Part shown: positions 1-25,044 of the stretch, piece after piece
Position numbering within the stretch: the first letter of the stretch is position 1
Layout of the letters: the number at the start of each line of letters is the position of its first letter
Origin: a virus
Taxonomy: Duplodnaviria > Heunggongvirae > Uroviricota > Caudoviricetes
DNA length: 25,044 nucleotides
Virus record (IMG/VR): IMGVR_UViG_2529293240_000020
Coordinates: 1 to 25,044 of that record
Reading direction: 5' to 3' (one strand)
Position numbers and translations under genes: made by a program
The notes under the pieces: model-generated
Told to the model about the DNA's origin: nothing
Databases searched by the model: none
What the model saw: the letters and a program-made list of their open reading frames with translations, nothing else

Positions 1-399
1 AAAGAACGGCGAACCAGCTATAGCCGTGAATTTAAGGTCCGTCTGGCTAAGCAGGCGTTACAGCCTGGGGCTGTTGTTGCCCGGATCGCCAGAGAACACG
101 ATATCAATAATAACCTGCTGTTTAAATGGAAAAGCCAGTACGAGGACGGCTTACTGAGCGATGATGACATACAGGAATGCATGCCTGTCCCGGTGGCTCT
201 GACTGATACGCCGGAGCCGACCAGACCAGTTACAAATCCCTTCTGGCGTAACAAGCATGATGAGCGCCCTGAGGGGGCTCCCGGAAACGTCCCACGGTGC
301 GAGCTGCATCTTAAATCAGGTGTGGTAAAACTGTTTGACCCTCTCACTCCGGAACTGTTACGGGCGCTAATCCGCGAAATGAAAGGGGGTATCCGATGA
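1..399 (+). CDS. IS66-family TnpA (orf1), 5-prime partial at window edge
   Basis: Frame 1 is open from position 1 (KERRTSYSREFKVRLAKQAL...), stop at 397..399 overlapping the tnpB start; helix-turn-helix-like N-terminal region. Confidence 0.7.
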   Translation, partial: KERRTSYSREFKVRLAKQALQPGAVVARIAREHDINNNLLFKWKSQYEDGLLSDDDIQECMPVPVALTDTPEPTRPVTNPFWRNKHDERPEGAPGNVPRCELHLKSGVVKLFDPLTPELLRALIREMKGGIR

Positions 400-635
400 T
401 AACGCTGCCGACCGGTACCAAAATCTGGATCATCGCTGGCATCACAGATATGCGTTGTGGCTTCAATGGCCTGGCTTCGAAGGTGCAGAACACGCTGAAA
501 GATGACCCGTTCTCCGGGCATATCTTCGTCTTCCGGGGCCGCAGTGGCAAAATGGTGAAAATACTGTGGGCCGATCGTGACGGGTTATGCCTGTTCGCCA
601 AACGCCTGGAACGGGGCCGCTTCTCTGGCCGGTGA
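396..635 (+). pseudogene. IS66-family TnpB (orf2), apparently frameshifted
   Basis: ORF ends ...KRLERGRFSGR* at 635, but the expected TnpB continuation (LLWPVTREEVHLTPAQLSMLLEGI) is readable in another frame from ~620, consistent with a 1-nt deletion near 624..626; a second shift may precede the C-terminal WQHPKRTERPGIRI segment. Confidence 0.55.
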
Positions 636-757
636 CCCGGGAGGAAGTGCACCTGACGCCAGCTCAGTTATCCATGCTACTGGAGGGGATCCGTGGCAAC
701 ATCCCAAACGGACAGAACGGCCTGGCATCCGGATATAACCCGTGATAAAACAAGGGA

Positions 758-2359
758 ATGAACAATGAACTCCCCGATGATATTGAGCTGCTTAAAGCCA
801 TGTTGCGTAAGCAACAGAGTCGGCTTCGACAGTATGCCTGTCAGATCGCGGGCTATGAGCAGGAAATTGAACGGCTGAAAGCGCAACTCGACAGGTTGCG
901 TCGTATGTTGTTCGGCCAGAGTTCAGAGAAAAAGCGTCATAAGCTTGAAAATCAGATCCGACAGGCAGAAAAACGACTGTCGGAACTGGAAAACCGGCTG
1001 AACACAGCCAGAAATCTTCTGGAAGATGCATCGACAGTCACAGATTCACCTGACACCAGTCCCCCGTCAGAAAACCCGATCGCCAGTAAGCCTGAATCCC
1101 CAGGACGAAAATCTTCACGAAAACCGCTGCCGGCAGAACTTCCCCGGGAGACACATCGCCTTCTGCCTGCTGAAACCAGTTGCCCGGCCTGTGGAGGTGT
1201 TCTGAAAGAAATGGGGGAAACAATCTCAGAGCAACTGGATATCATTAATACCGCCTTTAAAGTTATCGAAACCATACGTCCCAAACTGGCCTGTAGCCGG
1301 TGTGATGTCATCGTTCAGGCACCACTTCCCCCTAAACCGATCGAACACGGTTATGCCAGTGCAGGGTTACTTGCACGGATCCTGGTCAGCAAATATATGG
1401 AACATATCCCTTTATATCGCCAGTCAGAAATATACGCGCGACAGGGCGTGGAGCTGAGCCGTAATACCATGGTGCGCTGGGTATCAGAAATGGCAGACAA
1501 ACTCCGTCCTCTGTATATAGCGCTGAATGACTATGTTCTGGAGGCAGGAAAGGTGCACGCAGATGACACTCCGGTGAAACGTACTGGCCCCGGGGAACGG
1601 AAGACGAAAACGGGTCGTCTGTGGGTATACGTCAGGGATGATCGTAATGCGGGTTCATCCCTGCCGGCAGCCGTCTGGTTCGCGTATTCGGCAGATCGCA
1701 AAGGAGAACATCCGCAGCTCCACCTGGCAAAGTATCAGGGCGTACTGCAGGCTGATGCCTATGCAGGTTATAACGTACTGTACGAAACGGGCCGGGTGAA
1801 GGAAGCCGGGTGCCTGGCCCACGCCCGCCGAAAAATCCATGACGAGGATGTGCGCCGTCCGACAGAAATGACTCAGGAAGCGCTCAGACGGATAGCAGAG
1901 TTATACGACATAGAAGCGGAGATACGTGGCAGTCCGGCAGAGGAACGGCTTGCAGTCAGAAAAGCCAGAAGCGTCCAGTTGATGCAGTCGTTGTACGACT
2001 GGATACAGTTGCAGAGGAAAACGCTGTCGAAACATGCGGAGATGGCGAAGGCGTTCGACTATATCCTGAATCACTGGAATGCGCTGAACGAGTTCTGTCG
2101 TGACGGCTGGGTGGAAATAGACAACAACATCGGTGAAAACGCGTTACGATCGGTGGCGGTTGGAAGAAAAAATTATCTCTTTTTCGGCTCAGACAAGGGA
2201 GGAGAAAGTGCGGCGATCATCTACAGTCTGCTGGTCACCTGCAAACAGAACGAAGTGGAGCCGGAGGACTGGTTGCGCGAAGTGATCGAGAAGCTCAATG
2301 ACTGGCCGTCGAACCAAGTGCATGAACTGCTGCCCTGGAACTTCTCGTCTGTAAAATAA
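758..2359 (+). CDS. IS66-family transposase TnpC (orf3), 533 aa
   Basis: Long ORF with N-terminal coiled-coil/leucine-zipper region, zinc-finger-like CPACGG...CSRC motif and the large catalytic region characteristic of IS66 TnpC. Confidence 0.8.
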
Positions 2360-2391
2360 TCCTTACGCTACGTACTTCTCGGGGCGCTTAC

Positions 2392-2683
2392 TGTTGACCT
2401 GCTCTGCGTTTAATTTGGCATTGGTTCCCATACGCCGCATCTGAGCATCAAAATCAGCCACGCCTTTTACCGTCATGCTGCCACCAAGCTCGGCAATCAT
2501 CGCCGTGTAGCGGTTGCCAAGCGCATCCAGACTGCGCCCAGCGGCGTCGGTTGTGGCTTTGACCAGGCGCATGGCTTTCTGGTTATTCCGGGCGAACTGC
2601 GACATATTCGCGCCATACTGCCGGGCTTTGGCGGTCAGGTTCCCGGCAAGGTTGATCATGATTTCCGTGCTGAGACGGCTACC
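2392..2683 (-). pseudogene. Tail tape-measure gene fragment (N-terminal ~90 codons); codons 1-3 lie at 3950..3958 across the IS600 insertion; 3-prime end truncated by IS66
   Basis: Removing IS600 and one TSD copy restores GGAG-N7-ATG GCA ACA GGT AGC CGT CTC AGC ACG GAA ATC ATG ATC AAC... in frame with ORF 2363..2659; the last ~10 codons of that ORF (SKRPEKYVA*) are read from the IS66 terminus. Position directly after the tail-chaperone gene and the alanine-rich sequence fit a tape-measure N-terminus. Confidence 0.5.
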
Positions 2684-2725
2684 TGAGGTGTACTGGCAAT
2701 AGCGGACACTACCATTTGTTCTTTT

Positions 2726-3544
2726 TTAAGCAGCCATCTGATGATATTTTTCCCTGAAGGCTGCCGGGGAGATATTCCCCAGACGAGAGTGACGACGCTG
2801 ACGATTGTAGAAAATCTCAATGTATTCCCGTATTACTGAGATGGCTTCATCCCGGTTATTAAAACGATAGTGGCTCAGGCTCTCATTTTTCAGCGTTCCC
2901 CAGAAGCTTTCCATCGGAGCGTTGTCGTAACAGTTACCTTTACGCGACATTGATGTTTTCAGACCAGACTGCTCCTGTATGACCCGGTAATCGTATGCGC
3001 AGTACTGTGAACCTCGATCAGAGTGGTGGATTAGCCCGGCAGGTGGGCGCTGGCTCCTGAGCGCCATAAACAGGGCTTTACCTGTCAGCTCTTTTGTCAT
3101 GCGCTCTCCCATGGCGTAGCCGACAATTTCGCACGTATAAACATCTTTGATGCCAGCGAGGTACAACCATCCCTCCTGTGTGGCAACATACGTCAGGTCC
3201 GCCACCCAGACCTGATTTGGTGCTGTAGGAGCGAACGTCTGGTTCAGCAGATTTGGCGCAACTGGCAGATTGTGGTTCGGGTTCGTAGTCGCTCTGAACT
3301 TGCGTTTCTGCTTACAGCGTAGCCTTAGCTCCTTACGAAGACGTGCCAGTCGGTCACGACCAACGATGATGCCATTCTCTGCCAGCTCCGTCTGGAACCG
3401 CCGGGTTCCATATGTTTCGCGAGTGCGGATATGTGCCACCTTAATCTCCAGTTTTAGCCGCTCATCACTTTGTTTTCTGTCTGAGGGTTCATGCTGTACC
3501 CAGTTGTAATAACCGCTCCTGGATACACCAAATACCTGACACAT
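2726..3544 (-). CDS. IS600-like transposase OrfB (DDE integrase domain), expressed as an OrfAB fusion by -1 frameshift
   Basis: IS3-family OrfB with DDE catalytic region (HSDRGSQY... and downstream E); the frame overlaps the orfA 3-prime end. Confidence 0.8.
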   Translation of the reverse strand: MCQVFGVSRSGYYNWVQHEPSDRKQSDERLKLEIKVAHIRTRETYGTRRFQTELAENGIIVGRDRLARLRKELRLRCKQKRKFRATTNPNHNLPVAPNLLNQTFAPTAPNQVWVADLTYVATQEGWLYLAGIKDVYTCEIVGYAMGERMTKELTGKALFMALRSQRPPAGLIHHSDRGSQYCAYDYRVIQEQSGLKTSMSRKGNCYDNAPMESFWGTLKNESLSHYRFNNRDEAISVIREYIEIFYNRQRRHSRLGNISPAAFREKYHQMAA

Positions 3545-3579
3545 CGCTTCAATGGGAAATTGTTGTCGCCATTGTTCGA

Positions 3580-3882
3580 TTAACGCGTATTTTTCAGCGA
3601 CTCCTGTGCAAAATACGCTGTTGCTTTTTTTAATATATCTCGCTCAAGGCGAGCTTCATTTAACGCCTTACGCAGTTGCAGAATTTCAGATTCCAGTTCA
3701 GCCACCGTGCGGGAACCAGGAGTACCGAGCCCTTTTCTGGCGGCGGTAACCCATTGTCCTAAAGTGCCTTCAGGAAGGGATAATCGGGAAGCGCCTTCAC
3801 TGATCGAAAGTTGATTTTCAAGAACCGTTCTGACAGCTTCGGCTTTGAACTCTTTAGAGTAACGTTGGGTTTTTCTGCTCAT
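3580..3882 (-). CDS. IS600-like OrfA (HTH plus leucine zipper), 100 aa
   Basis: ATG at 3882..3880, typical IS3-family OrfA length and sequence. Confidence 0.8.
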   Translation of the reverse strand: MSRKTQRYSKEFKAEAVRTVLENQLSISEGASRLSLPEGTLGQWVTAARKGLGTPGSRTVAELESEILQLRKALNEARLERDILKKATAYFAQESLKNTR

Positions 3883-3946
3883 TATTAGCTCCTTCTGATG
3901 CCATTCTATTTCAGGAAGGAGTGTCCGTTAAACTCAGGCTACCTCA

Positions 3947-4154
3947 ACCTGTTGCCATACTGTTTCTCCAGTTGCTTTATCAGGCGGAACAACTGCCGCA
4001 GGGGCAGTTGTTCCAGGTACTGAATGCTGAATCGCGAAGACAGGTTAACCAGCAGGTTCATCAGTGCCGCCGCCAGCGGCATCAGTTCGCCCCCGCGTTG
4101 CCACCTCCTCAAGCATGTCATCCAGCACAGCCGCTTTCGTGCTGATAAGCTCAA
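3947..4154 (-). CDS. Overlapping +1-frame ORF at the 3-prime end of the tail-chaperone gene; possible frameshift extension. Its current stop is IS-derived; natively it ends at a TAG overlapping the tape-measure start
   Basis: Frame open from a TGA near 4178 through the chaperone stop (4045) to the IS600 junction; no ATG start (the ORF track begins it at TTG); translation is protein-like and amphipathic. Confidence 0.3.
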
Positions 4155-4440
4155 GGTCTGCCGGGTGGAGCATTCGCAGCTGTTTCATGTCCAGCGGGCC
4201 GGGGATATTACCGATTGACGCAACCTGACGGCGCATCATCTCCAGTCCCATCAGCACCTCAGAACAGTAGGCCACCGCCTTTCCGTTCCCGCCCATGACG
4301 ACGCGTTCTGCGGCCAGTTGCGCATCAATCACATCACTGGCGGTCAGTTCGCGCAGTTTCACGGTTTTATGCAGGGTTTCATCTGCCGTGCCTTTGCCGG
4401 TCAGAAGCCCGTGTTTCAGTTCAAATTCCATTGCGGCCAT
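4045..4440 (-). CDS. Phage tail assembly chaperone (Mu-type), 131 aa
   Basis: Small acidic protein immediately after the tail tube gene and before the tape-measure start, the conserved myovirus order. Confidence 0.5.
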   Translation of the reverse strand: MAAMEFELKHGLLTGKGTADETLHKTVKLRELTASDVIDAQLAAERVVMGGNGKAVAYCSEVLMGLEMMRRQVASIGNIPGPLDMKQLRMLHPADLELISTKAAVLDDMLEEVATRGRTDAAGGGTDEPAG

Positions 4441-4441
4441 G

Positions 4442-4798
4442 TCACACCTTCACGCATTTTTCACCGATAAAGTTGGCACTGATGGTGCCGGAATCCTCGT
4501 CCAGCTCTGCCGGGTTATCCGTGGCGGAACCCGTCATCATGTAGTTCAGGCCGTTGTCGCCGTAGAACATCACCGTGACATCTTCCCAGCTGCTGATTTC
4601 AATCACGTCCATATCCGCTGCCGCCGCAATGGTTACCTTGATGGACGGCGAGGCCATCTTGCTGGAGATACCCCAGACCTTGCCGCCGCCCATATGCTGG
4701 GTGCGGCTGAAGCCGCCCGGATTCAGCGTGGATTTCCCCTCGGTTTTAATTTCGCGGCCATTCACGCGAATGGTCGCCATGCCAAGAATTTTTGCCAT
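4442..4798 (-). CDS. Phage tail tube protein (Mu gpM-like), 118 aa
   Basis: Size, position directly after the sheath gene, recalled similarity to Mu-like tube proteins. Confidence 0.7.
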   Translation of the reverse strand: MAKILGMATIRVNGREIKTEGKSTLNPGGFSRTQHMGGGKVWGISSKMASPSIKVTIAAAADMDVIEISSWEDVTVMFYGDNGLNYMMTGSATDNPAELDEDSGTISANFIGEKCVKV

Positions 4799-4807
4799 GT
4801 GGCCCCC

Positions 4808-6283
4808 TTAAAGCTTGAACTGAATCAGGCCTGCCAGCACACGCAACTGGTTCACCAGATTCGGGTGGCAGATAAAGTTCAGGCGGTTTTTATCGCTGCT
4901 GTCGCGTGTCACCTGAAGCGTGTCCCTGTAATCGCTGAAGTTTTCCACAAGGCCCGCCGGGAGAAGTTCGGTCTGGCAGATATCCAGCAGCTCTGCAGTG
5001 CACAGCTTCGGCGTCATCACCGGCTGCCCCGCATCCAGCGAGTCCAGCACGTCATCATCCGCCAGCTTGTGGCGCGGATAACGGTTCGAGAAACGGTTTT
5101 TAATGATGTAACGGATACGGCCCAGCGTGGCGGGTGACTGCACATCAAGATACGACACATCCGCATCACCGTACTGGTTAACCCAGTACATGGTGATTTC
5201 ACGCTCGATGCAGACGTTATCCCCGGCGTCCACCATGTGCGTGGCAATGCCGTCATGCAGCAGCAGGTTACGTTCCGGCATATCCCAGCGAACATTACGC
5301 GCAGGCGGCAGAATGCCGGTCAGGACCAGCGTCTGAAGCGGACGCGCCGGGTCAATGGCAAGGTGATACGCTGCCGTTGCGCCGTATGACGCGGCCCACA
5401 TCCACGCCGGATGCGGCGACAGGTTGGTGCCGATGCAGCTAATCAGCCAGTCATTGCGGGTTTCACCAAACGTGCCGGTTTCCCCGTGCGTGCCACGAAA
5501 CGCCGTCCACAGCTGCGCTTCCATCATTTTGAGCGGCCCCCAGCGGTTCAGCAGTTCATCACGCAGGGTGTTCAGGCTTTTCGTGTCGGTGAACGGGGCG
5601 ATGATATCGGTAAACCACTCCGGGCCGATGGCCGCAACGGCGTCTGCCATTTCCGGTGTCCCGGTGCCGCCGGTAAACGCGGTTGCGGTCACCTTCACAC
5701 CTGCCGGGAAGGCTTCACCGGTGTGGTAGTTCAGGCGAACGTCGGCACCGTTGCCGGTGACGCCGTGCCAGTTCACGGTCAGCTCCACGGTATCCGTGGC
5801 ATCATCCTTCACCGCAGCGGCCACCTGCGTGGCAGGCTTTTTCGTCACCGCATCAGCAATGGCTTTTGCAATGTTTTCCTTCGTATCCCCGGCGCTCACG
5901 CTCACCTGAACGGACACACCGTTAATCAGCAGTGCCACCGTTCCGGCTTCGGTCGCTGTACCCAGCACGGTCAGCGTGGCTTTTGCGGCAGCGCCTTCAG
6001 GAGCGGCAACCGGCATCGCCCAAGTTTCCGTGTACGTGTTGGCACGACGCAGCATTTTGAGCATTTCAGCCAGCATCGACCCTTTGCCATAAAGCTGGTC
6101 TGCCTGGCTGTCACTGGTGATACGGGTCAGTGACAGGGCGTCTGCGCTGCCGGACGATACCGCATGGCCCATGACCAGAATTTTTCGGCTTTGCGCGGAT
6201 GCACCCTCCAGTGCCTGTGAATTGTCGATATCGATCCAGACAAGCGGGACGCGGATATCATCAGGAATGGAACCCAGCGACAT
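4808..6283 (-). CDS. Phage tail sheath protein (Mu gpL-like), 491 aa
   Basis: Length and sequence character of contractile tail sheath proteins of Mu-like phages; start ATG overlaps the upstream stop (TAATG). Confidence 0.8.
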   Translation of the reverse strand: MSLGSIPDDIRVPLVWIDIDNSQALEGASAQSRKILVMGHAVSSGSADALSLTRITSDSQADQLYGKGSMLAEMLKMLRRANTYTETWAMPVAAPEGAAAKATLTVLGTATEAGTVALLINGVSVQVSVSAGDTKENIAKAIADAVTKKPATQVAAAVKDDATDTVELTVNWHGVTGNGADVRLNYHTGEAFPAGVKVTATAFTGGTGTPEMADAVAAIGPEWFTDIIAPFTDTKSLNTLRDELLNRWGPLKMMEAQLWTAFRGTHGETGTFGETRNDWLISCIGTNLSPHPAWMWAASYGATAAYHLAIDPARPLQTLVLTGILPPARNVRWDMPERNLLLHDGIATHMVDAGDNVCIEREITMYWVNQYGDADVSYLDVQSPATLGRIRYIIKNRFSNRYPRHKLADDDVLDSLDAGQPVMTPKLCTAELLDICQTELLPAGLVENFSDYRDTLQVTRDSSDKNRLNFICHPNLVNQLRVLAGLIQFKL

Positions 6284-6468
6284 TATTTTTTCCCTCTGGT
6301 TTTGTTGTTATTTTTCGGAAGTGTGGTTATTTCCACATCTCCCTCGGCTTCACGGCGCAGCCAGTAAGCGCAGACGTTGAGACGTTCCCCTTCCGGGGAT
6401 AAATGTGCGCCATCCGGTTTACGGACACGGACGTTTTCCCGCGCTGGCTTAATCAGTTTCTGTTCCAT
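6283..6468 (-). CDS. Small Mu-like phage protein preceding the sheath gene (about 61 aa from ATG 6468; alternative ATG at 6483)
   Basis: Conserved small ORF position between neck genes and sheath; stop overlaps the sheath start. Confidence 0.4.
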   Translation of the reverse strand: MEQKLIKPARENVRVRKPDGAHLSPEGERLNVCAYWLRREAEGDVEITTLPKNNNKTRGKK

Positions 6469-7060
6469 CGTCACCCCGTACATGGATCACGTCGTTAATT
6501 TCAGTGTGTTCGCCGCTGCGCAGTGTCGCCCCGAGGCGCAGGAAATCCGGGAGCGCGGCGAGATCAATCTCTTCATCCAGCCGGAATTCCTGCTCCCACG
6601 TCACCGCCCACATGGTGACACCCAGCCCGTCGAGGCTGACGGAGTAAATGTTGTCTGCCCGCACATCAGCAGCCATGCGTTCAGCCCCCATGCCCGCTGT
6701 GGCATCCGACGACAGCAGGCGTTTGATCACCTTTCCGGCCAGCACTTCACAGCGCACGTCGCGGGAATACCCCCACGAATCCGTCGCCATGATGTAAGCC
6801 ACCCAGGTGACCAGACCGGACAGCCCGCCGCGCGGGTTGATATCCCGGACACGCAGGGCCGCGACACGGATACAGCCGGTGCGACCGGACAGATAGCGTT
6901 TCACTTCATCCGGGCTGTTGAACTGGCCGATGTGACGCTCCACCACGTCAGCCCGGTCAGGGGTGTCCCCCTGAAGGGCCGTCTGCAGCCAGGCCACAAT
7001 GTGCTCTGCGGCCGCAACGGTGCTCCCCGGTGTGCGCAGTTCAGGGCGTTGTTCTGTCAT
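6449..7060 (-). CDS. Mu-like phage protein (gp37/gp38-like; putative neck or tail-completion component), 203 aa
   Basis: Position between the virion morphogenesis gene and the sheath; start overlaps the upstream stop. Confidence 0.45.
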   Translation of the reverse strand: MTEQRPELRTPGSTVAAAEHIVAWLQTALQGDTPDRADVVERHIGQFNSPDEVKRYLSGRTGCIRVAALRVRDINPRGGLSGLVTWVAYIMATDSWGYSRDVRCEVLAGKVIKRLLSSDATAGMGAERMAADVRADNIYSVSLDGLGVTMWAVTWEQEFRLDEEIDLAALPDFLRLGATLRSGEHTEINDVIHVRGDDGTETD

Positions 7061-7602
7061 GGCAGAACCTCCTTCCAGAAATGACTGATAACCTGTTGCA
7101 GCTCCTGCTGGCTGGCAGAAGACAGCCCCAGAAATTCACGTTGCGGAATGTTCATCATGCGGTGATGTGCGCCGACGGTCTGCCAGACCGGATATTTCAG
7201 CGCCCGCCCGAAACACTGCGAGATAAGCCGTTTGTGGGCGCTGACCGGCACGCTGCCGGAAAAGCCGTCATTCATGATGCGGGCATAATCCAGCGGTGAA
7301 CCGATACGCACCACGCGGTTTTCCACGATGTACTGGATACTCTCCAGCAGATGGCCTTCACCGCGCAGCAGACTCTGGTTGCCGTGGCGGGTCTTTTTGT
7401 ACCCGTCAGACCAGTCCGGCCAGCGTTCGCCACCCGGACTGGTTTTCTCATCGATGATGCGGCGGCGGGTCTGTGATTCCACCACCGCACCGATGCTTTC
7501 CAGCAGCTCTGACTGCAATGAACCCTCTGCCAGCTTTTCAACGGCGCGGCGGATATCCTCCAGACGCTGGTCACCGCTGACCTGTACAGAAATCCCCATC
7601 AC
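7057..7602 (-). CDS. Phage virion morphogenesis (tail completion) protein, Mu G-like family, 181 aa
   Basis: Sequence character and position; ATGA-type overlap with the upstream gene. Confidence 0.5.
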   Translation of the reverse strand: MMGISVQVSGDQRLEDIRRAVEKLAEGSLQSELLESIGAVVESQTRRRIIDEKTSPGGERWPDWSDGYKKTRHGNQSLLRGEGHLLESIQYIVENRVVRIGSPLDYARIMNDGFSGSVPVSAHKRLISQCFGRALKYPVWQTVGAHHRMMNIPQREFLGLSSASQQELQQVISHFWKEVLP

Positions 7603-8036
7603 AGCACCCCTTTCAGGTTGTTACGGGTGAACAGCCGGGCATTGGCACCCACCACAATAATTTTCCCGTTGTCGGTTTCTGCCGGGGTGGCATACGTCGG
7701 CAGGCCCAGGTCACGGGTGCCGTTCGCCATTTCACGCAGGGTTTTAATGGCGTCGTCGTAGCGTTTCTGGATCAGCTCCGTGATTTGATTGTCACGCTCT
7801 GATAACCAGTAAAACGCCAGCGATACCGCCACGCGTTGCAGCGGGCGCGGGATTTCCGTCACCCCCAGCGGCAGCTGGTAGCGGCGGGACAGAAACGAAT
7901 CAATTTCCGCTTCCGCATCACTGATGGCCTGACGGATTTTGTCTTCATCCAGCCCGTTGGTTTCCCGGTTAATCGCCATGTTCCAGACAAGATTGCCGTC
8001 CGCGCGTAACAGATCTTCCTGCGTGATGTATCCCAT
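7599..8036 (-). CDS. Mu gp36-like head-tail connector protein, 145 aa
   Basis: Position downstream of the major head gene in a Mu-type order; overlapping start/stop. Confidence 0.5.
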   Translation of the reverse strand: MGYITQEDLLRADGNLVWNMAINRETNGLDEDKIRQAISDAEAEIDSFLSRRYQLPLGVTEIPRPLQRVAVSLAFYWLSERDNQITELIQKRYDDAIKTLREMANGTRDLGLPTYATPAETDNGKIIVVGANARLFTRNNLKGVL

Positions 8037-8347
8037 CAGCCTTTCTCCGCTTCCCGGACAATCAGATTCGGCTCTGCCATCAGGCGGGTGGCAACCGCAG
8101 CGCTCACCGCCACATCCTCACCGATATGTGACCAGAAACGGCCACAGCGCCAGAACCCGTTTTCAGACACGGCCCTGACGTTCAGCCGGACAGGGACGTC
8201 ACCCTGTACAGCAACCGGGTCTTCAGCCGGACGTGGTTCATTCGCCTGACCGTCAGCCACAATAACGTCTGCCAGCGGTGCCGGGTTTTCCTGTGCAGCG
8301 CTGTTCTTTGCGGCTTTCGCGCCTTTGGTTTCTGCTTTTTCACTCAT
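8036..8347 (-). CDS. Mu-like phage protein (FluMu N-terminal-domain-like), Ala/Pro-rich N-terminus, 103 aa
   Basis: Small ORF directly after the major head gene, typical of Mu-like head modules. Confidence 0.45.
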   Translation of the reverse strand: MSEKAETKGAKAAKNSAAQENPAPLADVIVADGQANEPRPAEDPVAVQGDVPVRLNVRAVSENGFWRCGRFWSHIGEDVAVSAAVATRLMAEPNLIVREAEKG

Positions 8348-8418
8348 GACTCTGCCTTTTAAAAGGCAGTTAAAAGGGCATTCACAGCACCTTTTAACTG
8401 CGGTTTACGGATGACGGG
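8348..8418 (-). promoter_or_regulatory. Structured intergenic region after the major head gene: perfect 18-bp palindrome CTGCCTTTTAAAAGGCAG (8351..8368) and a 9-bp-stem hairpin GTTAAAAGG-N12-CCTTTTAAC (8368..8397)
   Basis: Inverted repeats read directly from the sequence; an mRNA stem-loop after the capsid gene is a common phage arrangement. Confidence 0.35.
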
Positions 8419-9324
8419 TTATGCCGGGGGGGTGATGTACGGGCTGTCCACGATCTCCACATCCTTGTACCAGATGTTGGAATCGCCGCCGTTAACCAGC
8501 ATGGCGTCAATAATGAGCTTCGCGTCCGCACGGTTTTTCGGCCCCACCACAAGGGTGGTCGGGCGGATGCCCAGCGGCTCACCGTTGGTGCCCTTCATGC
8601 CCCGCAGCAACTCATTGGCTTTTTTGTAGTTCTCCACCGTCAGTGCTGCACGGGAACCGACGGCGGTCTGCCAGAAGCCGAAGCCCGCATTACAGCGACC
8701 GTCCACGCCGTACAGGAACTCGTGGTTCTTGAAGGTGTGCTCGCTGTTCAGATCGTCCAGGGCTTCAAACTTAAAGGCGCGTCGCGTCTGCCAGATGATG
8801 GGTTTCAGCACCTGCGACTCATCAATCAGGAACCACGGTTCGCCCTTGTCTGATGCCGGGGTGCCGACAACGTTGCTGTACGTACCGTCACCCAGCGGGT
8901 GGTCTTCATCAAAGAAGTTCTGGCCGTCAAAGCACAGGGTGTTAAAACCGGCACACAACAGGGCGTAACACAGCTTGTCCGGGAACACAGCAGTCATACG
9001 GCCATAGCGTTCGGCGGTAATGCTGTACTGACCAATCTGGTCATCTTCAATGTGTTCACGCTTAACGCGAATGGAACTTTCCCAGAGTTTGTTGGTGATG
9101 GTGTAACCATAACCGTCCAGCGTTGCCAGCTGACGCTCACCGACCCATTCTTTGATGTCCGGTAAATCTTTCATCCAGCCGTAAGTGTTGGAGGCGGACG
9201 AACTCGGCACCTCAGAAGCAATACGATTCCACTGCGGTTCGACACCACTCAGTCCACGGGTAAAGGCGGCGCTCAGGCAGGTGGTCAGTGCATGAAGGAT
9301 TTCAGAACTGATAGTCTGTGACAT
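8419..9324 (-). CDS. Major head (capsid) subunit, Mu gpT-like, 301 aa
   Basis: Length and sequence typical of Mu-like major head subunits; position after the protease/scaffold gene. Confidence 0.8.
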   Translation of the reverse strand: MSQTISSEILHALTTCLSAAFTRGLSGVEPQWNRIASEVPSSSASNTYGWMKDLPDIKEWVGERQLATLDGYGYTITNKLWESSIRVKREHIEDDQIGQYSITAERYGRMTAVFPDKLCYALLCAGFNTLCFDGQNFFDEDHPLGDGTYSNVVGTPASDKGEPWFLIDESQVLKPIIWQTRRAFKFEALDDLNSEHTFKNHEFLYGVDGRCNAGFGFWQTAVGSRAALTVENYKKANELLRGMKGTNGEPLGIRPTTLVVGPKNRADAKLIIDAMLVNGGDSNIWYKDVEIVDSPYITPPA

Positions 9325-9331
9325 GTGTTAC

Positions 9332-10288
9332 TTACTCCTGTTTCGGTTTAGCGGCGAGGAACTCTTCCCCGGTAATACCCATGCTGCGACACATCGCCAG
9401 TTCGGCATCGGTCAGTGTCTGCGCGGGTTTATCCTTGCCCTGGCTGGGCTTGTCGTTGTTAACCAGCGGCTGTGCACCTTTGGTGTACTCCGCAAACTGT
9501 TTGCGGCCTTCTTCCGTGCGGCAGGTGGCAAGGAACATGTCACGGTTTGCCGGGGCGACTTTTCCGGCCCCGATGGCCGCATCCACAAGCGCCTCGGCTT
9601 CCTTCTCTTCCAGTTGCTGAAGGCGTTTTTCTGCGGTTTCGGCACGGTTCAGTGCCAAATTGTGGGTTTCCACCGGCACAAACTTCGTCAGGTCAGGTGT
9701 CTGTGCGCGGTTCAGCGCCACCTGTTCGTTCTCCTGAAGTTGTTTAATGGCGGCCACGGTATCGTCCACCGTGGCGGATTCAGCCAGCCCAAGCAGGCCG
9801 GTGATTTGCACAGGTACTGTCATCGGGTTTTTCTCCGTATTCAGTGCAGGAAAATCCAGGTTAGGTTTGTTGGTCAGCCCGACGCTGGACAGGCGCGTCA
9901 CCGCACCGTCTGCGTCATGGAAAAACGCCGGGCTGTAATAGCGGTAGCGGCGCTCGCTCAGCATCCACCGGGCGGACTCACTCCAGACAACACGCCCTTC
10001 AATGGTGCCGCTGTCCGTCACCCGCAGTGCTTCCACCCAGCCATACGCCGGAGCCTCTTCACCCCGCGGGCCTTTAATTTCGGTGGCATGTTCAATGTCC
10101 ACCGGAATGTTGATGTCGGACGAACGGGCAACCACCTCATGTGGATTGCGGTTCATCCACGTCCGGCCATCGCGCCCGGTGAACTCACCCGCAGGAACGA
10201 GTTCAAGCCATTCCGGCAGTTGAGCGGGTGTCAGCTCAGGGATGGGTTCTGGCAGGGAAAAACACAGCGCCAGCAGTTCCGGTTGCAT
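9332..10288 (-). CDS. Head maturation protease / scaffold protein, Mu gpI-like, 318 aa
   Basis: Protease-like N-terminal half and coiled-coil, charged scaffold-like C-terminal half (EKRLQQLEEKEAEALV...); GGAG SD 9 nt upstream of ATG 10288. Confidence 0.7.
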   Translation of the reverse strand: MQPELLALCFSLPEPIPELTPAQLPEWLELVPAGEFTGRDGRTWMNRNPHEVVARSSDINIPVDIEHATEIKGPRGEEAPAYGWVEALRVTDSGTIEGRVVWSESARWMLSERRYRYYSPAFFHDADGAVTRLSSVGLTNKPNLDFPALNTEKNPMTVPVQITGLLGLAESATVDDTVAAIKQLQENEQVALNRAQTPDLTKFVPVETHNLALNRAETAEKRLQQLEEKEAEALVDAAIGAGKVAPANRDMFLATCRTEEGRKQFAEYTKGAQPLVNNDKPSQGKDKPAQTLTDAELAMCRSMGITGEEFLAAKPKQE

Positions 10289-10331
10289 GTCAGTCTCCGT
10301 CGTCTGGGGTTACCGACGGTCAGTATGCGGA

Positions 10332-10367
10332 AGGCAGAAAAAAAGCCGGATTTACCGGCTTCACTGA
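10332..10367 (-). promoter_or_regulatory. Copy B of a ~35-bp repeated dyad element (AAGCCGG-ATTTA-CCGGCTT hairpin plus T-run on the minus strand), 50 nt upstream of the protease gene start
   Basis: Near-identical to 17871..17906 (two substitutions and one A-run length difference); minus-strand RNA would fold as a 7-bp stem, 5-nt loop, followed by UUUUUU. Confidence 0.45.
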
Positions 10368-10502
10368 AAACGGGGAAATACCCCCTTCAAAACCCCTTCA
10401 AAAACGCCACGGACGCTTCAAAAAAGCCAGGGTGTACATTCATGCCATCAGAATAAAAAACGCGTTTCTGATGCGTTTCAGGGGCATTTACGGCGGGGAG
10501 GG

Positions 10503-11255
10503 TTATTCACTGTTAAAACGGGCCTGTCTGGCCGCCAGCTCCTGCTCACGGTTTATGCCGGGATTGTAGTTCCAGCCCGGATCAATCCCTTCCGGCACCT
10601 CTTCCTCTTCGCCCGTACGTTTGTTCACCCAGCGGACAGTTCTGATTTCCGGCGCTTCGGTGTGAATGGTGCCCTGTGCCGCCAGTTGCGCATACTCACC
10701 ACGGCTGACCTGACGGATGGTGCATTTGCAGCCCCAGCCGTTAGGGGCAAAATGCGTCTGCCAGAACGGATGCTCTACCGGCAGACACAGACGCGCCCAT
10801 TTCACATGCTCCACCCGGTGCTCACGGGATGGCCCCAGCTCGTACATCAGATACGGCATGGCCTGCTTTGTCCGCTGAATGCGTTCCCACTGGCCCGCCG
10901 CGCGGGCGGTGCGCATGTTGGTATCAAAAATCGTGCGGAGGCGGCGGTCGCTGCCCAGTTGCACGGTGCGGGTTTCACCCGTCAGCGGATCATCCATCTC
11001 CTGTACGCCCCACCATCCGCGTTTTATCAGCAACGGTTGCAGCATCTCCCGGAACTCGCTGAACGTCTGCCCGCTTTGCAGGGCGTCTTCCACAAGGGCT
11101 TTCACATCCGACAACAAATCCAGTTGCAGCATTCTGGCCACGGGGAAGCTGTACCGGTGCTCTTCCCGCCACACATCCCGGTAATCAAAACCGGGACGCA
11201 GCTTCTTCGCCTTCAGCCACGCCAGCGCCTCTTTCGGGATGAGGGTTTCACGCAT
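10503..11255 (-). CDS. Head morphogenesis protein, Mu gpF-like, ~250 aa from ATG at 11255
   Basis: Position after the portal gene; ATG at 11255 overlaps the portal stop by 8 nt (the track ORF extends to 11312). Confidence 0.65.
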   Translation of the reverse strand: MRETLIPKEALAWLKAKKLRPGFDYRDVWREEHRYSFPVARMLQLDLLSDVKALVEDALQSGQTFSEFREMLQPLLIKRGWWGVQEMDDPLTGETRTVQLGSDRRLRTIFDTNMRTARAAGQWERIQRTKQAMPYLMYELGPSREHRVEHVKWARLCLPVEHPFWQTHFAPNGWGCKCTIRQVSRGEYAQLAAQGTIHTEAPEIRTVRWVNKRTGEEEEVPEGIDPGWNYNPGINREQELAARQARFNSE

Positions 11256-12819
11256 GAGCAGTGTCTCCCAGCGCACGCGCCTTAAAGCACACCTCCGCCA
11301 GTTGCAGGGCAAAGTCGTCCGCGTTCAGCGTTTCCTGAAGCTCAGGCAGGCGTTTCAGAAAGTCATCAAAACTGTCGCACTCCTGCGCCAGTGTCAGCAC
11401 CGGGTTCGTGAACGCCTCGCCGGTTTTCTGCCAGTCACGCAGGGCATCATCCACCATCTGTGCCAGTTCGTCGGGGTGTTCCCTGTTCAGGGCGACGCGC
11501 TCGCGGTTCATCGCCATATCACCCGGCATCCCGGCAGACACCGGATGCAGAACATCAGCCCCTTCGTCTGGCTCAGCCAGGCCGAACCGGTCCCGCAGCG
11601 CCGACTCCTGAACCCGCATCCCCCGGTCAATCAGCGCCACCAGAGCATCTGTCAGCGCCTTCAGATCTTCGGCTTCACTGATACGCAGAACAACACGGGG
11701 GTAGTGCGCCTGTGGCCCGTAGTTGGCCTCGATGTAGGGCCGCACCAGATATTCATTCAGCGTGTTAGCCAGCTGCCGCGCGTCCCAGCGCACAATGTCC
11801 ATGCGCACCTGATTGTGCACGTCCGCCTGTGAACGCGAACTGCCGTTATCCGTGGTCATGGTCTGCCCCAGCACAGCCTTACTGATTTGCGCATCACACC
11901 ATTCCGCCATTTCACGGAACAGTGCGCCGCCGTTATTCCGGCTGGCGGTTTCCTGCATCTCCAGTTGCATGGACTGCGGAATGGCACACCCGGCATCCGA
12001 GGCAATGGAGGCAATCGCATCAATCAGTACGCGGATTTGCTCCTCCGTGGCGTTGGGACCGTATTTCCCCACCGTGACCGGAATGCCGAATTTTTCCGCG
12101 AATGCCCACCAGTCACGCACGGTAAAGGATTTCAGCATGTACATTACCGCCACCAGACGGGCCAGACCGTTACGCAGCGGCAGACCGGATTTCAGGCGCG
12201 GCTGGTGAACAATGAATTTTCCCGGTGTCAGTGGTACACCATCCACCGGTTCATCATCCGTCAGCAGGCGGAACTGGCGCAGTGTGGGCTTTTCGGCTTT
12301 CAGAAAACGGGGATCAACCCACTCATAATCACGGGGCACCCAGTGATTGTTACGGGTGTTCCACAGAATTTCACAGACCGCCACGCCTTTTCCCAGCCCG
12401 TCGAGCAGATCAAACATCAGCTCGGGGATTTGCGGGGCTTCCATCAGCGCACGGATGGCGTCCGCCAGCTGCACGTCAGCATCGTCATCACTGGCCGCCA
12501 CCACCACCGGTTCGATACCCGCCACCGTCAGCTTGCGGGTGCGCAGTACCGAGGCGTAATGCAAATCGCGTTCTTCCATCTCTTCAGCAAGGATAAAAAA
12601 ATCACGCGTGATACCGTCGGCGGCATTGCGCAGAATACCGGCCAGTCTGCCGGGATTCAGCCCGGAGGCGATGCTGATGCCCGGAGAGGCCGGACGCACA
12701 CCCGCCTGACGCGGACGGGCCTGTACTTCATCGAGCCTCTCTTTTTTCAGCGTGTCTTCCTCACCGGTTGCCGGGTTCAGCAGACGGCGAACGGCCCCGG
12801 CCAGTTGTTTCAGGTTCAC
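11248..12819 (-). CDS. Portal protein, Mu gp29-like, 523 aa
   Basis: Size and position immediately after the large terminase gene with ATGA-type overlap. Confidence 0.8.
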   Translation of the reverse strand: MNLKQLAGAVRRLLNPATGEEDTLKKERLDEVQARPRQAGVRPASPGISIASGLNPGRLAGILRNAADGITRDFFILAEEMEERDLHYASVLRTRKLTVAGIEPVVVAASDDDADVQLADAIRALMEAPQIPELMFDLLDGLGKGVAVCEILWNTRNNHWVPRDYEWVDPRFLKAEKPTLRQFRLLTDDEPVDGVPLTPGKFIVHQPRLKSGLPLRNGLARLVAVMYMLKSFTVRDWWAFAEKFGIPVTVGKYGPNATEEQIRVLIDAIASIASDAGCAIPQSMQLEMQETASRNNGGALFREMAEWCDAQISKAVLGQTMTTDNGSSRSQADVHNQVRMDIVRWDARQLANTLNEYLVRPYIEANYGPQAHYPRVVLRISEAEDLKALTDALVALIDRGMRVQESALRDRFGLAEPDEGADVLHPVSAGMPGDMAMNRERVALNREHPDELAQMVDDALRDWQKTGEAFTNPVLTLAQECDSFDDFLKRLPELQETLNADDFALQLAEVCFKARALGDTAHA

Positions 12820-14351
12820 AGTAAACCTCCCTCATTTTTCAGGCCACGCGTCAGCTTCATCTGGCGGCGTGCGTTGCGCTCTTCCGGTTTCGCCGGGCGG
12901 TTCAGGCGGTGCAGCTCGTAACGGTGGCAGTCATCTTTACTGGCAAGGAAGCCCAGGAAAATAGCCACAGCGGCGTCGCCGTGACGCTTGCGGCCATCGC
13001 TGCCTTTAGTACGGGCATCGTCAATACCGGGAACGCCACGCAGTAACTGAATGGCCCCGAGGTCATTGATCACGTCTTCATGCTTCGGAAGGATCAGCTC
13101 ATCATCTTCAAACGCCGCACGGAAACGGGGCATGTTTTCGCGGTAGAACGCCACGGACAGCATCACCTGTTCCACCTCGTCGCCGTATCGTTCTGCCGCC
13201 TGTTCTGCCAGATACTGACCATTACCCCGCGCATCCATTTTGATACCGTCACGACGGGGCAGACGATCGCAAAGCCAGAACAGCACCTGCTCCTGCTGTT
13301 TAAACGGCACATTGGCAAGCTCAACCAGAAACGGCACCTCGCGGGTGGTGTCGTCGTTCACCGTCACCGGGGCCAGCACGGTCAGGTCACCCGAACGCGC
13401 AAAGTCTTCCCCCAGACAGTGGCGCAGATTCTTCGGGAGTTTTTCCAGCTCGGGGCGCACCACCGTTTCCAGCCATTCCCGGATATCTGCCCGGCGCTGA
13501 CTTTCCGTCAGTGCGTTAAATTCCGGTGTGCCGGTAAAGCGCAAGACTTTCCCGGTGCCACGGGCCGCACGTTCACGCAGTGAGCGGGGGATATACGTGC
13601 CGCCGCCGTTTTTCGGGACGCAGTAATATTCCTCCAGCGCATCTTCGCGGGTGGCGGTATTTCGCAGCAGGCCTTCTTTCCATTCGGCCTCGGCTTCCGG
13701 TGACCACACCATGCCGCGCACCTGACAGATACGCCGGTACAGCCCGTCATTGCAGGCATCATCCAGCGTGATGGTGTGAATACGGTAATCTTTTTTGCCT
13801 GCGCGGCTTTCCTGAATCAGCTGGTTAAACGGGTTGTCCACGCCGTCATGGGTGGAGATAAGGCGAACCTTACCGCCCCACGTGGTCAGTGGTGTGACCG
13901 CTTTGAGTACCTCATCCAGCTTTTCATGAAACGCCGCTTCGTCGATGGTGACATTCCCCTGCATCCCGCGAATGTTGCCCGGATTACTGGACAGCGCCTT
14001 GACCTTAAATCCGCTGGCGAAGTACACGACGAACGTCAGAATGTCCTTGTCTTCGTCGGTGATCACTTCCTCGCGGATTTCTTCCGCGGCTGCATTAAAC
14101 GCTTTTGCCCACATCGCCACGGCGTCGATAAATTCGCGGGCCATCTCCTTATTCGAACCGATGTAAAAGTGATCGCATCCGCCGTTTTCCTTCTTCAGTG
14201 ATGCGGTCAGTGCCGCATCTGCCGCTTCCGCCCAGGTTAAACCGGTACGGCGGGATTTTTCGGCGATTTTCAGTTTTGAATCATCCGCCACCCAGCGTTT
14301 CTGATACGGCAGCAGAACATCGGATTCACTGAATGCGTTCATCTGTGTCAT
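12816..14351 (-). CDS. Terminase large subunit, Mu gp28-like, 511 aa
   Basis: Size, ATPase-like N-terminal region and acidic nuclease-like C-terminal region, position upstream of the portal gene. Confidence 0.8.
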   Translation of the reverse strand: MTQMNAFSESDVLLPYQKRWVADDSKLKIAEKSRRTGLTWAEAADAALTASLKKENGGCDHFYIGSNKEMAREFIDAVAMWAKAFNAAAEEIREEVITDEDKDILTFVVYFASGFKVKALSSNPGNIRGMQGNVTIDEAAFHEKLDEVLKAVTPLTTWGGKVRLISTHDGVDNPFNQLIQESRAGKKDYRIHTITLDDACNDGLYRRICQVRGMVWSPEAEAEWKEGLLRNTATREDALEEYYCVPKNGGGTYIPRSLRERAARGTGKVLRFTGTPEFNALTESQRRADIREWLETVVRPELEKLPKNLRHCLGEDFARSGDLTVLAPVTVNDDTTREVPFLVELANVPFKQQEQVLFWLCDRLPRRDGIKMDARGNGQYLAEQAAERYGDEVEQVMLSVAFYRENMPRFRAAFEDDELILPKHEDVINDLGAIQLLRGVPGIDDARTKGSDGRKRHGDAAVAIFLGFLASKDDCHRYELHRLNRPAKPEERNARRQMKLTRGLKNEGGLL

Positions 14352-14929
14352 ACACTAATCCCCAGAATTTCACGTTTGATGGTGTCAGCCGCACCGCCTG
14401 ACAGACCGCCCGCTCTGACCAGCTCTTCGGTTTTCTCTGCCATTTCCTGCGCAAACGCATCGCGGATTGCTTTTTCGCGTTTATGGCTGGTCATGGCTGC
14501 CGCTTCCAGACGCTGGGCAACCAACGCCAGTTGCCCCAGCGCCTTCGGTGCAACAGGTTTGTCGTCTTCTGTCATCGACATGGACGTTTCAAAGGCCAGC
14601 GTTTTTACAAACTCCATCAGCAGCCTGCCGACATCTAACGTCGGCGCGGAACCCAGCTTTGCCGCCCAGACTTCGGCCATTTCGCGGGAGGCGCGGATTT
14701 TTGCCCCGACTTTTTCCATGCGGCTGGCATAGCGGTTTAAGCCCGTCCGGCTTAACTGCATCCCCCCCGGCAGGTTATGTTCGTCAATCAGGGCATTGAT
14801 GGCTTCGCGGATTTCTTCCTGCGTGTGCCGCTTTTCCCGCAGCATCTGGTGTAACTGCTCACGGATGCTGTCCGGGAGTAAATCCACTTTGGAAAGACGG
14901 CCACGGGTGGGGCGTTGTTCATTTTCCAT
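14348..14929 (-). CDS. Putative small terminase / DNA-binding protein, Mu gp27-like, 193 aa
   Basis: Immediately upstream of and overlapping the large terminase gene; charged helical protein. Confidence 0.5.
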   Translation of the reverse strand: MENEQRPTRGRLSKVDLLPDSIREQLHQMLREKRHTQEEIREAINALIDEHNLPGGMQLSRTGLNRYASRMEKVGAKIRASREMAEVWAAKLGSAPTLDVGRLLMEFVKTLAFETSMSMTEDDKPVAPKALGQLALVAQRLEAAAMTSHKREKAIRDAFAQEMAEKTEELVRAGGLSGGAADTIKREILGISV

Positions 14930-15206
14930 CTTCTGTCCTCTGTGTTTTCAGACCGGCGTATATTTCTTCACGAACGGACTGAATATCCTTACCCAGCAGC
15001 TTCCACAGCCGCGCATATGCCGGTGATGAACGCAGGGCACGTTTCACGGGGGTATCCGGTGCATCCGGGTTCCAGGGCTTTCCGGTCTGTTGTTCGTATG
15101 TACGGACAATGGCGTTTTGCTCGATATCTGCCAGCACAAGGCAGTACGCCAGCTGCCGCACGACGGCCCGTTCTCCACGACTTAACGGCTTCAGTTTTCG
15201 GGCCAT
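14919..15206 (-). CDS. Hypothetical phage protein, 95 aa, basic
   Basis: ORF with ATG start, overlaps the downstream gene start by 11 nt, same-strand operon context. Confidence 0.4.
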   Translation of the reverse strand: MARKLKPLSRGERAVVRQLAYCLVLADIEQNAIVRTYEQQTGKPWNPDAPDTPVKRALRSSPAYARLWKLLGKDIQSVREEIYAGLKTQRTEDGK

Positions 15207-15208
15207 GT

Positions 15209-15502
15209 TCAGTCCCTCGCACGGGGTTTTTTAACGCCCGGCACACCGGACAGGCCGTTTGCCACATCCTCGCCGCTGCCGGTGATTTCAGCCACGTAAC
15301 AGCCGCCCACATCAGACAGACGAACCAGCCCCTGCTCGCGCAGCCATGCAAGCTGGGTGCGCACCACATCACGGGATACCTTATGACCGTAGGCCTGAAG
15401 GCAGGTCTGCAACACGGATTCATTCGCGCTGTCGCCACAGTCCAGCAGGGAACGCAGCAACACCAGACGACGGTCTTCAGTGAGGATCTCTTTCATCGCC
15501 AT
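15209..15502 (-). CDS. Hypothetical phage protein, 97 aa, possible winged-helix DNA-binding fold
   Basis: ORF in operon context; ATG at 15502 or 15496. Confidence 0.4.
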   Translation of the reverse strand: MAMKEILTEDRRLVLLRSLLDCGDSANESVLQTCLQAYGHKVSRDVVRTQLAWLREQGLVRLSDVGGCYVAEITGSGEDVANGLSGVPGVKKPRARD

Positions 15503-15806
15503 TAATTTTTTCCTTTAATTCGTTCTCTAATAACAAATCGCTGATGCGGGATACCTGGCGGATGGATGGCCCCAGCTCTTTGATTTCACCCCGCAGGTTG
15601 CTGATATCCAGTTGCAGGCGGTGAAATTCATTGCGGTCGGGTAGCTGATTCACCAGGCCTTCCATCACCGACACGCGGGAACGCAGCGAATCAAACTCTT
15701 CGCGTTTGACGTAAGTCTTCGCCAGAATCAACTGGAGAAAGTTAATCCCCGTCATCAGCAATGCCCACAGAATGGGCCAGTTGGCTCTGATCACTTCCCA
15801 GGACAC
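15477..15806 (-). CDS. Membrane protein with N-terminal transmembrane helix (WPILWALLMTGINFLQLIL) and coiled coil; possible lysis accessory protein (Mu gp25/releasin-like or i-spanin-like). Start ambiguous: GTG 15806 or GTG 15794, the latter forming a GTGA overlap with the traR-like stop
   Basis: Hydrophobic N-terminus followed by a heptad-like charged region; position in the lysis cassette. Confidence 0.4.
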   Translation of the reverse strand: MSWEVIRANWPILWALLMTGINFLQLILAKTYVKREEFDSLRSRVSVMEGLVNQLPDRNEFHRLQLDISNLRGEIKELGPSIRQVSRISDLLLENELKEKINGDERDPH

Positions 15807-16018
15807 GTTTTCCTCCTGCGCTCCCGCGCCTGCTGACAGTCAATACAGGTCACCACATCAGGCAGTGCCGCAAGGCGCTGTGCCGGAATAACGTTCCCGC
15901 AGTCATTGCAGAAGCCCCGACTGTGGGGTGCTTCTTTTATCCGCATCAGCCAGGCGTTAACGACGTCCTGACGTTCGTTTAAAACCACTTCACTGATGCG
16001 GTCGGTTTCATCGGTCAT
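15791..16018 (-). CDS. TraR/DksA-family C4 zinc-finger protein, 75 aa
   Basis: CNDCGNVIP...(17 aa)...CIDCQ four-cysteine motif and size typical of phage TraR-like proteins; ATGA overlap with the upstream gene. Confidence 0.7.
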   Translation of the reverse strand: MTDETDRISEVVLNERQDVVNAWLMRIKEAPHSRGFCNDCGNVIPAQRLAALPDVVTCIDCQQARERRRKTCPGK

Positions 16019-16623
16019 TTCGGCCCCGCTGATATTTTGTGACAGCTCGATTTGCTGTAACGGGCAAAGCCGTCAAGGGTTCTTACCCCGAGATAGCCCA
16101 GCGCCGGGGTAAACAACATCAGCGTGATATCCCAGTCCGGTGACGGCATATGCAGCGTGATACCGTTCGCACCGGCAACCGCACCGGCAATCTGGCCACA
16201 GGAGAGCAACAGCACATAGGCCAGACTGCTGTAACAGGACAGACGGGCCAGCAACGGGCGCGTCTGGCGCACATAGCTGTCCGTGGCGTTGTCACCGTTG
16301 CGGATGGTTTCCTGTTGTTCGTGGTGAGCGGCCTGCTGGTCAGCCAGCACCAGCTTCTGCCGCTCCACCTCCAGCTGTTGCAGCTGGACTTTCAGGGTTT
16401 CCAGCTGCACCAGTTGCTCCGGTGACAGCATCACCAGTTTTTGTTCCAGAATGCGTTGCTGTTCAGCCACCGGCAGGCTTTCCCGGACGCTTTCCACCAT
16501 ACCGGCCACCGAGTCAGCGGCGGCAGATGTGCTGCCACCAAACCAGCGCCCGACGGAACGAATCAGCCCCGGCCCGGCTTTCAGCAGAACGGAGGCGATG
16601 CCTGAAAGGGTTAACGGGTCCAT
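16015..16623 (-). CDS. Phage membrane protein, 202 aa: soluble coiled-coil N-terminal region and hydrophobic C-terminal segments; possible holin-like or lysis-associated protein
   Basis: Hydrophobic stretches LSCYSSLAYVLLLSCGQIAGAVAGA and ITLMLFTPALGYLGV; position downstream of the endolysin gene. Confidence 0.45.
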   Translation of the reverse strand: MDPLTLSGIASVLLKAGPGLIRSVGRWFGGSTSAAADSVAGMVESVRESLPVAEQQRILEQKLVMLSPEQLVQLETLKVQLQQLEVERQKLVLADQQAAHHEQQETIRNGDNATDSYVRQTRPLLARLSCYSSLAYVLLLSCGQIAGAVAGANGITLHMPSPDWDITLMLFTPALGYLGVRTLDGFARYSKSSCHKISAGPK

Positions 16624-17021
16624 GAATCCCCCTTATGAAAACGGCGCTGATGTTTATAAAGTGCCGCACAAAAGATACCGCCCAGCCAGAACGCCAGCTG
16701 ATAAGGCTCCTTCAGATAAAGAAGGCCGAATGTCAGCATGAAAAAACCAACGGCCCAGACCACCCATGACCACACGACAATTCGAAGGGAGGCGGCCCGG
16801 AAACGCCTTTTGGGTTGCAGGCGATAAGGTACGTTGCCCAGCTGGAAACTGTGAATCAGGCAGAGTGTCGCGCCGTATGCCAGCACCATGACCGCAAACG
16901 CCCGCCATCCGGCAAAACAGCTCGCCAGAAAAAGTACTGCCGACAGCCCCAGAAACGACCACTGGCACAACATAAAGCGGGAGTAAATAACGCGAACAAA
17001 AAGACTATTCATTCTGTGCAT
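16611..17021 (-). CDS. Integral membrane protein with four predicted transmembrane segments, ~136 aa from ATG 17021; holin candidate
   Basis: Four hydrophobic helices; the likely start overlaps the stop of the upstream small ORF. Confidence 0.45.
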   Translation of the reverse strand: MHRMNSLFVRVIYSRFMLCQWSFLGLSAVLFLASCFAGWRAFAVMVLAYGATLCLIHSFQLGNVPYRLQPKRRFRAASLRIVVWSWVVWAVGFFMLTFGLLYLKEPYQLAFWLGGIFCAALYKHQRRFHKGDSWTR

Positions 17022-17232
17022 TGAGTTTTTCCTTGTACTTCTGGCACTGCCAGAAAATGTCCCGTGTATCCACGGTGTTCCAGCCACGCATGTAGTAGCT
17101 GGCGTGTGTGCCGTCATGGCCGGTATAGTCCAGCGGTTTCGGAGGCGGACCTCCGGCCATACGGTGCAGAACCTCCTGACGCAGGCGGTCGCGTCGCCCG
17201 GCTTTCAGTGAGGCATCCCAGCCTTTGCCCAT
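17005..17232 (-). CDS. Hypothetical small phage protein, 75 aa, no transmembrane segment
   Basis: ATG one nucleotide after the endolysin stop (TGA-T-ATG); operon context. Confidence 0.4.
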   Translation of the reverse strand: MGKGWDASLKAGRRDRLRQEVLHRMAGGPPPKPLDYTGHDGTHASYYMRGWNTVDTRDIFWQCQKYKEKLNAQNE

Positions 17233-17233
17233 A

Positions 17234-17821
17234 TCACCCCCGCGTGGCGGACGGCGCGTTGTCGATGATTTCCAGACAGGCGTCGGTCAGTTCTTCCATG
17301 CGGTTAAACCATCCGTTCAGGTATTTGCCCTGGGCGGGTTTTGATTTGATGATGTCGGCATAAAAGCGGGAACGACGGACAATACAGCGGGTCAGCAACC
17401 AGTCCGGGTTAGACAGGTTCACGGCCCTGCGGGTACGCGGGCCGATGATGCCGTCAGCATCCACATCAGCGGCTTCCTGCAAAATTCTGATGGCTTTTTT
17501 AACGCCATGCTGAACCGCCGCATCGAACACAAACAGCGCTACACCATCAGGCCACTGCTCACACCCGGCTGGCAGCCAGTAATCGCGCCAGTAAATCTGC
17601 GCAGCCTGTTCGCGGGTCAAATCTTTGATGCGGGTATCCGGTTTGCCGTCTCCGTTGACGTCGGTTTTGCCGTCAATCACACCGTCGCGGCGGTCAGAAA
17701 TGCCGTATCTGGTTTCGCCGCCACGGTCAGTGGGGTCATTGACATAGACGCCTTCGATATCGGGACGCAGAATAAAATTCAGCGCATACTCAAAGGCCGG
17801 GGAGAATTTTTGATTTTCCAT
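17234..17821 (-). CDS. Endolysin: glycoside hydrolase family 108-type lysozyme domain with C-terminal peptidoglycan-binding domain, 195 aa; no N-terminal signal-anchor
   Basis: Motifs EGVYVNDPTDRGGETRYGI, REQAAQIYWRDYW and DGIIGPRTRRAV are characteristic of GH108 plus PG-binding endolysins. Confidence 0.75.
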   Translation of the reverse strand: MENQKFSPAFEYALNFILRPDIEGVYVNDPTDRGGETRYGISDRRDGVIDGKTDVNGDGKPDTRIKDLTREQAAQIYWRDYWLPAGCEQWPDGVALFVFDAAVQHGVKKAIRILQEAADVDADGIIGPRTRRAVNLSNPDWLLTRCIVRRSRFYADIIKSKPAQGKYLNGWFNRMEELTDACLEIIDNAPSATRG

Positions 17822-17833
17822 AAAAGCACCTGT

Positions 17834-17860
17834 GAAGCAGATTTAAACGTGGTCTGCTTC
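17834..17860 (-). promoter_or_regulatory. Perfect 8-bp inverted repeat GAAGCAGA-N11-TCTGCTTC, 13 to 39 nt upstream of the endolysin start codon
   Basis: Read directly from the sequence; lies in the presumed 5-prime UTR or operator region of the lys operon. Confidence 0.3.
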
Positions 17861-17870
17861 ATGGTGCCGG

Positions 17871-17906
17871 AGGCATAAAAAAAGCCGGATTTACCGGCTT
17901 CATTGA
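17871..17906 (-). promoter_or_regulatory. Copy A of the ~35-bp repeated dyad element (hairpin AAGCCGG-N5-CCGGCTT plus T-run on the minus strand), beginning 6 nt after the Mor/C-like stop codon
   Basis: Near-identical to 10332..10367; has the structure of a Rho-independent terminator for the minus strand and sits at the distance from the lys start expected for an activator site. Confidence 0.5.
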
Positions 17907-18356
17907 TTAAGGACGTCGTGGCGGACGACGAACGGGGTGAGGCAGGTTCGGGGAGTGGTAAAACAAATCCGGCTGGTATTTATTACACTCCAGACGCCGC
18001 ATCCGCTTGATGGCCTTGTAGACGGTTTTATACGTCACCCCGTAACGCTGAACCAGTTCAGGAATATTATGGCCGTTAAAATCACGCCAGATACGCATAT
18101 CCCGGACAAGATTCTCCAGAATATTCCCCCTCGGAACATAAACCTGCATCCCGCCGATATAGCGACAAATCGCCACAACCAGCTCAAGGGAATGGGCAGG
18201 GTCTGCGCCAATCCTGGCCAGCTCTTTACGCAGCAGTGCGTTCAGTTCAGAAAGTAACGCCGGATAAGCCGTGTTTTCCTGGTAATCGTTAAGGTATTCC
18301 AGAACGCTGTCGTCCCGGAAGTCTTCGAATAAATCCTGCTCTTTCATCTGTTTCAT
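17907..18356 (-). CDS. Mor/C-family transcriptional activator (Mu middle/late gene activator family), 149 aa
   Basis: C-terminal HTH-like region (IPELVQRYGVTYKTVYKAIKR) and size typical of Mu Mor/C proteins; position between the gemA-like gene and the late genes. Confidence 0.7.
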   Translation of the reverse strand: MKQMKEQDLFEDFRDDSVLEYLNDYQENTAYPALLSELNALLRKELARIGADPAHSLELVVAICRYIGGMQVYVPRGNILENLVRDMRIWRDFNGHNIPELVQRYGVTYKTVYKAIKRMRRLECNKYQPDLFYHSPNLPHPVRRPPRRP

Positions 18357-18904
18357 ACAGCAATTCTCCCGCTGTTTCGTGCGCGGGCATACGCACTGGT
18401 CAGTGCATCATAGCCGCGCAGCTCCTGCCCGGTTTCGCTCACAGGTAAAGGCACACCATGTCGGGCAAAGGCTTCACGGATGCAGCGCATATGCCACTGT
18501 TTGAGCGTTTCGAGCACAACCTGCAACGATTCCCCGTGACACCAGGCCAGCGTGGAAACACCCTGACCGCCATTACGTCTGGCTGTCAGGCGTTCAACGT
18601 ATTTGTCCAGCGCAGCGTCGCTGATATCGGAGACGAAACCATCAAGGAACATCTGCTGCCAGATTTTATAAATCTTCTCGCGCGGTGTGACATGCCCCTT
18701 AAAGCGACGGCGGGGATGTTTTTTCTGCTTCTTAAAACCGCGCTCTTTCATGGCATCGAGCACACGTTCCAGTTGTGCAACGGAAAGCTCGCGGCAACTG
18801 GTTTTGCCCGTGCACTGCACCAGAAAGGTGCGGTAAGTGTCATCGTCGAGTTGCAGGTCACGACGGGCAACATGAATTAATTTAATCAGGGATGTGCAGC
18901 TCAT
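18353..18904 (-). CDS. Mu gp16/GemA-like regulatory protein, 183 aa
   Basis: Sequence character (LIKLIHVARRDLQLDDDTYRTFL...GKTSCRELS) and position immediately upstream of the Mor-like gene with ATGA overlap, as in Mu. Confidence 0.55.
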   Translation of the reverse strand: MSCTSLIKLIHVARRDLQLDDDTYRTFLVQCTGKTSCRELSVAQLERVLDAMKERGFKKQKKHPRRRFKGHVTPREKIYKIWQQMFLDGFVSDISDAALDKYVERLTARRNGGQGVSTLAWCHGESLQVVLETLKQWHMRCIREAFARHGVPLPVSETGQELRGYDALTSAYARARNSGRIAV

Positions 18905-19217
18905 TATGTCCCCCCGGATTTAAAATTAATTCGGTGTTGAATAGCTCTTTACTCATTCGATGTAGCACATCGAGGGCGGCAACTGCCGCTACTTTATCCT
19001 GGCTGGCAATGATTTTTCGTAATTCCTCAATAATCCAGGCTGGACTTAATGATTCGGCAATCATCGTGCGTTTTTCTGAAATTAAATTTTCTCTGGCCTG
19101 CTCATAGCGTTGGTATACGACATTATCCAGAAAATCATTTACCTTTTGTTCTGACATGCCACTGGAAATTAAGGTTGCAGCCATTAAATCAGCATCAGTA
19201 ATCATCTGTATTTTCAT
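18882..19217 (-). CDS. Hypothetical early-region protein, 111 aa, AT-rich
   Basis: ATG at 19217; its first 23 nt overlap the reconstructed stop of the IS911-disrupted gene; its end overlaps the gemA-like start. Confidence 0.45.
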   Translation of the reverse strand: MKIQMITDADLMAATLISSGMSEQKVNDFLDNVVYQRYEQARENLISEKRTMIAESLSPAWIIEELRKIIASQDKVAAVAALDVLHRMSKELFNTELILNPGGHNELHIPD

Positions 19218-19301
19218 CTCTTAATACCTTTTCTGGATTCAGGAAAACTGCGCCGGTAACCTCCAGCAGATTCACCAGAGCATGGGTCGCAATTGCTGCA
19301 G
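19195..19301 (-). pseudogene. 3-prime fragment of an early gene disrupted by IS911 (reconstructed ~118-aa ORF)
   Basis: Removing IS911 and one CAG copy joins 20554..20809 to ..19301 in frame: ...NGDCLA/AAIATHALVNLLEVTGAVFLNPEKVLRDENTDDY*. Confidence 0.5.
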
Positions 19302-19373
19302 TGAAGTGGCACACTGAATTTGGCCACCTGAACAGAGGTGATATGCTCACCTCAGAACAACACAGGTGCTCCA

Positions 19374-20542
<1,169 letters not shown>

Positions 20543-20550
20543 CCACTTCA

Positions 20551-20809
20551 CAGCCAGGCAATCACCGTTGTAGCAGGCATTGTCGATAACGCTTTTTATT
20601 ATTCTTATCAGCGATGGCAGTGTGGTGTTTTCCAGAATTTCCAGCCTGAACTGCTTCAGCCAGTATTCATATTCAGCTTCATCAAATGGACGCTCACCCA
20701 TCAGTTCCGTCAGTGTTGCATCGGCCTGCTCTGGCGTATATCCACTGACAACCAGTTGCGCCCGCATTTCAGCCCGATATTTCGGGTCGTCATAAATACG
20801 TTTACTCAT
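20551..20809 (-). pseudogene. 5-prime fragment (86 codons) of the early gene disrupted by IS911; the remaining 24 codons of track ORF 20477..20809 are read from the IS911 end
   Basis: ATG at 20809 overlaps the upstream stop (ATGAGTAA); the frame runs into the IS terminal repeat at 20550. Confidence 0.5.
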
Positions 20810-20984
20810 TTCTTAATGCATCCTCACAATAAAAGATTTCACCGGGATAACGTTTTTGTATGCGCTCCATCACCTGCATACATGCCTGCTCTGTGGGCCA
20901 GATTTTTTCTGTTACAGGTATGGCATCGCAGGCATCATTCCCACAGGTGCCAACCAGCAGGACAAAGCCAATTGACTTAATCAT
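20802..20984 (-). CDS. Small exported protein, 60 aa: N-terminal signal peptide (MIKSIGFVLLVGTCG, possible lipobox) and four cysteines
   Basis: ATG at 20984 overlaps the upstream stop (ATGATTAA); hydrophobic N-terminus followed by Cys. Confidence 0.45.
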   Translation of the reverse strand: MIKSIGFVLLVGTCGNDACDAIPVTEKIWPTEQACMQVMERIQKRYPGEIFYCEDALRNE

Positions 20985-21516
20985 GCCCGCTGATTTCCTG
21001 TGTTTCCGCCGGAACCGGTGAATAATCAAGAATGAGATAGCGCAGGACGTGGTCGGTGATATTCCAGCCACTGGAGCCACAAATAAAACGACCCAGCCGG
21101 ATATCGATATACGCCATCACAAAACGGGGCATTCCCTGTTTGCACATCTCGTCATCCACTTCAGCAACGATGTAAACCGGCTCGCAGGTCAGTACGCCTG
21201 TCGCAAATTCTTTTGCCAGTGCCGGAATGGCGTTACCTTCCAGCCAGGGCAAAGAACGACGGAACGTGCACCATGCAGCATCATCAACCCCTGGCAGCTC
21301 CGTTGTGTTTCGCCTTACAGGTGACGTCAGACGAGGGCGCGGAACGTCATAAAATCCGTTGCATTCGGTGAGCACTCCGGCATCAACCGCATCACGCAGG
21401 AAATACACCATTGACGAGGGCAGCATATTCATTTTTTCAGCCAGAACCCCGCAGGTCAGACGCCCGTAAGCCCGTAATAATGTGCTGACACCGTTCAGAA
21501 CTTTTGCATCAATCAC
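20977..21516 (-). CDS. Hypothetical protein, 179 aa, GTG start with GGAGG Shine-Dalgarno 8 nt upstream
   Basis: GTG at 21516 lies 3 nt after the upstream TAA; the SD is embedded in the last codons of the upstream gene. Confidence 0.5.
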   Translation of the reverse strand: MIDAKVLNGVSTLLRAYGRLTCGVLAEKMNMLPSSMVYFLRDAVDAGVLTECNGFYDVPRPRLTSPVRRNTTELPGVDDAAWCTFRRSLPWLEGNAIPALAKEFATGVLTCEPVYIVAEVDDEMCKQGMPRFVMAYIDIRLGRFICGSSGWNITDHVLRYLILDYSPVPAETQEISGHD

Positions 21517-21519
21517 CGG

Positions 21520-22068
21520 TTATTCCTCCGTCAGTGCCACAAATTCAGAATGTTTAATGCGCTGGCATTCGGCAGGAACCGGTCCCTTAACCTCACCATC
21601 CAGCAGGCACACCTCAAACAAAATGCCGAATCCGTCACGGCTGTGGTGCATCGTCCAGACTGATTTGAGATCAAACATGTTGGGTACAACATCAACCCCG
21701 AGTTCATTACACAACCAGACCGGGAATGTGGGATATTTCCGGAGTTGCTCTTCATGTTCCTGAATAAGCGTCGCATTGTTTCGGCCTTCCGGTGTTGTTA
21801 TATCCGGTACAACGCCATAAAACTGAAATCCACCAATAAACAGTCCGTCTGATTTACCACGCCATAATTCCGGCGCTAATTGATTCATCCAGATACATTC
21901 AACCCGTTCATACCCTCTGTTACTGACAAGGGAAACACCGTCTGCGCCAAACGCACGCTGCAATGAGCAGATGATTTTGTCACGCTTAACAGAAACATCT
22001 TTCAGCCAGCGAATCGTATAACCGTTAGCGGCTGCGTCACTCAGTTTAAAATAAGCATATGCTTTCAT
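21520..22068 (-). CDS. Hypothetical protein, 182 aa (MKAYAYFKLSDAAANGYTIRW...)
   Basis: ATG at 22068 with GAGG 8 nt upstream; the track ORF extends to 22125 but those ATGs lack a comparable SD. Confidence 0.5.
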   Translation of the reverse strand: MKAYAYFKLSDAAANGYTIRWLKDVSVKRDKIICSLQRAFGADGVSLVSNRGYERVECIWMNQLAPELWRGKSDGLFIGGFQFYGVVPDITTPEGRNNATLIQEHEEQLRKYPTFPVWLCNELGVDVVPNMFDLKSVWTMHHSRDGFGILFEVCLLDGEVKGPVPAECQRIKHSEFVALTEE

Positions 22069-22299
22069 ATTCATTTCCTCTGGTCCTGATTCAGGCGCGA
22101 GCAATCCCCTGACGCATCGCGCCATAATTAAAAGAAAGTGAATTAATTAAATATTCGTCGTGGTATTAAATACCGGCTTCCTGTTCAAACGGAATAATAG
22201 AAAAATCTTCAATGCCTGATTTAACTGTAATTCCGGCGACACCTGCGACTGCTTTCGGCTCCAGTAAAATCGCTTCCTTGTTGAGGTAATGACTCCAAC

Positions 22300-22803
22300 T
22301 TACTGATAGTGTTTTATGTTCAGATAATGCCCGATGACCTTGTCATGCAGCTCCACCGATTTTGAGAACGACAGTGACTTCCGTCCCAGCCTTGCCAGAT
22401 GTTGCCTCAGATTCAGATTATGTCGCTCAATGCGCTGAGTGTAACGCTTGCTGATAACGTGCAGCTTTCCCTTCAGGCGTGATTCATACAGCGGCCAGCC
22501 ATCCGTCATCCATACCACGACCTCAAAGGCCGACAGCAGGCTCAGAAGACGCTCCAGTGTGGCCAGAGTGCGTTCACCGAAGACGTGCGCCACAACCGTC
22601 CTCCGTATCCTGTCATACGCGTAAAACAGCCAGCGCTGACGTGATTTAGCACCGACGTAGCCCCAATGTTCGTCCATTTCAGCGCAGACAATCACATCAC
22701 TGCCCGGTTGTATGCGCGAGGTTACCGACTGCGGCCTGAGTTTTTTAAGTGACGTAAAACCGTGTTGAGGCCAACGCCCATAATGCGTGCACTGGCGCGA
22801 CAT
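22300..22803 (-). CDS. insB: IS1 InsB (transposase catalytic part, made as an InsAB-prime fusion by frameshift)
   Basis: Sequence characteristic of IS1 InsB (...[28 protein letters not shown]...). Confidence 0.8.
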
Positions 22804-22997
22804 CCGACGCCATTCATGGCCATATCAATGATTTTCTGGTGCGTACCGGGCTGAGAGGCGGTGTAAGTGAACTGTAGTTGCCATGTTTTACGGCAATGAG
22901 AGCAGAGATAGCGCTGATGTCCGGCAGTGCTTTTGCCGTTACGCACCACGCCTTCAGTAGCGGAGCAGGAAGGACATCTGATGGAAATGGAAGCCAC
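22722..22997 (-). CDS. insA: IS1 InsA (zinc-finger DNA-binding regulator), 91 aa
   Basis: [40 protein letters not shown]... characteristic of IS1 InsA. Confidence 0.85.
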
Positions 22998-23196
22998 GCA
23001 AGCACCTTAAAATCACCATCATACACTAAATCAGTAAGTTGGCAGCATTACCGAACTTCTGGAGTGCAGAATCACCAATCCTAATATTACTACTAAATAG
23101 CTGCGCCTAATAACGCGACACCCGCCGTTTACTGTCTGGTGGCTTAACCTGCAAGGGCTGGCTGAAAGTGGGACACTATGCCGCGCAGCTATTTAG

Positions 23197-24438
23197 TCAC
23201 CCAACTAGCTTCATTCCTTTTATCCCACCTTCAATCATGCTTCCACGATCCGCTGCCATCACAAAATTTGCCCACCATTGCATCATCGGGCGACGCTGTT
23301 CCAGGTAATCGCTGCGGTTATAAGCACGACGAACCTCATTCTTATCCACATGGGCCAATGCTGCCTCAATGGCATCAGGCGGAAAGCCTTGTTCATTAAG
23401 AGCCGTACTGGCAATTGATCTCAGACCATGCGAAACAAGCACACCACCAAAACCTGCGCGTTTTAGTGAGGCGTTAACAGTCTGACTGTTCATAGGCTGG
23501 TTGGGCTTGATACGGCTAGGAAAGATAAATTCTCGGTTGCCGCTTAGCGGTTTCATCATCTCCAGCACAGCTATTGCTTCATCTGACAATGGAACAGTAT
23601 GGTCGCGGTTCATTTTCATGCGTGCTGCGGGAATCTTCCACTCTTGCGCTTCTATGTCTACTTCTTCCCAGCGAGCTTCAGCCGCTTCGGCAGGGCGGGT
23701 AATAGTAAGAAGTTGCCACATGAACAGGCAGCGTGTGGAAAGGCTAATGCTGGCTGTTCGCATTGTCTGCATCAGTTGAGATAGCTGATCCGGTCGAATG
23801 CTGGGCATGTTCTTTTTCTGAGGCTTTTCGAAGGCTTTACCGATATTAACGCTGGGAACAGCATCAATCAGCCCTGTGTTCTGGGCATAGATCATGACCT
23901 CATTAATACGTTGACACAGGCGACGAACCGTTTCCAGTGCTCCTCTGGCCTGAACCGGTTGTACGGCCTGAACCAGTGTATGAGCTTTAATATCTGTAAC
24001 GCTAACGTCGCCAATCGCAGGAAAGACATCTCTTTCAAGAGAGCGCCAGATATCTTCCGCATAGTCCTCTGTCACACTGGCTTTCTTCACATTCCACCAA
24101 CGTTCAGCTACGAGCTGGAAAGTATTGGTTTTGGCTTCCAGCGAACTACGCAATTGTTCTTGCTGATGTTCCTGCGGATCAATCTGTTTAGCTAGGAGTG
24201 AGCGGGACTCTGCACGGTAGTTTCTGGCATCGGCAAGGGTAACTGACGGGTAAGGGCCTATGCTTTTCTTTGCTCGTTTCTTGGTGACAGGGCGAATGTA
24301 GCGAAACTGCCAGATTTTACTCCCGCTGGATTTAATGAGTAGCTCAAGGCCATCGCCATCATAGAGAACGTAGTCCGCTTCCTTGGGTTTAGCAGATTCG
24401 ATTTCCTTAACGGATAGAGGTTTGGTTTGTCTTGCCAT
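23197..24438 (-). CDS. int: Tyrosine recombinase / integrase, P4-type (CP4-57 IntA-like), 413 aa, apparently intact
   Basis: Downstream of ssrA in the same orientation with a 204-bp gap; catalytic H-x-x-R (HGLRS) and Tyr (AYNRSDY) motifs; N-terminus MARQTKPLSVKEIESAKPKEADYVLYDGDGLELLIKSSGSK typical of P4-family integrases. Confidence 0.85.
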   Translation of the reverse strand: MARQTKPLSVKEIESAKPKEADYVLYDGDGLELLIKSSGSKIWQFRYIRPVTKKRAKKSIGPYPSVTLADARNYRAESRSLLAKQIDPQEHQQEQLRSSLEAKTNTFQLVAERWWNVKKASVTEDYAEDIWRSLERDVFPAIGDVSVTDIKAHTLVQAVQPVQARGALETVRRLCQRINEVMIYAQNTGLIDAVPSVNIGKAFEKPQKKNMPSIRPDQLSQLMQTMRTASISLSTRCLFMWQLLTITRPAEAAEARWEEVDIEAQEWKIPAARMKMNRDHTVPLSDEAIAVLEMMKPLSGNREFIFPSRIKPNQPMNSQTVNASLKRAGFGGVLVSHGLRSIASTALNEQGFPPDAIEAALAHVDKNEVRRAYNRSDYLEQRRPMMQWWANFVMAADRGSMIEGGIKGMKLVG

Positions 24439-24458
24439 TGCCGGGTTTCCATAGTTTT

Positions 24459-24509
24459 AGGCACCTCAAAGACAATATAGCTTTATGAAGTGCCTAACAA
24501 GGTGCCTAA
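24459..24509 (-). promoter_or_regulatory. Three copies of an 8-mer (AGGTGCCT / GTGCCTAA) in the ssrA-int intergenic region; candidate arm-type or operator sites and promoter region of int
   Basis: AGGCACCT at 24459..24466 (inverted), GTGCCTAA at 24490..24497 and 24502..24509, within 70 bp upstream of the int start. Confidence 0.3.
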
Positions 24510-24563
24510 AAGGATCGGATTTAATTAGTTGGCATCAGACTTCGCGGGACAAATTCGGGGCAC

Positions 24564-24596
24564 AAAAAAGCCCGCAGGGCTTGCGCCGTGCGGGCT
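24564..24596 (-). terminator. Rho-independent terminator downstream of ssrA (GC-rich 11-bp stem with one mismatch, then UUUUUU on the minus strand)
   Basis: GCCCGCAGGGC-TTGC-GCCGTGCGGGC followed by the complement of the A-run at 24564..24569; lies ~45 nt past the tmRNA 3-prime end. Confidence 0.5.
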
Positions 24597-24642
24597 CTTA
24601 GGACTTCATCGGATGACTCTGGTAATCACCGATGGAGAATTT

Positions 24643-25005
24643 TGGTGGAGCTGGCGGGAGTTGAACCCGCGTCCGAAATTCCTACATCCTCGGTACTACA
24701 TGCTTAGTCAGTCTTTACATTCGCTTGCCAGCTGCGGACGGACACGCCACTAACAAACTAGCCTGATTAAGTTTTAACGCTTCAACCCCAGGCAGGGCTT
24801 CCACGCGATCTCTTTTGGGTTTGACCTCTCTTGATCCCCGTCCTAAGAGCGGAGGCTAGGGAGAGAGGGCTCTAAGCAGGTTATTAAGCTGCTAAAGCGT
24901 AGTTTTCGTCGTTTGCGACTATTTTTTGCGGCTTTTTACGAGGCCAACCGCCCCTCGGCATGCACCTTGGGTTTCGCAAATCCCGTCGAATCCAGAATCA
25001 GCCCC
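24643..25005 (-). ncRNA. ssrA: tmRNA (SsrA, 10Sa RNA), 363 nt
   Basis: Reverse complement reads GGGGCTGATTCTGGATTCGACGGG ... GCAAACGACGAAAACTACGCTTTAGCAGCTTAATAA (tag-peptide ORF) ... GGACGCGGGTTCAACTCCCGCCAGCTCCACCA, matching enterobacterial ssrA as recalled. Confidence 0.9.
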
Positions 25006-25044
25006 AATGTGTAAAGGTAAGTATACCAGATTTATGAGCGCCAT

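Follow-up and report, generated by a model that had tools for sequence, protein, structure and literature searches.

The window analysed here (25,044 nucleotides, the first 25 kb of contig AFOW01000037.1 from the Shigella flexneri SFJ17B draft genome) holds a Mu-like prophage whose tape-measure gene runs into an insertion sequence (IS), and we asked whether that element truncated the prophage or merely interrupted it, and what the intact appearance of the adjoining head and tail genes signifies. A first-pass annotation of this DNA had favoured truncation with loss of the distal tail module, which is not what we found: the locus is very probably a simple insertion of the IS66-family element ISSfl3, with the distal tail genes lying beyond it, in a decaying Mu-like prophage. 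The features around the junction are listed below by window position and strand.

1-2391, plus: ISSfl3 (IS66 family), 3' 2.4 kb of the 2754-bp element, cut by the contig end (Pfam; 99.2% DNA identity to annotated ISSfl3)
1-399, plus: tnpA' of ISSfl3 (ORF; Pfam HTH_Tnp_1 at 1-396)
396-~745, plus: tnpB of ISSfl3, frameshifted in the window copy (Pfam TnpB_IS66 at 396-635)
758-2359, plus: tnpC of ISSfl3 (Pfam zf-IS66, DDE_Tnp_IS66, DDE_Tnp_IS66_C)
to 2391, plus: ISSfl3 right terminal repeat, ending ...CGCTTAC (sequence)
2392-2399, no strand: right-hand copy of the 8-bp target-site duplication TGTTGACC; the left-hand copy lies outside the window, before the other IS end
2363-2659, minus: chimeric 98-aa ORF (EGM60498.1); its first 89 codons are tape-measure, and the IS terminal repeat supplies the last 9 and the stop (sequence)
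2392-2683, minus: Mu-like tape-measure 5' fragment, codons 4-100 from the upstream ATG, equal to codons 1-89 from an internal ATG at 2659 (VL40 homology, phrog_973)
2684-3946, minus: IS600 (IS3 family; Pfam HTH_Tnp_1 and rve; named IS600 in RefSeq)
2726-3544, minus: IS600 orfB (ORF)
3580-3882, minus: IS600 orfA (ORF)
2681-2683 and 3947-3949, no strand: 3-bp IS600 target duplication ACC (a single ACC at the VL40 empty site)
3947-3958, minus: orphaned tape-measure start ATG GCA ACA GGT, with a GGAG ribosome-binding site before it (sequence)

The IS66-family identity originally proposed for the element was confirmed by these domains and by RefSeq, in which the nearest copies of 1-2391 are named ISSfl3. 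Three successive ORFs (tnpA-tnpB-tnpC, with DDE_Tnp_IS66 in tnpC) form the hallmark organisation of the family, and the terminal inverted repeats start with GTAAGCG; the right end was read at 2380-2391, where the terminus is ...CGGGGCGCTTAC. Both ends are GTAAGCGCCCC... and the full length is 2754 bp in the complete genome CP100042.1 (L009) and in a second SFJ17B contig, AFOW01000026.1 (L015). Organisation, terminal repeats, 8-bp duplication and length are those of annotated ISSfl3 copies in S. flexneri and E. coli, with no substantive difference, although the window copy is cut by the contig end and carries indels in tnpB and tnpC that neither CP100042.1 nor the AFOW01000026.1 version of this IS shows. 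A search of the literature on ISSfl3 returned nothing relevant, and one by accession yielded no more than a strain list.

The IS ends at 2391 and homology to the intact Mu-like prophage of E. coli VL40 (NZ_CM177011.1) starts exactly at 2392, so the first reading of the junction at 2391/2392 stands. At the DNA level the fragment matches the start of the VL40 tape-measure gene (618 aa) with 99.3% identity, and phrog_973 ('tail length tape measure protein') matched the 98-aa ORF over residues 1-89 only (E=1.4e-28) and the full VL40 protein with E=4e-141. It was PHROGs that gave this identity, as Pfam had no match for the 98-aa ORF; PF10145 on the C-terminal part of the tape measure scored 28.1 bits, below its 33.2-bit threshold. 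The last nine codons of the ORF (SKRPEKYVA) come from the terminal repeat, in agreement with its earlier description as a tape-measure N-terminus ending in IS-derived codons. Its position is likewise that of a tape-measure gene, immediately following the tail chaperone pair and preceding the DNA-circularisation and baseplate hub genes, with the order sheath, tube, Gp41_Mu, tape measure, DNA_circ_N, gpP seen in VL40, in L005-L014 and in L009.

The same gene had also been hit by IS600, which inserted after tape-measure codon 4, where the likely frameshift extension of the chaperone has its stop codon, and thereby parts the first four codons and the ribosome-binding site from the fragment. This upstream ATG is where PGAP and other gene callers place the start of the intact gene, and from it the orphaned start now reads into a TGA in the IS600 end. 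Known IS600 and the window copy share the IS3-family layout of orfA (HTH) and orfB (rve DDE) in overlapping frames, for which RefSeq annotates a programmed frameshift in a homologue, together with TG...CA ends and the 3-bp duplication; the element is 1264 bp in relatives, including L009, and the window copy differs from all of them in lacking one T at 2721. The first-pass annotation was silent on this element, though the stretch it described ended at 2683, the base just before it. In-silico excision of ISSfl3 plus 8 bp and of IS600 plus 3 bp restored an uninterrupted 617-aa tape-measure ORF, and two relatives (L007 and L011) with IS600 at the same site and without ISSfl3 show the intermediate state, with an open 606-aa tape-measure gene.

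The protein cluster that contains the chimeric ORF led to the distal half of the tape-measure gene. On AFOW01000026.1 the same 5' fragment recurs, followed by a full ISSfl3 and then directly by the distal tail genes: the tape-measure remainder (PF10145), a DNA-circularisation protein (DNA_circ_N), gpP, gp45, gp46, Baseplate_J (J/gp47) and gp48, before the contig stops inside one further tail gene of which only the start is seen. The order beyond ISSfl3 is the same in CP100042.1, where the locus reaches into the J/gp47 gene. Relative to CP100042.1, the tape-measure remainder and gpP of AFOW01000026.1 each have a 1-base deletion, which may be either errors or real early decay. The other IS end and an 8-bp target duplication, which the first-pass annotation had suggested seeking in the full genome, were both found in the two records: the complete ISSfl3 of AFOW01000026.1 is bracketed by GGTCAACA/TGTTGACC, and GGTCAACA stands on both sides of the IS at 587 and 3349 in AFOW01000026.1 and at 12043 and 14805 in CP100042.1. 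A duplication of 8 bp is usual for the IS66 family. The VL40 empty site has a single copy of the target, and only the right-hand copy falls within the window. Baseplate genes beyond a simply inserted, duplication-flanked IS are the arrangement that the annotation itself had said would mean interruption rather than deletion. ISSfl3 would thus have entered the tape-measure gene by simple transposition, with duplication of TGTTGACC, splitting the gene after codon 100 of 617 (89 from the internal ATG) and creating the chimeric ORF, apparently without deletion at the junction, as the tape-measure remainder and baseplate module follow directly past the IS. Among the best 120 matches to the VL40 tape-measure protein, no N-terminally truncated variant was seen.

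The two SFJ17B contigs overlap over window positions 1-2982 at 99.4% identity (7 mismatches and 10 gap positions across 2982 bases). One of the seven mismatches, at 2425, falls inside the unique 292-bp tape-measure fragment, giving two 98-aa proteins (EGM60498.1 and EGM61657.1), and it could be read as a sign of two copies of the IS600/tape-measure-fragment/ISSfl3 junction in SFJ17B, for instance after segmental duplication, of which the copy on AFOW01000037.1, joined to the head/sheath genes, could be truncated, the one on AFOW01000026.1 being joined to the distal tail genes. We consider this highly unlikely. The locus is contiguous in CP100042.1, an exact-match look-up of the chaperone gave one place in that record with no similar places collapsed, and each of the two contigs ends in a repeat, which is what commonly produces redundant overlapping ends. 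Most of the differences are indels or are grouped at contig ends; in 10 of the 17, AFOW01000026.1 and CP100042.1 agree against the window, and four more are grouped within ~90 bases of the AFOW01000026.1 end and look like draft noise. CP100042.1 is 99.92% identical to the window over 1-14440, differs from it by one base over 10978-25044, and has the same layout of IS600, ISSfl3, IS911 and IS1. Orphan contigs of 284-285 bp in other S. flexneri assemblies encode only the tape-measure fragment, as expected of unique DNA between two repeats.

That ISSfl3 instead marks a deletion end-point, with the prophage truncated in the tape measure and the baseplate/fibre module lost from the genome, has scarcely any probability left: no phage-derived DNA lies left of 2392 within the window, and ISs do cause deletions of adjacent DNA (in this same prophage the IS1 at 22285-23052, which has no target duplication, marks a loss), but the contig end at which the window opens is internal to the IS, and an SFJ17B contig and the 99.9%-identical CP100042.1 show the whole IS, its 8-bp duplication and the distal genes right after it. 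The earlier observation that no baseplate, fibre or tail-completion genes follow is accurate within the window and fails as a statement of absence, since position 1 is the end of AFOW01000037.1, inside the IS, which leaves 2362 bases on the IS side of the 98-aa ORF, against a requested flank of 10 kb (record range 1-12659). What keeps the distal genes out of the window is the assembly, which broke off inside the IS repeat. No deletion can be read from a window whose first base falls within a repeat at the end of a contig; in this case a second contig of the draft supplied the 'absent' module.

Interruption of the tape measure under a simple ISSfl3 insertion leaves the state of the rest of the prophage, and of the DNA beside it, to be described.

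3939-4154, minus: ORF overlapping/downstream of the gp41 chaperone, likely its frameshift extension (gp41.5-like; phrog_38797, frameshift predicted)
4045-4440, minus: gp41 chaperone, open (Pfam Gp41_Mu)
4442-4798, minus: tail tube gene, open (Pfam Tail_tube)
4808-6283, minus: tail sheath gene, open (Pfam Phage_sheath_1)
6283-18904, minus: genes for head, packaging and lysis, with Mor/GemA (among them major head gpT, protease, F, portal and terminase), open with one exception at 15505
19302-20550, plus: IS911 (IS3 family), a simple insertion in an early-region gene with the 3-bp duplication CAG (99% identity to the annotated IS911 of phage Sf6)
22166-22284, minus: 3'-terminal 119 bases of gam, the leftmost prophage sequence that survives (VL40 comparison)
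22285-23052, minus: IS1, 768 bp, without target duplication, flanked by CCTTGTTGA and GAACTTCTG (sequence, ORFs)
23197-24438, minus: 413-aa P4-type integrase (Phage_integrase domains)
24643-25005, minus: tmRNA gene ssrA (ARAGORN)

A Mu-type structural module was recognised by Portal_Mu, Phage_Mu_F, Mu-like_gpT, Gp41_Mu and Mor. About 20 late genes are open, and the head, sheath, tube and chaperone genes are collinear with VL40, the proximal tail genes (4045-6283) at 98.4-99.7% identity and ungapped. The gp41.5-like ORF had its stop changed by the IS600 insertion and gained two residues, and the F gene has a 12-bp in-frame deletion at 10532. The first-pass statement that the head, sheath and tube genes upstream are all open was accurate, whereas its claim of no frameshifts fails at one position: the DUF2730 gene has lost a single base at 15505, a deletion that CP100042.1 does not have and that is possibly a sequencing error.

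At the other end of the prophage, the early region has been replaced by IS1. The Mu left-end set (DDE transposase A, MuB ATPase, repressor/ner) is found neither in the window nor at the corresponding locus of CP100042.1, where IS1 likewise adjoins the last 119 bases of gam with an identical junction (L018). Because c, ner, A, B and gam are present in the close relatives VL40, L016 and L019 and the left-end genes are missing here, the element is a remnant of a Mu-like transposable prophage and not a functional member of that class. An IS1-associated rearrangement appears to have taken out most of gam together with the module of repressor, ner, A and B. The IS911 empty site is seen in L019. IS600 is common to relatives, and ISSfl3, IS911 and the IS1-associated loss came later; events that can be ordered in this way could help to mark the lineage of this S. 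flexneri clade.

The locus is thus best explained as a cryptic Mu-like prophage (sheathed-tail, transposable-type) struck by at least four insertion sequences, and the earlier view that it is defective holds, given the damage by IS600, ISSfl3, IS911 and IS1. Judging from gene content, it would be unable to make tails or to replicate, because the tape measure is cut at codons 4 and 100, IS911 sits in an early gene and the IS1-linked loss removed the left end; on the same grounds we predict neither expression nor particles.

The intact-looking capsid and proximal tail genes had nevertheless raised the question of whether they are still used. They might be held open by selection through use by the host, as a module that forms particles or acts in a gene-transfer-like way, or as a reservoir for recombination with incoming Mu-like phages, a reading to which the open late genes and a dN/dS of ~0.10 against the VL40 prophage would lend support and under which the ISs would not be merely marks of decay. 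However, that ratio reflects divergence of two phage lineages from each other before the insertions, and we rejected it as evidence for current selection. Between the window and L007/L011, which are free of ISSfl3, there are 4 substitutions and one 12-bp in-frame indel over 3947-14428 (~10.5 kb), too few for a test of selection or for decay to be expected, so that the open frames call for no special answer. The tape-measure gene is broken, and the early promoter/repressor region is gone, with most of the early genes that start the Mu-type transcription cascade, Mor being kept; this loss would argue against regulated expression. Selective maintenance is therefore very doubtful, and it is just as improbable that the open head, sheath and tube genes still serve S. 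flexneri by recombining with incoming Mu-like phages (SfMu) or by forming tail-less, DNA-filled heads. Under the preferred reading of recent IS damage, the head and proximal tail genes owe their intact look to insertions that are very recent, rather than to any demonstrable maintenance.

Compared with known elements, the prophage follows VL40 from the 3' end of gam to the tape measure at 98% identity, as a mosaic of 91-100% per gene, with 18908-19301 and 20551-20799 non-homologous. It has in common with VL40 and relatives in E. coli, Shigella and Salmonella the gene order Mor, lysis, terminase, portal, F, protease, gpT, sheath, tube, gp41, tape measure, N, P, gp45-48, fibres and com/mom, whereas the VL40 prophage has no IS and retains the c, ner, A and B genes and gam that the window is without. 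Shigella phage SfMu (KP010268) and phage Mu belong to the same lifestyle class and have the same module order, but SfMu matches at 93.8% DNA identity over ~1.3 kb of the early region only and shows no DNA-level similarity over the structural genes. A megablast of the isolated-phage collection gave no close phage, only IS911 copies, the 1.3-kb SfMu match and a Klebsiella phage. Because this best phage record covers 23% at 73% identity, the prophage appears on sequence grounds to be a lineage of Mu-like elements separate from SfMu and known only as prophages.

S. flexneri commonly harbours Mu-like prophages, both complete and remnant (PMC4406740), and IS expansion with IS-driven pseudogenes is characteristic of Shigella (PMC7373316). 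The locus shows no difference from that pattern: IS1, IS600, IS911 and an IS66-family element interrupt genes, and IS profiles differ between strains few SNPs apart. It is a routine kind of IS-driven prophage decay, and its biological weight is small, as one further case in Shigella. The same junction was not found among complete E. coli genomes, where the best matches were the two ISs alone or an IS-free prophage. A locus with similar ISSfl3/IS600 spacing in FDAARGOS_943 (H1) was set aside as an unrelated IS cluster. Beyond IS1, the integrase and ssrA region (23197-25005) is host or island DNA outside the Mu-like element, and smpB lies upstream of it.

The first 2391 bases of the window carry tnpA, tnpB and tnpC open reading frames (ORFs) in succession on the plus strand, as identified with Pfam, and match copies labelled 'IS66-like element ISSfl3' at 99.2% (megablast against complete E. 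coli genomes). The element ends at 2391 in ...CGGGGCGCTTAC, which is the GTAAGCG terminal repeat in reverse complement. Starting at 2392, the window shares 99.3% identity with the 5' end of a gene for a 618-aa 'phage tail protein', located between the gp41 tail chaperone and DNA-circularisation genes of the intact, insertion sequence (IS)-free Mu-like prophage of E. coli VL40. The 98-aa ORF across this junction (2363-2659, minus strand) matched the tail length tape measure protein (phrog_973, E=1.4e-28, PHROGs) over residues 1-89 only, and its final nine codons (SKRPEKYVA) derive from the IS end. The first-pass annotation was therefore correct in placing the junction at 2391/2392 and in regarding the last codons of the ORF as IS-derived.

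Insertion sequences of the window and their genes
tnpA of ISSfl3, plus strand, cut by the window edge (Pfam HTH_Tnp_1)
tnpB of ISSfl3, plus strand (Pfam TnpB_IS66)
758-2359, plus strand, tnpC of ISSfl3 (Pfam zf-IS66, DDE_Tnp_IS66, DDE_Tnp_IS66_C)
2684-3946, IS600 (IS3 family), with orfA at 3580-3882 and orfB at 2726-3544 (Pfam HTH_Tnp_1, rve)
19302-20550, IS911, simple insertion in an early-region gene with duplication of CAG; empty site in the close-relative locus L019
22285-23052, IS1, abutting the final 119 bases of gam

An exact-sequence look-up located the 98-aa ORF (EGM60498.1 of Shigella flexneri SFJ17B at NCBI) on the 144 kb contig AFOW01000037.1 (contig 37; assembly GCA_000217895.2). 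Only 2362 bases exist on the IS side of the ORF, versus the 10 kb requested (record range 1-12659), so the window and the contig begin at the same base. At this point the draft breaks off inside ISSfl3, and because it stops within the IS, the window's lack of distal tail genes carries no information on the genome.

The far side of ISSfl3 was recovered from a second contig of the same assembly. Clustered with the chimeric ORF at 90% identity is another SFJ17B protein of 98 aa, EGM61657.1, encoded on AFOW01000026.1 (contig 26, 12.3 kb, locus L015), which starts inside IS600 and overlaps window positions 1-2982 at 99.4% identity. Here the same tape-measure fragment is followed by a complete ISSfl3 (tnpC, tnpB, tnpA), the tape-measure remainder (PF10145), DNA_circ_N, baseplate gpP, gp45, gp46, Baseplate_J, gp48 and the beginning of one more tail gene. 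The complete element is 2754 bp long, both of its ends start with GTAAGCGCCCC, and the 8-bp sequence GGTCAACA directly abuts it on both sides (TGTTGACC on the window plus strand, 2392-2399); the octamer is present once in the empty site of VL40. The same structure is held contiguously in the complete 4.71 Mb genome CP100042.1 (loci L009 and L018), which matches window 1-14440 at 99.92% identity and has one base different over window 10978-25044. In-silico excision from L009 of ISSfl3 with one octamer, and of IS600 with one 3-bp copy, restored an uninterrupted tape-measure ORF of 617 codons. The claim that the element truncates the prophage, with loss of the distal tail module, is thus overturned: this is a simple insertion with an 8-bp target duplication and baseplate genes beyond the IS, the very outcome that the first-pass annotation had listed as its refutation, and the prophage only appears truncated because the contig ends within a repeat.

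Where the two SFJ17B contigs overlap, 17 positions are discordant. At 10 of these, including tnpB-frameshifting indels, contig 26 agrees with CP100042.1 against the window; four more are grouped within ~90 bases of where contig 26 itself terminates, and the remaining three lie at 2162 (in the IS), 2721 (a shared homopolymer base) and 2425 (in the unique fragment). tnpB is put out of frame by five bases missing from window 620-700, and tnpC has +1 and -1 changes at 1580-1600 that compensate each other; these indels are absent from the contig 26 version of the IS and from CP100042.1, and probably reflect noise in assembly or sequencing close to where the contig ends, or reads of other IS copies. 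The difference at 2425 (L015 position 561) changes T79A between EGM60498.1 and EGM61657.1 and is either an error or evidence of a second copy of the junction. That SFJ17B has such a copy would fit a difference inside the unique tape-measure fragment, but we consider it highly improbable, the chaperone having been found at a single place in CP100042.1 by exact-match look-up. We take the contig differences to be draft noise arising where contigs end at repeats. Single-base deletions in L015 relative to CP100042.1, at 3829 (splitting the tape-measure remainder into 206 + 338 aa) and 7219 (lengthening gpP to 367 from 356 aa), are either homopolymer errors or first decay. The gene after gp48 is called in two forms, 366 aa or 225 aa behind a ~420-base gap, dividing L005, L006, L012, L013 and L015 from the related prophage loci L007, L010, L011 and L014; these may be orientations of an invertible fibre region like the Mu G segment.

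The feature described in the first-pass annotation ended at 2683, the final base ahead of IS600, an element its text ignored. IS600 is flanked by a 3-bp duplication, ACC, at 2681-2683 and 3947-3949 (a single ACC in VL40). Gene callers start the intact tape-measure gene (MATGS/NRLSTEIMINLAG...) at an ATG with a good GGAG ribosome-binding site, and IS600 cuts this upstream ATG off after codon 4, the phage strand reading ...CTGGAGAAACAGT ATG GCA ACA GGT before a TGA within IS600. The site is also the stop codon of an ORF (3939-4154, phrog_38797) that overlaps the 3' end of the gp41 chaperone gene, is presumably its frameshift extension, and gains two residues through the insertion. L007 (AKMV01000036.1) and L011 (UGYT01000001.1) have IS600 at the same site without ISSfl3, and IS600 insertion therefore preceded that of ISSfl3. 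In other S. flexneri assemblies, contigs of 284-285 bp have the tape-measure fragment as their sole coding content, as expected where short reads were assembled over the same pair of ISs.

The VL40 late genes, Mor through chaperone, all have counterparts in the window that are open and collinear, bar two exceptions. The F (head morphogenesis) gene has a 12-bp in-frame deletion at 10532 (250 vs 254 aa), common to CP100042.1 and absent in L007, L011, L019 and VL40. At 15505 the window lacks one base that L019 and CP100042.1 have, which puts the 3' end of the DUF2730 gene in another frame (109 vs 101 aa); the late region has no other frameshift, and this one is possibly a sequencing error. The description of the structural genes as open and without frameshifts accordingly stands for openness and collinearity, with the DUF2730 gene as the exception. 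Their intact appearance is expected from recency: window 3947-14428 has four substitutions plus the 12-bp indel relative to the ISSfl3-free L007 and L011, and 2722-14440 has no differences relative to CP100042.1, a divergence at which ~10 kb is expected to be free of inactivating mutations under any selection regime. Compared with VL40, dN/dS is 0.10 overall, from 182 synonymous and 59 non-synonymous differences; this value reflects divergence of phage lineages before the insertions and is silent on present use.

The prophage is indeed defective, as first proposed, with its tape-measure gene cut twice, an early-region gene interrupted and its left end lost. IS911, which is 99% identical to the annotated copy of phage Sf6, interrupts the early region; stretches at 18908-19301 and 20551-20799 are without similarity to the VL40 prophage. 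IS1 connects what is left of the prophage with the intA-ssrA region (a 413-aa P4-type integrase, the tmRNA gene ssrA, then smpB); its flanks, CCTTGTTGA and GAACTTCTG, differ and form no 9-bp target duplication. The repressor, ner, transposase A, MuB and kil of close relatives are absent at this junction, and CP100042.1 has the same junction and also misses the Mu early/transposition module. The element is a remnant whose left end was lost via an IS1-associated rearrangement. Because the element lacks the promoter/repressor region of its left end and most of the early genes starting the Mu-type cascade (Mor is retained), regulated late expression is unlikely, judging from gene content. The segment with ssrA (24643-25005) and the P4-type integrase (within 23197-25005) looks like an island integrated at ssrA and cut short by IS1 144 bases past the integrase gene.

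ISSfl3, IS600, IS911 and IS1 all belong to the standard IS complement of Shigella. The event at this locus is recent and routine, an IS entering a prophage already in decay, and its kind is already known: IS expansion and IS-driven pseudogenes that differ among close strains are well documented in Shigella (PMC7373316), and complete and remnant Mu-like prophages are reported to be common in S. flexneri (PMC4406740). Assignment of the lineage to SfMu was rejected, DNA similarity being confined to an early-region stretch of ~1.3 kb; among isolated phages in the collection, none was close over the structural genes. Near-identical prophages are widespread in E. coli, Shigella and Salmonella genomes. 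Per-gene identity to VL40 is mosaic (91-100%), as is typical of recombining prophages.

Follow-up and report, generated by a model that had tools for sequence, protein, structure and literature searches.

It is almost certain that, in an ancestor of the Shigella flexneri lineage that includes strains J1713, J17B, and 2850-71, a copy of IS600 split the tape-measure gene of a Mu-like prophage, and that ISSfl3 was inserted later, in the branch comprising J1713 and J17B. No contradiction between this explanation and the sequence was found. The window analysed here (25,044 nucleotides) is the end of contig AFOW01000037.1 of assembly GCA_000217895.2, window position 1 being contig position 1, and this assembly is given as S. 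flexneri J1713 in a published strain table (PMC6397287). Sequence comparison established the identity of the element, its two junctions, the target duplication and the empty site, as well as which strains share the insertion and which of the two insertions came first.

Identity and structure of the IS600 copy

The element is encoded on the minus strand and has the following components:

2684..3946, minus strand, full-length IS600 (IS3 family), 1263 bp against 1264 bp in the reference
3920..3946, minus strand, left inverted repeat of IS600, TGAGGTAGCCTGAGTTTAACGGACACT
2684..2710, minus strand, right inverted repeat of IS600, ...AGTGTCCGCTATTGCCAGTACACCTCA, placed by alignment to reference copies
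3580..3882, minus strand, IS600 orfA, 100 aa, intact, with a transpos_IS3 match
2726..3544, minus strand, IS600 orfB, 272 aa from its own ATG, intact, with a transpos_IS3 match (E = 4.7e-99)

By the ISfinder convention, members of a named IS share >95% nucleotide identity over the full length. IS600 copies annotated on Shigella and EIEC plasmids are 99.7–99.8% identical to the window element over 100% of its length (1263/1264 bp), and this identity, together with the intact anatomy, allows the 'IS600-like element' of an earlier reading made from the sequence alone (hereafter, the sequence-only reading) to be sharpened to IS600 itself. Copies on pINV plasmids, e.g. pWR501 (NC_002698.1) and the S. 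dysenteriae pINV (NZ_CP119451.1), which fall in the same 99.7–99.8% range, have in common with the window copy the terminal repeats, the orfA/orfB layout, the A7 slippery site, and the 3-bp target duplication. The window copy differs from them by one base fewer in an A-run, one Leu>Phe substitution in OrfB (common to J17B), and its lineage-specific insertion site.

Read on the minus strand, the element starts with TGAGGTAGCC and ends with ACACCTCA. Its terminal inverted repeats are 27 nt long and imperfect (70% complementary), and the ends, TGAGG...CCTCA, fit the TG...CA ends of the IS3 family. The orfB gene lies in the -1 frame relative to orfA (338-nt offset), with an A7 slippery run at 3625..3631 in the overlap region (TTA AAA AAA G in the orfA frame), and its product contains an rve (DDE integrase) domain detected by Pfam. 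RefSeq labels the 385-aa OrfAB of IS600 copies 'programmed frameshift', and the same frameshift is predicted for the window copy. The only promoter-like site in the region (3931..3903) lies within the left repeat and is directed into the IS. Two changes distinguish the window copy: a C>T substitution at 3397, corresponding to Leu50Phe in OrfB, and the loss of one A in a non-coding A-run just past the orfB stop. The missing A is probably a homopolymer error in the draft, because it is present in every other copy compared, including the J17B copy at the same site.

Insertion site and reconstruction of the gene start

The element is bordered by the following features:

3947..3949, minus strand, upstream copy (GGT) of the target-site duplication, tape-measure codon 4
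2681..2683, minus strand, downstream copy (GGT) of the target-site duplication
3950..3969, minus strand, orphaned tape-measure start: GGAG at 3969..3966, a 7-nt spacer, and ATG GCA ACA at 3958..3950
2392..2680, minus strand, tape-measure codons 5–100 plus 1 nt, cut off from the start by IS600 and ending at the ISSfl3 junction

The duplicated triplet is ACC on the plus strand and GGT on the minus strand. Duplications of 3 bp, which are typical of IS600 copies, were present at 7 of the 9 distinct IS600 sites examined. Downstream of IS600 and the second GGT, the gene continues as AGC CGT CTC AGC ACG GAA ATC ATG... and remains open to 2392; this segment (2392..2680) is 99.3% identical to positions 12176..12469 of the corresponding locus (L001) of Escherichia coli VL40. 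The two IS600 junctions are ATGGCAACAGGT joined to TGAGGTAGCC and ACACCTCA joined to GGTAGCCGTC, and the empty site is ATGGCAACAGGTAGCCGTC. In silico removal of IS600 and one GGT yields this empty-site sequence, ATGGCAACAGGTAGCCGTC..., reading MATGSRLSTEIMINLAGN... and translated as MATGSRLSTEIMINLAGNLTAKARQ....

These data uphold most of what the sequence-only reading had proposed for the site. The insertion is indeed at codon 4 of the tape-measure gene, since the duplicated GGT (Gly) is that codon; the ACC duplication is intact at 2681–2683 and 3947–3949, with a single GGT at empty sites; and removal of the IS and one ACC restores GGAG-N7-ATG GCA ACA GGT AGC, continuous with the downstream ORF and identical base for base to intact prophages. 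The first three codons do lie at 3950..3958, and the distance separating them from the rest of the gene, put at about 1.3 kb, is 1.27 kb. The interval assigned to the element (2684–3958) needs trimming: it contains IS600, one copy of the duplication, and codons 1–3, and the IS proper stops at 3946.

In the explanation that we favour, a full-length IS600 would have transposed into the late (tail) operon of the Mu-like prophage in the lineage ancestor, and a staggered cut around codon 4 (GGT) would have generated the 3-bp duplication. By analogy with the IS3 family in general, the chemistry would have been of the copy-out/paste-in type via a circular intermediate.

Uninterrupted relatives and the true start of the tape-measure gene

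When the reconstructed junction was searched for with a 470-nt query, E. coli VL40 gave a single ungapped match of 99.4% identity, and the VL40 gene, a PGAP CDS for a 618-aa 'phage tail protein', begins at the reconstructed ATG and has one GGT. The VL40 Mu-like prophage (NZ_CM177011.1, 3.66–3.70 Mb) shares 98% nucleotide identity and gene order with the window over 12 kb of head and tail genes and retains a full early region (repressor, transposase, and ATPase), an intact 618-aa tape-measure gene, and a module free of IS elements. Three further loci (L007, L011, and L012) encode an identical upstream chaperone and have the same empty site with a single GGT, and their gene calls of 597–618 aa share the same start; in four more distant E. 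coli prophages (86–93% identity), the annotated CDSs also start at this ATG. The comparison with uninterrupted homologous prophages, which the sequence-only reading had suggested as a check, thus recovered the exact reconstructed start with a single GGT in VL40 and others.

A related prophage at locus L010 (CP026875.1) carries an independent IS600 insertion at 2796..4059 with a CTC duplication; this IS600 copy separates the virion morphogenesis genes from the sheath gene and lies near an IS66-family element. The tape-measure gene of the L010 prophage is intact (614 aa). In the phage collection, megablast with the reconstructed junction gave no match, and megablast with 12 kb of the prophage gave no close cultured relative, one Klebsiella phage being 73% identical; the prophage is therefore not a Shigella Mu-like phage described in that collection.

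The genes are ordered as in a Mu-type contractile-tail module: Mu-type portal, protease, major head protein, sheath, tube, Gp41_Mu chaperone, small ORF, and tape-measure gene, followed by the DNA circularization protein, baseplate, and finally Com/Mom genes. The gene directly upstream of the small ORF and the interrupted gene is as follows:

4045..4440, minus strand, tail assembly chaperone gene (Gp41_Mu family; PF23746, E = 4e-37; phrog_508)

Because the Gp41_Mu chaperone gene sits immediately upstream, the interrupted gene occupies the position of Mu gp42, i.e. that of the tape-measure gene. Among PHROGs, both phrog_973 'tail length tape measure protein' (E = 4e-141) and phrog_23801 align with the 618-aa protein from residue 1, and tblastn over residues 6–443 gives 50–52% amino acid identity to the annotated tape-measure proteins of two phages, Vibrio phage martha 12B12 and Shewanella phage vB_SspM_MuM16-2. 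In these cultured Mu-like myoviruses, which are only distant relatives of the window prophage, the tape-measure gene likewise follows the tail assembly chaperone gene. Pfam gave no match (E ≤ 0.01) to the 618-aa protein, the 98-aa fragment called in the window, or the small ORF, which leaves PHROGs, tblastn, and gene order as the basis of the family assignment; a precomputed PF10145 match is listed for the J17B tape-measure fragment. The profile match to phrog_973, the identity to tape-measure proteins of Mu-like phages, and the Mu gene order bear out the earlier identification of the interrupted gene.

The start of this gene is the point on which the reconstruction turns. If the reconstructed ATG were fortuitous, the real start would lie elsewhere and the IS would be intergenic or in another region; apart from the silence of Pfam on the 618-aa protein, nothing was found in support of this, and we give it next to no chance. 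All intact homologues are annotated or called from the same ATG, and none with another tape-measure start, the finding that the sequence-only reading had named as fatal to its reconstruction, was encountered. In intact relatives, in-frame TGA TAA stops lie 7–8 codons upstream of the ATG with no ATG, GTG, or TTG in between, which makes the reconstructed ATG the first possible start. The PHROG profile aligns from residue 1, and phage tape-measure proteins align from residues 5–6 of the 618-aa protein. Homologue starts, upstream stops, and profile alignment together effectively refute a fortuitous ATG.

Consequences for the tape-measure gene and the small ORF

The first three bases of IS600 form an in-frame TGA directly after codon 4 (ATG GCA ACA GGT TGA), and the remaining ~613 tape-measure codons, now displaced downstream by 1.27 kb, lack a start. 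Because of this stop and the lack of a start for the rest, the tape-measure protein would not be made and tails would not be built: after the ribosome-binding site and codons 1–4, translation would meet the IS-supplied TGA, leaving the prophage tailless. On the strength of this gene structure, we strongly infer a loss of tape-measure function. The next in-frame ATG is codon 12 (2659..2657), from which gene finders call a 98-aa product in the window and a 606-aa product in strains without ISSfl3. In the latter strains, a tape-measure protein minus its first 11 residues might in principle still be produced; a search for an outward promoter-like site at the IS600 end that could drive the downstream fragment found none.

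The insertion also touches a small ORF:

3939..4061, minus strand, small ORF, 40 aa (phrog_38797), between the chaperone and tape-measure genes

In intact relatives, the stop of this ORF (TAG or TAA) overlaps tape-measure codons 4–5. IS600 extends the ORF by Leu-Arg, and its stop is now a TAG inside the IS left repeat. The insertion thus spares the overlapping small ORF, with two residues added, yet silences the tape-measure gene via the IS-supplied stop. Relative to the Gp41_Mu chaperone gene, whose 3' end it overlaps, the open frame containing the small ORF (window 3939..4154, minus strand) is shifted to +1. By analogy with lambda G/GT or P2 E/E+E', the small ORF may be a frameshift extension of the chaperone, for which a +1 frame would be unusual. 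The 'hypothetical proteins' of 98 and 606 aa and the ORF of 40 aa should accordingly be re-annotated as fragments or by-products of the insertion.

The second insertion, ISSfl3

The displaced part of the gene is interrupted once more:

1..2391, plus strand, partial ISSfl3 (IS66 family), comprising the end of tnpA, tnpB, and tnpC (758..2359), cut by the end of the contig and window

This segment is 99.4% identical to ISSfl3 copies and has NCBIfam matches to transpos_IS66 and IS66_TnpB. Similarity to the intact tape-measure gene ends at 2392, and the junction, between 2391 and 2392, falls after tape-measure nt 301 (codon 101), where the terminal GTAAGCGCCCC of ISSfl3 adjoins the gene (GGTCAACA joined to GTAAGCGCCCC). 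In J17B, ISSfl3 is complete (2,754 bp), with the 8-bp duplication GGTCAACA on both sides and the remaining tape-measure gene beyond. Its assignment to ISSfl3 is based on high identity, the tnpA-tnpB-tnpC organization, GTAAGCG termini, and the 8-bp duplication, the last two being taken from J17B since the window holds one end of the element.

The statement that the tape measure 'has been hit twice', with a truncation by IS66, therefore stands in its first part, the second hit being a real ISSfl3 insertion after nt 301; the truncation is unsupported because the window begins at a contig end inside ISSfl3. A true truncation in J1713, in which the remaining tape-measure sequence and the tail genes downstream of it were deleted, is in our view unlikely. 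It would agree with the lack of tape-measure sequence beyond nt 301 in the window and with the 3 substitutions and 6 small indels that separate the J1713 ISSfl3 from the J17B copy; against this, window position 1 is the contig end inside ISSfl3, which makes the missing downstream sequence uninformative, and J17B, 100% identical in unique prophage DNA, has a complete ISSfl3 with the 8-bp duplication and the remainder of the gene after it. Since the near-identical J17B shows both the duplication and the gene continuing past the IS, we regard the event as a simple insertion, which in J1713 predicts a far-side junction of ...GGGGCGCTTAC joined to GGTCAACACGCTGAAGAAC.... On this account, ISSfl3 would have been inserted after nt 301 with an 8-bp duplication, later than IS600, in the J1713/J17B branch.

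The differences in the window copy of ISSfl3, one result of which is that tnpB is called at 79 aa versus 115 aa, may be draft-assembly or repeat-collapse errors rather than real decay. Where a draft contig ends inside an IS element, an apparent 'truncation' should not be taken for a deletion.

Distribution among strains and order of insertions

Both IS600 junctions are present in four assemblies, with identical orientation and duplication in all (strain names from PMC6397287 and PMC10732043):

GCA_000217895.2, S. flexneri J1713 (window): IS600 present; ISSfl3 present, the contig stopping inside it
CP100042, S. flexneri J17B, serotype 3a, complete chromosome: IS600 present; ISSfl3 present and complete
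GCA_000268085.1, S. flexneri 2850-71: IS600 present; ISSfl3 absent
GCA_900457175.1: IS600 present, with a private 1-bp deletion in orfB; ISSfl3 absent

The prophage flanks are 99.9–100% identical among the four carriers, and the C>T substitution inside IS600 (3397) is shared, among carriers, only by J1713 and J17B. We conclude that a single ancestral IS600 insertion was inherited, because the four carriers have near-identical flanks and identical junctions and because J1713 and J17B have the IS SNP in common. The search of other isolates for the junction, also suggested by the sequence-only reading, thus found one inherited event in 2850-71, J17B, and GCA_900457175.1. The junction was recovered from just four assemblies, so that only a relative age can be given for the insertion: IS600 preceded ISSfl3, because 2850-71 and GCA_900457175.1 have IS600 alone and no assembly with ISSfl3 but without IS600 at this locus was seen among those recovered.

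A draft mis-assembly joining a repeated IS would be another source of such junctions. The J1713 assembly is a 2011-era draft, its contig ends inside ISSfl3, and the 1-bp homopolymer deficit of its IS600 is unique among the copies; however, the same two junctions occur in the independent complete chromosome of J17B (CP100042) and in two other assemblies, and a clean 3-bp duplication with exact restoration of the gene is not expected from a mis-join, so that an artefact of this kind is extremely improbable.

A second alternative to common descent starts from the target itself. The empty target ACAGGTAGCCGTC (window 3947..3962 with 2670..2683) includes AGGTAGCC, which equals nt 3–10 of the IS600 left repeat, and 1.4% of random 27-nt prophage windows match an IS600 end equally well. 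For elements of the IS3 family, IS911 among them, insertion targeted to sequences similar to the element's own ends has been described. If IS600 had inserted repeatedly and independently at a hot spot, the same junction could appear in several strains, but this is very unlikely: the four carriers agree in flanks (99.9–100%), orientation, and duplication; a private IS SNP is common to J1713 and J17B; and an IS is found at this position in none of the 46 E. coli complete genomes that bear relatives of the VL40 prophage, although 3,502 of the 5,426 complete E. coli genomes hold IS600-like sequence. At eight other distinct IS600 sites, the target does not resemble the IS end, and the 8-nt match is probably coincidental. 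That the site is non-random, chosen by IS600 through end-directed targeting, and that the junction is accordingly a recurrent hot spot instead of a clean lineage marker, seems to us only slightly less unlikely.

Megablast of the interrupted region against the 5,426 complete E. coli genomes found the junction in none, the matches being to IS600 alone. The left junction had no exact match in the GTDB species-representative genomes; Shigella of this lineage are thus evidently not among the GTDB representatives. The mSphere paper on J17B mentions neither this prophage nor IS600 or ISSfl3. Over 6.5 kb of unique prophage DNA, J1713 and J17B are 100% identical, and they share the private IS600 SNP; the two names look like typographic variants of one strain name.

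Decay of the prophage

The locus holds IS600, ISSfl3, IS911, and IS1 within about 23 kb. IS911 (IS3 family; ~19292..20558, plus strand) lies in the middle region of the prophage and is 99.2–99.8% identical to annotated copies; around it, ~580 bp of VL40 sequence are missing or replaced in the window. IS1 (~22285..23100) marks the end of the Mu-like prophage, within the gam region. The window lacks four genes found in VL40, those for the repressor, ner, transposase A, and ATPase B, and the prophage is therefore a remnant that could not replicate. Beyond IS1, the region 23197..25005 (minus strand) contains a P4-type integrase gene (PRK09692, 413 aa) and the ssrA tmRNA gene (24643..25005, tag ANDENYALAA), which we take to be the classic ssrA island attachment region, adjoining IS1 and the prophage remnant.

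According to Hawkey et al. 2020 (PMC7373316), five IS, one of them IS600, have expanded across all species of Shigella and reach hundreds of insertions per chromosome. In contrast to the IS-driven pseudogenization described there, the target in the present case is a prophage structural gene and not a host metabolic gene, and no convergent or adaptive signal is apparent. With a known element, a known mechanism, and an already crippled prophage, this is ordinary prophage decay in S. flexneri, and its significance beyond bookkeeping is little. The J17B (serotype 3a) branch could be recognized by the two exact junction sequences, used as lineage markers. What the locus records is how, in one S. 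flexneri lineage, a Mu-like prophage was disabled in steps, by IS600 and then ISSfl3 in the tape-measure gene, with IS911 and IS1 elsewhere.

What the first reader, a model, noticed from the sequence alone, without database searches (positions are those of the whole stretch)
3947..4178. Overlapping ORF in the +1 frame at the end of the tail-chaperone gene
A second frame is open from a TGA near 4178 across the chaperone stop (4045) to a native TAG that overlaps the tape-measure ATG, and it encodes a protein-like amphipathic sequence with no ATG start. The position is right for a chaperone frameshift extension as in lambda G/GT, but the frame relationship is +1 rather than the usual -1.
Basis: partly seen in the sequence, partly recalled or inferred. 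Interest (0 to 1): 0.4.

Follow-up and report, generated by a model that had tools for sequence, protein, structure and literature searches.

The report
Mu-type tail-chaperone programmed frameshift extension
The overlapping reading frame is real and is the conserved second half of a phage tail-assembly chaperone, reached when a small share of ribosomes slip back two bases on the sequence GG GGG CGA, as already shown for phage Mu; it is a textbook feature, sitting here in a prophage whose tail genes are broken by insertion elements.

Summary
On the minus strand, a second frame (+1, equivalently -2, relative to the 131-aa chaperone gene 4440..4045) is open from 4184 to the TAG at 3941..3939. The chaperone belongs to Pfam Gp41_Mu (E 4e-37). 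Its zero frame contains CGG GGG CGA (4095..4087). That octamer, GG GGG CGA, is the one on which phage Mu makes its verified -2 frameshift product FS-gp41, at about 2% efficiency according to the literature.

Of 144 distinct homologous loci from Escherichia, Klebsiella, Vibrio, Shewanella, Pasteurella and metagenomes, 140 carry the octamer in the same frame. In the loci inspected the same second frame stays open to the tape-measure start. That frame is under purifying selection (pN/pS 0.35, against 2.96 for the continued zero frame). The extension profile matches Mu's extension (hhalign 84%, E 7.5e-6).

Local points: the TAG in the window lies inside an inserted IS600, and the native stop is two codons earlier. 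IS600 splits the tape-measure gene after codon 4, and an IS66-family element truncates it. Public annotation misses the fusion. A GGAG motif and two conserved hairpins in this clade are untested extras. Interest is low.

The parts
4045..4440 (-). Tail assembly chaperone gene (Mu gp41 family), zero-frame product 131 aa
   Evidence: ORF list. Pfam Gp41_Mu PF23746 E 4.1e-37 over model positions 1-107; Phage_TAC_7 E 5e-7. phrog_508 'tail assembly chaperone' E 2e-39. It lies between the tail tube gene (4798..4442, PF10618) and the tape-measure start.
4087..4095 (-). Slip site CGG GGG CGA in the zero frame (octamer GG GGG CGA at 4094..4087). P-site codon GGG is 4092..4090; A-site codon CGA is 4089..4087.
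   Evidence: Sequence. It is the only GGGGGCGA in the window on either strand. It is identical to Mu's site in L001 and to the published Mu site (PMC3458567). It is in frame in 140 of 144 distinct homologues. The Pfam Gp41_Mu model ends exactly at this Arg codon (R118).
3939..4088 (-). Extension ('T-like') ORF read after the shift: ELMPLAAALMNLLVNLSSRFSIQYLEQLPLRQLFRLIKQLEKQYGNR, plus LR* supplied by IS600. The native part is 4088..3947.
   Evidence: Translation. phrog_38797 E 1e-41. The peptide is conserved in homologues. pN/pS is 0.35 in this frame. hhalign against the Mu-clade extension gives 84%, E 7.5e-6.
4104..4108 (-). Shine-Dalgarno-like GGAGG, 9-10 nt 5' of the octamer (a possible stimulator; inferred)
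   Evidence: GGAG occupies the same alignment columns in 59 of 67 distinct sequences of this clade, whatever amino acid the preceding codon encodes. It is absent at that position in Mu.
4065..4081 (-). Small G+C-rich hairpin UGCCG-CUGGCGG-CGGCA, starting 5 nt after the CGA codon (a possible stimulator; inferred)
   Evidence: RNAalifold predicts pairs 45-61 to 49-57, which are nearly invariant. Folding energy is about -10.5 kcal/mol in four diverged members.
3986..4014 (-). Conserved 12-bp hairpin GGAACAACUGCC-CCUGC-GGCAGUUGUUCC inside the extension ORF, 31 nt after the zero-frame stop and 27 nt before the tape-measure ATG. Its function is unknown.
   Evidence: Single-sequence fold. 98.3% of cells are paired, and 5 of 12 pairs show compensatory changes; 0 of 500 shuffles reach the observed score. 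RNAalifold finds the hairpin independently.
3947..3958 (-). First four codons of the tape-measure gene (ATG GCA ACA GGT), cut off by IS600. The gene resumes at 2680 and ends at 2394.
   Evidence: Alignment with uninterrupted alleles. The resumed fragment matches phrog_973, 'tail length tape measure protein'.
2684..3946 (-). IS600 (IS3 family), 1263 bp, flanked by the target duplication GGT. It supplies the TAG that ends the ORF in this window.
   Evidence: 99.8% identical to elements annotated 'IS3-like element IS600 family transposase'. Boundaries and inverted repeats; junction.

Best explanation
This is the programmed ribosomal frameshift of a Mu-type tail assembly chaperone.

Most ribosomes translate the gp41-like gene to its TAA and release a 131-aa chaperone. 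A small fraction pause with tRNA-Gly on GGG in the P site and the rare, poorly decoded Arg codon CGA in the A site. They slip back two bases on CGG GGG CGA. They then continue in the other frame for 47 native codons (49 here, because of IS600) and stop at the start of the tape-measure gene. The result is a fusion of about 165 aa, consisting of residues 1-118 plus ELMPLAAAL...KQYGNR.

By analogy with lambda gpG/gpGT, the shared N-terminal domain coats the tape-measure protein, and the rare C-terminal extension recruits the tube subunit or initiator. The fixed slip frequency sets the ratio of the two proteins.

Shown here: family membership, the identical slip site, conservation of the frame and of the peptide, and the genomic position. 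Taken from published work on Mu: that the shift is -2, ribosomal, and about 2% efficient. Inferred: what the two domains do, and any role for the GGAG motif and the nearby hairpin.

In this window the signal looks intact but serves no purpose, because the tape-measure gene is destroyed.
For: - Pfam Gp41_Mu E 4e-37, with the gene lying between the tube and tape-measure genes.
- Mu's record annotates Mu_56 as a 'verified -2 translational frameshift', citing PMID 15469818.
- Mu's site reads CGG GGG CGA, as does the window's.
- The literature describes tandem -2 slippage on GG GGG CGA with A-site tRNA-Arg(ICG) (PMC3458567), an efficiency of about 2.2% (PMC3498833), and -2 frameshifting used in decoding phage Mu (PMC5009743).
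- 140 of 144 distinct homologues carry NGG GGG CGA in frame, 3-66 nt before the zero-frame stop. The preceding Arg codon is always CGG (135) or AGG (5), and never one of the common Arg codons.
- In the loci listed, the +1 frame is open from the motif to a stop at the tape-measure start. The extension is 44-54 aa, and the -1 frame is closed.
- pN/pS is 0.35 in the extension frame, 2.96 in the continued zero frame and 0.78 in the -1 frame.
- The extension profile matches Mu's: hhalign 84%, E 7.5e-6.
- The Pfam domain ends exactly at the CGA codon.
- Mu's fusion exists in databases at the length expected for -2, 188 aa (UIW09302.1 and UniProt P0DJY4); the 187-aa +1 version is absent.
Against: - There is no protein, ribosome-profiling or RNA evidence for this locus or its clade.
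- The direction of the shift (-2 rather than +1) is carried over from Mu, which is only about 47% identical in the chaperone.
- The primary paper (Xu, Hendrix and Duda 2004) could not be read here. I relied on papers that cite it and on the GenBank note.
- The match between the two extension profiles is moderate (84%).
- The fusion protein of this clade is not in a collection of 15 billion proteins, so nobody has annotated or observed it.
- The prophage is defective, so this copy is no longer under selection.
Confidence: 0.88

Rival explanations
1. The same fusion is made at the same site, but by +1 slippage. The P-site tRNA-Gly moves from GGG to GGC while the A site waits for the rare CGA codon. 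The product would be one residue shorter.
For: A rare A-site codon is the classical trigger for +1 shifts, and the frame reached is the same. Nothing measured here separates the two directions for this clade. Three homologues have only four G (AAG GGG CGA) yet keep the extension frame, which fits -2 re-pairing less well.
Against: For Mu the shift is recorded as a verified -2. +1 slippage would need only GGG C. Yet the two G before GGG are kept in 140 of 144 sequences through exclusive use of the uncommon Arg codons CGG and AGG. That is expected only if the tRNA re-pairs two bases back. The GGAG motif lies 10-12 nt upstream, not about 3 nt as in prfB (the spacing rule is from my own knowledge of the prfB and dnaX signals).
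Confidence: 0.06
2. The second frame is an independent small gene of 45-47 aa, starting at ATG 4082..4080, as RefSeq annotates it in some genomes ('hypothetical protein').
For: PGAP calls a 45-aa CDS there in E. coli RM9088. That peptide is deposited as 'hypothetical protein' for Shigella, E. coli and Salmonella. phrog_38797 holds such entries.
Against: The ATG is not conserved. Homologues read DLVPL, DLKAL or EWLRC at that place, with no Met. By contrast, the octamer upstream of it and the frame from the octamer onward are conserved. Peptide conservation begins directly after the slip site, upstream of the ATG.
Confidence: 0.03
3. RNA polymerase slips on the G5 run, adding two G or dropping one, so that a minority of transcripts carry the two frames fused.
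For: The frame arithmetic works. One metagenomic relative (L144) has a one-base deletion in the G run that fuses the frames, which shows that the run can change length at the DNA level.
Against: From my own knowledge, known bacterial transcriptional slippage needs runs of about 8-9 A or T, so five G is short. This model does not explain why CGA is invariant immediately after the run. The literature treats the Mu case as ribosomal.
Confidence: 0.02
4. The open frame is a chance ORF, or the remnant of a frameshift mutation in a once-continuous gene.
For: An 81-codon open stretch and one copy of an 8-mer are not significant in one sequence. The prophage is decaying.
Against: The same split-frame arrangement, slip motif and peptide are kept across 140 distinct sequences from several bacterial orders, with purifying selection on the second frame.
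Confidence: 0.01

Closest known systems
Phage Mu gp41 / FS-gp41 (Mu_41 / Mu_56; UniProt P0DJY4): tail assembly chaperone with a -2 programmed frameshift
   Same: Same Pfam family (PF23746). Same position between the tube and tape-measure genes. Identical slip sequence CGG GGG CGA in the same frame. The extension is about 50 aa, ends at the tape-measure start, and its profile matches Mu's.
   Different: The chaperone is only about 47% identical. The zero-frame tail after the site is 13 codons here and 6 in Mu. This clade has a GGAG motif 10 nt upstream and a local G+C-rich hairpin 5 nt downstream, which Mu lacks at those positions. The host prophage has a tyrosine integrase instead of Mu's transposition system. 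The tape-measure gene is broken here.
Phage lambda gpG / gpGT
   Same: The logic is the same: a chaperone gene just upstream of the tape-measure gene, and a rare frameshift near its 3' end that adds a second domain in a fixed ratio (PMC5009743).
   Different: Lambda slips -1 on a heptamer of the X XXY YYZ type. Here the -1 frame is closed (25 codons) and the shift goes to the other frame. No sequence similarity to lambda G or T was detected.
Phage P2 gpE / gpE+E' (Pfam Phage_TAC_7, PF10109)
   Same: A weak but above-threshold Pfam match (E 5e-7, 30 bits against a cut-off of 25). It is also from a contractile-tail phage and has the same gene order.
   Different: From my own knowledge, P2 uses a -1 shift. 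The slip motif and the frame relation differ.
E. coli dnaX -1 frameshift signal (upstream Shine-Dalgarno-like element, slippery site, downstream stem-loop)
   Same: The window's clade shows the same three-part layout. GGAG lies about 10 nt upstream, then the slippery run, then a hairpin of about -10.5 kcal/mol 5 nt downstream. The dnaX layout is from my own knowledge.
   Different: The slippery sequence differs, and the shift is by two bases. The roles of the flanking elements here are untested inference.
Arterivirus nsp2TF -2 frameshift
   Same: It is another natural -2 frameshift (PMC5009743).
   Different: It is a eukaryotic RNA virus with a different slip site. From my own knowledge, its stimulator is a protein. 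It is unrelated in sequence and in function.

Membership tests
Mu gp41 / FS-gp41 tail assembly chaperone with -2 frameshift | The chaperone sequence belongs to Pfam Gp41_Mu (PF23746) | tested here: met
   E 4.1e-37, 127 bits against a cut-off of 27, model positions 1-107 of 107.
Mu gp41 / FS-gp41 tail assembly chaperone with -2 frameshift | The gene lies between the tail tube gene and the tape-measure gene of a contractile tail module | tested here: met
   Sheath 6283..4808, tube 4798..4442, chaperone 4440..4045, tape-measure ATG 3958.
Mu gp41 / FS-gp41 tail assembly chaperone with -2 frameshift | [quoted passage not shown] | tested here: met
   CGG GGG CGA at 4095..4087, 39 nt before the stop. 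It is the same as Mu's and the published site.
Mu gp41 / FS-gp41 tail assembly chaperone with -2 frameshift | A second ORF in the +1/-2 frame is open from the slip site to the tape-measure start, about 45-55 aa, and is conserved as protein | tested here: met
   47 native codons after the slip. 140 of 144 homologues carry the in-frame octamer, followed by a 44-54-aa extension; the frame runs to the tape-measure start in the loci listed. pN/pS is 0.35.
Mu gp41 / FS-gp41 tail assembly chaperone with -2 frameshift | The extension domain is homologous to Mu's extension | tested here: met
   hhalign profile against profile: probability 84%, E 7.5e-6 over 41 columns, with a shared LPLR.L motif. The support is moderate. 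No Pfam or NCBIfam model exists for this part.
Mu gp41 / FS-gp41 tail assembly chaperone with -2 frameshift | A fusion protein is actually made, by a -2 ribosomal shift at a low percentage | not testable with these tools
   This is known only for Mu. It needs protein analysis.
Lambda gpG/gpGT-type -1 frameshift | The extension lies in the -1 frame and is reached from a slippery heptamer X XXY YYZ | tested here: not met
   The -1 frame is open for only 25 codons across the stop, and a -1 slip on the G run meets TGA after two codons (read from the sequence). G GGG CGA is not an X XXY YYZ heptamer.
Lambda gpG/gpGT-type -1 frameshift | Two products share an N-terminal domain and are encoded just upstream of the tape-measure gene | tested here: met
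   Gene order and frame layout. This is resemblance in function, not membership.
prfB (RF2)-type +1 frameshift | A stop codon in the A site, and a Shine-Dalgarno-like element about 3 nt upstream of the shift codon | tested here: not met
   The A-site codon is the sense codon CGA. GGAG lies 10 nt before the octamer and 12 nt before the P-site codon. The prfB features are from my own knowledge.

The most novel reading that the evidence does not exclude
The enterobacterial clade that includes this window may have added its own regulatory RNA elements to the Mu-type -2 site. There are three candidates:

- a Shine-Dalgarno-like GGAG at a fixed 10-nt distance upstream;
- a G+C-rich hairpin 5 nt downstream; together with the GGAG motif this gives a dnaX-like three-part signal, which could raise or tune the -2 slip frequency;
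- a 12-bp hairpin supported by covariation inside the extension ORF, just before the tape-measure start. It could control tape-measure translation or mRNA fate in the roughly 98% of messages whose ribosomes stop at the chaperone TAA.

I found no description of any of these for Mu-type chaperones in the papers I could read.
Probability: 0.3. Interest if true: 0.35.

Novelty: new member of a known kind. Interest (0 to 1): 0.12.

Why it matters
The main value is in annotation. The mechanism has been published since 2004, so nothing new about frameshifting follows from this locus. What the analysis does show is a systematic gap in annotation.

- In this prophage clade, found in 46 of 5,426 complete E. 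coli genomes as well as in Shigella and Salmonella records, the fusion protein is absent from a collection of 15 billion proteins.
- Its second half is either left unannotated or called a 45-aa 'hypothetical protein'.
- The rule 'Gp41_Mu domain ending in NGG GGG CGA, plus an open +1 frame to the tape-measure start' held for 140 of 144 distinct loci. It could be used to annotate these products automatically.

The clade-specific GGAG motif and hairpins are cheap to test as modulators of a rare -2 shift.

Tried and rejected
- Chance control using the alternative frames across the stops of 26 other genes in the window. It was uninformative, because in a packed phage operon the long open alternative frames are simply the next genes.
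- Octamer count in the window. One copy against 1.3 expected, so it is not significant alone. Only its place, frame and conservation count.
- A -1 frameshift, the usual G/GT type. Rejected because the -1 frame is closed.
- Independent start at ATG 4082. Rejected because the ATG is not conserved.
- Terminator scan of 3900..4500. None was found, so the 12-bp hairpin is not an intrinsic terminator.
- NCBIfam search with the fusion and with the extension. No family matched. Pfam has no model for the extension.
- Search for the exact IS600/tape-measure junction in genome contigs, to name the source strain. No match. A 47-aa peptide with the IS-derived LR tail exists on a single 3.5-kb Logan contig.
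- The primary paper, Xu et al. 2004, is not held.
- A literal text search for GGGGGCGA returned only unrelated papers.
- Test for an equivalent conserved hairpin in the Mu clade. Only a 4-bp consensus with no covariation, so the 12-bp hairpin is specific to this clade.
- Structure prediction was not attempted. A joined fusion sequence is not a plain translation of the window, and a 47-aa peptive alone would give a poor model.

Full report
**What is in the sequence**

All genes of this region lie on the minus strand. A tail sheath gene (6283..4808; Phage_sheath Pfam domains, phrog_165) is followed by a tail tube gene (4798..4442; PF10618) and a 131-aa ORF (4440..4045).

It runs from 4184, directly after TGA 4187..4185, across the chaperone stop (TAA 4047..4045) to TAG 3941..3939. 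Chaperone codons start at positions congruent to 0 mod 3 and the second frame at positions congruent to 2 mod 3. On the minus strand this is the +1 frame, or equivalently -2. The -1 frame is open for only 25 codons across the stop.

**The end of the ORF and the insertion elements**

The TAG that closes the ORF in this window belongs to an inserted IS600.

- The element spans 3946..2684 (1263 bp). It has terminal repeats TGAGGT..., a 3-bp target duplication GGT (3949..3947 and 2683..2681), and 99.8% identity to annotated 'IS3-like element IS600 family transposase' copies.
- Uninterrupted alleles in E. coli genomes read ...CAG TAT GGC AAC AGG TAG (or TAA) CCG TCT.... The native ORF therefore stops two codons earlier, at the same place.
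- The tape-measure gene starts at ATG 3958..3956 and is split by IS600 after its fourth codon.
- It resumes at 2680. Homology to intact alleles ends at 2394, where an IS66-family element begins; its transposase ORF is 758..2359 on the plus strand.

The prophage can therefore no longer build a tail.

**What the chaperone is**

The 131-aa protein matches Pfam Gp41_Mu (PF23746) over the whole model (E 4e-37). It also matches Phage_TAC_7 weakly and phrog_508 'tail assembly chaperone'. A tblastn search of phage genomes finds Mu, D108, SfMu and Mu-like phages of Klebsiella, Vibrio, Shewanella, Pasteurella, Yersinia and Alteromonadaceae.

**What is known for Mu**

- Papers I could read state that -2 frameshifting is used in decoding Mu (PMC5009743).
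- They describe it as tandem -2 slippage on GG GGG CGA, with the A-site tRNA-Arg (anticodon ICG) pairing better in the -2 than in the -1 frame (PMC3458567).
- They put its efficiency at about 2.2% (PMC3498833).
- The primary paper (Xu, Hendrix and Duda 2004) is not in the library.
- Mu's sequence reads GAA CGG GGG CGA GTG, and the window reads ACG CGG GGG CGA ACT (4095..4087). The octamer occurs only once in the 25-kb window on either strand.
- The Pfam Gp41_Mu model ends exactly at the Arg encoded by this CGA, both in the window's protein (R118) and in Mu's (R138).

I collected loci around relatives of the chaperone from phage records, E. coli genomes and IMG/VR contigs. They comprise 144 distinct sequences, with chaperones from 100% down to about 35-45% identical to the window's.

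- 140 of the 144 carry NGG GGG CGA in the zero frame, 3 to 66 nt before the zero-frame stop.
- In the loci inspected, the +1 frame is open from the motif to a stop at or overlapping the tape-measure start. The extension is 44-54 aa.
- The Arg codon before GGG is always CGG (135) or AGG (5). It is never one of the common Arg codons. The Arg codon after GGG is always the rare CGA.
- This fixed codon choice points to a constraint on the nucleotides. The two G ahead of GGG matter for re-pairing two bases back, but not for a +1 slip. I therefore take it as indirect support for -2 in this clade too.

The four exceptions are as follows.

- Three sequences have AAG GGG CGA and keep the extension frame.
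- One contig has a one-base deletion in the G run that fuses the frames.

Selection on the three frames was compared for the 46 codons after the slip site, using 42 diverged members of the window's clade.

| Frame | pN/pS |
|---|---|
| Extension frame (+1/-2) | 0.35 |
| Continued zero frame | 2.96 |
| -1 frame | 0.78 |

The extension peptide is recognisably conserved (…LMPLAAAL.NLL.NLS.RF…YLEQLPLRQLF…QL.KQ). A profile of it matches a profile of the Mu-clade extensions (hhalign probability 84%, E 7.5e-6), with a shared LPLR.L motif.

**Mechanism**

I conclude that the window holds a Mu-type programmed frameshift. With tRNA-Gly on GGG (4092..4090) and CGA (4089..4087) in the A site, a minority of ribosomes slip back two bases. 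They then read GAA CUG AUG CCG... to the stop.

- The predicted product is residues 1-118 followed by ELMPLAAALMNLLVNLSSRFSIQYLEQLPLRQLFRLIKQLEKQYGNR. That is 165 aa natively, and 167 aa here because IS600 adds LR.
- The residue at the junction is uncertain even for Mu. GenBank's UIW09302.1 has ...ERGR-EWL... and UniProt P0DJY4 has ...ERGG-EWL... Both are 188 aa, the length expected for -2. The 187-aa +1 version is not in the collection.
- The function is inferred from lambda gpG/gpGT (PMC5009743). The common domain binds the tape-measure protein, the rare extension recruits the tube protein, and the slip frequency fixes the ratio.

**Rivals**

- A +1 slip at the same site cannot be excluded for this clade without protein data. 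It is disfavoured by the Mu result and by the conserved G run.
- An independent 45-aa gene starting at ATG 4082 is what PGAP annotates in some genomes. It is also deposited as 'hypothetical protein'. However, that ATG is absent in many homologues, whereas the slip site and the peptide upstream of it are conserved.
- Transcriptional slippage on five G is unlikely, and it would not explain the invariant CGA.
- A chance ORF or a mutational frameshift is excluded by the conservation.

**Extras seen in this clade (not part of the known Mu description; roles inferred)**

- GGAG lies at a fixed distance (10 nt) upstream of the octamer in 59 of 67 distinct sequences. It is kept whatever amino acid the preceding codon encodes. 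Mu lacks it.
- A G+C-rich hairpin (UGCCG-CUGGCGG-CGGCA, about -10.5 kcal/mol) starts 5 nt after CGA.
- A 12-bp hairpin lies at 4014..3986, 31 nt after the chaperone stop and 27 nt before the tape-measure ATG.
  - It is paired in 98.3% of cells, and 5 of its 12 pairs show compensatory changes. Some of these alter the amino acids on both sides (GGAAC/GUUCC to GCAGC/GCUGC).
  - No shuffle of 500 reaches the observed score, and slid controls score far lower.
  - The mismatches that occur are mostly G-U, which fits RNA of the sense strand.
  - It is not followed by a U run.
  - A comparable hairpin is not supported in the Mu clade.

**Comparison and verdict**

The locus passes every membership feature of the Mu gp41/FS-gp41 system that can be tested by sequence. 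It fails the defining features of the lambda-type -1 and prfB-type +1 signals. It is a further, unannotated member of a known and published kind.

The fusion of this clade is absent from a collection of 15 billion proteins, so the practical gain is an annotation rule. Interest is low (0.12). The most novel reading still open is that the flanking GGAG motif and hairpins are clade-specific regulators of the -2 shift or of tape-measure expression (probability about 0.3).

Noticed in passing
window 2684..3946 (-), flanks 3947..3949 and 2681..2683: An IS600 (1263 bp) with a GGT target duplication is inserted after codon 4 of the tape-measure gene. It adds two codons (LR) and its own TAG to the frameshift extension.
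   Followed up: yes
window 2394 and below; transposase ORF 758..2359 (+): Homology to intact tape-measure genes stops at 2394, where an IS66-family element begins (GTAAGCGCCCC...). Only about the first 110 codons of a gene of roughly 600 codons remain, so the prophage is tail-defective.
   Followed up: partly
window 3986..4014 (-): A 12-bp RNA hairpin lies inside the extension ORF, between the chaperone stop and the tape-measure start. It has compensatory changes in 5 of 12 pairs across 67 homologues. It is not a terminator, and its function is unknown.
   Followed up: partly
window 4104..4108 and 4065..4081 (-): A Shine-Dalgarno-like GGAG(G) lies 10 nt upstream of the slip octamer, and a G+C-rich hairpin lies 5 nt downstream. 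Both are conserved in this clade and absent at those positions in Mu. The layout resembles the dnaX frameshift signal.
   Followed up: partly
L004 2219..2356; proteins P0001-P0015: RefSeq and other sources annotate the distal part of the extension as a separate 45-aa 'hypothetical protein' (MPLAAALMNLL...) in E. coli, Shigella and Salmonella. The fusion itself is in no database searched.
   Followed up: yes
L187, L188, L192 (about 1520..1532); L144 (about 1530..1545): Three relatives have AAG GGG CGA (four G) instead of NGG GGG CGA and keep the extension frame. One contig has a one-base deletion in the G run that fuses the two frames, followed by a second frame break.
   Followed up: partly
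Mu fusion proteins P0031 and P0032: GenBank (UIW09302.1...ERGR-EWL...) and UniProt (P0DJY4...ERGG-EWL...) disagree on the residue at the Mu frameshift junction.
   Followed up: no
L001 about 1867..1875 with 1961..1969 (phage Mu): In Mu the minimum-energy fold pairs GUGCCGGAA, 10 nt after the CGA codon, with UUCCGGCAC about 100 nt downstream. Read by eye, relatives show wobble-compatible changes there. No covariation test was run.
   Followed up: no
window 23197..24438 (-) and 8419..14929 (-): The prophage combines Mu-like head and tail genes (gpT, protease I, F, portal, gp27) with a tyrosine integrase, rather than a Mu-type transposase within this window.
   Followed up: no
window 7800..3947 compared with 2685..2394, against L003: Identity to the closest E. 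coli allele drops from 98.8% upstream of the IS600 to 86.4% in the tape-measure fragment. This suggests a mosaic junction at or near the tape-measure start.
   Followed up: no

Follow-up and report, generated by a model that had tools for sequence, protein, structure and literature searches.

Locus and layout of the gap

The window, that is, the whole stretch of DNA analysed (25,044 nt), is part of an Escherichia coli prophage and carries Mu-like morphogenesis genes, all on the minus strand (Table 1). After the gpT-family major head gene comes an ORF in the position of Mu gp35, which is a head-to-tail connector protein according to GenBank record AF083977. Its product falls in phrog_10420, of unknown function, with no match in Pfam or NCBIfam, and in RefSeq it is labelled hypothetical, or "HI1506-related" in one genome. 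The Mu Gp36 family gene is next, followed by the neck and tail genes.

Positions 8348-8418 correspond exactly to the 71-nt intergenic gap that separates the gpT stop codon from the ATG of the next ORF. The initial annotation had located its structures immediately downstream of the major capsid gene, and this is correct, the genes as well as their sense RNA being on the minus strand. It had also taken this gap for the only one in the head module, which is wrong: a larger gap of 214 nt (10289-10502) lies between the Mu-F-like gene and protease I and contains two canonical terminators with T6-T7 tails. On the sense strand, the 71-nt gap and its borders read TAA-CCCGTCATCCGTAAACC-GCAGTTAAAAGG-T-GC-TGTGAAT-GC-CCTTTTAACTGC-CTTTTAAAAGGCAG-AGTC-ATG.

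Table 1. Coordinates of the genes and gap features in the window.
Feature	Position	Strand	Remarks
Portal	11248-12819	minus	Pfam Portal_Mu
Mu-F-like gene	10503-11312	minus	
Protease I	9332-10288	minus	
Major head (capsid) gene, Mu gpT family	8419-9324	minus	301 aa; Pfam Mu-like_gpT, E = 2.5e-111
gpT stop codon TAA	8421-8419	minus	
Spacer between stop codon and hp1	8402-8418	minus	17 nt, CCCGTCATCCGTAAACC
hp1, main RNA hairpin	8366-8401	minus	12 perfect pairs plus 2 inner G-C pairs
C-UUUU tract, then AAAA	8361-8365	minus	short, terminator-type; directly 3' of hp1; also in the 5' arm of the palindrome
hp2, perfect 18-bp palindrome	8352-8369	strand-neutral	CTGCCTTTTAAAAGGCAG
Probable Shine-Dalgarno AAGG of the downstream ORF	8355-8358	minus	7-nt spacer to the ATG; within the 3' arm of the palindrome
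103-aa ORF, position of Mu gp35	8036-8347	minus	ATG at 8347
Mu Gp36 family gene	7599-8036	minus	next after the 103-aa ORF; neck and tail genes then

The prophage copy in the window is truncated by IS3 and IS66 elements, and its late genes may never be expressed. The same 1.5-kb stretch was found in 48 of 5,426 complete E. coli genomes, with 80-99.8% identity. Against 50,697 deposited phage genomes, a megablast of 7900-9400 was without a match, and for the gap itself blastn returned either nothing or chance matches. Among Rfam families, only tmRNA passes the gathering threshold in the whole window; a permissive search of 8250-8520 gave best E-values of 5.3 and 8.6, which are at chance level.

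The main hairpin

The larger of the two structures in the gap, hp1, begins 17 nt past the gpT TAA on the sense strand. It had been described as a hairpin with a 9-bp stem adjacent to the palindrome; the hairpin exists, and its stem had been understated, since it has 12 perfect pairs plus two more and reaches about -20 kcal/mol. As DNA in the sense orientation, the arm GCAGTTAAAAGG (8401-8390) pairs with CCTTTTAACTGC (8377-8366), corresponding in RNA to the 5' arm GCAGUUAAAAGG and the 3' arm CCUUUUAACUGC. The interior (8389-8378) consists of a bulged U, GC, a 7-nt loop UGUGAAU and GC. The core alone contributes -15.5 kcal/mol, the rest coming with the inner pairs. In the partition function the pair probabilities range from 0.89 for the outer pair to about 1.0 in the middle.

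The stem has a GC-rich base clamp, GCAG/CUGC, and a middle of 8 A-U pairs. If the A/U part is taken as pairing between an A-tract and a U-tract, the GC core is reduced to just 4 pairs with a bulge, GG(U)GC/GCCC. The flank directly 3' of the stem reads C-UUUU-AAAA, U making up 4 of its first 5 nt, and the C-UUUU is kept in the E. coli-type variants, except for one with CUUUC (L117). A simple terminator scan, with the rule of at least 5 T in 8, does not flag hp1. We do not count this failure against termination, because both annotated terminators of Mu, which also have U4, are missed by the same scan. In the spacer before hp1, UAAA (8407-8404) can lengthen the stem through pairing with UUUA (8363-8360), as seen in the minimum-energy fold.

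The stable structure anticipated by the initial annotation is indeed predicted. An 86-nt sense RNA folds with -24.6 kcal/mol (z = -2.7) and the 86-nt antisense with -29.4 kcal/mol (z = -4.8), and in both orientations none of 200 shuffled sequences folds as well. In sliding windows, the raw 44-nt folding energy places hp1 no higher than about 12th within the 6.5-kb, GC-rich module, so the case for this hairpin rests on the perfection of the stem, its position and its conservation, and not on energy alone. The 12-bp perfect stem is one of the two longest in the window, the other being at 3986-4014. The 8-mer CCTTTTAA has 4 copies in the window against 0.53 expected, all of them within 8355-8397.

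The palindrome and its competition with the main hairpin

The perfect 18-bp palindrome reported in the gap was confirmed. As RNA it would form a 7-bp stem with a UUAA loop (-9.6 kcal/mol). It is the only zero-spacer palindrome with arms of at least 7 in the window, and arms of at least 9 arose in 20 of 200 Markov-1 simulations (10%) of the 25-kb window. Thus, it is mildly unusual on the scale of the window and very unlikely by chance inside a 71-nt gap. When up to 3 mismatches are allowed, its only match in the window is itself, with no family of half-sites; half-sites are not significantly enriched in regulatory gaps, and no promoter-like site is present in the gap.

Both features of the pair of hairpins are real, although they are not independent. 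The 3' end of hp1 and the start of hp2 share the 4 nt CTGC (8366-8369), so their full forms are mutually exclusive. The partition function gives a probability of 0.02 for the outer pair of full hp2, against 0.89 for the outer pair of hp1, and of about 0.1 for the inner pairs or partial forms of hp2. A truncated hp1 combined with full hp2 reaches -14.3 kcal/mol, and the best alternative conformers of the two hairpins are about 1-1.6 kcal/mol apart. In the folded RNA, the palindrome would probably lose to hp1 and is probably no independent second device. It is most simply read as the terminal CUGC of hp1 followed by the U-tract, the A-run and the Shine-Dalgarno part AAGGCAG.

The Shine-Dalgarno sequence lies within the 3' arm of the palindrome, and the accessibility of the downstream ribosome-binding site was compared within the module. 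It opens at the lowest energy of the 13 sites, 5.1 kcal/mol, the others varying from 6.5 to 13.1. In Klebsiella-type relatives, a weak hp2-like helix, CCACCUU-UAAA-GAGG(A)UGG, covers the Shine-Dalgarno sequence directly after hp1. No pair of this helix is changed on both sides, and 79.7% of its cells are paired compared with 80.6% in shuffled data, because the 3' arm is simply the conserved Shine-Dalgarno sequence. The analogue is absent from the Serratia-type, Brenneria-type and Mu gaps. A role of hp2 as a hairpin that sequesters the Shine-Dalgarno sequence was rejected as unlikely, on the basis of the partition function, the opening energies and the missing covariation.

Conservation and covariation in relatives

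Relatives at the DNA level were drawn from E. coli genomes, IMG/VR, GTDB genomes and one metagenome scan. With gpT as the probe, we found 13 loci in reference genomes (Klebsiella, Raoultella, Serratia, Brenneria, Kluyvera, Pluralibacter and a Paracoccaceae MAG) and 70 loci in IMG/VR; when viral sequences were scanned with the downstream protein, practically the same contigs came up as with gpT. A gpT homologue is encoded in 320 phage records. The window and 75 enteric relative loci, with 69-99% gpT identity, provide 37 distinct stop-to-start gaps.

A hairpin of 10-14 bp is found at the same place in all 37 distinct gaps, with at least 9 different stem sequences among them, such as GUUACAGCGGG/CCCGCUGUAAC, CUUUAUCGGGUG/CACCCGAUAAAG and GCGUUAGCGGGUG/CGCUCGCUAACGU. 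In an unguided MAFFT alignment, where four E. coli rows are one column out of register, 86% of the cells of a 12-pair helix are paired and 7 of the 12 pairs are changed on both sides. The covariation score is 0.475, compared with at most 0.125 for slid partners, and none of 500 shuffles attains 0.475. A second alignment, of the 22 non-E. coli hairpins, shows 90.9% of cells paired and a score of 0.477, against at most 0.096 for slid partners. RNAalifold independently recovered compensatory changes in 5 of 7 pairs. The stems of the relatives contain 10 G-U or U-G pairs against 1 A-C or C-A pair, and the series G-C to G-U to A-U is present. Such an imbalance would be expected only of a sense strand folding as RNA, and it speaks against a site in DNA.

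Variants of the E. coli type, among them 6 metagenome contigs, differ mainly in the loop and in the spacer before hp1, through both substitutions and indels; the spacer varies in length as well as in sequence. One exception is a pair of loci (L020/L021) with GCAG changed to CCGG and CUGC to CUCC, where hp1 is shortened and one G-U pair is left. A more divergent locus (L063, 75% gpT identity) has the architecture of the window, and compensatory changes could be read off from it, for example A-U replaced by G-C between GCAG/CUGC and GCGG/CCGC. The closest protein relatives, of the Klebsiella, Serratia and Brenneria types, have the hairpin with no U-tract on its 3' side, as in the flanks CCACCUUUAAAG, UCACCCAAAG and AGACGCUA. 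In several relatives the hairpin is palindromic throughout, its loop being a self-complementary TTTAAA.

Beyond this group, a hairpin at this place is still the usual case: a textbook terminator with a T6 tail follows gpT in one distant phage (L078), and GC-rich stems are found after gpT in two other loci (L013 and L079), in Vibrio martha, in Shewanella MuM16-2 and in a Mu-like element inserted in an Stx phage. The DMS3 hairpin at this position is only weak, and two loci (L080 and L082) have no gap at all after gpT. A covariance model (R1) was built from 22 hairpins of the Klebsiella, Serratia and Brenneria types; it finds neither hp1 of the window, nor the Mu hairpin, nor those of the distant phages. 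This null result indicates that the hairpin types are positional and structural counterparts with no single detectable sequence family, and that what the covariation backs is the presence of a hairpin here within the lineage, not one exact sequence family.

The counterpart in Mu and D108

In Mu, D108 and the Yersinia phage Tongde, T is followed by TAACCGTCA-TTAAAAGGCGGT-TCAG-ACCGCCTTTTAA-CC. In Mu and D108 this hairpin occupies the same position as hp1, between a gpT-family capsid gene and the gene at the gp35 position. The window shares with the three phages the post-stop sequence TAACC(C)GTCAT and the stem base TTAAAAGG/CCTTTTAA, and the layout of A-tract, stem and U4 is found in both the window and Mu/D108. 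These likenesses are read off the sequences, the Mu-type hairpin being represented by a single sequence type. The Mu core GGCGGTTCAGACCGCCTTTT (AF083977, 20068-20087) is annotated as "terminator, predicted by TransTermHP", and the same feature in D108 (GQ357916, 20117-20137) as "rho-independent terminator". Within its annotated terminator, Mu has UUUU where the window has C-UUUU. The Mu/D108 terminator is itself a prediction only, and a literature search found no experiments on the gap between T and 35 in Mu-like phages.

There are also differences. Mu has a GC core of 6 bp with a 4-nt loop (GGCGGT-TCAG-ACCGCC) where the window has GG(U)GC-UGUGAAU-GCCC, and the GCAG/CUGC base clamp and the overlapping 18-bp palindrome are found in the window and are missing in Mu. 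The capsid proteins are 38% identical, while the proteins encoded downstream have no similarity detectable by BLASTP. The gap of the window is nevertheless more Mu-like than the gaps of its closest protein relatives, which hints at a local exchange.

Proposed function and alternatives

The initial annotation had proposed that the paired structures stabilise the capsid mRNA or attenuate transcription, in favour of capsid protein. This is still the best-supported reading, given the conserved structure and the counterpart annotated as a terminator in Mu and D108, and it would apply to hp1 only, as the palindrome finds no support in such a role. We consider it rather probable that hp1 makes the capsid cistron more abundant than the cistrons downstream, either as a leaky terminator, as a barrier to 3' exonucleases, or as both. 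The compensatory evolution of the hairpin across enterobacterial genera and the Mu family suggests that the structure after gpT-family capsid genes has been selected as RNA.

In this proposal, the stem-loop would form on the late transcript of the sense (minus) strand, some 17 nt past the major-head stop codon, and would raise the capsid mRNA over the neck and tail cistrons of the same transcript. By one route, hp1 would be a leaky intrinsic terminator, which is plausible because its A-tract, stem and C-UUUU resemble the hairpin annotated as the Mu/D108 terminator. As the genes after T must, we infer, be read through from PI, any terminator at hp1 would have to be partial. By the other route, RNA ending at hp1 or trimmed to it would be shielded from 3'-to-5' exonucleases, as in malE-malF. 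The two routes are compatible. The structure, its strand, its conservation and covariation and its match to the Mu/D108 terminator in position and sequence are observed here, whereas termination and stabilisation, with more capsid protein as their outcome, are what we infer. Since the Klebsiella, Serratia and Brenneria types lack a U-tract after the hairpin, canonical termination cannot be the common function, and protection of the 3' end from exonucleases is the more likely function common to all types. The short U-tract, the small GC core GG(U)GC/GCCC, the null result with model R1, the energy rank of about 12th and the IS elements that cut this copy are points against an effect of hp1 on capsid abundance.

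It is unlikely, even so, that hp1 of the window is purely a protective or processing hairpin with no termination at all. The polymerase would then read through, endonucleolytic cleavage would occur downstream, and trimming would stop at hp1 to leave a long-lived capsid mRNA. Such an explanation overlaps with the proposal above, being its non-terminator half. It agrees with the covariation seen in the relatives, whose hairpins are maintained though the 3' flank has no U-tract, and a mechanism of the malE-malF type is common in enteric operons (PMC5927463). However, U4 directly follows the GC core in the window, in Mu and in D108, the hairpin of the latter two is called a terminator both by curators and by TransTermHP, and the flank read downstream of hp1 has no clean RNase E motif RN↓WUU.

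A translational switch is improbable. Here hp2 would hide the Shine-Dalgarno AAGG, the full hp1 would take CUGC and free the site, and a protein or the ribosome would set the balance, like Com at mom. The location of the Shine-Dalgarno sequence inside the 3' arm of hp2, the 4 shared nucleotides and the small energy difference between the conformers speak for such a device, and in Klebsiella-type relatives the weak Shine-Dalgarno hairpin has about 80% of its cells paired. On the other hand, hp2 is hardly populated in the partition function, either in full or in part, and of the ribosome-binding sites compared, this one is the easiest to open; moreover, the analogue shows no compensatory change and is missing from the Serratia-type, Brenneria-type and Mu gaps.

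A site acting in DNA is very improbable. The palindrome could be bound by a dimeric protein, such as a regulator or a nucleoid protein, or mark a recombination or mosaic junction. A perfect 9+9 palindrome is not expected in 71 nt, its TTTTAAAA centre is typical of dimer sites, and the fully palindromic hairpins with a TTTAAA loop in relatives point in the same direction, as does, for a junction, the gap of the window being closer to that of Mu than to those of the nearest protein relatives. Yet the window has no second copy of the palindrome and no half-site family, and the gap lacks a promoter-like site; in the relatives, the stems covary rather than conserve their sequence, tolerating G-U and not A-C, as expected of RNA.

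There is likewise very little chance that the two hairpins form a two-state switch coupling termination or stabilisation of the capsid mRNA (hp1) to translation of a low-copy neck protein (hp2), set by a phage RNA-binding protein or by loop-loop contacts. Such a switch draws on the 4-nt overlap, on the four clustered copies of CCUUUUAA/UUAAAAGG and on the recurrent UUUAAA loops of the relatives.

Finally, it is very unlikely that the structure has no function, as a product of chance or a relic in the AT-rich spacer of a decaying prophage: the copy is cut by insertion sequences, its folding energy is unexceptional for the module and AT-only runs readily yield palindromes of the TTTAAA type, but a covarying structure is retained from genus to genus, within the Mu family and among distant gpT phages, and the changes among E. 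coli variants are concentrated in the loop and spacer.

Significance

A capsid calls for its major protein in hundreds of copies, and for each neck protein in only about a dozen. If hp1 does raise the abundance of the capsid cistron, it would be one more case of a common phage design, in which a hairpin after the capsid gene skews the output of a single late transcript. It is an ordinary element; for Mu and D108, sequence records already list its counterpart as a terminator. The added value is comparative and modest: a post-gpT hairpin is held by compensatory evolution across several enterobacterial genera and the Mu family, and the U-tract missing in many of these relatives suggests RNA protection rather than termination as what they have in common. 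The result may be of use for the annotation of Mu-like prophages and for the design of expression cassettes.

Comparison with known systems

Cleavage by RNase III requires about two helical turns of duplex. An RNase III site was rejected on this length requirement, the 11-12-bp hairpins of the relatives being too short.

In the Com-dependent translational control of Mu mom, a hairpin stands beside a second one that sequesters the Shine-Dalgarno sequence. The gap of the window resembles this arrangement, with a 5' hairpin abutting a second one that includes the following gene's ribosome-binding site. It is no more than a resemblance: the second hairpin of the window, unlike that of mom, is predicted to be unpopulated and shows no covariation, and the ribosome-binding site is accessible.

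In T7, a single terminator, T-phi, sits right after capsid gene 10 (PMC6938266). In this classical parallel, the likeness with the putative terminator hp1 lies in the placement next to the 3' end of the capsid gene, in polycistronic transcripts and in a capsid protein that is the most abundant product (PMC6938266). T-phi acts on T7 RNA polymerase and is experimentally established, whereas hp1, known from its sequence, would involve the host polymerase; there is no sequence relationship between the two.

Intercistronic protective hairpins alter the stoichiometry of operons and are common in enteric operons (PMC5927463). The malE-malF hairpin is a REP sequence with measured effects on half-life, whereas hp1 is a predicted structure with no similarity to REP. 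Both place a stable, conserved hairpin just 3' of the most-needed cistron, and the malE-malF type does not require a U-tract, matching the Klebsiella, Serratia and Brenneria-type relatives (PMC5927463).

Loop conservation in the post-gpT hairpins of relatives

Among the gaps that follow the major head gene gpT in the collected loci L001-L077, mostly from enteric bacteria, the loop motif (U)UUAAA(C) is kept in most non-E. coli relatives while the stems vary. Since TTTAAA is self-complementary, the whole hairpin element is a perfect DNA palindrome in several of these gaps, and TTTAAA or TTTTAAAA is found again in both flanks of the hairpins.

Other stems, terminators and repeats in the window

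About 30 nt beyond the ORF for the tail assembly chaperone (4045-4440, phrog_508) lies a perfect 12-bp stem (3986-4014), which may stimulate the frameshift that yields the extended form of the chaperone or may be another intercistronic hairpin. Two further perfect 10-bp stems were also found; such stems occur at a mean of 0.35 per window in simulated sequences.

The head module has a second, larger gap on the minus strand (10289-10502), flanked by protease I and the Mu-F-like gene and containing two canonical terminators. The three direct repeats lying between these terminators could be activator sites.

Features of the window and example gaps in relatives
Feature	Position	Strand	Evidence or detail
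Tyrosine integrase	23197-24438		NCBIfam PRK09692, E = 1e-281
tmRNA gene	24643-25005		Rfam, 295.8 bits
Perfect 10-bp stem	16379-16409		loop 11 nt
Perfect 10-bp stem	7410-7443		loop 14 nt
Terminator AACGCG-TTTTTT	~10465	minus	canonical
Direct repeats (three) TTTTGAAG(C/G)G(G)	~10381-10426		between both terminators
Terminator GAAGCCGGTAAATCCGGC-TTTTTTT	10362-10336	minus	canonical
Perfect 12-bp stem GGAACAACTGCC-CCTGC-GGCAGTTGTTCC	3986-4014	minus	about 30 nt past the chaperone ORF
IS3-family element, ORFs	3580-3882 and 2726-3544	minus	
IS66-family transposase	758-2359	plus	
Gap with post-gpT hairpin, L005	3410-3492		
Gap with post-gpT hairpin, L012	3407-3492		

Integration and state of the prophage copy

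The tyrosine integrase gene adjoins the tmRNA gene (23197-25005), so this phage, whose head and tail genes are of the Mu type, appears to insert site-specifically at ssrA instead of transposing. The tail module ends directly after the chaperone ORF, and elements of the IS3 and IS66 families occupy the expected place of the tape-measure gene (758-3882); therefore, this prophage copy looks truncated and defective.

Comparison with Mu

By position, the larger head-module gap is the counterpart of the G/I gap, where Mu has its late promoter PI together with a terminator and the strong gyrase site. The gap after gpT (8348-8421) has both the sequence TAACC(C)GTCAT and the hairpin arms TTAAAAGG/CCTTTTAA in common with Mu (L087, 4054-4125), despite a Mu capsid only 38% identical to that of the window, whereas relatives with 71-76% identical capsids (compared in L001-L012) have hairpin sequences quite unlike it. 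This suggests an intergenic element swapped locally among E. coli Mu-like phages, or convergence.

Follow-up and report, generated by a model that had tools for sequence, protein, structure and literature searches.

The gap between the F-like and protease genes

Among the late genes carried on the minus strand of the DNA analysed here (a stretch of 25,044 nucleotides, hereafter the window), the longest intergenic gap lies at positions 10289-10502, followed by gaps of 85 bp (17822-17906) and 71 bp (8348-8418). On that strand it runs from the TAA stop codon of an F-like gene (Pfam Phage_Mu_F; 10505-10503), its 5' border, to the ATG of a protease gene (Pfam Mu-like_Pro; 10286-10288), its 3' border, and it includes the Shine-Dalgarno motif of the latter gene (GGAG, 10295-10298). 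A first-pass annotation of the window had drawn attention to an unusually long gap of 214 bp between these two genes; this length is exact, and all the features that it listed were found again where it had placed them. Conservation of these elements in homologous prophages had been set beforehand as a test, and such conservation was found: repeats, dyad, T7 tract, spacer, hexamer and leader, all described below, are invariant in 20 relatives amid nearby positions that vary, and the layout of the gap is retained in phages whose proteases are just 49-60% identical.

The prophage present in the window is an IS-interrupted remnant that lacks transposase genes. The position of the gap relative to the genome centre was measured in intact relatives, the window's own prophage being truncated. 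In the VL40 prophage (intact, ~34.6 kb), whose gap is 97% identical to that of the window, the gap is situated ~680 bp from the centre, and in Kp4866-3 (33,090 bp) ~640 bp from it, which in both cases puts it to the left of the genome centre by ~2%. The equivalent gap of phage Mu (36,717 bp) lies 478 bp from the centre, or 1.3%. It separates genes G and I and is annotated in AF083977 with a gyrase cut site, a predicted terminator and the late promoter PI. According to PMC3820752 and PMC10052514, the Mu strong gyrase site (SGS) has to be central in order to function. A comparison with the corresponding regions of Mu-like phages, which the first-pass annotation had recommended, points to the Mu G-I gap as the probable counterpart, by way of intermediates; a search of the phage collection with the gap alone returned no match.

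Several other contents of the gap were considered and set aside. A small ORF of 15 aa (ATG at 10477) has lost its start in most relatives and is absent from Kp4866-3 and L026, as is a second one of 18 aa (ATG at 10442), while two antisense ORFs (9323-10456 and 10228-10569) have no Pfam match and were treated as spurious. The gap had also been described as structured, with RNA structure prediction as the proposed check: this holds for one strong hairpin, formed by the dyad, but not for the gap as a whole, whose folding does not rise above that of shuffled sequences (z -1.5), and for this reason neither a structured RNA element nor a small RNA was considered further. In an Rfam scan of 9800-11000 the best match, sroD, reached 20.4 bits (E 0.34), where a gathering score of 50 applies, and this sub-threshold match is probably caused by the same terminator-like hairpin.

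The predicted gyrase site

A predicted SGS-like strong gyrase site of ~130 bp, consisting of a left arm, a cleavage core and a right arm, occupies positions 10373..10503 of the minus strand, an extent defined as 65 bp on either side of the predicted stagger, with the motif length taken from PMC6379681. The 4-nt cleavage stagger, GGCATG^AATG^TACACC, is predicted at 10437..10440 from spacing and pattern match: in Mu, 19 nt separate the start of the stagger AATC (L007, 9377-9380) from the first TTNAAN repeat downstream, and transferring this spacing to the window leads to 10440-10437. The left arm (10441..10503) carries an 8-bp inverted repeat (CATCAGAA/TTCTGATG, 10446-10473) and a hairpin, AAACGC-N9-GCGUUU followed by U6 (~10456-10479). 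The latter had been noted as a weak hairpin after the F-like stop; it is indeed present and weak (-6.2 kcal/mol, z -2.1), but its pairing is lost in variants L010 and L020, and the likely terminator is the dyad itself. A further left-arm motif, TGAAACGCATCAGAAAC, is similar to TCAAACGCGCTCAGAGAC in Kp4866-3 and TCAGCGCCGCTCTGAGGC in Mu, each located 58-60 nt from the first repeat. The SGS-like site begins at the F-like stop codon.

The right arm is built around three phased copies of TTTTGAAGS, all on the minus strand (10384-10392, 10395-10403 and 10415-10423, with spacings of 11 and 20 bp), which the first-pass annotation had already identified. These are the only three copies in the 25-kb window, all within 42 bp, where a shuffle control predicts 0.56 per window. 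Repeat 1, TTTTTTGAAG (10416..10425), aligns with TTTTTTAAAA in Mu, TTCTTAAAC in Kp4866-3 and TCGTTAAAC in L026. Repeat 2, TTTTTGAAG (10396..10404), is found 20-21 bp, or two helical turns, past repeat 1 and is invariant in 20 sequences of the E. coli group; repeat 3, TTTTGAAG (10385..10392), follows 11 bp, or one helical turn, past repeat 2. For A/T periodicity at 10-11.4 bp, the segment 10367-10430 ranks second in the window (z 3.7), and the Mu right arm is at the 99.2nd percentile for the same property, so that the phased A/T bending signals of an extended SGS right arm are found here as well. At the end of the arm, a small hairpin GGGGGUAUUUCCCC followed by GUUUUC (10372..10385; -9.4 kcal/mol) may be either distal right arm or a weak terminator-like site; it is not kept in most E. 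coli-group relatives, which have GGGGGTATTCTTCCC.

Direct comparison of the Mu SGS with the window, using BLAST and nhmmer, revealed nothing significant in the gap, and the best direct BLAST match anywhere in the window (8364-8407, E 0.001) is a separate hairpin. Intermediate genomes provide the connection. The Kp4866-3 gap matches the Mu SGS over 101 nt with a single gap (E 9e-7), in an alignment that spans both the cut site and the right arm, and it matches the window gap at E 1.5e-5, while the L026 gap matches that of the window at E 7e-10. With a leave-out profile made from five other relatives only, the top match in Mu was the SGS right arm (E 1.9e-6), and the top match in the window was 10412-10381, at only E 0.04. 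Another link is offered by SE11, a Mu-type prophage of E. coli that combines the left arm and core of Mu with a right arm of the TTTTGAAG type: a 46-nt segment of this arm is 95.7-97.8% identical (E 1e-10) to the gaps of window-type prophages in E. coli genomes, 47 of which match when counted by identity bands. As judged from these alignments, homology between the window site and the Mu SGS is transitive, or else runs via the SE11 chimera.

The gyrase motif itself was scored with a crude strong/weak-base (S/W) match to the published 133-nt consensus, used in place of the frequency matrix (PMC6379681, Sutormin et al.). In the window this match peaks at 10437-10440 (z 3.64), within the top 0.02% of positions but only as the 9th peak in 25 kb; the Mu SGS ranked first in 10.5 kb. 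The peak falls at most 1 nt from the stagger predicted by spacing in the window, L012, L026, L035, Mu and SE11, and off the predicted site in L027 and Enterovibrio (two of nine lineages). The bases at the predicted cut site differ among close relatives. An older gyrase cleavage consensus fits ~10 of 13 positions in both the window and Mu and was too weak to be of use.

Three TTNAAN repeats, spaced by ~21 bp and 11-13 bp, recur in eight lineages, down to 49% protease identity, and all three have changed together from one lineage to another (TTTAAAC, TTTGAAC, TTTGAAG). Such concerted change could reflect recognition by a sequence-specific protein, as opposed to simple bendability, and as the expected behaviour of a co-evolving binder it is shared with a different explanation, according to which the whole gap is one regulated promoter and the TTTTGAAG repeats are bent DNA or sites for IHF, Fis or a phage regulator, with no part played by gyrase. 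The repeats do stand 25-80 bp upstream of the activator dyad and are in helical phase, and the direct similarity between Mu and the window is not significant. We nevertheless regard this explanation as improbable. Experiments have defined the Mu SGS, and its right arm is formed by the same repeat module; in SE11 the module stands ahead of a C-type promoter, different from that of the window; and in the Enterovibrio relative the repeats follow the F gene, with ~2 kb of cargo genes between them and the protease promoter. Moreover, the copy A promoter described below lies directly against the activator gene and hence has none of these repeats upstream, and the match to the gyrase consensus peaks at the cut site that spacing predicts. 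The earlier suggestion of bent-DNA or factor-binding repeats is therefore retained for the phased bendable DNA and for the predicted binding of a factor, but not for a role as promoter accessories, to which the Enterovibrio and SE11 contexts are opposed.

The dyad element and its predicted activator

The protease side of the gap contains copy B of a 42-nt repeat (10326..10367, minus strand), a predicted Mor-type (Pm-like) promoter core upstream of the protease gene, which is 90% identical to copy A. The gap matches the annotated Mu Pm with 78% identity over 46 nt (E 2e-6). Within copy B, the dyad AAGCCGGTAAATCCGGCTT (10343..10361, minus strand) is a predicted Mor-type activator site and agrees with the Mu Pm dyad AAGCCGGTTAATCCGGCTT at 18 of 19 positions, where the dyad inside the annotated Mu Pm was treated as the Mor site. 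That this dyad is a repeated element, with its second copy in the gap, had been recognised at the outset: it occurs exactly twice in the window, at 10343-10361 and 17882-17900, against 0.02 occurrences expected. Its core, GGT.AATC, is invariant in 8 promoters.

Past the dyad, the minus strand presents a T7 tract (10338..10344), which is also the U-tail of a terminator-like hairpin and is invariant in the E. coli group; a G+C-rich spacer, CTGCCTTCCG (10328-10337); and a -10-like hexamer, CATACT (10322..10327), with no -35 hexamer. The layout of Mu Pm is identical, with T7 and then ACGTCCTCAA. The hexamers found 25-30 nt from the dyad centre are CATACT here, TATCCT in Mu Pm, CACCAT in copy A, CAAAAT in Kp4866-3 copy A and TATTCT in Enterovibrio; position 2 (A), position 6 (T) and the following G are invariant in the alignment of 8 promoters (A2). 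A dyad without a -35 element, a T tract and G+C spacer at a fixed offset, and a cognate Mor-type activator are thus all found, as in promoters of the Pm type, while a sigma-70 promoter scan of 9800-11000 detected no consensus promoter. We infer a transcript start at ~10314-10316, whose exact place is uncertain because of the published position of the Mor dyad in Pm, from -51 to -36 with its centre at -43.5: if TATCCT and CATACT are taken as the -12..-7 hexamer, the dyad centre falls near -37 or -38, unlike the published value.

Between the hexamer and the protease gene lies the inverted repeat CCGTCG-N11-CGACGG (10297..10319, minus strand; arms 10319-10314 and 10302-10297; -9.7 kcal/mol, z -1.8). 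The first-pass annotation had reported it with a 3' arm overlapping the GGAG motif (10298-10295), and the overlap amounts to 2 nt. A repeat that starts 0-3 nt past the hexamer is found in 9 of 11 leaders of Mor- or C-type promoters (each p<0.05). In variants L011/L025 and L015/L024, one CCGTCG/CGACGG pair is broken with no compensation, and much of the 5' arm would be located upstream of the predicted start, because the repeat begins 3 nt past the -10-like hexamer.

As RNA, the dyad folds into an 8-bp G+C-rich stem with a 5-nt loop followed by U7 (-12.6 kcal/mol, z -4.2), which a scan classifies as terminator-like. It is by far the strongest hairpin in the gap, a point that the first-pass annotation had not made, and neither the hairpin nor U7 varies among 20 close relatives; in the GenBank record of Mu, the Pm dyad is likewise called a terminator by TransTermHP. 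With a canonical terminator shape at both copies, each downstream of a gene, the dyad might be merely a duplicated rho-independent terminator, the protease gene being expressed by read-through or from an unrecognised promoter. This shape, however, is conserved only in the E. coli group, in Kp4866-3 copy A and in Mu Pm. On the protease side, the dyad retains its left arm, TWAAT centre and flanks in Kp4866-3, L026/L036 and Trabulsiella, while the right arm, CCAC(C)TT, is unpaired and no T-run follows. Since the sequence of the dyad is maintained where pairing and T-run are lost, the conserved property is that of a DNA site. Furthermore, similarity between the two copies, and with Mu Pm, extends past the hairpin and through the spacer to the -10-like hexamer, and a Mor orthologue is encoded beside copy A, so that we see little chance of the dyad being a terminator and nothing else. 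Its folding into an 8-bp hairpin with U7 means that, as a predicted activator site, it probably ends the upstream transcript too.

Copy A of the repeat (17865..17906, minus strand) is a predicted Pm-like promoter and terminator located after the stop codon of the activator gene and upstream of the lysis gene. Its parts are a dyad at 17882-17900, T7 at 17877-17883, the hexamer CACCAT at 17861-17866 and a leader inverted repeat at 17834-17860. The dyad starts 6 nt past the activator stop, with five bases between, as in the mor-Pm region of Mu, and its terminator-like hairpin has a z of about -4.2, as at copy B. The adjacent gene (17907..18356, minus strand) encodes a transcription activator of the Mor type, which is predicted to act in trans on both dyads: the protein shares 61% identity with Mu Mor (E 1e-61) and 32% with Mu C, belongs to the Pfam Mor family (E 4e-30) and has a recognition helix nearly identical to that of Mor. 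No third Mor-type dyad serving tail or mom genes was detected in the window or in the VL40 stretches examined. Likewise, neither the window nor the 28 kb examined of the VL40 relative yielded a gene for a C-type activator or a promoter of the C type.

The idea that the gap is decaying, functionless DNA, left over from a lost G-like gene and from former regulatory sequence of a defective prophage, which could draw on the IS-interrupted state of the window prophage and its lack of transposase genes, on a stretch, CATCAGAAACGCGT, that resembles the 3' end of Mu gene G and on short ORFs without conserved start codons, is most improbable in view of the near-identity of the gap in intact prophages (VL40, for instance), the elements that stay invariant in 20 relatives amid varying positions and the layout kept down to 49-60% protease identity.

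Proposed function and comparison with phage Mu

We therefore favour the reading of the gap as a probable counterpart of the central G-I control region of Mu, composed of a gyrase site, a Mor-dependent promoter and a leader. This assignment builds on sequence anatomy, homologies, conservation, the central location in intact relatives and the match to the gyrase motif; from these, cleavage by gyrase, binding of Mor, the transcript start and termination are predicted. The earlier description of a transcript boundary with a regulated promoter and leader agrees with these predictions, except that the repeats are now assigned to gyrase and not to the promoter. Host DNA gyrase would bind ~10503-10373 and cleave at ~10440-10437, the right arm wrapping around the GyrA C-terminal domain, with the TTTTGAAG repeats placing A/T tracts in helical phase. 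For the Mu SGS it is established that processive supercoiling joins the prophage ends for replicative transposition; by analogy, the site in the window may have the same role in replication. Since no transposase genes remain in the prophage remnant of the window, the site may be idle there.

The segment 10367-10322 would constitute a promoter of the Mu Pm type that depends on Mor. The orthologue of Mor (17907-18356) is expected to bind the dyad at 10343-10361 and, as a -35 element is lacking, to recruit sigma-70 RNA polymerase to the -10-like CATACT. From a start near 10315, the protease, scaffold and capsid genes would then be transcribed, and 10321-10289 would form a short leader with the inverted repeat and the ribosome-binding site. 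In the transcript that arrives from copy A after passing through the lysis, terminase, portal and F genes, the dyad would form the 8-bp hairpin with U7 and should therefore also end this upstream transcript. As a single Mor-like activator and no C gene were found, Mor-type promoters probably drive the late genes directly. This suggests that a widespread family of E. coli prophages runs a cascade of two steps, from Mor-type promoters to late genes, versus three steps in Mu.

The gyrase T-segment (right) arm runs into the Mor dyad, which lies at +76 to +97 from the predicted cut. It is conceivable, if rather unlikely, that gyrase site and Mor promoter are physically interlocked, that the dyad is dual-purpose and that the 46-nt right arm has been exchanged between unrelated Mu-like lineages. 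If so, gyrase wrapping and the binding of Mor or RNA polymerase could be mutually exclusive, or coupled through local supercoiling, so that the change from replication to late transcription would be governed by a switch built into the site, and the dyad would act both as the intrinsic terminator of the upstream operon and as the activator site of the next one.

Mechanistic and cryo-EM studies of DNA gyrase use the Mu SGS as their standard substrate, and the special nature of its right arm is as yet only partly understood. The TTTTGAAG right arm, the SE11 chimera and the TTTAAAC or TTTGAAC versions are natural variants that lend themselves to asking which features confer strong, processive gyrase action. 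For the annotation of Mu-like prophages, a practical rule is that a long gap upstream of the protease gene corresponds to a predicted gyrase site and late promoter, and not to missing annotation.

The arrangement as a whole is a further example of something already known. Like the Mu SGS, as described in PMC10052514, PMC3820752, PMC6379681 and PMC11626157, the predicted gyrase site is non-coding DNA directly upstream of the protease (I) gene and slightly left of the centre, ~130 bp long, with an asymmetric right arm that points along transcription. Both have three phased TTNAAN repeats at ~+19, +40 and +52 from the stagger, in both the crude S/W match to the E. coli gyrase motif peaks within 1 nt of the predicted register, and their sequences are linked via Kp4866-3, L026 and the SE11 chimera. 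They differ in the repeat unit, which is TTTTGAAG in the window and TTTTTAAA(A/C) in Mu, and in the core, where GGCATG^AATG^TACA replaces GGCATAA^AATC^AGCC. The left arm of the window site is wholly non-coding from the F stop, whereas that of Mu overlaps the end of gene G, and the phage family of the window has no G gene at this position. Distally, the right arm enters the activator dyad, in contrast to that of Mu, which enters a separate terminator and a C-type promoter.

The promoter most resembles Mu Pm with its Mor-binding dyad (Artsimovitch and Howe 1996; PMC4287176; AF083977 feature 9163..9233). The two share a near-identical dyad, AAGCCGGT(T/A)AATCCGGCTT, the succession of T7, a 10-nt G+C-rich spacer and a -10-like hexamer at equal offset with no -35 element, and a dyad that is also a predicted terminator. 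Unlike Mu, in which Pm drives a middle operon ending in C, the window has two Pm-type promoters, both predicted to serve late genes (lysis/head and protease/capsid), and their hexamers (CATACT, CACCAT) are weaker. In job and place, the proposed element corresponds to Mu PI: it would end the lysis/head transcript and let transcription begin anew, under control of an activator, for I (protease/scaffold) and the capsid genes. PI and the lys transcript end in the Mu G-I gap are the subject of Margolin et al. 1989, and Zha, Zhao and Howe are reported to have dealt with them in 1994. The -10 sequences are similar (CAAACTG in Mu, CATACTG in the window), and an inverted repeat lies between the -10 and the ribosome-binding site in both. 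PI differs in being C-dependent, with another upstream box (CATAACCCC...), and the terminator and activator site, which are separate in Mu, appear to be served by the one dyad in the window.

Layout of the gap and state of the prophage

The window carries a Mu-like prophage whose genes lie on the minus strand. Its minus-strand gap at 10289-10502 separates a Mu F-like head morphogenesis gene, ending at 10503, from a Mu I-type protease gene starting at 10288; Pfam assigned both, as well as the GemA gene (18353-18904) and a Mor-family activator gene (17907-18356), all on the minus strand. Prophages matching the region, 92-97% identical and with the same gene order, occur in 49 complete E. coli genomes; in 46 of these the match covers at least 80% of the region. 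The copy in the window is a remnant, its ends replaced or broken up by mobile elements: an IS66 transposase (758-2359, plus strand) and an IS3-family element (2726-3882; orfB 2726-3544, orfA 3580-3882) stand where the tape-measure gene is expected, IS1 (22300-22803) and a tyrosine integrase (23197-24438) where Mu-type early and transposase genes are expected, and no Mu-type transposase gene was found in the window. The F-like gene has one 12-nt direct repeat unit (AGCTGGCGCGCC) fewer than all 19 relatives aligned (10530-10545), an in-frame deletion of four codons close to its 3' end.

The sequence elements listed by the first-pass annotation are all present. No gap between late genes is longer than this one of 214 bp; TTTTGAAGS is present just three times in 25 kb, all inside 42 bp and spaced 11 and 20 bp apart; the dyad AAGCCGGTAAATCCGGCTT has exactly two copies (10343-10361, copy B, and 17882-17900, copy A), each within a 42-nt repeat (10326-10367 and 17865-17906, 90% identity between copies); and both the CCGTCG-N11-CGACGG inverted repeat and a weak hairpin after the F stop codon can be recognized. 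RNA structure of the gap as a whole is not above the ordinary (z -1.5), its strongest hairpin being the dyad itself (8 bp plus U7, -12.6 kcal/mol, z -4.2), which a scan rated terminator-like.

In the GenBank record of Mu, the gap between genes G and I is annotated with the strong gyrase site (SGS) cut site, a predicted terminator and the late promoter PI; the record also places Pm, the Mor-dependent middle promoter, directly after the mor gene, and a predicted terminator within Pm. Reading these sequences led to two hypotheses, a gyrase site and a promoter, which were tested separately. The gap would be filled by a gyrase site of about 130 bp, counted from the F stop codon, a promoter of about 45 bp and a leader of about 35 bp. 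The initial interpretation is partly right, in that it saw a transcript boundary, a regulated promoter and repeats that are phased and bendable; it missed the predicted gyrase-site and Mor-site identities.

A predicted gyrase site of Mu type

When the Mu SGS was compared directly with the window by BLAST, the gap gave no significant match, and intermediates were therefore sought, gathering relatives through the protease protein and a phage collection (Klebsiella phage Kp4866-3). The Kp4866-3 gap aligns with Mu over 101 nt across the cut site and right arm, with one gap (E 9e-7); its match to the gap of the window has E 1.5e-5. For L026, another lineage, the values are E 7e-10 against the window and E 1.2e-4 against the right arm of Mu. 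A profile made from five relatives, with neither Mu nor the window group among them, scores best on Mu in the SGS right arm (9397-9437, E 1.9e-6) and best on the window at 10412-10381 (E 0.04).

The clearest link between the Mu SGS and the window gap is a Mu-type prophage of E. coli SE11, by its sequence a natural chimera. Its order is gene G, gap, protease gene, and it shares 80% identity with Mu in the region; its gap keeps the left arm and core of Mu, and its right arm, TTTTTGAAGGTTCTGTGGCGTTTTTGAAGGGGTTTTGAAGGGGGTA, is of window type. Over 46 nt this arm is 95.7-97.8% identical to the gaps of window-type prophages (E 1e-10; matches in 47 genomes, counted by identity bands), with unrelated flanks. 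Such a shared module points to exchange by recombination or to very strong constraint. In SE11 (NC_011415 2678814-2679319) the module, corresponding to window 10380-10425, is non-coding.

All eight lineages, anchored on the second repeat, have three TTNAAN units, repeats 1 and 2 about 21 bp apart and repeats 2 and 3 11-13 bp apart. They also carry a left-arm motif, 58-60 bp upstream of repeat 1, and the layout persists in lineages with as little as 49% protease identity. That the phased right arm is important has been described (PMC6379681, PMC11626157); in A/T periodicity, 10367-10430 ranks second in the window (z 3.7), and the Mu right arm is at the 99.2nd percentile in its own context.

As a homology-independent test, we scored the match of strong/weak base patterns, corrected for G+C, to a 133-nt gyrase consensus; the supplement of Sutormin et al. 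(PMC6379681) supplied both this consensus and a centred fragment of the Mu SGS. Crude as the score is, it puts the Mu SGS at the top of 10.5 kb, 1 nt off the true stagger of the 4-nt gyrase cut. In the window, a peak at 10437-10440 (z 3.64, top 0.02% of positions, only the ninth peak) coincides exactly with the stagger expected from the spacing in Mu, where it starts 19 nt upstream of repeat 1. Peak and predicted stagger agree within 1 nt in SE11 and in the relatives' loci L012, L026 and L035, roughly in Kp4866-3, and not in L027 or the Enterovibrio locus.

SGS function needs a central position, and the literature treats the site as specific to Mu-like prophages (PMC3820752; PMC10052514). In VL40, an intact E. 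coli prophage of the window type (about 34.6 kb, ends defined via transposase-binding repeats), the gap lies about 680 bp left of the centre; the corresponding offsets are about 640 bp in Kp4866-3 and 478 bp in Mu. That the repeats might instead be part of the promoter is contradicted by the Enterovibrio relative, in which the three repeats directly follow the F gene and about 2 kb of reverse-strand cargo separates them from the protease promoter. The gap repeats are predicted to belong to a Mu-type gyrase site. In that Enterovibrio norvegicus prophage (L003, 880-1000 and 2900-2990) the repeats are of TTAAAC type and the cargo comprises two reverse-strand genes, so the interval between gyrase site and promoter is used as a cargo insertion point.

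A predicted Mor-type promoter and its leader

Over 46 nt, the gap and the annotated Mu Pm are 78% identical (E 2e-6). Common to both are the dyad (AAGCCGGTAAATCCGGCTT in the window, AAGCCGGTTAATCCGGCTT in Pm), a T7 tract, a 10-nt G+C-rich spacer and, at equal offset, a -10-like hexamer (CATACT in the gap, TATCCT in Pm). Copy A has the same parts, its dyad beginning 6 nt past the activator stop codon, as in Mu. Across eight aligned promoters (copies A and B of the window and of Kp4866-3, Mu Pm, L026, Trabulsiella and Enterovibrio), the core GGT.AATC never varies, and neither do the A and T at hexamer positions 2 and 6 or the G after the hexamer; positions 2 and 6 are the best conserved in sigma-70 -10 elements. 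The window activator shares 61% identity with Mor (E 1e-61) and only 32% with C; its recognition helix is almost the same as that of Mor.

In the E. coli group, Kp4866-3 copy A and Mu Pm, the dyad can pair as a perfect hairpin and is followed by U7; it is invariant in 20 close relatives. On the protease side of Kp4866-3, L026/L036 and Trabulsiella, its sequence is kept with the right arm unpaired and no T-run, which argues that the conserved entity is a DNA site rather than an RNA hairpin. The gap dyad is accordingly a predicted Mor site, and we infer that it may play a double role: as RNA it would end the transcript arriving from copy A, and as DNA it would be the Mor site of the next operon. 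Prophages of the window type probably run a two-step cascade, since Mor-type dyads number only two in the window and only two in 28 kb of VL40, with none near com/mom and no C-like gene annotated in VL40.

The published place of the Mor dyad in Pm (-51 to -36, centre -43.5) is at odds with TATCCT/CATACT as a standard -12 to -7 hexamer. Because of this mismatch, the predicted transcript start near 10315 can only be inferred. The CCGTCG/CGACGG repeat (10297-10321) begins 3 nt past the hexamer and ends within the Shine-Dalgarno sequence. Of 11 leaders of Mor/C-type promoters, 9 have an inverted repeat of 5-8 bp that starts 0-3 nt past the hexamer (each p<0.05 versus shuffles), with unrelated sequences; among them are those of copy A (17834-17860), Mu Pm and PI (718-748 and 9527-9550 in L007, the Mu locus) and Kp4866-3 (L002). 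Such a repeat would span the predicted transcript start, and if the start is about 7 nt past the hexamer, the 5' arm of CCGTCG/CGACGG is only partly transcribed. Two natural variants break one of its pairs without compensation.

Three other elements were recorded on the minus strand. Just past the F stop codon, 10485-10500 reads CCGCCGTAAATGCCCC (CCGCCGTAAATCCCCC in most relatives), resembling both the core of the Mor dyad, GGTAAATCC, and the box CCCCCGTAAATCTCACC that Vibrionaceae phages carry upstream of their protease gene; a -10-like hexamer is missing at the corresponding distance. A small dyad, AAGGGGGTATTTCCCCGTT (10369-10387), centred 26 bp upstream of the Mor dyad, shares 14 of its 19 positions, probably by chance or as a piece of the gyrase arm, since it varies in close relatives. 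In the 71-bp gap after the major head gene (8348-8418), GCAGUUAAAAGG...CCUUUUAACUGC can pair into a hairpin of 12 bp with CUUUUAAAA behind it (-24.6 kcal/mol, z -2.7), resembling a terminator or attenuator placed downstream of the capsid gene; A/T periodicity is high there, and this gap gives the best BLAST match of the distal Mu SGS right arm, probably by chance.

Comparison with Mu

The gap is predicted to combine elements of known kinds, the Mu SGS and Mu Pm, and would differ from Mu in three modest ways: its repeat unit is not that of the Mu SGS; it has a Pm-type promoter where the G-I gap of Mu has the C-dependent PI; and a single dyad seems to serve as both terminator and activator site.

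Follow-up and report, generated by a model that had tools for sequence, protein, structure and literature searches.

A Mu-type prophage lysis cassette of E. coli with a holin candidate of the GTA_holin_3TM family and no recognisable spanin

Gene content and setting of the cassette

The stretch of DNA analysed here (the window, 25,044 nucleotides of a Caudoviricetes record) contains a lysis cassette that lies entirely on the minus strand. A Mor-family activator gene is the last gene before it, and a small terminase gene forms its downstream boundary (Table 1). The open reading frames sit where the original prediction had placed them, and the genes are tightly packed, overlapping for the most part. 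Judged by dN/dS against a 94.7%-identical E. coli relative (0.05–0.29 for nine of nine ORFs), all nine cassette ORFs are real genes under purifying selection.

Table 1. Features of the lysis cassette and its flanks, in window coordinates.
Feature	Position	Strand	Evidence
Mor-family transcription activator	17907..18356	-	Pfam Mor E = 4.3e-30; phrog_532
Intergenic region with intrinsic terminator hairpin	17822..17906	-	hairpin 17881-17901
Endolysin, GH108 + PG_binding_3	17234..17821	-	Pfam E = 2.9e-23 and 3.3e-18; phrog_315 endolysin
gp18-like 75-aa soluble protein	17005..17232	-	Mu gp18 68% identity, E = 1e-35; phrog_2121 positions 3-75
Four-TM protein, 136 aa	16611..17021	-	phrog_12596 E = 3.9e-53
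202-aa protein (p202), holin candidate	16015..16623	-	PF11351 E = 0.0027, sub-threshold
TraR/DksA-type C4 zinc finger	15791..16018	-	Pfam zf-dskA_traR E = 7.9e-12; TIGR02419 E = 1e-15
DUF2730 protein, TM + helical	15477..15806	-	PF10805 E = 5.5e-29
gp26-like 97-aa protein (p97)	15209..15502	-	Mu gp26 61% identity, E = 5e-41; NF050184 E = 2.2e-35
95-aa basic protein	14919..15206	-	phrog_8988 E = 5.9e-43; pI 9.9
Small terminase, Mu gp27 family	14348..14929	-	PF11985 E = 3.2e-54; phrog_426; 45% identity to Mu gp27

The composition of this interval was originally described as atypical, which is an overstatement, since Mu-like phages of Vibrio, Shewanella, and Klebsiella share the gene order and complete copies occur in about 50 (~1%) of 5426 complete E. 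coli genomes. The cassette is a conserved Mu-type module, an ordinary prophage lysis module and no unusual assembly. The window's own prophage is a degraded remnant riddled with IS elements, and its copy of the cassette may never be expressed.

The Mor-family gene is the sole Mor/C-family gene of this phage type (one is annotated in the complete relative L009). The gap that separates it from the endolysin gene has its homologue in the mor-E18 gap of Mu, and contains the hairpin AAGCCGGTnAATCCGGCTTTTTTTA, which is kept in Mu, Yersinia phage YpM_5, and Klebsiella phage Kp4866-3. No sigma-70 consensus promoter was found across positions 14200–18500. The gap is presumed to act as a Mor-dependent promoter region for the cassette.

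Four of the cassette proteins (gp18-like, TraR-like, gp26-like, and the 95-aa protein) are backbone or accessory components and not envelope-disrupting factors. The gp18-like protein is soluble, as described, and in relatives (Vibrio, Shewanella, and Klebsiella phages) its gene is invariably found immediately upstream of the holin-like one. The TraR-like zinc finger, also correctly recognised from the outset, shares its CxxC-N17-CxxC spacing with Mu gp24, although gp24 has no Pfam match. It is the positional counterpart of gp24 and is probably not a lysis protein but a regulator that binds RNA polymerase. Two small basic proteins had been reported, of which the 95-aa protein is indeed basic, while the 97-aa protein has a pI of 6.6. 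The latter is gp26-like, has a winged-helix-like character, belongs to the VpaChn25_0724 family, and is no membrane protein. The 95-aa protein is a lineage-specific insert between the gp26-like and small terminase genes, an enterobacterial addition that neither Mu nor the Vibrio and Shewanella cassettes contain.

A cytoplasmic endolysin and its candidate holins

The endolysin carries no N-terminal signal-anchor, as no 19-residue window attains a Kyte-Doolittle value of 1.4. Because it has no hydrophobic N-terminus, SAR, or signal segment, it is taken to be cytoplasmic, and a holin is therefore needed for lysis, as the original prediction had argued. The protein also scores 74.8 bits against the NCBIfam model ‘holin-associated N-acetylmuramidase’, which is under the model's cut-off.

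The best candidate for this role is p202, which profile and fold comparisons suggest is a divergent member of the GTA_holin_3TM family (PF11351) and likely a holin. With 18.7 bits, the window protein falls short of the gathering cut-off of 24.8. In a set of 80 diverse homologues, PF11351 is matched by 35 at E <= 0.01 and, more strictly, by 13 at E <= 5e-5, with the strongest match at E = 8.4e-9, and it is the sole family that recurs in more than one member; the Vibrio phage homologue has no Pfam match whatever. An AF2 model (pLDDT 91.4, pTM 0.71) finds as its first-ranking BFVD match ‘Holin of 3TMs, for gene-transfer release’ (E = 1.2e-7, probability 1.00), and the fourth-ranking match bears the same ‘Holin of 3TMs’ name. 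No solved structure is available for comparison.

The C-terminal hydrophobic segments originally described number two and follow a helical N-terminal part. These charge-free segments (about residues 128–148 and 164–180) are conserved family-wide and are flanked by invariant or nearly invariant arginines (119, 122, 127, and 181). The loop that joins them is acidic, and conserved basic residues precede TM2 and follow TM3. The second segment is weak in the window protein (Kyte-Doolittle < 1.4), and a third TM is doubtful because the N-terminal helix has a conserved Arg and looks amphipathic. The predicted architecture is therefore a cytoplasmic helical N-terminal domain of ~120 aa with a C-terminal two-helix membrane hairpin.

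Gene position is consistent with a lysis function. The p202 gene lies two genes downstream of the endolysin gene in the window, and in unrelated phages homologues directly follow a GH108 endolysin gene in Vibrio phage LP.1 and an LD-endopeptidase gene in Janthinobacterium phage Donnerlittchen. In Vibrio and Shewanella Mu-like phages, the homologue is one gene from the endolysin, and p202 is the sole conserved membrane protein of the cassette besides the DUF2730 protein. The Donnerlittchen homologue also matches phrog_3427 ‘holin’; in this phage, an annotated class III holin is already present upstream of the endolysin, and the p202 homologue is in a spanin-like position. Holin activity (lethal, PMF-collapsing, triggerable by an energy poison, endolysin-releasing) is known only from distant relatives, which give the family its experimental support: RcGTA rcc00556, of the PF11351 family, is required for release (PMC5026251), and TeaA of ICP1 dissipates the PMF and can be triggered with DNP (10.1101/790493).

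The original prediction had left the holin unnamed; p202 is the candidate to which the profile and fold evidence points, as a probable member of GTA_holin_3TM.

Alternatively, the four-TM protein could be the true holin, with p202 acting as a regulator or in another role. Described originally as a four-TM protein, it has three or four hydrophobic segments flanked by basic loops; its frame is open up to 17117, and the PGAP call in relatives is 136 aa. No other cassette protein is as hydrophobic, charges flank its four TM segments, and its gene lies between those of the endolysin and p202, with a start that overlaps the upstream gene. Its positional counterpart, Mu gp19, was proposed to be a holin by Samanta et al. 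(as cited in PMC9239132). However, gp19 does not behave as a holin and lysis proceeds without it (PMC9239132), and hhalign gives only 12% probability for its relationship with the four-TM protein. The gene occurs in enterobacterial relatives only (13 homologues were found), being missing from plaque-forming Vibrio and Shewanella phages that carry the rest of the cassette. The protein matches no holin family in Pfam, PHROGs, or NCBIfam, and in ICP1 the multi-TM gene beside a PF11351-type holin encodes an antiholin (10.1101/790493). The four-TM protein is thus unlikely to be the holin; it is an accessory inner-membrane protein that possibly modulates it.

Spanin search and the DUF2730 protein

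No i-spanin/o-spanin pair had been identified by eye, and six-frame scans with strict and relaxed lipobox rules likewise found no o-spanin-like lipoprotein ORF in the cassette, while recovering Mu gp23.1 as a positive control. Extending the scans to the entire window, to a relative's prophage that is complete, and to the genome of a Vibrio phage in full gave no credible o-spanin candidate either. An i-spanin (N-in/C-out TM plus periplasmic coiled coil) was not found either, the DUF2730 protein, which is the only one with a TM and a coil, being predicted N-out/C-in and the helical domain of p202 cytoplasmic. The cassette therefore has no recognisable spanin. Of a standard holin and spanin pair, a holin candidate of a known family was found, but a spanin was not, and the four-TM protein is one membrane protein left without an assignment.

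Two lipobox-like motifs were considered and rejected. A 60-aa lipoprotein-like ORF in the early region (20802–20984, motif LLVGTC) belongs to the early genes, stands without an i-spanin partner, and carries a frameshift in strain VL40. In the four-TM protein, the motif LASC raised the question of a unimolecular spanin of the T1 gp11 type; Cys35 is not conserved, since Phe takes its place in several close homologues and the Klebsiella one reads LLFC, and another TM segment comes directly after it.

A spanin might nevertheless have been missed, whether because its lipobox is non-canonical, because it is an outer-membrane disruptor other than a lipoprotein, or because it is encoded elsewhere in the phage. 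The scans are built on simple lipobox rules, marine relatives have exported proteins or a lipoprotein encoded just upstream of the endolysin, and cationic ‘disruptin’-type substitutes are known (cited in 10.1101/2024.01.23.576932). The 60-aa ORF would count in the same direction were it not for its defects. The recovery of Mu gp23.1 and the empty results for the complete prophage and the whole Vibrio phage genome make such an omission improbable, and gp18 is ruled out as a substitute because Mu carries gp18 yet requires a spanin (PMC9239132).

Position invites a different reading, in which p202 replaces the spanin in disrupting the outer membrane or fusing the envelope once the wall has been degraded, and another protein makes the inner-membrane hole. 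The spanin genes of Mu (gp23/23.1) fill the slot held here by p202, just upstream of the gp24-like gene, and the Donnerlittchen order of holin, endolysin, and p202 homologue is the one in which a spanin usually occurs. Every p202-carrying phage examined lacks an o-spanin, and the AF2 model has a long helix (residues 68–111). However, the positive-inside pattern of the family puts the helical domain and C-tail in the cytoplasm, with only ~15 residues periplasmic, and there is no lipobox or signal peptide. The protein is kin to others with experimentally supported holin behaviour, and the cytoplasmic endolysin would still need a holin, of which no other is conserved. A spanin-like role for p202 is thus very unlikely.

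The DUF2730 protein had been put forward as releasin-like or spanin-like. Its releasin affinity is clear at the family level: residues 4–98 align with positions 1–102 of PF10805 (100.7 bits, cut-off 24.9), and it shares 27% identity with Mu gp25 (E = 1.6e-9, BLASTP). The spanin-like option fails on charge distribution. The TM (residues 10–30) has one K+R before it and five within 15 residues after, which predicts an N-out/C-in topology with a cytoplasmic helical domain, as reported across the entire family (PMC9239132); the protein is therefore no spanin. Its gene is the fifth downstream of the endolysin, and releasin genes have been defined as lying no more than five genes downstream (PMC9239132). 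Since the window endolysin has neither SAR nor signal, this DUF2730 member cannot be called a releasin functionally.

Lysis could in principle proceed as in Mu, where this family stands in for holin control, with the DUF2730 protein alone opening the wall to the endolysin. The clear family match would favour such a holin-less route, but releasin works on SAR endolysins that are already exported and membrane-tethered, unlike the window endolysin, and Mu gp25 shows no holin-like lethality (PMC9239132). This route is accordingly most improbable.

Proposed lysis mechanism and comparison with known systems

The interval is the promoter-proximal section of the late operon of a Mu-like (transposable) E. 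coli prophage, and lysis probably follows a holin mechanism centred on p202. The GH108 muramidase would build up in the cytoplasm, and p202, inserted by its C-terminal hairpin, in the inner membrane. There p202 would permeabilise the membrane at a set time, giving the muramidase access to the wall. The membrane-tethered DUF2730 protein, with its helical domain in the cytoplasm, would modulate the same inner-membrane step, and the four-TM protein would be an accessory modulator in enterobacterial relatives only. Since no spanin appears to be encoded, rupture of the outer membrane would be passive or due to some other factor.

Vibrio Mu-like phages, too, combine a DUF2730 protein with a GH108 endolysin that is not of the SAR type (PMC9239132, Table S1), and Chamblee et al. 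(2022) left open the role of DUF2730 in Mu-like phages with cytoplasmic endolysins. The cassette is an E. coli-native case of this pairing, with a specific holin candidate. Because complete copies occur in ~1% of complete E. coli genomes, the question is testable in the standard host.

A tentative and rather doubtful extension is that DUF2730 is a cytoplasm-side partner or timer of PF11351-type holins, and that this arrangement is ancestral and the holin-less system of Mu derived. The gp18-like protein would possibly join DUF2730 and the holin, as would the four-TM protein in enterobacteria, and Mu may have swapped the holin gene for a block comprising gene 20, the activator C, and the genes for its SAR endolysin and spanin. 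An apparent intermediate between the two is Yersinia phage vB_YpM_5, which keeps a GH108 gene and gp18 in its middle operon and also has a Mu-type SAR endolysin and spanin. If this extension is true, ‘releasin’ originally served holin control, not the release of SAR endolysins. The cassette also offers a simple comparative account of why Mu genes 18 and 19 are in the middle operon and why Mu is without a holin.

An identical core module (endolysin, gp18-like, p202 homologue, TraR, DUF2730, gp26-like, small terminase) is found in Mu-like myophages of Vibrio (the 1.028.O group, ZX4290, and martha 12B12) and Shewanella (MuM16-2) and in Klebsiella phage Kp4866-3, with p202 homologues of 41–72% identity. 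The marine phages differ in having no four-TM or 95-aa genes and in the exported protein or lipoprotein upstream of the endolysin; in Vibrio ZX4290, a DUF5675 protein takes the place of the endolysin. This spanin-less branch of Mu-like phages is widespread. The absence of i-/o-spanins or a u-spanin from the lysis cassette is shared with other phages of Gram-negative hosts, such as phiKT with its ‘disruptin’, although no cationic amphipathic peptide candidate was identified in the window phage.

Beyond Mu-like phages, the rcc00555-rcc00556 locus of RcGTA (Rhodobacter capsulatus) similarly combines a GH108-type ‘holin-associated’ muramidase with a PF11351-family holin. The TeaA/ArrA cluster of ICP1 has the same three architectures as the window cassette, with the multi-TM antiholin ArrA beside the holin and a TM-plus-coiled-coil protein. 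In both cases the sequence similarity is remote, the window protein being sub-threshold for PF11351, and neither system has DUF2730. TeaA aligns with p202 over the N-terminal part only (hhalign, 75% probability), and ArrA has no similarity to the four-TM protein.

Mu itself (PMC9239132) relies on a SAR GH24 endolysin and the gp23/23.1 spanin, has a second activator (C), and is without a holin, whereas the endolysin of the window phage is a cytoplasmic GH108 enzyme, its spanin slot is taken by a PF11351-type holin candidate, no spanin is recognisable, and there is one activator. The gp18-like and four-TM genes lie downstream of the endolysin in the window, while their Mu counterparts are in a separate middle operon. 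The cassette is otherwise syntenic with Mu genes 18, (19), 24, 25, 26, and 27: homologues of gp18, gp25, gp26, and gp27 occur in the same order, a four-Cys gp24-like protein and a four-TM protein occupy the gp24 and gp19 slots, and the hairpin after mor is kept.

Gene layout and state of the prophage

The genes of the interval are all on the minus strand and closely spaced. Between the endolysin and large-terminase genes there are nine junctions, of which seven are overlaps (4 to 26 nt) and the remaining two are gaps of 1–2 nt. Measured against an E. coli relative with 94.7% identity, dN/dS falls within 0.05–0.29 for every ORF, and the cassette ORFs are therefore real genes. As originally predicted, the endolysin lacks an N-terminal signal anchor, no hydrophobic N-terminal segment having been found. 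Two small proteins had been described as basic, which holds for the 95-aa protein (pI 9.9), but not for the 97-aa protein (pI 6.6). PADLOC defence models did not match any of the unassigned cassette proteins, and the sole Rfam hit in the window is the tmRNA at its far end, with none in the cassette.

Features of the window, with family matches and BLASTP results against Mu proteins
Feature	Position	Strand	Family match or remark	Mu protein (identity, E)
IS66-family element	758-2359	+	breaks tape-measure gene, with IS3-family element 2686-3946	
IS3-family element	2686-3946	-	breaks tape-measure gene, with IS66-family element	
Large terminase	12816-14351	-	annotation of relatives	
Small terminase	14348-14929	-	Mu gp27 family	gp27 (45%, 3e-48)
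95-aa protein	14919-15206	-	phrog_8988	
97-aa protein	15209-15502	-	NF050184	gp26 (61%, 5e-41)
DUF2730 protein	15477-15806	-		gp25 (27%, 1.6e-9)
TraR/DksA zinc finger	15791-16018	-		
202-aa protein	16015-16623	-	phrog_1544; weak PF11351	
Multi-TM (four-TM) protein, 136 aa	16611-17021	-	phrog_12596	
75-aa protein	17005-17232	-	phrog_2121	gp18 (68%, 1e-35)
Endolysin	17234-17821	-	GH108 + PG_binding_3	
Intrinsic terminator hairpin	17881-17901	-		
Mor-family activator	17907-18356	-	Pfam Mor, phrog_532	
IS3-family element	19338-20542	+	early region	
IS1	22300-22803	-	at point where prophage left end is missing	
P4-type tyrosine integrase, 413 aa	23197-24438	-	beyond IS1	
tmRNA (ssrA), full-length	24643-25005	-	Rfam 295.8 bits	

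Homology to a complete prophage is confined to 2392-2685, 3947-18907 and 20800-22284. The broken tape-measure gene makes this prophage a defective remnant, and it is probably not inducible. The cassette is intact despite the insertion sequences that interrupt the prophage elsewhere. The order of ssrA followed by a P4-type integrase is the usual arrangement of an ssrA island, which the Mu-like remnant abuts.

A conserved Mu-type module

The 4-kb cassette region is matched at 93–97% identity by chromosomal segments in approximately 50 of 5426 complete E. coli genomes. The copy in strain VL40 is part of a complete Mu-like prophage of ~34 kb, at 3661478-3695696 of NZ_CM177011. This prophage carries a repressor, transposase, Mu B-like AAA ATPase, Gam, gp16, one Mor-family gene and the cassette, together with head and contractile-tail genes and Com/Mom. 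A core order of endolysin, gp18-like protein, homologue of the 202-aa protein, TraR, DUF2730, gp26-like protein and small terminase is common to the Vibrio 1.028.O group, Vibrio ZX4290, Shewanella MuM16-2 and Klebsiella Kp4866-3, although in ZX4290 the endolysin slot is filled by a DUF5675 protein instead of GH108. The four-TM and 95-aa genes are seen only in enterobacterial versions, and are additions outside this core. The original prediction was largely correct, apart from its label of ‘atypical composition’, which is an overstatement: known families make up the cassette, a conserved Mu-type module with a likely GTA-family holin, a DUF2730 protein without a SAR endolysin, and no spanin.

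Just upstream of the endolysin, marine relatives encode a signal-peptide protein (Vibrio 1.028.O, L003 1634-2086; Shewanella MuM16-2, L010 1622-2071). Vibrio ZX4290 (L011 1207-1779) encodes a 190-aa lipoprotein further upstream, with the late-activator gene between it and the endolysin. These proteins might be outer-membrane-acting or exclusion factors; the corresponding stretch of the window is a gap of only 85 bp.

The TraR-like protein occupies the same slot as Mu gp24 and has the same CxxC-N17-CxxC spacing. Since gp24 does not match Pfam zf-dskA_traR, the link is one of position and cysteine spacing only, and homology is not claimed. Counterparts of the hairpin after Mor are conserved in the mor-E18 gap of Mu, in Yersinia phage YpM_5 and in Klebsiella phage Kp4866-3. 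The Mu gap is the site of the early terminator and of the middle promoter that depends on Mor. A middle promoter at this location agrees with the ‘Mu Pm nt9163’ primer (PMC9239132). By analogy, the cassette would be driven by a Mor-dependent promoter; no sigma-70 consensus promoter was found in the cassette region.

Membrane proteins and lysis functions

The 202-aa protein is a likely candidate for a holin of the GTA holin family. Its own match to PF11351 (GTA_holin_3TM) is sub-threshold. Searching 1.84 billion representative proteins with HMMER recovered 135 relatives, and 80 full-length relatives were aligned and then scanned individually. PF11351 was matched by 35 of these 80 at E <= 0.01 and by 13 at E <= 5e-5, while any other family was matched by a single relative at most. 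An AlphaFold model built from this alignment is confident (pLDDT 91.4) and all-helical. The viral model that matches it best belongs to a protein named ‘Holin of 3TMs, for gene-transfer release’ (E = 1.2e-7), a name that recurs at rank 4; a fold search of the PDB returned nothing below E = 1. Homologues are encoded directly 3' of a GH108 endolysin in Vibrio phage LP.1, and directly 3' of an LD-endopeptidase in Janthinobacterium phage Donnerlittchen, the latter homologue also matching a PHROG annotated as holin. The window endolysin itself resembles the NCBI ‘holin-associated N-acetylmuramidase’ model, below the model cut-off. The family has two charge-free segments (~128-148 and ~164-180) with invariant or near-invariant flanking arginines and an acidic loop between them, indicating a membrane hairpin by the positive-inside rule. 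Judged from sequence, the 120-residue N-terminal helical domain and the basic C-terminal tail would be cytoplasmic.

An in-frame GTG lies within this gene at a conserved ‘YVRxTRP’ motif (16015-16272, minus strand). A start there would give an 85-aa two-helix hairpin alone, matching a classical class II holin in size; upstream of the GTG there is no convincing Shine-Dalgarno sequence. The 284-position profile phrog_2121 aligns with the gp18-like protein at positions 3-89 and with the holin-like protein at 89-281. Because one profile spans both, fused or mis-joined versions may exist; none occurs among the 135 representative homologues.

The absence of a recognisable i-spanin/o-spanin pair was borne out. 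A strict all-frame lipobox scan of the whole window matched the four-TM protein alone (LASC, Cys35), and this u-spanin-type candidate was rejected, as the cysteine is not conserved, being replaced by Phe in several close homologues, and is followed at once by a TM segment. Relaxed scans of the cassette, the complete VL40 prophage, a full Vibrio phage genome, and the Klebsiella and Shewanella regions gave no credible spanin, while Mu gp23.1, the positive control, was recovered by the same scan. An embedded, Cys/Arg/Pro-rich 58-aa ORF within the 202-aa gene (16119-16295), found only by the relaxed scan, has no proper lipobox; the equivalent scan of the Klebsiella relative yielded nothing, and the ORF was regarded as an artefact of reading GC-rich DNA out of frame. 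In this phage type, a lipoprotein-like product is encoded only by a 60-aa early-region ORF (20802-20984, minus strand; phrog_16556) with an LLVGTC signal and four further cysteines, which is frameshifted in VL40. The gp18-like protein was rejected as a ‘disruptin’-type spanin substitute, since Mu has gp18 and still needs its spanin. Of the standard holin and spanin pair that would run counter to the original prediction, a holin-family candidate was found and no spanin.

The TM-plus-coiled-coil protein of 109 aa, suggested to be releasin-like or spanin-like, is a DUF2730 member over its full length and belongs to the releasin family. The prototype, Mu gp25, frees the Mu SAR endolysin from the membrane; DUF2730 proteins are N-out/C-in, are encoded within five genes of the endolysin, and in many cases are paired with non-SAR endolysins, including GH108 enzymes of Vibrio Mu-like phages (Chamblee et al., PMC9239132). 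The window protein has every structural feature described there, and its topology means that it is not an i-spanin. The window endolysin cannot be a releasin substrate, and the DUF2730 protein is classed as a family member that probably acts at the inner-membrane step. The cassette is chiefly of value because it would allow the role of DUF2730 alongside a holin to be tested in an E. coli-native system.

The four-TM protein is the fastest-evolving (32% identity between E. coli and Klebsiella), with 13 detectable homologues. It resembles Mu gp19 in size, in its location 3' of a gp18 homologue, and in a short F[AC]GWRA[FL] motif. Homology was rejected: this motif is all that their sequences share, and a search for gp19 homologues found six close relatives and no bridge. 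With an hhalign probability of just 12%, the protein is a positional counterpart only. AT skew peaks at +0.40 (plus strand) in 16501-17000, against about -0.2 to +0.1 elsewhere, with normal GC content. The spike falls on the four-TM gene, in which hydrophobic codons, with U at the second position, make the sense strand T-rich.

Comparison with ICP1, vB_YpM_5 and Mu

In the GTA holin family, rcc00556 is required for release of the Rhodobacter gene transfer agent (PMC5026251). The authors who described ICP1 TeaA placed it in the family as well; it causes the PMF to collapse, and DNP triggers it (10.1101/790493). Its N-terminal part aligns with the profile of the 202-aa family at 75% probability. 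In ICP1 (L014, NC_015157; 12725-14097), the TM-plus-coiled-coil ORF139 and multi-TM ORF138 are followed by TeaA (ORF137); by position, ORF138 is apparently the antiholin ArrA. The trio has the same three architectures as the DUF2730, four-TM and 202-aa proteins, but detectable similarity is limited to TeaA and the 202-aa protein, and none was found between the four-TM protein and ArrA.

At the slot of the holin gene, Mu instead carries a block of gene 20, C, SAR endolysin and spanin. Unlike this module, Mu has no GH108 gene upstream of gene 18, and appears to have lost one formerly located there. Mu gp19, gp20 and gp25 did not impair viability. The plaque-forming Yersinia Muvirus vB_YpM_5 (L012, MT374853) has the order mor, GH108 + PG_binding_3 gene, gp18, gp20, C, SAR lysozyme, spanin and gp24-27, and looks like an intermediate between this module and Mu. 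It has two muralytic genes, within 1264-2047 and 2674-3562, and lacks gene 19; the GH108 + PG_binding_3 gene lies with gp18 in the middle operon, and the Mu-type SAR lysozyme and spanin lie in the late operon. Such a replacement would account for Mu genes 18 and 19 being middle genes that adjoin lysis genes in relatives, and for Mu having a releasin, yet no holin.

Follow-up and report, generated by a model that had tools for sequence, protein, structure and literature searches.

The gene studied here lies at 15791..16018 on the minus strand of a 25,044-nt stretch of viral DNA (Caudoviricetes; IMG/VR record IMGVR_UViG_2529293240_000020), referred to below as the window. It consists of 75 codons followed by a TGA stop, as read from the open reading frame list and the sequence, and we call it the TraR-like gene. 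Its product, MTDETDRISEVVLNERQDVVNAWLMRIKEAPHSRGFCNDCGNVIPAQRLAALPDVVTCIDCQQARERRRKTCPGK, carries four cysteines (C37, C40, C58, and C61) in the spacing CxxC-17-CxxC. The ORF list, the sequence and the cysteine spacing thus bear out the original prediction of a 75-aa C4 zinc-finger protein at this position. The zinc ribbon is encoded by codons 37–61 (15836..15910, minus strand), which include I44, P45, and R48 (R48 codon at 15875..15877). Codons 3–8 (15995..16012, minus strand) encode D-E-T-D-R-I, the tip motif of the N-terminal helix, in which DxxDxI replaces DxxDxA.

Both ends of the gene overlap its neighbors. At the 5′ end, the TGA of the 202-aa upstream ORF (16015..16623) and the ATG of the TraR-like gene have two bases in common within an ATGA at 16015..16018 (minus strand), so that the translational-coupling overlap proposed earlier can be read directly from the sequence. 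In all related loci inspected, the stop of the upstream gene overlaps with the start of the TraR-like gene, mostly as ATGA and by 8 nt in one of them (L029). A second junction, absent from the original prediction, is located within the 3′ end of the gene (15804..15817, minus strand), where AGGAGG (15817..15812) is followed after 5 nt by the GTG start (15806..15804) of a gene encoding a DUF2730 protein. The DUF2730 ORF overlaps the final 16 nt of the TraR-like ORF, and its Pfam match starts at residue 4 counted from this GTG. An Rfam scan detected no RNA elements in or close to the TraR-like gene.

Gene Order and State of the Prophage

The genes around the TraR-like gene are all on the minus strand, with ends that overlap or abut, and follow the order endolysin, membrane proteins, TraR-like, DUF2730, gp26-like, small and then large terminase. 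The endolysin gene (17234..17821), with GH108 and PG_binding_3 domains in Pfam, is the first gene of the late lysis operon. The 202-aa protein encoded immediately upstream of the TraR-like gene (16015..16623) contains a coiled coil and hydrophobic C-terminal segments, belongs to PHROG 1544, and gives a weak GTA_holin_3TM match. The DUF2730 protein (15477..15806; Pfam PF10805, E 5.5e-29) is a member of the family of Mu gp25, the “releasin” whose function has been described (PMC9239132). It is followed by a protein of the VpaChn25_0724 family (15209..15502; NCBIfam NF050184, 120.7 bits) that is 59% identical to Mu gp26 by tblastn, by a Mu gp27-type small terminase (14348..14929; Pfam PF11985, E 3e-54), and by a large terminase (12816..14351), so annotated in a 98%-identical E. 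coli prophage.

Upstream of the endolysin gene there is a Mor/C-family transcription activator (17907..18356, minus strand; Pfam PF08765, E 4e-30), and between the two lies an intrinsic terminator with an 8-bp GC-rich stem and a T run (17881..17901, minus strand). This terminator marks the boundary between middle and late operons, as in Mu. Since the TraR-like gene is downstream of the terminator, behind the Mor-family gene, it is a late gene. The gene order and the terminator together uphold the placement in a late lysis and packaging operon that had been suggested. No promoter that would make the TraR-like gene a moron expressed in lysogeny was found near it, nor was any sigma-70-like promoter found there.

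The same gene order was present in all 80 of the 80 related IMG/VR loci, and also in Klebsiella phage Kp4866-3, Vibrio phages martha and ZX4290, and Shewanella MuM16-2. The 202-aa protein was found directly upstream wherever the upstream flank was recovered, and the large terminase was kept in all loci that reached far enough downstream. When the neighborhood of DUF2730 was surveyed by tblastn against isolated phages (16 records), its association with the zinc-finger gene was documented in gammaproteobacterial Mu-like phages only; in the one alphaproteobacterial case, Rhodovulum phage P1, the slot before DUF2730 holds a hydrophobic 69-aa protein.

The prophage in the window is a decayed, IS-riddled Mu-like remnant. 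Compared with an intact prophage of 97–98% identity, its tape-measure region is cut by IS66- and IS3-family elements and it is truncated by IS1 near gam; the early region and part of the tail genes have been lost, and no Mu A/B transposase genes occur within the window. This comparison covered close relatives only. The element was present in 50 of 5426 complete E. coli genomes, and a Shigella sonnei protein is 99% identical to the TraR-like protein. Megablast of a 4.1-kb block against the GenBank phage collection gave no matches. The element is known solely as a prophage and as IMG/VR contigs, its phage relatives having been found by protein-level search.

Assignment to the TraR Branch

Profile searches placed the protein in the DksA/TraR family. 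Residues 33–67 matched Pfam PF01258 (zf-dskA_traR) over profile positions 2–36 of 36, at 45.4 bits against a gathering score of 24.9, and the full-length protein matched PHROG 54 (“DksA-like zinc-finger protein”; E 4e-19). NCBIfam TIGR02419 (phage/conjugal plasmid C-4 type zinc finger, TraR family) aligned with residues 3–66 over positions 1–64 of 64, although the score of 58.0 bits fell 1.7 below the curated cutoff of 59.7. The best sequence match in the PDB was TraR in complex with RNA polymerase (5w1s_M; residues 2–70 on 2–70, E 1.6e-6). An exhaustive search retrieved 4456 cluster representatives at E<=1e-3. Among close relatives the gene has a dN/dS of about 0.26, and it is under purifying selection. 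With PF01258, PHROG 54, the number of homologs, and the dN/dS, chance is excluded as the origin of ORF 15791..16018, which is a genuine gene. Its length of 75 aa is close to the 73 aa typical of the TraR branch.

Two other zinc-finger assignments were discarded. DksA proper does not fit a 75-aa protein that scores 24–30 bits with the DksA equivalog models (cutoffs 105–289) and matches only their zinc-finger part. The Ogr/Delta late-gene activators of P2-like phages are also C4 zinc fingers of small size, but the Ogr_Delta profile was not matched; PF01258 and a weak DZR hit were all that Pfam gave at E<=0.01.

In an alignment of 104 TraR-size representatives, the most conserved family positions (89–100%) that are also present in the TraR-like protein are D3 (91%), D6 (94%), C37 and C40 (both 100%), I44, P45, R48 (99%), P53, C58 and C61 (both 98%), Q62, and E66. 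R48 was also invariant in a 97-sequence alignment, and D3 and D6 are invariant within the close clade of the protein. The exception is position 8, where the alanine conserved in 89% of the representatives is absent; all close relatives have isoleucine here, as the TraR-like protein does, whereas more distant Mu-like relatives have alanine.

An AlphaFold2 model built from the 97-sequence alignment (pLDDT 78.8) consists of a helix at residues 4–27, the zinc ribbon, and a helix at residues 59–70. These elements correspond to those published for TraR, namely the N-helix (2–27), the globular domain (28–57), and the C-helix (58–73) (PMC6970531). In a Foldseek search of the PDB, the top 11 matches were all TraR/DksA-family proteins, the best being TraR bound to RNA polymerase (6n57_M; E 6e-4, probability 1.00, rmsd 4.6 Å over 68 columns). 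An earlier AlphaFold model, for which the alignment had 9 sequences, gave a poor superposition on TraR (rmsd 11 Å), which we attribute to the relative orientation of the helices. TM-scores of about 0.5 are as expected of an elongated three-element protein modeled without its binding partner. Sequence, profile, and predicted-fold evidence therefore agree with the TraR-family identity proposed in the original prediction, and assign the protein to the TraR-size branch of the DksA/TraR family. The label itself is not new, as the RefSeq name is already “TraR/DksA C4-type zinc finger protein”.

Relation to Characterized Proteins and Mu-like Counterparts

TraR of the F plasmid (PDB 5W1S, 6N57), with 73 aa against 75, aligns with the TraR-like protein end to end without gaps in the PDB alignment and is 32% identical. 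The cysteines have identical residue numbers, D3, D6, I44, P45, R48, P53, Q62, and E66 are held in common, and the three predicted structural elements are alike. Both genes are embedded in a long operon of structural and export functions, and not in a regulatory region. However, TraR has A8, P43, and E46/R49/K50 where the TraR-like protein has Ile, Val, and A/L/A, and TraR comes from a conjugative plasmid, whereas its counterpart comes from a transposable prophage and is known here from its sequence. Leucine occupies position 49 in most (63%) of the nearest family representatives, so the β′Si3 contact set is a trait of TraR itself and not of the whole family.

Among phage homologs, P2 Orf82 is 33% identical to the TraR-like protein. 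Both have the DxxDxI tip and uncharged A46 and A50, but Orf82 keeps R49 where the TraR-like protein has L49, and it is an early gene on the Pe transcript with the replication genes, in contrast to the late TraR-like gene. Orf82 and TraR bind RNA polymerase equally well, and the IC50 of Orf82 for inhibition of rrnB P1 is 250 nM, a five-fold lower potency than that of TraR (PMC9239242). Orf82 has also been observed to complement a dksA deletion. Lambda Orf73, also TraR-size, is 27% identical, and its D3 and D6 are required. With Orf73, rRNA promoters are inhibited, the host grows more slowly, and the burst is about 4-fold larger; the protein is a poor activator, as is also predicted for the TraR-like protein. 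Orf73 differs in its early expression, driven by pL within the exo-xis region, and in having a perfect DxxDxA tip and two extra cysteines. DksA (151 aa) has in common with the TraR-like protein the zinc-ribbon globular domain, the C-terminal helix, the acidic tip and, by homology, probably the RNA polymerase site, and it was matched both by sequence (1TJL, E 3e-4) and by Foldseek (7khi_M, 1tjl_A). DksA contains a two-helix coiled coil and is fully active only with ppGpp, whereas the TraR-like protein has just one N-terminal helix and nothing equivalent to the region that contacts ppGpp.

Relatives in isolated phages are the DksA-like proteins of Mu-like phages martha 12B12 (VPCG_00028), ZX4290, MuM16-2 (p23), and Kp4866-3, with 33–51% identity. 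Their genes occupy the slot between a ~200-aa membrane protein and DUF2730, ahead of the gp26-like and small terminase genes. The tips read DxxDxA in martha, ExxDxA in ZX4290, DxxExA in MuM16-2, and KxxDxA in Kp4866-3, so that an acidic tip is maintained across Mu-like phages of Escherichia, Klebsiella, Vibrio, and Shewanella; several of these proteins have no basic C-terminal tail. The experimentally characterized X. bovienii Gp34 shows that a KxxDxA tip is functional. Gp34 was considered as a member of the Mu-like clade and set aside, as its sequence, translated from the Table S4 gene block, has a P2-like C-terminus (…KHYRSE).

Mu itself has gp24 in the equivalent position. This 64-aa protein has the CxxC-17-CxxC spacing and is encoded directly before gp25/DUF2730, as the TraR-like protein is. 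It has neither DxxDxA (its N-terminus is M-N-E-D-Q-N-R-A) nor R48, and it ends four residues past the last cysteine, leaving no C-terminal helix. In hhalign, its zinc ribbon matched the TraR-like profile with a probability of 36% when the profile had 9 sequences, and of 75% (E 2.6e-5) when it had 97. PF01258 gave no match to gp24 even at E<=10, and gp24 belongs to a different PHROG (3260). Given the weak hhalign result and the absence of PF01258, gp24 was not accepted as a TraR homolog and is treated as a positional counterpart of uncertain homology.

Discussion

We consider it likely, with a probability of roughly 0.7, that the product of this gene is a TraR-type regulator acting by direct binding to RNA polymerase. 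RNA polymerase binding, effects on promoters, and physiological role are inferred here by homology. The protein keeps those features that published mutagenesis has shown to matter, that is D3, D6, R48, the C4 site, and the C-terminal helix (PMC9239242; PMC6970531). By analogy, its N-terminal helix (approximately residues 4–27) would enter the secondary channel of the host RNA polymerase and place D3 and D6 beside the active-site region, the zinc-ribbon globular domain would rest on the β′ rim helices via R48, and the C-terminal helix (approximately residues 59–70) would touch the β lobe/Si1. E. coli RNA polymerase has both β Si1 and β′Si3 (PMC6970531), and the E. coli and Shigella hosts of this element accordingly carry an enzyme with these proteobacterial insertions. 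Bound in this way, the protein would alter the conformation of the polymerase with no need for ppGpp or for DNA contact, and inhibit promoters with short-lived open complexes, such as those for rRNA and ribosomal proteins. The gene would be co-transcribed with the lysis and packaging genes and translationally coupled to its neighbors, which would place the appearance of the protein in the later half of the lytic cycle. There it would turn polymerase and precursors away from ribosome synthesis and towards the late phage genes. All phage TraR homologs characterized so far are early genes, and the late role of the TraR-like protein is thus an extrapolation.

The residues that depart from TraR allow some predictions about potency. 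The D3N and D6N substitutions cripple lambda Orf73 (PMC9239242), and both residues are present here. Ile8 predicts a lower potency than that of TraR, as was measured for P2 Orf82. It weakens the case for a TraR-like action, yet as it is shared with the active Orf82, function is still possible. An alanine variant of TraR P43 binds RNA polymerase poorly (PMC6970531), and the corresponding residue is Val in the TraR-like protein. Alanine at the TraR β′Si3 contacts (E46, R49, K50) halves activation (PMC6970531), and A46/L49/A50 accordingly predict weak activation through β′Si3. With these contact positions uncharged, the factor is predicted to inhibit rather than to activate.

This last prediction bears on the improbable alternative that the protein binds RNA polymerase as TraR does but was selected for a positive role, as a co-activator of the phage Mor/C-dependent late promoters with feedback on its own operon, and not for shutting off host ribosome synthesis. 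It would fit the location of the gene within an operon controlled by the adjacent Mor-family activator, and F TraR, itself encoded in the long tra operon, raises transcription from pY, ptraM, and ptraJ 2- to 3.2-fold in vitro (PMC9239242). However, the residues responsible for β′Si3 activation in TraR are replaced here, lambda Orf73 gave no activation of lambda lytic promoters (PMC9239242), and only the intergenic region, but no late promoter sequence, was identified. A rather more probable, if still doubtful, reading is that in this particular genome the gene is an intact but silent passenger of a decaying prophage. With the early region and part of the tail genes lost, the TraR-like gene may be silent in this host, and in a truncated prophage the “late development” of the original prediction may no longer take place. 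The IS66/IS3 cuts, the IS1 truncation, the missing Mu A/B genes, and the lack of a nearby sigma-70-like promoter all point in this direction. On the other hand, the TraR-like ORF is intact, as are its neighbors and the gene for the Mor-family activator, and silence in this host would leave unchanged what the protein is and how it acts when made.

It is also conceivable, although we regard it as quite improbable, that the main role is local and that RNA polymerase is not the relevant target. The zinc ribbon would then bind a partner encoded in the coupled genes (the 202-aa membrane protein, the DUF2730 releasin, membrane-tethered and cytoplasmic, the gp26-like protein, or the terminase) and tune lysis timing or packaging. 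The gene is strictly fixed between two membrane-associated lysis-cassette proteins, overlapping or abutting both in every lineage examined, although adjacency of genes is by itself weak evidence of interaction. Because Mu gp24 retains the cysteine spacing while lacking the tip motif and the C-helix, the slot can be filled by a protein probably unable to act like TraR; the Mu lysis study nevertheless gave gene 24 no lysis role. The TraR-like and DUF2730 genes are the fastest-evolving of the block, with median identities of 53% and 57% against 66–76% for their neighbors, a pattern that co-evolving partners could produce. There is also a precedent in the QisA-TraR of VP882, a phage TraR homolog complexed with a phage partner, but the phenotype of that complex still depends on the RNA-polymerase-binding motif (bioRxiv 10.64898/2026.07.27.740977). 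The conserved acidic tip has reaching the polymerase active site as its only known role, and it is retained throughout the Mu-like phages mentioned above. R48 and E66 are likewise retained. In a highly speculative variant, which we think very unlikely, gammaproteobacterial Mu-like phages would have a conserved lysis module of translationally coupled genes (the 200-aa membrane protein, the TraR-like protein, and the DUF2730 releasin). The TraR-like protein would belong to it as an integral component, held or released by the releasin cytoplasmic domain or by the upstream neighbor, so that the state of RNA polymerase would be linked to the timing of endolysin release where a holin clock may be absent, as shown for Mu. 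Mu gp24 would then be a derived version that keeps the partner-binding zinc ribbon only.

Direct action of the TraR-like protein on RNA polymerase remains our preferred reading. The idea of a TraR regulator in a phage is not new, as phage TraR homologs were characterized in 2022, and this gene opens no new class of mechanism, being an ordinary and previously annotated member of a known family. It does offer a natural test of two structure-function predictions, one concerning Ile8 at the tip and the other the loss of the β′Si3 contacts. If our reading holds, transposable Mu-like phages bring with them a switch for the host RNA polymerase that works independently of ppGpp. They would express this switch late, together with lysis and packaging genes, unlike lambda, P2, VP882, and VHML, and the period in which phage TraR proteins are known to act would become wider. 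Our reading would also give a likely function to an unexplained gene in the lysis cassettes of many Mu-like phages, beside the recently described releasin.

Identity of the TraR-like gene

The original prediction was that a 75-aa C4 zinc-finger protein of the TraR family, translationally coupled to the preceding gene, is embedded in the lysis and packaging operon, and this observation is confirmed. The ORF comprises 75 codons plus TGA at 15791..16018 on the minus strand and encodes MTDETDRISEVVLNERQDVVNAWLMRIKEAPHSRGFCNDCGNVIPAQRLAALPDVVTCIDCQQARERRRKTCPGK, with cysteines at positions 37, 40, 58, and 61. It matches Pfam PF01258 with 45.4 bits (gathering score 24.9) and PHROG 54 from end to end (E 4e-19). 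When 1.84 billion cluster representatives were searched with a profile, 4456 matched at E<=1e-3, and most of the top matches were 65-80 aa long and aligned end to end. Among close relatives, dN/dS was 0.26, which indicates purifying selection. On these four counts it is a real gene. The coupling was read directly: the coding strand carries ATGA at 16015..16018, so that the TGA of the preceding ORF, for a 202-aa coiled-coil/membrane protein (16015..16623, minus strand), overlaps the TraR-like ATG. At the other end, a DUF2730 gene starts at a GTG (15806..15804) that lies 5 nt downstream of AGGAGG (15817..15812) and 16 nt ahead of the TraR-like stop codon.

The top sequence match in the PDB was F-plasmid TraR in complex with RNA polymerase (5w1s_M, E 1.6e-6, residues 2-70 aligned to 2-70 without gaps), followed by YbiI and DksA. 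In an AlphaFold2 model built with 97 family sequences (pLDDT 78.8), three helices (residues 4-27, a short one of residues 46-51, and residues 59-70) accompany a zinc ribbon; TraR, as determined by cryo-EM, comprises an N-terminal helix (2-27), a globular domain (28-57), and a C-terminal helix (58-73) (PMC6970531). Foldseek returned TraR (6n57_M) as the top PDB match (E 6e-4, probability 1.00, rmsd 4.6 A, 68 columns), and matches 2-11 all belonged to the TraR/DksA family. The full-length match to the TraR-family model TIGR02419 scored 58.0 bits, narrowly (1.7 bits) under its cutoff of 59.7, and the family tip motif DxxDxA (residues 3, 6, and 8 of the N-terminal helix) is present in part, without its A8. 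By all sequence-based criteria the protein belongs to the TraR-size members of the DksA/TraR family, and it probably works like one. DksA itself was ruled out by the single helix, the length of 75 aa, and scores far under the equivalog cutoffs, and an Ogr/Delta-type activator by the Pfam scan. The TraR-type interpretation is already reflected in public annotation, where the RefSeq name of the ortholog WP_000129102.1 is "TraR/DksA C4-type zinc finger protein".

Genomic context and late transcription

The window represents a transposable, Mu-like prophage from E. coli or Shigella. Of 5426 complete E. coli genomes, 50 contain the 4-kb block surrounding the TraR-like gene, with 93-97% identity, and the nearest protein in a large collection was a Shigella sonnei entry (99% identical). 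The prophage is a remnant: of the window, only 2394..2685, 3947..18907, and 20800..22284 align with an intact prophage (97-98% identical). Its tape-measure region is interrupted by an IS66-family transposase gene (758..2359, plus strand) and an IS3-family orfAB (2726..3882, comprising 2726..3544 and 3580..3882, minus strand), its early region is truncated near gam by IS1 (from 22300; 22300..22803, with 22722..22997), and no Mu A/B transposase genes were found in the window. Beyond IS1 lie a P4-type tyrosine integrase gene (23197..24438, minus strand) and, adjoining it, the tmRNA gene ssrA (24643..25005, minus strand; tag ANDENYALAA). The stretch 23197..25005 looks like an ssrA-integrated island abutting the IS1-truncated remnant.

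The late genes are on the minus strand, as are a GemA/gp16-like gene (18353..18904), a Mor-family activator gene (17907..18356), and the strong intrinsic terminator (17901..17881) after the latter, which mirrors the C-lys boundary of Mu. The order continues with a GH108 endolysin gene (17234..17821), a 75-aa ORF (17005..17232), a membrane ORF (16611..17117; phrog_12596), the 202-aa ORF, the TraR-like gene, and genes for DUF2730 (15477..15806), a gp26-like protein (15209..15502), a 95-aa ORF (14919..15206), a Mu gp27-type small terminase (14348..14929), and the large terminase (12816..14351). The DUF2730 family includes the Mu gp25 "releasin", which is required for freeing the Mu SAR endolysin (PMC9239132). 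On the minus strand from endolysin to terminase, no comparable terminator and no sigma-70-like promoter were found. The TraR-like gene therefore belongs to the late lysis/packaging transcription unit, as its place in the gene order also indicates. The late promoter must lie across the terminator or just downstream of it; the candidate region is the intergenic stretch of only 85 nt between the Mor-family and endolysin genes (17822..17906), about 30 of which are taken by the terminator stem-loop and T run.

Within this unit, the first 75 of the 284 positions of phrog_2121 match the 75-aa ORF and positions 91-273 match the 202-aa ORF, the two parts being separated by the overlapping membrane ORF. 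In Vibrio phage martha they are neighboring genes. This pattern suggests that the two parts form one fused protein in some phages but are split, with a gene inserted between them, in the lineage of the window.

Conservation of the arrangement

A pattern scan of IMG/VR yielded 80 loci, mostly contigs of 28-37 kb, with TraR-like proteins 42-97% identical to the query. Within contig extent, all 80 carry the 202-aa protein, TraR-like, DUF2730, gp26-like, small terminase, and large terminase genes in this order, and the identical order is annotated in four isolated phages (Vibrio martha 12B12, Vibrio ZX4290, Shewanella MuM16-2, and Klebsiella Kp4866-3). In every locus inspected the preceding stop codon overlaps the TraR-like start, mostly as ATGA (by 8 nt in one IMG/VR locus, L029), and the DUF2730 start overlaps, abuts, or is within a few bases of the TraR-like 3' end. 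TraR-like and DUF2730 diverge fastest in the block, with median identities of 53 and 57% vs 66-76% for the other genes (loci of intermediate divergence among L005-L084, the IMG/VR set, positions about 3001-3530). In Burkholderia phage KS10, too, a dksA/traR gene separates the lysis genes from the small terminase gene, as its authors pointed out in 2008 when they speculated on a regulatory role (PMC2628397). In the alphaproteobacterial, Mu-like Rhodovulum phage vB_RhkS_P1, the slot before DUF2730 (2221..2430 of locus L089) holds a 69-aa hydrophobic glycine/alanine-rich protein with no cysteines and no zinc finger.

In Mu itself, gp24 (64 aa; 2525..2719 of the Mu locus L004) directly precedes gp25/DUF2730. 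It has the CxxC-17-CxxC spacing of TraR, but neither the DxxDxA tip nor R48 nor a C-terminal helix is present. Comparison with the TraR family by hhalign gave a probability of 75% over the ribbon only, and no PF01258 match was found in gp24. It may be a degenerate TraR relative.

Functional residues

A working TraR homolog is marked by three elements: an N-terminal DxxDxA motif extending to the active-site region, a C4 globular domain with R48 (rim helices) and R49 (beta'Si3), and a C-terminal helix in contact with beta Si1 (PMC9239242). Among 104 TraR-size representatives the most conserved positions were D3 (91%), D6 (94%), A8 (89%), C37/C40 (100%), I44 (95%), R48 (99%), P53 (90%), C58/C61 (98%), Q62 (89%), and E66 (92%), all kept in the TraR-like protein save A8, which is Ile. 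P2 Orf82 has the same DxxDxI variant; it binds RNA polymerase as well as TraR does and complements a dksA deletion on induction, and it inhibits rrnB P1 with an IC50 of 250 nM vs about 50 nM for TraR, the weaker potency being put down by its authors partly to the absent A8 (PMC9239242).

Position 6 was acidic in all Mu-like sequences examined, although the Klebsiella-type clade has Lys or Arg at position 3. The DxxDxA tip occurs in the Brenneria type, Vibrio phage martha, and six IMG/VR loci (L079-L084), K/RxxDxA in the Klebsiella type (KxxDxA in Klebsiella phage Kp4866-3 and relatives), ExxDxA in Vibrio phage ZX4290, and DxxExA, the Gre-factor form, in Shewanella phage MuM16-2. The homologs with varying tips in these phages lie in loci L087 (2274..2489), L088 (2259..2480), and L001 (5001..5231). 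An experimental precedent for the KxxDxA tip is X. bovienii Gp34 (IC50 of 415 nM; PMC9239242). The retained acidic position 6 would be difficult to account for if the helix no longer extended into the polymerase. Several Mu-like clades (68-72 aa) are without the basic C-terminal tail.

The beta'Si3-interface residues E46, R49, and K50 of TraR are A46, L49, and A50 in the TraR-like protein. Single Ala substitutions at these TraR positions leave binding intact, inhibition intact or mildly impaired, and activation halved (PMC6970531). A mainly inhibitory factor is therefore predicted. Most of the closest family members (63%) have L49, and the beta'Si3 contacts of TraR, absent here, are not family-wide.

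Proposed role in the late stage of development

The interpretation of the TraR-like protein as a putative TraR-type RNA polymerase regulator is supported by homology. It would need neither ppGpp nor contact with DNA to bind in the secondary channel of the host RNA polymerase, and would destabilize the short-lived open complexes of rRNA and ribosomal-protein promoters. Produced alongside the lysis and packaging proteins, it would, in the later half of the cycle, shift polymerase and precursors to the expression of late phage genes. A similar role was proposed for lambda Orf73, with burst size up about 4-fold. The characterized phage homologs are all early genes, whereas this one is in a late operon; F TraR offers a parallel, being encoded within the long tra operon, on which it exerts positive feedback (PMC9239242).

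By analogy with F TraR, the protein might instead co-activate Mor/C-dependent late promoters. We consider this unlikely, as the activation contacts are lost and lambda Orf73 leaves lambda promoters unaffected (PMC9239242). Slightly less probable still is a local role in the lysis and packaging module, exerted through a partner protein. The rigid gene position and translational coupling would fit it, as would the rapid co-divergence of TraR-like and DUF2730, the action of VP882 TraR in complex with a phage partner (bioRxiv 10.64898/2026.07.27.740977), and Mu gp24, which occupies this slot and shows the cysteine spacing without the tip motif, R48, or C-terminal helix; the conserved acidic tip and R48 argue against it. 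A functional link between TraR and releasin seems the most doubtful of these proposals. As the prophage is a remnant, the TraR-like gene may be silent in its present host, and the description "during late development" may not hold for this strain; silence would leave the identity of the protein unchanged.

The TraR-like gene and its setting are no new kind of system. What is modestly new is its strict place beside the releasin family within the late lysis module of Mu-like phages of gammaproteobacteria, the spread of tip-motif variants among these phages, and the suggestion that the TraR-like slot is filled in Mu by a stripped-down protein, gp24.

Follow-up and report, generated by a model that had tools for sequence, protein, structure and literature searches.

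In phage Mu the activator Mor acts at the promoter Pm, where its site occupies -51 to -36 (centre -43.5) and has 5-bp inverted repeats on either side of a G/C-rich spacer of 6 nt (PMC4287176, PMC4390567). The Mu sequence at Pm is AGTAAAGCCGGTTAATCCGGCTTTTTTTACGTCCTCAATATCCT, and its numbering is set by the mutagenic primer JM1 (...CTTCT[N at -57]TAAA[N at -52]AGTA), in which -57 is G and -52 is C. From this numbering it follows that the Mu box is AGTAA-AGCCGG-TTAAT, that the -10 hexamer is TATCCT (-13 to -8), and that +1 is the A located eight nucleotides later. In the Mu record AF083977, Pm lies at 9163-9233, directly after mor, and a terminator predicted by TransTermHP (9179-9200) is present inside Pm. 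Mu has one such site, which drives the middle operon (gp18-20 and C). The early terminator of Mu is named t9.2. A second system that bears on the present locus is gene e of phage T4, whose early read-through RNA sequesters the ribosome-binding site (RBS) and whose late transcripts start inside the hairpin (PMC3014915).

The stretch of DNA analysed here (the window) is 25,044 nucleotides long and comes from a record of the Caudoviricetes (IMGVR_UViG_2529293240_000020). Its phage genes are on the minus strand, the Mu-like genes span from ∼4045 to 19217, and the features used below are:

18353-18904, minus strand: GemA
17907-18356, minus strand: Mor-family activator of 149 aa (Pfam PF08765 (Mor), E = 4e-30)
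17234-17821, minus strand: GH108 endolysin (lys), first gene of the lysis/packaging operon (Pfam Glyco_hydro_108 and PG_binding_3)
10503-11312, minus strand: Mu F
9332-10288, minus strand: Mu-like protease/scaffold gene I (Pfam Mu-like_Pro, E = 6e-45)
8419-9324, minus strand: major head protein gpT
2726-3882 and 19338-20542: IS3-family copies flanking the Mu-like genes
758-2359: IS66 transposase, bounding the Mu-like region

The Pfam matches agree with the gene assignments made earlier for the activator, the endolysin and protease I. The early region is missing from this prophage, as the window annotation contains no transposase A/B, repressor or early promoter. A tyrosine integrase gene and ssrA adjoin the whole Mu-like region.

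A repeat search of the window returned a 42-nt direct repeat, 10326-10367 versus 17865-17906, with 38 identical positions (90%), and thus the near-exact recurrence that the original prediction had placed at 10332..10367 and 17871..17906 is real and slightly longer. The exact 26-nt core AAAAAAAGCCGGATTTACCGGCTTCA occurs just twice in the window, at 10338-10363 and 17877-17902; no further copy appeared there when up to 3 mismatches were allowed, and 100 dinucleotide shuffles yielded no match. Read along the genes, the sequence is AATGAAGCCGGTAAATCCGGCTTTTTTTATGCCTCCGGCACCAT before lys and AGTGAAGCCGGTAAATCCGGCTTTTTTTCTGCCTTCCGCATACT before I. The similarity had also been seen to extend into a TGCCTYC-SGCA stretch, and this extension is the spacer of the promoter, continued into the -10 hexamers described below. 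A search of Rfam assigned no family to the element, and its sole hit in the window was tmRNA. When the mor-lys region was compared by megablast with 50,697 phage records no match was obtained, and a protein search retrieved one sequenced relative, Klebsiella phage Kp4866-3. From comparison of sequences, we consider it likely that a Mor-dependent promoter of the Pm type and an intrinsic terminator are fused in this element, and that the element is used twice in the window to stop and then restart transcription under Mor control. The original prediction had left a choice between late promoter, terminator or both; the evidence set out below supports both, superimposed on each other.

The terminator half of the element was predicted on the minus strand at both places:

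17877-17901, minus strand: predicted intrinsic terminator A, stem GAAGCCGG/CCGGCTTT, loop TAAAT, U7 at 17877-17883 (terminator scan and fold)
10338-10362, minus strand: predicted intrinsic terminator B, the same hairpin, U7 at 10338-10344 (terminator scan)

In the scan both copies were terminator-like, with GAAGCCGG-TAAAT-CCGGCTTT followed by a U-run (17901-17881 and 10362-10342). The hairpin has 8 pairs, 5 of them G-C, and a 5-nt loop, and the isolated hairpin folds with -12.6 kcal/mol (z = -3.9). Terminator A begins 5 nt past the mor stop codon, and the features of an intrinsic terminator are all present, namely a G+C-rich hairpin, a U-tract directly after it, and a position 3′ of a stop codon on the transcribed strand. 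This is consistent with the earlier proposal of a minus-strand terminator after the Mor/C-like gene. The dyad centres, at 17891 and 10352, are 70 and 64 nt upstream of the lys and protease starts, inside the 60-70 nt that had been given for them.

The promoter half was located by transferring the Mu Pm numbering to the window, so that both start sites are predictions carried over from Pm by alignment (+1 being the 8th nucleotide after the hexamer):

17889-17904, minus strand: predicted Mor box A, AATGA-AGCCGG-TAAAT, -51 to -36 of the lys promoter (13/16 versus the Mu Pm site)
10350-10365, minus strand: predicted Mor box B, AGTGA-AGCCGG-TAAAT, -51 to -36 of the protease I/head promoter (14/16 versus the Mu Pm site)
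17861-17866, minus strand: CACCAT, -10-like hexamer for lys, 22 nt downstream of the box, the spacing of TATCCT in Mu Pm
10322-10327, minus strand: CATACT, -10-like hexamer for I, 22 nt downstream of the box
17853, minus strand: predicted Mor-dependent start (A) for lys, with a leader of 32 nt to the ATG
10314, minus strand: predicted start (G) for protease I, with a leader of 26 nt

Both sites have the layout of a Mor element, in which a G/C-rich 6-nt spacer stands between two imperfect inverted repeats of 5 bp each. The hexamers are weak, with 3-4 of 6 matches, and neither predicted promoter has a -35 hexamer. A generic sigma-70 scan detected no promoter at the element, which is the outcome expected of an activator-dependent promoter but does not count as positive evidence for one, and the 85-bp gap between mor and lys holds no alternative promoter candidate. 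A position weight matrix (PWM) built from the box sequences of the family scored 27.8 at the lys site and 28.2 at the I site, with a next best score of 10.8 in the window and a maximum of 19.0 over 40 shuffled windows; on the 36.7-kb Mu genome Pm scored 26.4 and the next best position 16.2. An activator site of Mor/C type centred near -43 had been expected from the position of the dyad, and homology to Mu does place the box centre at -43.5. The dyad itself, however, is not the site: a box coincident with the hairpin dyad (centre 17891) is excluded by the Mu primer coordinates, which shift it 5.5 bp upstream, so that the box covers only the 5′ arm and the loop of the terminator hairpin.

The resemblance to Mu Pm is close in nearly every part. 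Over ∼35 nt the sequences are near-identical. Both have the 16-bp box with AGCCGG as its spacer, both can form the hairpin AAGCCGG-N5-CCGGCTT ahead of a T7 run, and in both a -10 hexamer stands 22 nt beyond the box and a -35 hexamer is missing. A place immediately behind gemA-mor is common to both, as is a further inverted repeat on the downstream side, the 5′ arm of which sits just before +1. What differs is the use: compared with the single Mu site and its middle operon, the window has two sites, predicted to drive lys and the head genes directly, and no C gene, and intact relatives of its prophage have a probable third site. With the Mu late promoters Plys and PI the window sites share their genomic positions (before lys; between F/G and I) and the activator-dependent type without a -35 hexamer. 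On the I side the core promoter is recognisably homologous to that of PI (Mu CCCGCAAACTGAC, window TTCCGCATACTGAC), the -10 region of the window aligning with CAAACT-GAC of Mu PI, and in Mu too a terminator lies upstream of this promoter. In contrast to Plys and PI, the box of the window is of Mor type and not of C type, and in Mu the terminator hairpins that follow C and precede PI stand apart, upstream of the promoter, at most touching its edge and not fused with the activator site.

Relatives were drawn from complete E. coli genomes, from 78 viral contigs, and from a set with a single genome for each species, where the loci came from Klebsiella, Raoultella, Kluyvera, Pluralibacter, Brenneria and Trabulsiella. 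Both sites carry the box together with the -10 hexamer in ∼90 related prophages, drawn from seven enterobacterial genera. The scan of this genome and of related prophages that the original prediction had proposed as a check thus gave two copies in the window and the same two sites elsewhere, the box being found between the mor operon and lys in 93 of the 93 loci that cover this position and upstream of protease I in all 80 that cover the other. Weaker matches, with 3-4 mismatches and away from the lys and I sites, are few. All 73 distinct lys-site sequences and all 53 distinct I-site sequences keep the box, and 22-23 nt further on there is always a hexamer whose second base is A and whose sixth is T. 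At the lys site (55 distinct relatives) this hexamer has a variable middle and is CAnnAT (for example CACCAT, CACTAT, CATGAT or CAAAAT) or else TAAATT; at the I site (45 distinct relatives) it is [CG]A[CT]ACT, or CATGCT or CACTCT in three. The spacer of the I-site box drifts (AAGCGG, AACCGG, AGGCGG, AAACGG), and the half-sites and the following CC are nearly constant.

The terminator follows another pattern. None of the 73 distinct lys-site sequences has lost any of the seven stem pairs or the T-run, which is T7-T9, and covariation is uninformative for this terminator because the stem is invariant. Among the 53 distinct I-site sequences, hairpin and T-run are both present in 22, the hairpin only in 13, the T-run only in 1, and neither in 17. 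An example is the I site of E. coli ECONIH4, where AGTGAAGCCGGTTAATCC is kept and is followed by complete divergence to ACCTGCATCCCC. Because box and -10 hexamer are kept at both sites and hairpin plus T-run in just 22/53 sequences before I, the box is more than a part of a terminator; the promoter and terminator functions are separable, and terminator B is dispensable for the Mor box. This pattern would fit a constant promoter (box and -10 hexamer) combined with a terminator that is obligatory only where the early operon must stop before the lysis genes. Some I sites without the T-run keep the hairpin by compensatory changes (AAACCGG/CCGGTTT, AAGGCGG/CCGCCTT), which hints that the dyad itself may serve something besides termination.

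These patterns also bear on other explanations of the repeat. The two copies could be intrinsic terminators only, alike through recent duplication or gene conversion, with late transcription starting elsewhere or arising by read-through; hairpin and U7 are indeed canonical, the copies of this lineage are unusually alike (26 nt identical), and the generic scan finds no sigma-70 promoter at the element. We regard this as improbable, since the 17 I sites that lack the 3′ arm and the T-run keep a box of 16-18 nt and the -10 hexamer at fixed spacing, a terminator needs neither the conserved A-R-T-G-A 5′ of the stem nor a conserved loop sequence, the sequence matches the experimentally mapped Mor site of Mu, and the mor-lys gap holds no other promoter candidate. 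Still less probable is a late promoter of C type, comparable to Mu Plys and PI and bound by a C orthologue. Such a promoter would suit the positions before lys and I, which are C-dependent in Mu, and the right half-site T(A/T)AATCC resembles ATAATCC of Mu Plys; but the activator of the window has 61% identity with Mu Mor against 32% with Mu C, the matrix that recognises Mu Pm scores below 9 everywhere at Mu Plys and PI, and Mor and C do not cross-activate one another's promoters in Mu (PMC4287176). Neither a C-type site nor a C orthologue, the two marks of a C-dependent late promoter, was found in the window. Hence, of the earlier suggestion of a Mor/C-like late activator acting as at Mu lys and I, the late-gene positions hold, and the type of the activator and its box appears, from these comparisons, to be Mor/Pm rather than C/late.

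It is hardly credible that the element is a dispersed palindromic repeat (REP- or MITE-like) or some other host-borne sequence lying in two intergenic gaps by chance, although it is short, palindromic, intergenic and repeated. It is present in 51 of 5426 complete E. coli genomes, at a median of 2 places per genome, and the 1.2-kb lys-mor region matched 50 E. coli genomes, about the same number; in the loci inspected it always occupies the same two syntenic positions across the seven genera. Because the element is confined to ∼1% of E. coli, the carriers of the prophage, it is prophage-specific and not a host-wide repeat. The preferred reading of the element thus remains a Mor-dependent promoter and a terminator in one sequence.

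Between this element and the lys start lies a second inverted repeat, which had been described as GAAGCAGA-N11-TCTGCTTC. It is exact (17834-17841 and 17853-17860) and forms the core of a conserved RNA hairpin, which has a counterpart in the I leader:

17825-17868, minus strand: predicted RBS-masking hairpin, inner stem GAAGCAGA/UCUGCUUC (17853-17860 / 17834-17841)
17863-17868 with 17825-17830, minus strand: outer stem of the lys leader, GGCACC pairing with GGUGCU
10297-10319, minus strand: I leader hairpin CCGUCG-N11-CGACGG, 5′ arm between the -10 hexamer and the predicted start, 3′ arm overlapping the Shine-Dalgarno (SD) sequence GGAG

In the lys leader GGUGCU holds most of the SD sequence AGGUG (17827-17831) and GGCACC overlaps the -10 hexamer, and with a start at 17853 the 5′ arm GAAGCAGA occupies -7 to +1. 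The region 17822-17915 (minus strand) folds with -33.8 kcal/mol (z = -5.6). We computed the energy needed to open the ribosome-binding region from -15 to +12. For lys it was 15.3 kcal/mol in read-through RNA versus about 5.8-5.9 in RNA from the predicted start, and for I 13.8 versus 4.4 kcal/mol. The read-through value was the higher one in 55/55 distinct lys sequences and 45/45 distinct I sequences, which are phylogenetically related, and longer RNA generally costs more to open, so that shuffling and covariation served as controls. Compared with shuffled 5′ segments, the native 5′ segment raised the opening energy with a median z of 4.2 (lys) and 3.0 (I). Applied to MAFFT alignments of the leaders, RNAalifold proposed no pairs for lys and 4 for I, and was uninformative because loop lengths differ and the stems are misaligned; in its place the helix was specified by hand and opening energies were taken per sequence. 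The I-site helix (21 distinct sequences) was paired in 84.7% of cells, against at most 47% with the partners slid; both sides had changed at five pairs (18 cells), G-U pairs were present, and 0/500 shuffles equalled the covariation score. Relatives at the lys site have equivalent stems of different sequence, the inner one just after the -10 hexamer and the outer one pairing the -10 hexamer or spacer with the SD sequence or start codon.

Covariation and G-U pairs in the relatives indicate that the second inverted repeat is an RNA structure and not a protein site. Because its 5′ arm sits between the -10 hexamer and the predicted start, masking would be restricted to read-through RNA, which alone has both arms and would sequester the SD sequence; Mor-initiated RNA, without the 5′ arm, would be translatable. 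On the folding models, we hold with moderate confidence that this predicted masking acts as a second safeguard behind the terminator. Transcription might instead start upstream, with the hairpin in the late mRNA leader as a 5′ stabiliser or the target of a translational activator, or the repeat might be a DNA operator. The start site is a prediction transferred from Mu, the hairpin is strongly conserved, and the Mu translational activator Com opens a hairpin at mom, all of which suit a leader structure. We nevertheless find these alternatives unlikely, given that in all relatives the A2/T6 hexamer lies, at the spacing of Pm, directly 5′ of the 5′ arm or overlaps it, and that at Mu Pm, where +1 has been mapped, the equivalent 5′ arm TGATGA occupies -6 to -1; against an operator, G-U pairs and compensatory changes favour RNA.

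Masking of the ribosome-binding site would not be confined to this family. The leaders of Mu Pm and PI have the same masking-hairpin geometry as the window, and a lock at these places is apparently undescribed. The Mu Plys leader also has a hairpin at the start codon, and we do not count it as support because its opening energy is indistinguishable from that of shuffled controls (45/100). With gene e of T4 (and also soc, 49 and I-TevI) the predicted mechanism shares an SD sequence within a hairpin, a late promoter in or over the 5′ arm and late transcripts without the 5′ arm, and in both cases the protected gene codes for endolysin. Phage and sequences are unrelated, however, and T4 uses gp55 late promoters, in contrast to sigma-70 plus Mor here, where the mechanism is predicted. 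If true, a translation lock on the endolysin would extend the principle of T4 gene e to temperate transposable phages.

What was an anonymous repeat is thus mapped as a module that comprises the box, the terminator, the -10 hexamer, a predicted start and the leader hairpin, with features that can be used to annotate a widespread family of Mu-like prophages of E. coli/Shigella, Klebsiella, Raoultella, Kluyvera, Pluralibacter, Brenneria and Trabulsiella. In operation, RNA arriving from upstream would form GAAGCCGG-UAAAU-CCGGCUUU followed by U7 and terminate, the stopped RNA being the early operon ending in mor at the lys site and the lys-packaging operon ending in F at the I site. Mor, accumulated as an early product, would then bind A(A/G)TGA-AGCCGG-TAAAT, centred at about -43.5, and recruit sigma-70 RNA polymerase to a promoter with a weak -10 hexamer (CACCAT/CATACT) and no -35 hexamer, and transcription would begin near 17853 for the lys operon and near 10314 for the protease I/head operon. 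This reading was built on the homology with the Mor site mapped in Mu, on patterns of conservation and covariation and on predicted structures, and its steps of Mor binding, start sites, termination efficiency and translational masking are put forward as predictions. In the window the module is intact, but it may no longer be in use in this strain because the prophage is a remnant interrupted by IS elements.

Such a circuit differs from that of Mu in its number of tiers. The recognition helix of the window activator is nearly the same as that of Mu Mor (TVYKAI.RMRRL), and the helix-turn-helix and beta-strand region is conserved. With Mu Mor and Mu C as queries, tblastn hit 17907-18356 alone, and hence no second Mor/C gene was found in the window. 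The complete genome of Kp4866-3, the only sequenced phage of this family within the collection searched, has one Mor/C locus, compared with two each in Mu, D108 and SfMu, and the annotation of a full E. coli prophage lists a single Mor-family protein. Because the family lacks a C gene and a middle operon, Mor would drive the late genes directly, in two tiers instead of the three of Mu. For the enterobacterial clade as a whole we see about an even chance that a single Mor drives the lysis, head and tail operons (the last from a box inside the baseplate V gene) from Pm-type promoters, with the Mor site fused to a terminator, a translation lock at each, and the lock shared by Mu Pm and PI. Our search of the literature returned no account of the regulation of this family, which is no proof that none exists. 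This kind of element is already known from Mu Pm, and what appears to be new is the presence of several Mor boxes before late genes without C. The three-tier cascade of Mu (early, Mor, C, late) would then not be universal, as these relatives appear to skip C, and Mor-type promoters before late genes bear on the evolution of the Mor/C pair. Moreover, the ∼120 distinct natural variants of the two sites amount to a mutational series for Mor specificity.

Intact relatives carry a third Mor-box-like site, AGGGAA(A/G)NNGGT(A/T)AAT, within the gene of baseplate assembly protein V, a region that is missing from the window. The positions in the related loci are:

L096, 13065-13082 (NZ_CP065615.1, about 345064-345081, minus strand): third Mor-box-like site
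L097 (Klebsiella phage Kp4866-3), 27153-27170: third Mor-box-like site
L098-L140: third Mor-box-like site

A good -10 hexamer (TATTAT, CATTAT or ATAAAT) follows 23-24 nt after the site, and the score against the matrix built from Mor boxes of the related prophages reached 24.8, compared with a maximum of 19 for shuffled sequences. The site is kept at the homologous position among proteins that are 57-99% identical, and coding constraint may be the cause of this conservation; the site is probably the promoter of the tail operon, analogous to PP of Mu.

Phage Mu itself (AF083977, here locus L006) has an inverted repeat at both its middle promoter Pm (L006 1205-1260) and its late promoter PI (L006 10015-10065). 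In each, the 5′ arm is located downstream of the -10 hexamer but before +1, and the 3′ arm overlaps the start codon or SD. The arms are TGATGA...TCATCA at Pm and CTGCTCA...TGAGCAG at PI, and the opening energies of the ribosome-binding region are 17.1 versus 7.5 kcal/mol and 15.6 versus 2.2 kcal/mol, respectively. No description of these repeats was found in the literature searched.

In some I sites that have lost the T-run (L007, L039, L014 and L086), the 7-bp hairpin is kept through compensatory changes, with the stems AAACCGG/CCGGTTT and AAGGCGG/CCGCCTT. The dyad may therefore do more than terminate transcription; it might, for instance, matter for the geometry with which Mor binds. In the window, the minus strand has three direct TTTT(T)GAAG repeats upstream of the I-site box, and the same stretch holds alternative terminator-like hairpins:

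10385, 10396 and 10416: TTTT(T)GAAG repeats, read as cttcaaaa on the plus strand
10446-10478: terminator-like hairpins, CAUCAGAA/UUCUGAUG and AAACGC/GCGUUU, then U6

Similar phased T-tract repeats (TTTTTAAAAC, TTTTTAAACC) are present in the homologous G-I gap of Mu, where the Mu record annotates the strong gyrase cut site. Region 10368-10502 may therefore contain a gyrase site, and may also be where the lys transcript really ends.

In a comparison of window 17907-17960 with L002 9733-10230, Mor of the window has 149 aa, with a proline/arginine-rich C-terminal extension of 13 residues, and in many relatives a 136-aa Mor is followed by an extra 165-aa ORF and then by the element. Whichever arrangement is present, the conserved element starts at TCAATGA; the point where it joins the upstream gene is therefore a recombination or deletion boundary.

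The prophage in the window is defective: it lacks the early region (repressor, ner, A and B) as well as the distal tail genes, and its Mu-like genes are bracketed by two IS3 copies. The surrounding and additional features are:

758-2359, plus strand: IS66-family transposase
2726-3882, minus strand: IS3-family copy
15791-16018, minus strand: 75-aa TraR/DksA-type zinc-finger ORF
19338-20542, plus strand: IS3-family copy
22300-22803, minus strand: transposase ORF (phrog_720)
23197-24438, minus strand: tyrosine integrase, adjoining the tmRNA gene
24643-25005, minus strand: tmRNA gene (Rfam, 295.8 bits)

A tmRNA gene with an adjoining tyrosine integrase is the usual layout of an island integrated at ssrA, and the Mu-like remnant lies within or beside such an island and is not a free-standing transposed Mu. 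The TraR/DksA-type ORF, assigned by synteny with annotated E. coli prophages, is located downstream of lys in the lysis/packaging operon, and could act as a further regulator of RNA polymerase in late development.

Follow-up and report, generated by a model that had tools for sequence, protein, structure and literature searches.

The DNA analysed here (the window, 25,044 nucleotides at full length) carries a block of small genes on its minus strand, between a remnant of gam and homologues of gemA and mor of bacteriophage Mu. The features are listed in Table 1. The three minus-strand open reading frames of 182, 179 and 60 aa and the IS911-split gene described in an earlier note on this DNA were all found in their places; they are called genes A to D in this study. 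The note had placed these genes as a four-gene operon at the head of the Mu-like early operon, running directly into the gemA-like gene. Instead, a fifth gene (E) intervenes between D and gemA. The block is located from gam to gemA, with the gam remnant directly upstream, and the true head of the operon is deleted in the window.

Table 1 Features of the gam-to-mor region and of the inserted elements in the window
Feature	Position	Strand	Description
IS1	22285-23052	minus	23-nt terminal inverted repeats at 22285-22307 and 23030-23052; insA/insB ORFs
gam 3′ remnant	22166-22284	minus	last 39 codons and stop; 97% identical to Mu Gam residues 136-174
gam-A intergenic region	22069-22165	minus	GC-rich hairpin GGCGCGA...TCGCGCC; shared with Mu up to CCTGAAnCAG
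Gene A	21520-22068	minus	182 aa; ATG start, AGAGGA 8 nt upstream
Gene B	20977-21516	minus	179 aa; GTG start
Gene C	20802-20984	minus	60 aa
Gene D, 5′ part	20551-20809	minus	codons 1-86 and one base
IS911 (IS3 family) within gene D	19302-20550	plus	inverted-repeat arms mapped
IS911 orfA/orfB	19338-19676, 19703-20542		from the ORF list
Gene D, 3′ part	19195-19298	minus	last 34 codons and TGA stop
Gene E	18882-19217	minus	111 aa; fifth coupled early gene
gemA homologue	18353-18904	minus	PF06252 GemA, E=2e-32
mor homologue (middle-operon activator)	17907-18356	minus	PF08765 Mor, E=4e-30
Terminator-like hairpin and T-run	17881-17901	minus	directly 3′ of mor; consensus terminator scan

The chaining of the genes through overlapping stops and starts was confirmed, and the junctions read precisely as the earlier note gave them: ...GGAGGAATAA-CCG-GTG for A/B, ATGATTAA for B/C and ATGAGTAA for C/D. 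Gene E shares 23 nt with each of its neighbours, at the end of D and at the start of gemA. The terminator-like hairpin after mor, from the consensus scan, stands at the end of the early transcription unit. The block is indeed AT-richer than the late module, its GC content being 0.47-0.53 as compared with 0.56-0.62 for most of the late module. The same layout is observed in Mu, SfMu, Yersinia Mu-like phages and E. coli prophages. The dN/dS values are 0.43 for A, 0.17 for B, 0.13 for C, 0.14 for D and 0.12 for E. These values (0.12-0.43) indicate purifying selection on all five genes.

Gene D is interrupted by IS911. Three bp of the target are duplicated; the two copies, at 19299-19301 and 20551-20553, flank the element and read CAG on the plus strand and CTG on the minus strand. 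Pfam HTH_Tnp_1 and rve are recorded on identical loci. When IS911 and one copy of the duplication were excised, a D open reading frame of 120 aa was obtained. Thus, the split was real, while the length of about 118 aa given previously has to be corrected to 120 aa. The reconstructed D is identical to the intact gene in locus L088, and intact 120-aa copies are present in L088, L090, L092 and L093. The IS911-excised region differs from L092 by 1 base in 3126. The D protein matches phrog_27371 and is confined to E. coli and Shigella; with a pI of 4.5 and a net charge of -9, it is strongly acidic. Two matches were discarded. The match of truncated D to phrog_510 ("DNA primase") is an artefact, in which residues 84-110 are encoded by the IS911 end, and the match of D to a designed-repeat protein in PDB (E=0.06) is noise.

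Gene B shows 86% identity to Mu gp11 over 176 aa. It matches PF25754 (Gp11_C) with 131.8 bits (cutoff 27, E=1.1e-38) over profile positions 1-78 of 78. In all 63 gam-to-gemA intervals surveyed (see below), it is positioned after gam or after A. Judged by score, full-length similarity and position, B is the orthologue of Mu gp11. The protein is laid out as a putative winged-helix N-terminus, a disordered or flexible linker and the Gp11_C domain, so that B may bind nucleic acid. MIF matches to B in the PDB sequence searches (E about 0.7) were regarded as noise. A B-family scan of genome contigs yielded a single locus, in Citrobacter braakii, because the contig collection has one genome per species. 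The exact B protein was found in complete prophages, in which ner, the transposition genes A and B, kil and gam are followed by genes A, B, C, D (120 aa), E, gemA and mor.

Gene A is 100% identical to ORF11 of SfMu and matches phrog_2260. The exact A sequence carries the NCBI name DUF5420. In the Pfam search, A had no family at E<=1 and missed the gathering threshold of DUF5420 (PF17457). A profile of the A family, however, finds proteins that score above the cutoff of DUF5420, among them P0136 with 97.7 bits. Moreover, locus L084 has a DUF5420 protein (53 bits) in the slot of A before B, and this protein ends in the tail KHSEFIAITEE as in A. By transitive homology together with shared position and motif, A appears to be a divergent member of DUF5420; because A itself is without a Pfam match at E<=1, it is an outlier of this family. 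Alleles of A are conserved at the ends and divergent in the centre. In the central part, dN/dS is about 0.4, with synonymous differences at about half of the synonymous sites, and A is the fastest-evolving of the five genes. An AF2 model of A (pLDDT 84) had no fold match in PDB, and Foldseek against BFVD returned only uncharacterised phage proteins of similar size. A is an optional cassette between gam and the gp11 homologue. Whenever A is present in the surveyed intervals, it stands directly upstream of B. Furthermore, its C-terminal tail, KHSEF[VI]A[LI]TEE, is retained in a relative for which tblastn finds no better match to A than one of about 27% identity. On the basis of this constant placement and the retained tail, A and B may work together. 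The A-B pair could therefore be more than two independent cassettes, which counts against full cassette independence.

Gene C matches phrog_16556 and encodes a protein with a hydrophobic N-terminus and four invariant cysteines. It co-occurs with neither gp12 nor gp13 in any of the intervals, and C appears to be a cassette alternative to Mu gp12/gp13. Homologues with about 50% identity are present in non-Mu temperate phages, beside RecE/RecT or Lar. For example, members of the C family directly follow RecE/RecT in Aeromonas phage pAEv1818, and those of Yersinia phages have Lar and methyltransferase genes nearby. We considered whether C is a divergent gp13, since both are 60 aa and have TCGN in common, but only 6-7 residues align. 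The idea that C is a lipoprotein was also rejected. The lipobox [LVI][ASTVI][GAS]C is canonical in only one of three sequence variants: V-S-S-C of Yersinia fits, V-G-T-C of the window has T at -1, and the Aeromonas variant has P at -1. In the n-region, the Aeromonas and Yersinia homologues have no basic residue, and the window protein has a single lysine (K3).

Gene E matches phrog_1988 and is a helical protein related to SfMu ORF14, with 42% identity. Weak matches of E to GpsB/DivIVA-like proteins (21 bits against a cutoff of 91) and to DUF6308 (19.6 bits against a cutoff of 27) were discarded; both are probably caused by coiled-coil composition.

According to the earlier note, no family was recognisable for any of the frames. 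This is not the case for B (Gp11_C, Mu gp11) and A (SfMu ORF11, DUF5420), while C, D and E belong to PHROGs of unknown function. In Pfam and NCBIfam, none of A, C, D and E had a significant family match. The PDB sequence searches, by single sequence and by profile, gave nothing credible for any of the five. In PADLOC-DB v2, A, B and D had zero matches, and C and E matched only at E of about 0.02 on short partial stretches. A, C and D had no direct homology to Mu gp11-gp14; only B corresponds to gp11. When the cassette families A-E, gp12-gp15, Mu_54, gam and gemA were compared by hhalign, the sensitivity of which is limited here by shallow alignments, the best probability was 13.7%, and thus no hidden relationships were seen. 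In the literature on DUF5420, Mup11-14 and the functions of the semi-essential region, we found only the description of SfMu and general statements. Thus, structure, defence-system and literature searches gave no functional match, and the genes stay without an assigned function, as the note had it. Membership in Gp11_C or DUF5420 says nothing on mechanism, because both are families of unknown function.

We surveyed 63 complete gam-to-gemA intervals, mostly from IMG/VR prophage calls in enterobacteria. Because near-duplicate loci are included, the counts are not counts of independent events. The intervals are 1.1-5.2 kb long and have 21 architectures. B is present in all 63, A in 30, E in 23, C in 18 and D in 3. 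A is accompanied by C in 5 of its 30 intervals, and A, C, D and E are never present together (0 of 63). Other intervals contain further unannotated cassettes. With gam upstream, gemA and mor downstream and varying architectures, the block does correspond to the variable semi-essential early genes of a Mu-type phage, as had been proposed; five genes that occur in so many combinations are no unit. The full A-B-C-D-E set with intact D was found in several Shigella and E. coli prophages, whose identity to the window after excision of the IS is 99.7-99.97%. In the intact copies L088, L090 and L093, the side with ner, the transposition genes A and B, and Pe is present. Owing to this degree of identity, the full-set copies represent a single lineage. 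No complete E. coli genome had A, B, C and D together. The full set thus appears to be linked only in one near-identical Shigella/E. coli prophage lineage. Linkage of the gene set in other Mu-like prophages, which the earlier note had named as a test of its own proposal, is absent across Mu-like phages generally.

We compared the block with the corresponding region of Mu (gam, gp11-gp14, gemA and mor; NC_000929, 5801-9170). The flanking genes, the strand, the stop/start chaining and the intergenic region 3′ of gam are common to both, and a terminator is predicted in the corresponding place after mor. The functions of gp11-gp14 are unknown, as are those of the block genes. In contrast, Mu is without A, of which only the last 12 nt or so remain before gp11. 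Furthermore, gp12, gp13 and gp14 occupy the slots of C, D and E, and there is no sequence or profile similarity between the two sets. The operon of the window has been beheaded by IS1. In SfMu (NC_027382), the B homologue follows directly after ORF11 as ORF12, and DNA identity is 93% over the shared parts. SfMu, however, has gp12-, gp13- and gp14-type genes after B, is without C and D, and is intact and inducible, whereas the prophage of the window is decayed. The authors of the SfMu description found ORF11 and ORF14 to be missing from Mu and D108, and called them unique and without a known function (PMC4406740).

At the upstream edge, IS1 cuts gam at codon 136. RefSeq labels the remaining stretch Gam family protein in matching E. 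coli records, and the identical loci L089 and L091 carry a Pfam DDE_Tnp_IS1 annotation. IS1 stands in place of the whole left arm: repressor c, ner, the transposition genes A and B, kil and the early promoter Pe are missing. The spacer between gam and A aligns with Mu 6316-6440. Its hairpin was rejected as a structured RNA, since the fold z-score of -1.1 is insignificant and Rfam finds only tmRNA in the window. Promoter-like sites were not above chance in a simple sigma-70 consensus scan, and neither the five genes nor the stretch directly before them contains one; a scan of this simple kind may miss weak transcription such as read-through from IS1. Past the tail sheath gene there are IS3-family and IS66 elements, and both ends of the prophage have thus been replaced by IS elements. 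At least two assemblies, L089 and L091 (100% identity), have the IS elements in exactly this arrangement. The host is probably Shigella flexneri. The locus is a dead, IS-bounded Mu-like remnant, which is fused to an island next to ssrA, and is not an active operon.

Taken together, these results suggest, with a probability of about 80%, that the block is the distal semi-essential early region of a Mu/SfMu-type phage, made of independent accessory cassettes and preserved in a dead prophage remnant. Intact relatives have the order ner-A-B-kil-...-gam-[A]-B-[C]-[D]-[E]-gemA-mor. As in Mu, Pe would give one long transcript of all these genes, which would be translated in chain through the overlapping stops and starts. 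B, the gp11 orthologue, would be the fixed element, and A, C, D and E would be independent, exchangeable cassettes filling the hotspot of Mu gp12, gp13 and gp14. The cassette reading is based on the 21 architectures, the mutual exclusion of C and gp12/gp13, the remnant of A in Mu, the allele pattern of A and the presence of C in unrelated phages. Most likely, the products are early proteins that the phage can do without but that raise its yield, each by adjusting one host process or by countering one host barrier; this role is assigned from position and from analogy with kil, gam and gemA. In the window, the genes are relics: Pe and all else that lay before gam codon 136 were lost to IS1, D was broken by IS911, and the tail end of the prophage was replaced by IS elements. 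Early operons of temperate phages have "moron"-type hotspots, for example around the recombination genes of lambda-like phages. These likewise contain small, packed genes that are individually dispensable and horizontally exchanged between conserved anchors. Classical morons differ in that the block cassettes are without their own promoter and terminator and ride on the early transcript.

We weighed four other explanations. That the open reading frames arose by chance and are not genes has practically no likelihood. Only the small size of C speaks for it, and it is already refuted by the PHROG family found for every ORF, the conserved homologues, the dN/dS values and the annotation of A in the plaque-forming phage SfMu. 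It is hardly more credible that the four (really five) genes are one coherent, co-selected multi-protein system of new function. Tight translational coupling at all junctions and the complete set with intact D in several prophages are consistent with such a system. However, equally tight coupling extends to gemA and mor and is general for the operon of Mu, the complete sets are one lineage, and no complete E. coli genome has A, B, C and D. This explanation is already largely refuted by the co-occurrence survey, in which the genes assort independently (A+C+D+E in none, D in 3 of 63, C in 5 of the 30 intervals with A). Domestication of the remnant, in which the surviving early genes would be expressed and kept to the benefit of Shigella (lysogenic conversion), is very unlikely as well. 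The reading frames of A, B, C and E are intact, and the IS-bearing arrangement is 100% identical in L089 and L091, but identity of two assemblies from one species is uninformative on selection. The semi-essential region of Mu, described as "largely uncharacterized", is transcribed from Pe, and it has been proposed that the host profits when semi-essential genes are transcribed from Pe at a low level in Mu lysogens (PMC3820752). In the window, however, Pe is deleted, the block has no promoter-like site above chance, D is disrupted and IS elements are located at both prophage ends.

The remaining explanation is that one or more of A, C, D and E are counter-defence or superinfection-exclusion factors and that gam-to-gemA is an arms-race locus. 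Such a factor might, for example, inhibit a restriction, RecBCD-linked or abortive-infection system, or it might be a small protein of the envelope that keeps out secondary infection. We consider this possible but on balance doubtful; it refines the reading as accessory cassettes instead of replacing it. The interval is hypervariable in architecture and length and adjoins gam, which encodes a nuclease inhibitor. A evolves fastest and has no fold match in PDB, D is strongly acidic and taxonomically narrow, and C has its hydrophobic N-terminus, its cysteines and its homologues near recombination, restriction-alleviation and methyltransferase genes. Acidity alone is nevertheless weak evidence, and dN/dS is below 1 wherever dS is large enough to measure. 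The family, PDB and PADLOC searches gave no sequence or structure link to a known defence or anti-defence protein, and neither the lipobox nor the charged n-region holds across the C variants. A further step, that the interval is a counter-defence or host-takeover hotspot in which at least one block cassette has a new activity, is somewhat less likely still. If so, the A and B pair next to Gam could be involved and might act on the nucleoid or on the ends of DNA. Another candidate for the activity is C, a four-cysteine mini-protein shared with RecET-type phages.

For decades, the semi-essential early region of Mu has been an acknowledged blank, with roles assigned only for kil, gam, gemA and mor. 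The window contains no new kind of element, and the comparison gives a usable map of the interval. On this map, gp11 (B) is invariant, DUF5420 (A) is optional and directly before B, and the other slots are filled by interchangeable small genes, some of which are common to unrelated temperate phages. For genome annotation, the locus should be treated as the remnant described above and not as an active operon. For Mu and SfMu, the map indicates which genes to delete or express first.

Five minus-strand genes, A to E, are chained between the remnant of gam and gemA. The junctions quoted in the earlier note (GGAGGAATAA-CCG-GTG, ATGATTAA and ATGAGTAA) are exact, and further along the chain D and E overlap by 23 nt, E and gemA by 23 nt, and gemA and mor by 4 nt. 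That observation was largely accurate; however, its gene count and its placement of the block were wrong. Four genes had been described as running to gemA, with the coupled gene E overlooked, and the block had been placed at the head of the operon, which has been replaced by IS1. The GC content is 0.47-0.53 in the A-E block versus 0.56-0.62 for most late genes. The gam-A spacer contains a GC-rich inverted repeat (GGCGCGA-N16-TCGCGCC, 22085-22120, minus strand), which is also conserved in Mu; the fold energy is ordinary (z = -1.1) and it had no match in Rfam.

Features of the window
Feature	Position	Strand	Remarks
167-aa ORF	18-521		no Pfam match
IS66-family transposase	758-2359		beyond tail sheath gene
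IS3-family element	2726-3882		beyond tail sheath gene
Tail sheath gene	4808-6283		
Terminator-like hairpin	17881-17901		after mor
mor	17907-18356	minus	
gemA	18353-18904	minus	
E	18882-19217	minus	111 aa; phrog_1988; between IS911-split D and gemA
D	20551-20809 + 19195-19298	minus	120 aa; interrupted by IS911
IS911	19302-20550		3-bp target duplication
C	20802-20984	minus	60 aa
B	20977-21516	minus	179 aa; GTG start
A	21520-22068	minus	182 aa; ATG start; AGAGGA 8 nt upstream
gam-A spacer			97 nt; between gam remnant and A
gam remnant	22166-22284	minus	last 39 codons; 97% identical to Mu Gam residues 136-174
IS1, complete	22285-23052	minus	terminal inverted repeats
P4-type integrase	23197-24438	minus	Pfam assignment made on identical loci
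tmRNA gene (ssrA)	24643-25005	minus	

When IS911 and one copy of the target duplication are excised, D is identical to the 120-aa gene of intact prophages, and the IS-excised region differs by 1 base in 3126 from a prophage copy with intact D (L092). The last 24 codons of the truncated D ORF (110 aa) lie in the IS911 inverted repeat (20480-20550). Its match to phrog_510 ("DNA primase") was rejected as spurious because it comes from this IS911-encoded tail, which aligns with the C-terminal end of the profile. This suggests that the phrog_510 profile is contaminated by peptides encoded by IS ends.

In RefSeq, the order of the best E. coli matches is ner, transposase, MuB-type ATPase, several small genes, Gam, A-E-type genes, gp16/GemA, Mor and endolysin. 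In Mu, the order is gam, gp11, gp12, gp13, gp14, (gp15), gemA and mor. Because both orders put such genes between gam and gemA, the A-E block makes up the distal half of the semi-essential region rather than the operon head. The head is gone from the window since IS1 replaced all sequence upstream of gam codon 136; therefore, the prophage left arm (c, ner, the transposition genes A and B, and kil) is absent. The late region also ends early: after the tail sheath gene there are a few small ORFs, followed by IS3-family and IS66 elements. The element is a decayed prophage remnant, damaged at both ends. Via IS1, the Mu-like remnant is joined to a P4-type integrase adjoining ssrA (22166-25005), and it appears to be fused to an ssrA-adjacent island. 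In a consensus scan, no promoter-like site exceeded chance and none was located inside the five genes or just upstream of them. In the window, A to E are probably silent relics. The Mu records disagree on the interval before gemA: RefSeq NC_000929 annotates gp15 on the reverse strand (7896-8162), and the updated GenBank record AF083977 has a forward 55-aa gene, Mu_54, and a "semi-early promoter" (7960-8127 and 8151-8217). The counterpart of this position in the window is a forward gene, E, which overlaps the start of gemA.

Each of the five proteins matched a PHROG family. Median dN/dS values, calculated pairwise against distinct alleles by the Nei-Gojobori method, were 0.43 (A), 0.17 (B), 0.13 (C), 0.14 (D) and 0.12 (E). 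These matches and ratios exclude chance ORFs, and the five ORFs are real genes. An exact-sequence look-up of B retrieved two assemblies (AFOW01000037.1 and CP100042.1) with the same arrangement and both IS elements at 100% identity, and four other records, which are complete prophages with intact D. The exact proteins occur under the names Shigella flexneri, S. sonnei, S. boydii and E. coli. The 110-aa IS911-truncated form of D is recorded under S. flexneri, which is very probably the source of the window.

We surveyed 80 IMG/VR loci anchored on B, together with reference loci, and scored gam, A to E, Mu gp12-gp15 and gemA by tblastn. Among the 63 complete gam-to-gemA intervals obtained, 1.1 to 5.2 kb in length, there were 21 architectures. 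B, the anchor, was present in 63 of 63, A in 30, C in 18, D in 3, E in 23, gp12 in 37, gp13 in 29 and gp14 in 28. C never occurred with gp12 or gp13 in one of these intervals; therefore, C and these two genes are alternatives for a single slot. D was present only with C and E. A, when present, was always directly before B, and its downstream partners varied freely. The combination of A, C, D and E was absent from the 63 intervals; by exact look-up, it was found only in a near-identical Shigella/E. coli lineage, and A, B, C and D together were not found in any complete E. coli genome. Cassette boundaries can be discerned in the DNA. When Mu (NC_000929, 6316-6440) is compared with the window (21520-22165), the gam-A spacer is common up to CCTGAAnCAG, after which Mu skips straight to the final ~12 nt of A (ACTGAGGAATAA), before gp11. 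This remnant of A in Mu reads as the trace of a cassette that was cleanly gained or lost. Further small genes without a significant Pfam family were observed in other intervals (L059, 5052-6600; L065, 4330-5910; L084, 2759-7189); their products include a protein of 183 aa, whose Myb-like repeats are weak and below threshold, one of 110 aa, an E-like one of 102-124 aa and several more.

B is 86% identical to Mu gp11 over 176 residues and scores 132 bits against Pfam Gp11_C; this similarity makes it the orthologue of Mu gp11. Its relatives number 221, and the best 120 of them come from E. coli, Salmonella and further enterobacteria. The AF2 model is only moderate (pLDDT 63): three helices form the N-terminal domain, and residues 56-88 are a disordered linker. 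The C-terminal domain is well predicted; there was no partner for it among the top matches listed. Because B is invariant and carries a putative winged-helix domain, it is likely to bind nucleic acid.

A is 100% identical to SfMu ORF11 and is named DUF5420 by NCBI. A Pfam scan of A alone found no family. The A-family profile retrieved only 14 proteins from 1.84 billion representative proteins, and distant members among its matches exceed the DUF5420 threshold. All A relatives share an invariant C-terminal tail, KHSEF[V/I]A[L/I]TEE (window 21520-21575). A bona fide DUF5420 protein, which occupies the slot before B in L084 (3418-3996), keeps this tail (KHSEFIAITEE), although by tblastn its best match to A reaches just ~27% identity. 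The last codons of the tail double as the GGAGG ribosome-binding site of B, and therefore protein-level and ribosome-binding-site constraints are inseparable here. Because A always adjoins B and its tail is conserved, A, where present, may act together with B. A alleles share 85-100% DNA identity at both ends versus 50-70% in the centre (residues 28-148), where dN/dS is ~0.4.

The N-terminus of C is hydrophobic, and the protein contains four invariant cysteines; a canonical lipobox is present in only one of three sequence variants. Homologues of C with ~50% identity occur in unrelated integrase-type temperate phages (L098, 3501-3686; L099, 3495-3665). The copy in Aeromonas phage pAEv1818 immediately follows RecE/RecT, and those in Yersinia enterocolitica vB_YenM phages have Lar restriction alleviation and methyltransferase genes nearby. 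Hafnia phages also carry C. D is acidic (pI 4.5) and belongs to a tiny family: its 9 clusters all come from E. coli or Shigella, and a Klebsiella phage supplies one further match, at 37%. E shares 42% identity with SfMu ORF14. None of the five proteins had a credible match among defence-system models, NCBIfam families or solved structures.

In an intact phage, such genes ride the long early transcript from Pe, which also carries the transposition genes and "largely uncharacterized" semi-essential functions (PMC3820752). Beyond the anatomy, gene identities, cassette behaviour and decay observed here, we propose by analogy that each protein alone would be a dispensable early modifier of the host or of phage replication, like the neighbours kil, gam and gemA. 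A more specific idea, that one or more cassettes serve counter-defence or exclusion, is tentative and on balance unlikely; it would be compatible with the hypervariability of the gam-to-gemA interval and its location beside gam, with A evolving faster and D being acidic, and with the genes found near C in other phages (RecE/RecT, Lar and methyltransferase). Domestication of the remnant by the host is very improbable because the promoter is missing and IS elements have damaged the locus. One coherent system of four or five genes is likewise very improbable; the co-occurrence data contradict it.

The four-gene unit of the earlier note thus gives way to exchangeable cassettes, and its statement that no family could be recognised does not hold for B (Gp11_C/Mu gp11), for A (SfMu ORF11/DUF5420) or, given the PHROG matches, for any of the others. 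Its interpretation of the block as variable semi-essential early genes of unknown function is supported. A to E have their closest known relatives in the semi-essential region of Mu and in the matching genes of SfMu; the SfMu authors noted that two of the latter, ORF11 and ORF14, are missing from Mu and D108 and have no known function (PMC4406740). Therefore, the locus is not a new kind of system but a new mosaic of a known region type, built from already catalogued hypothetical genes.
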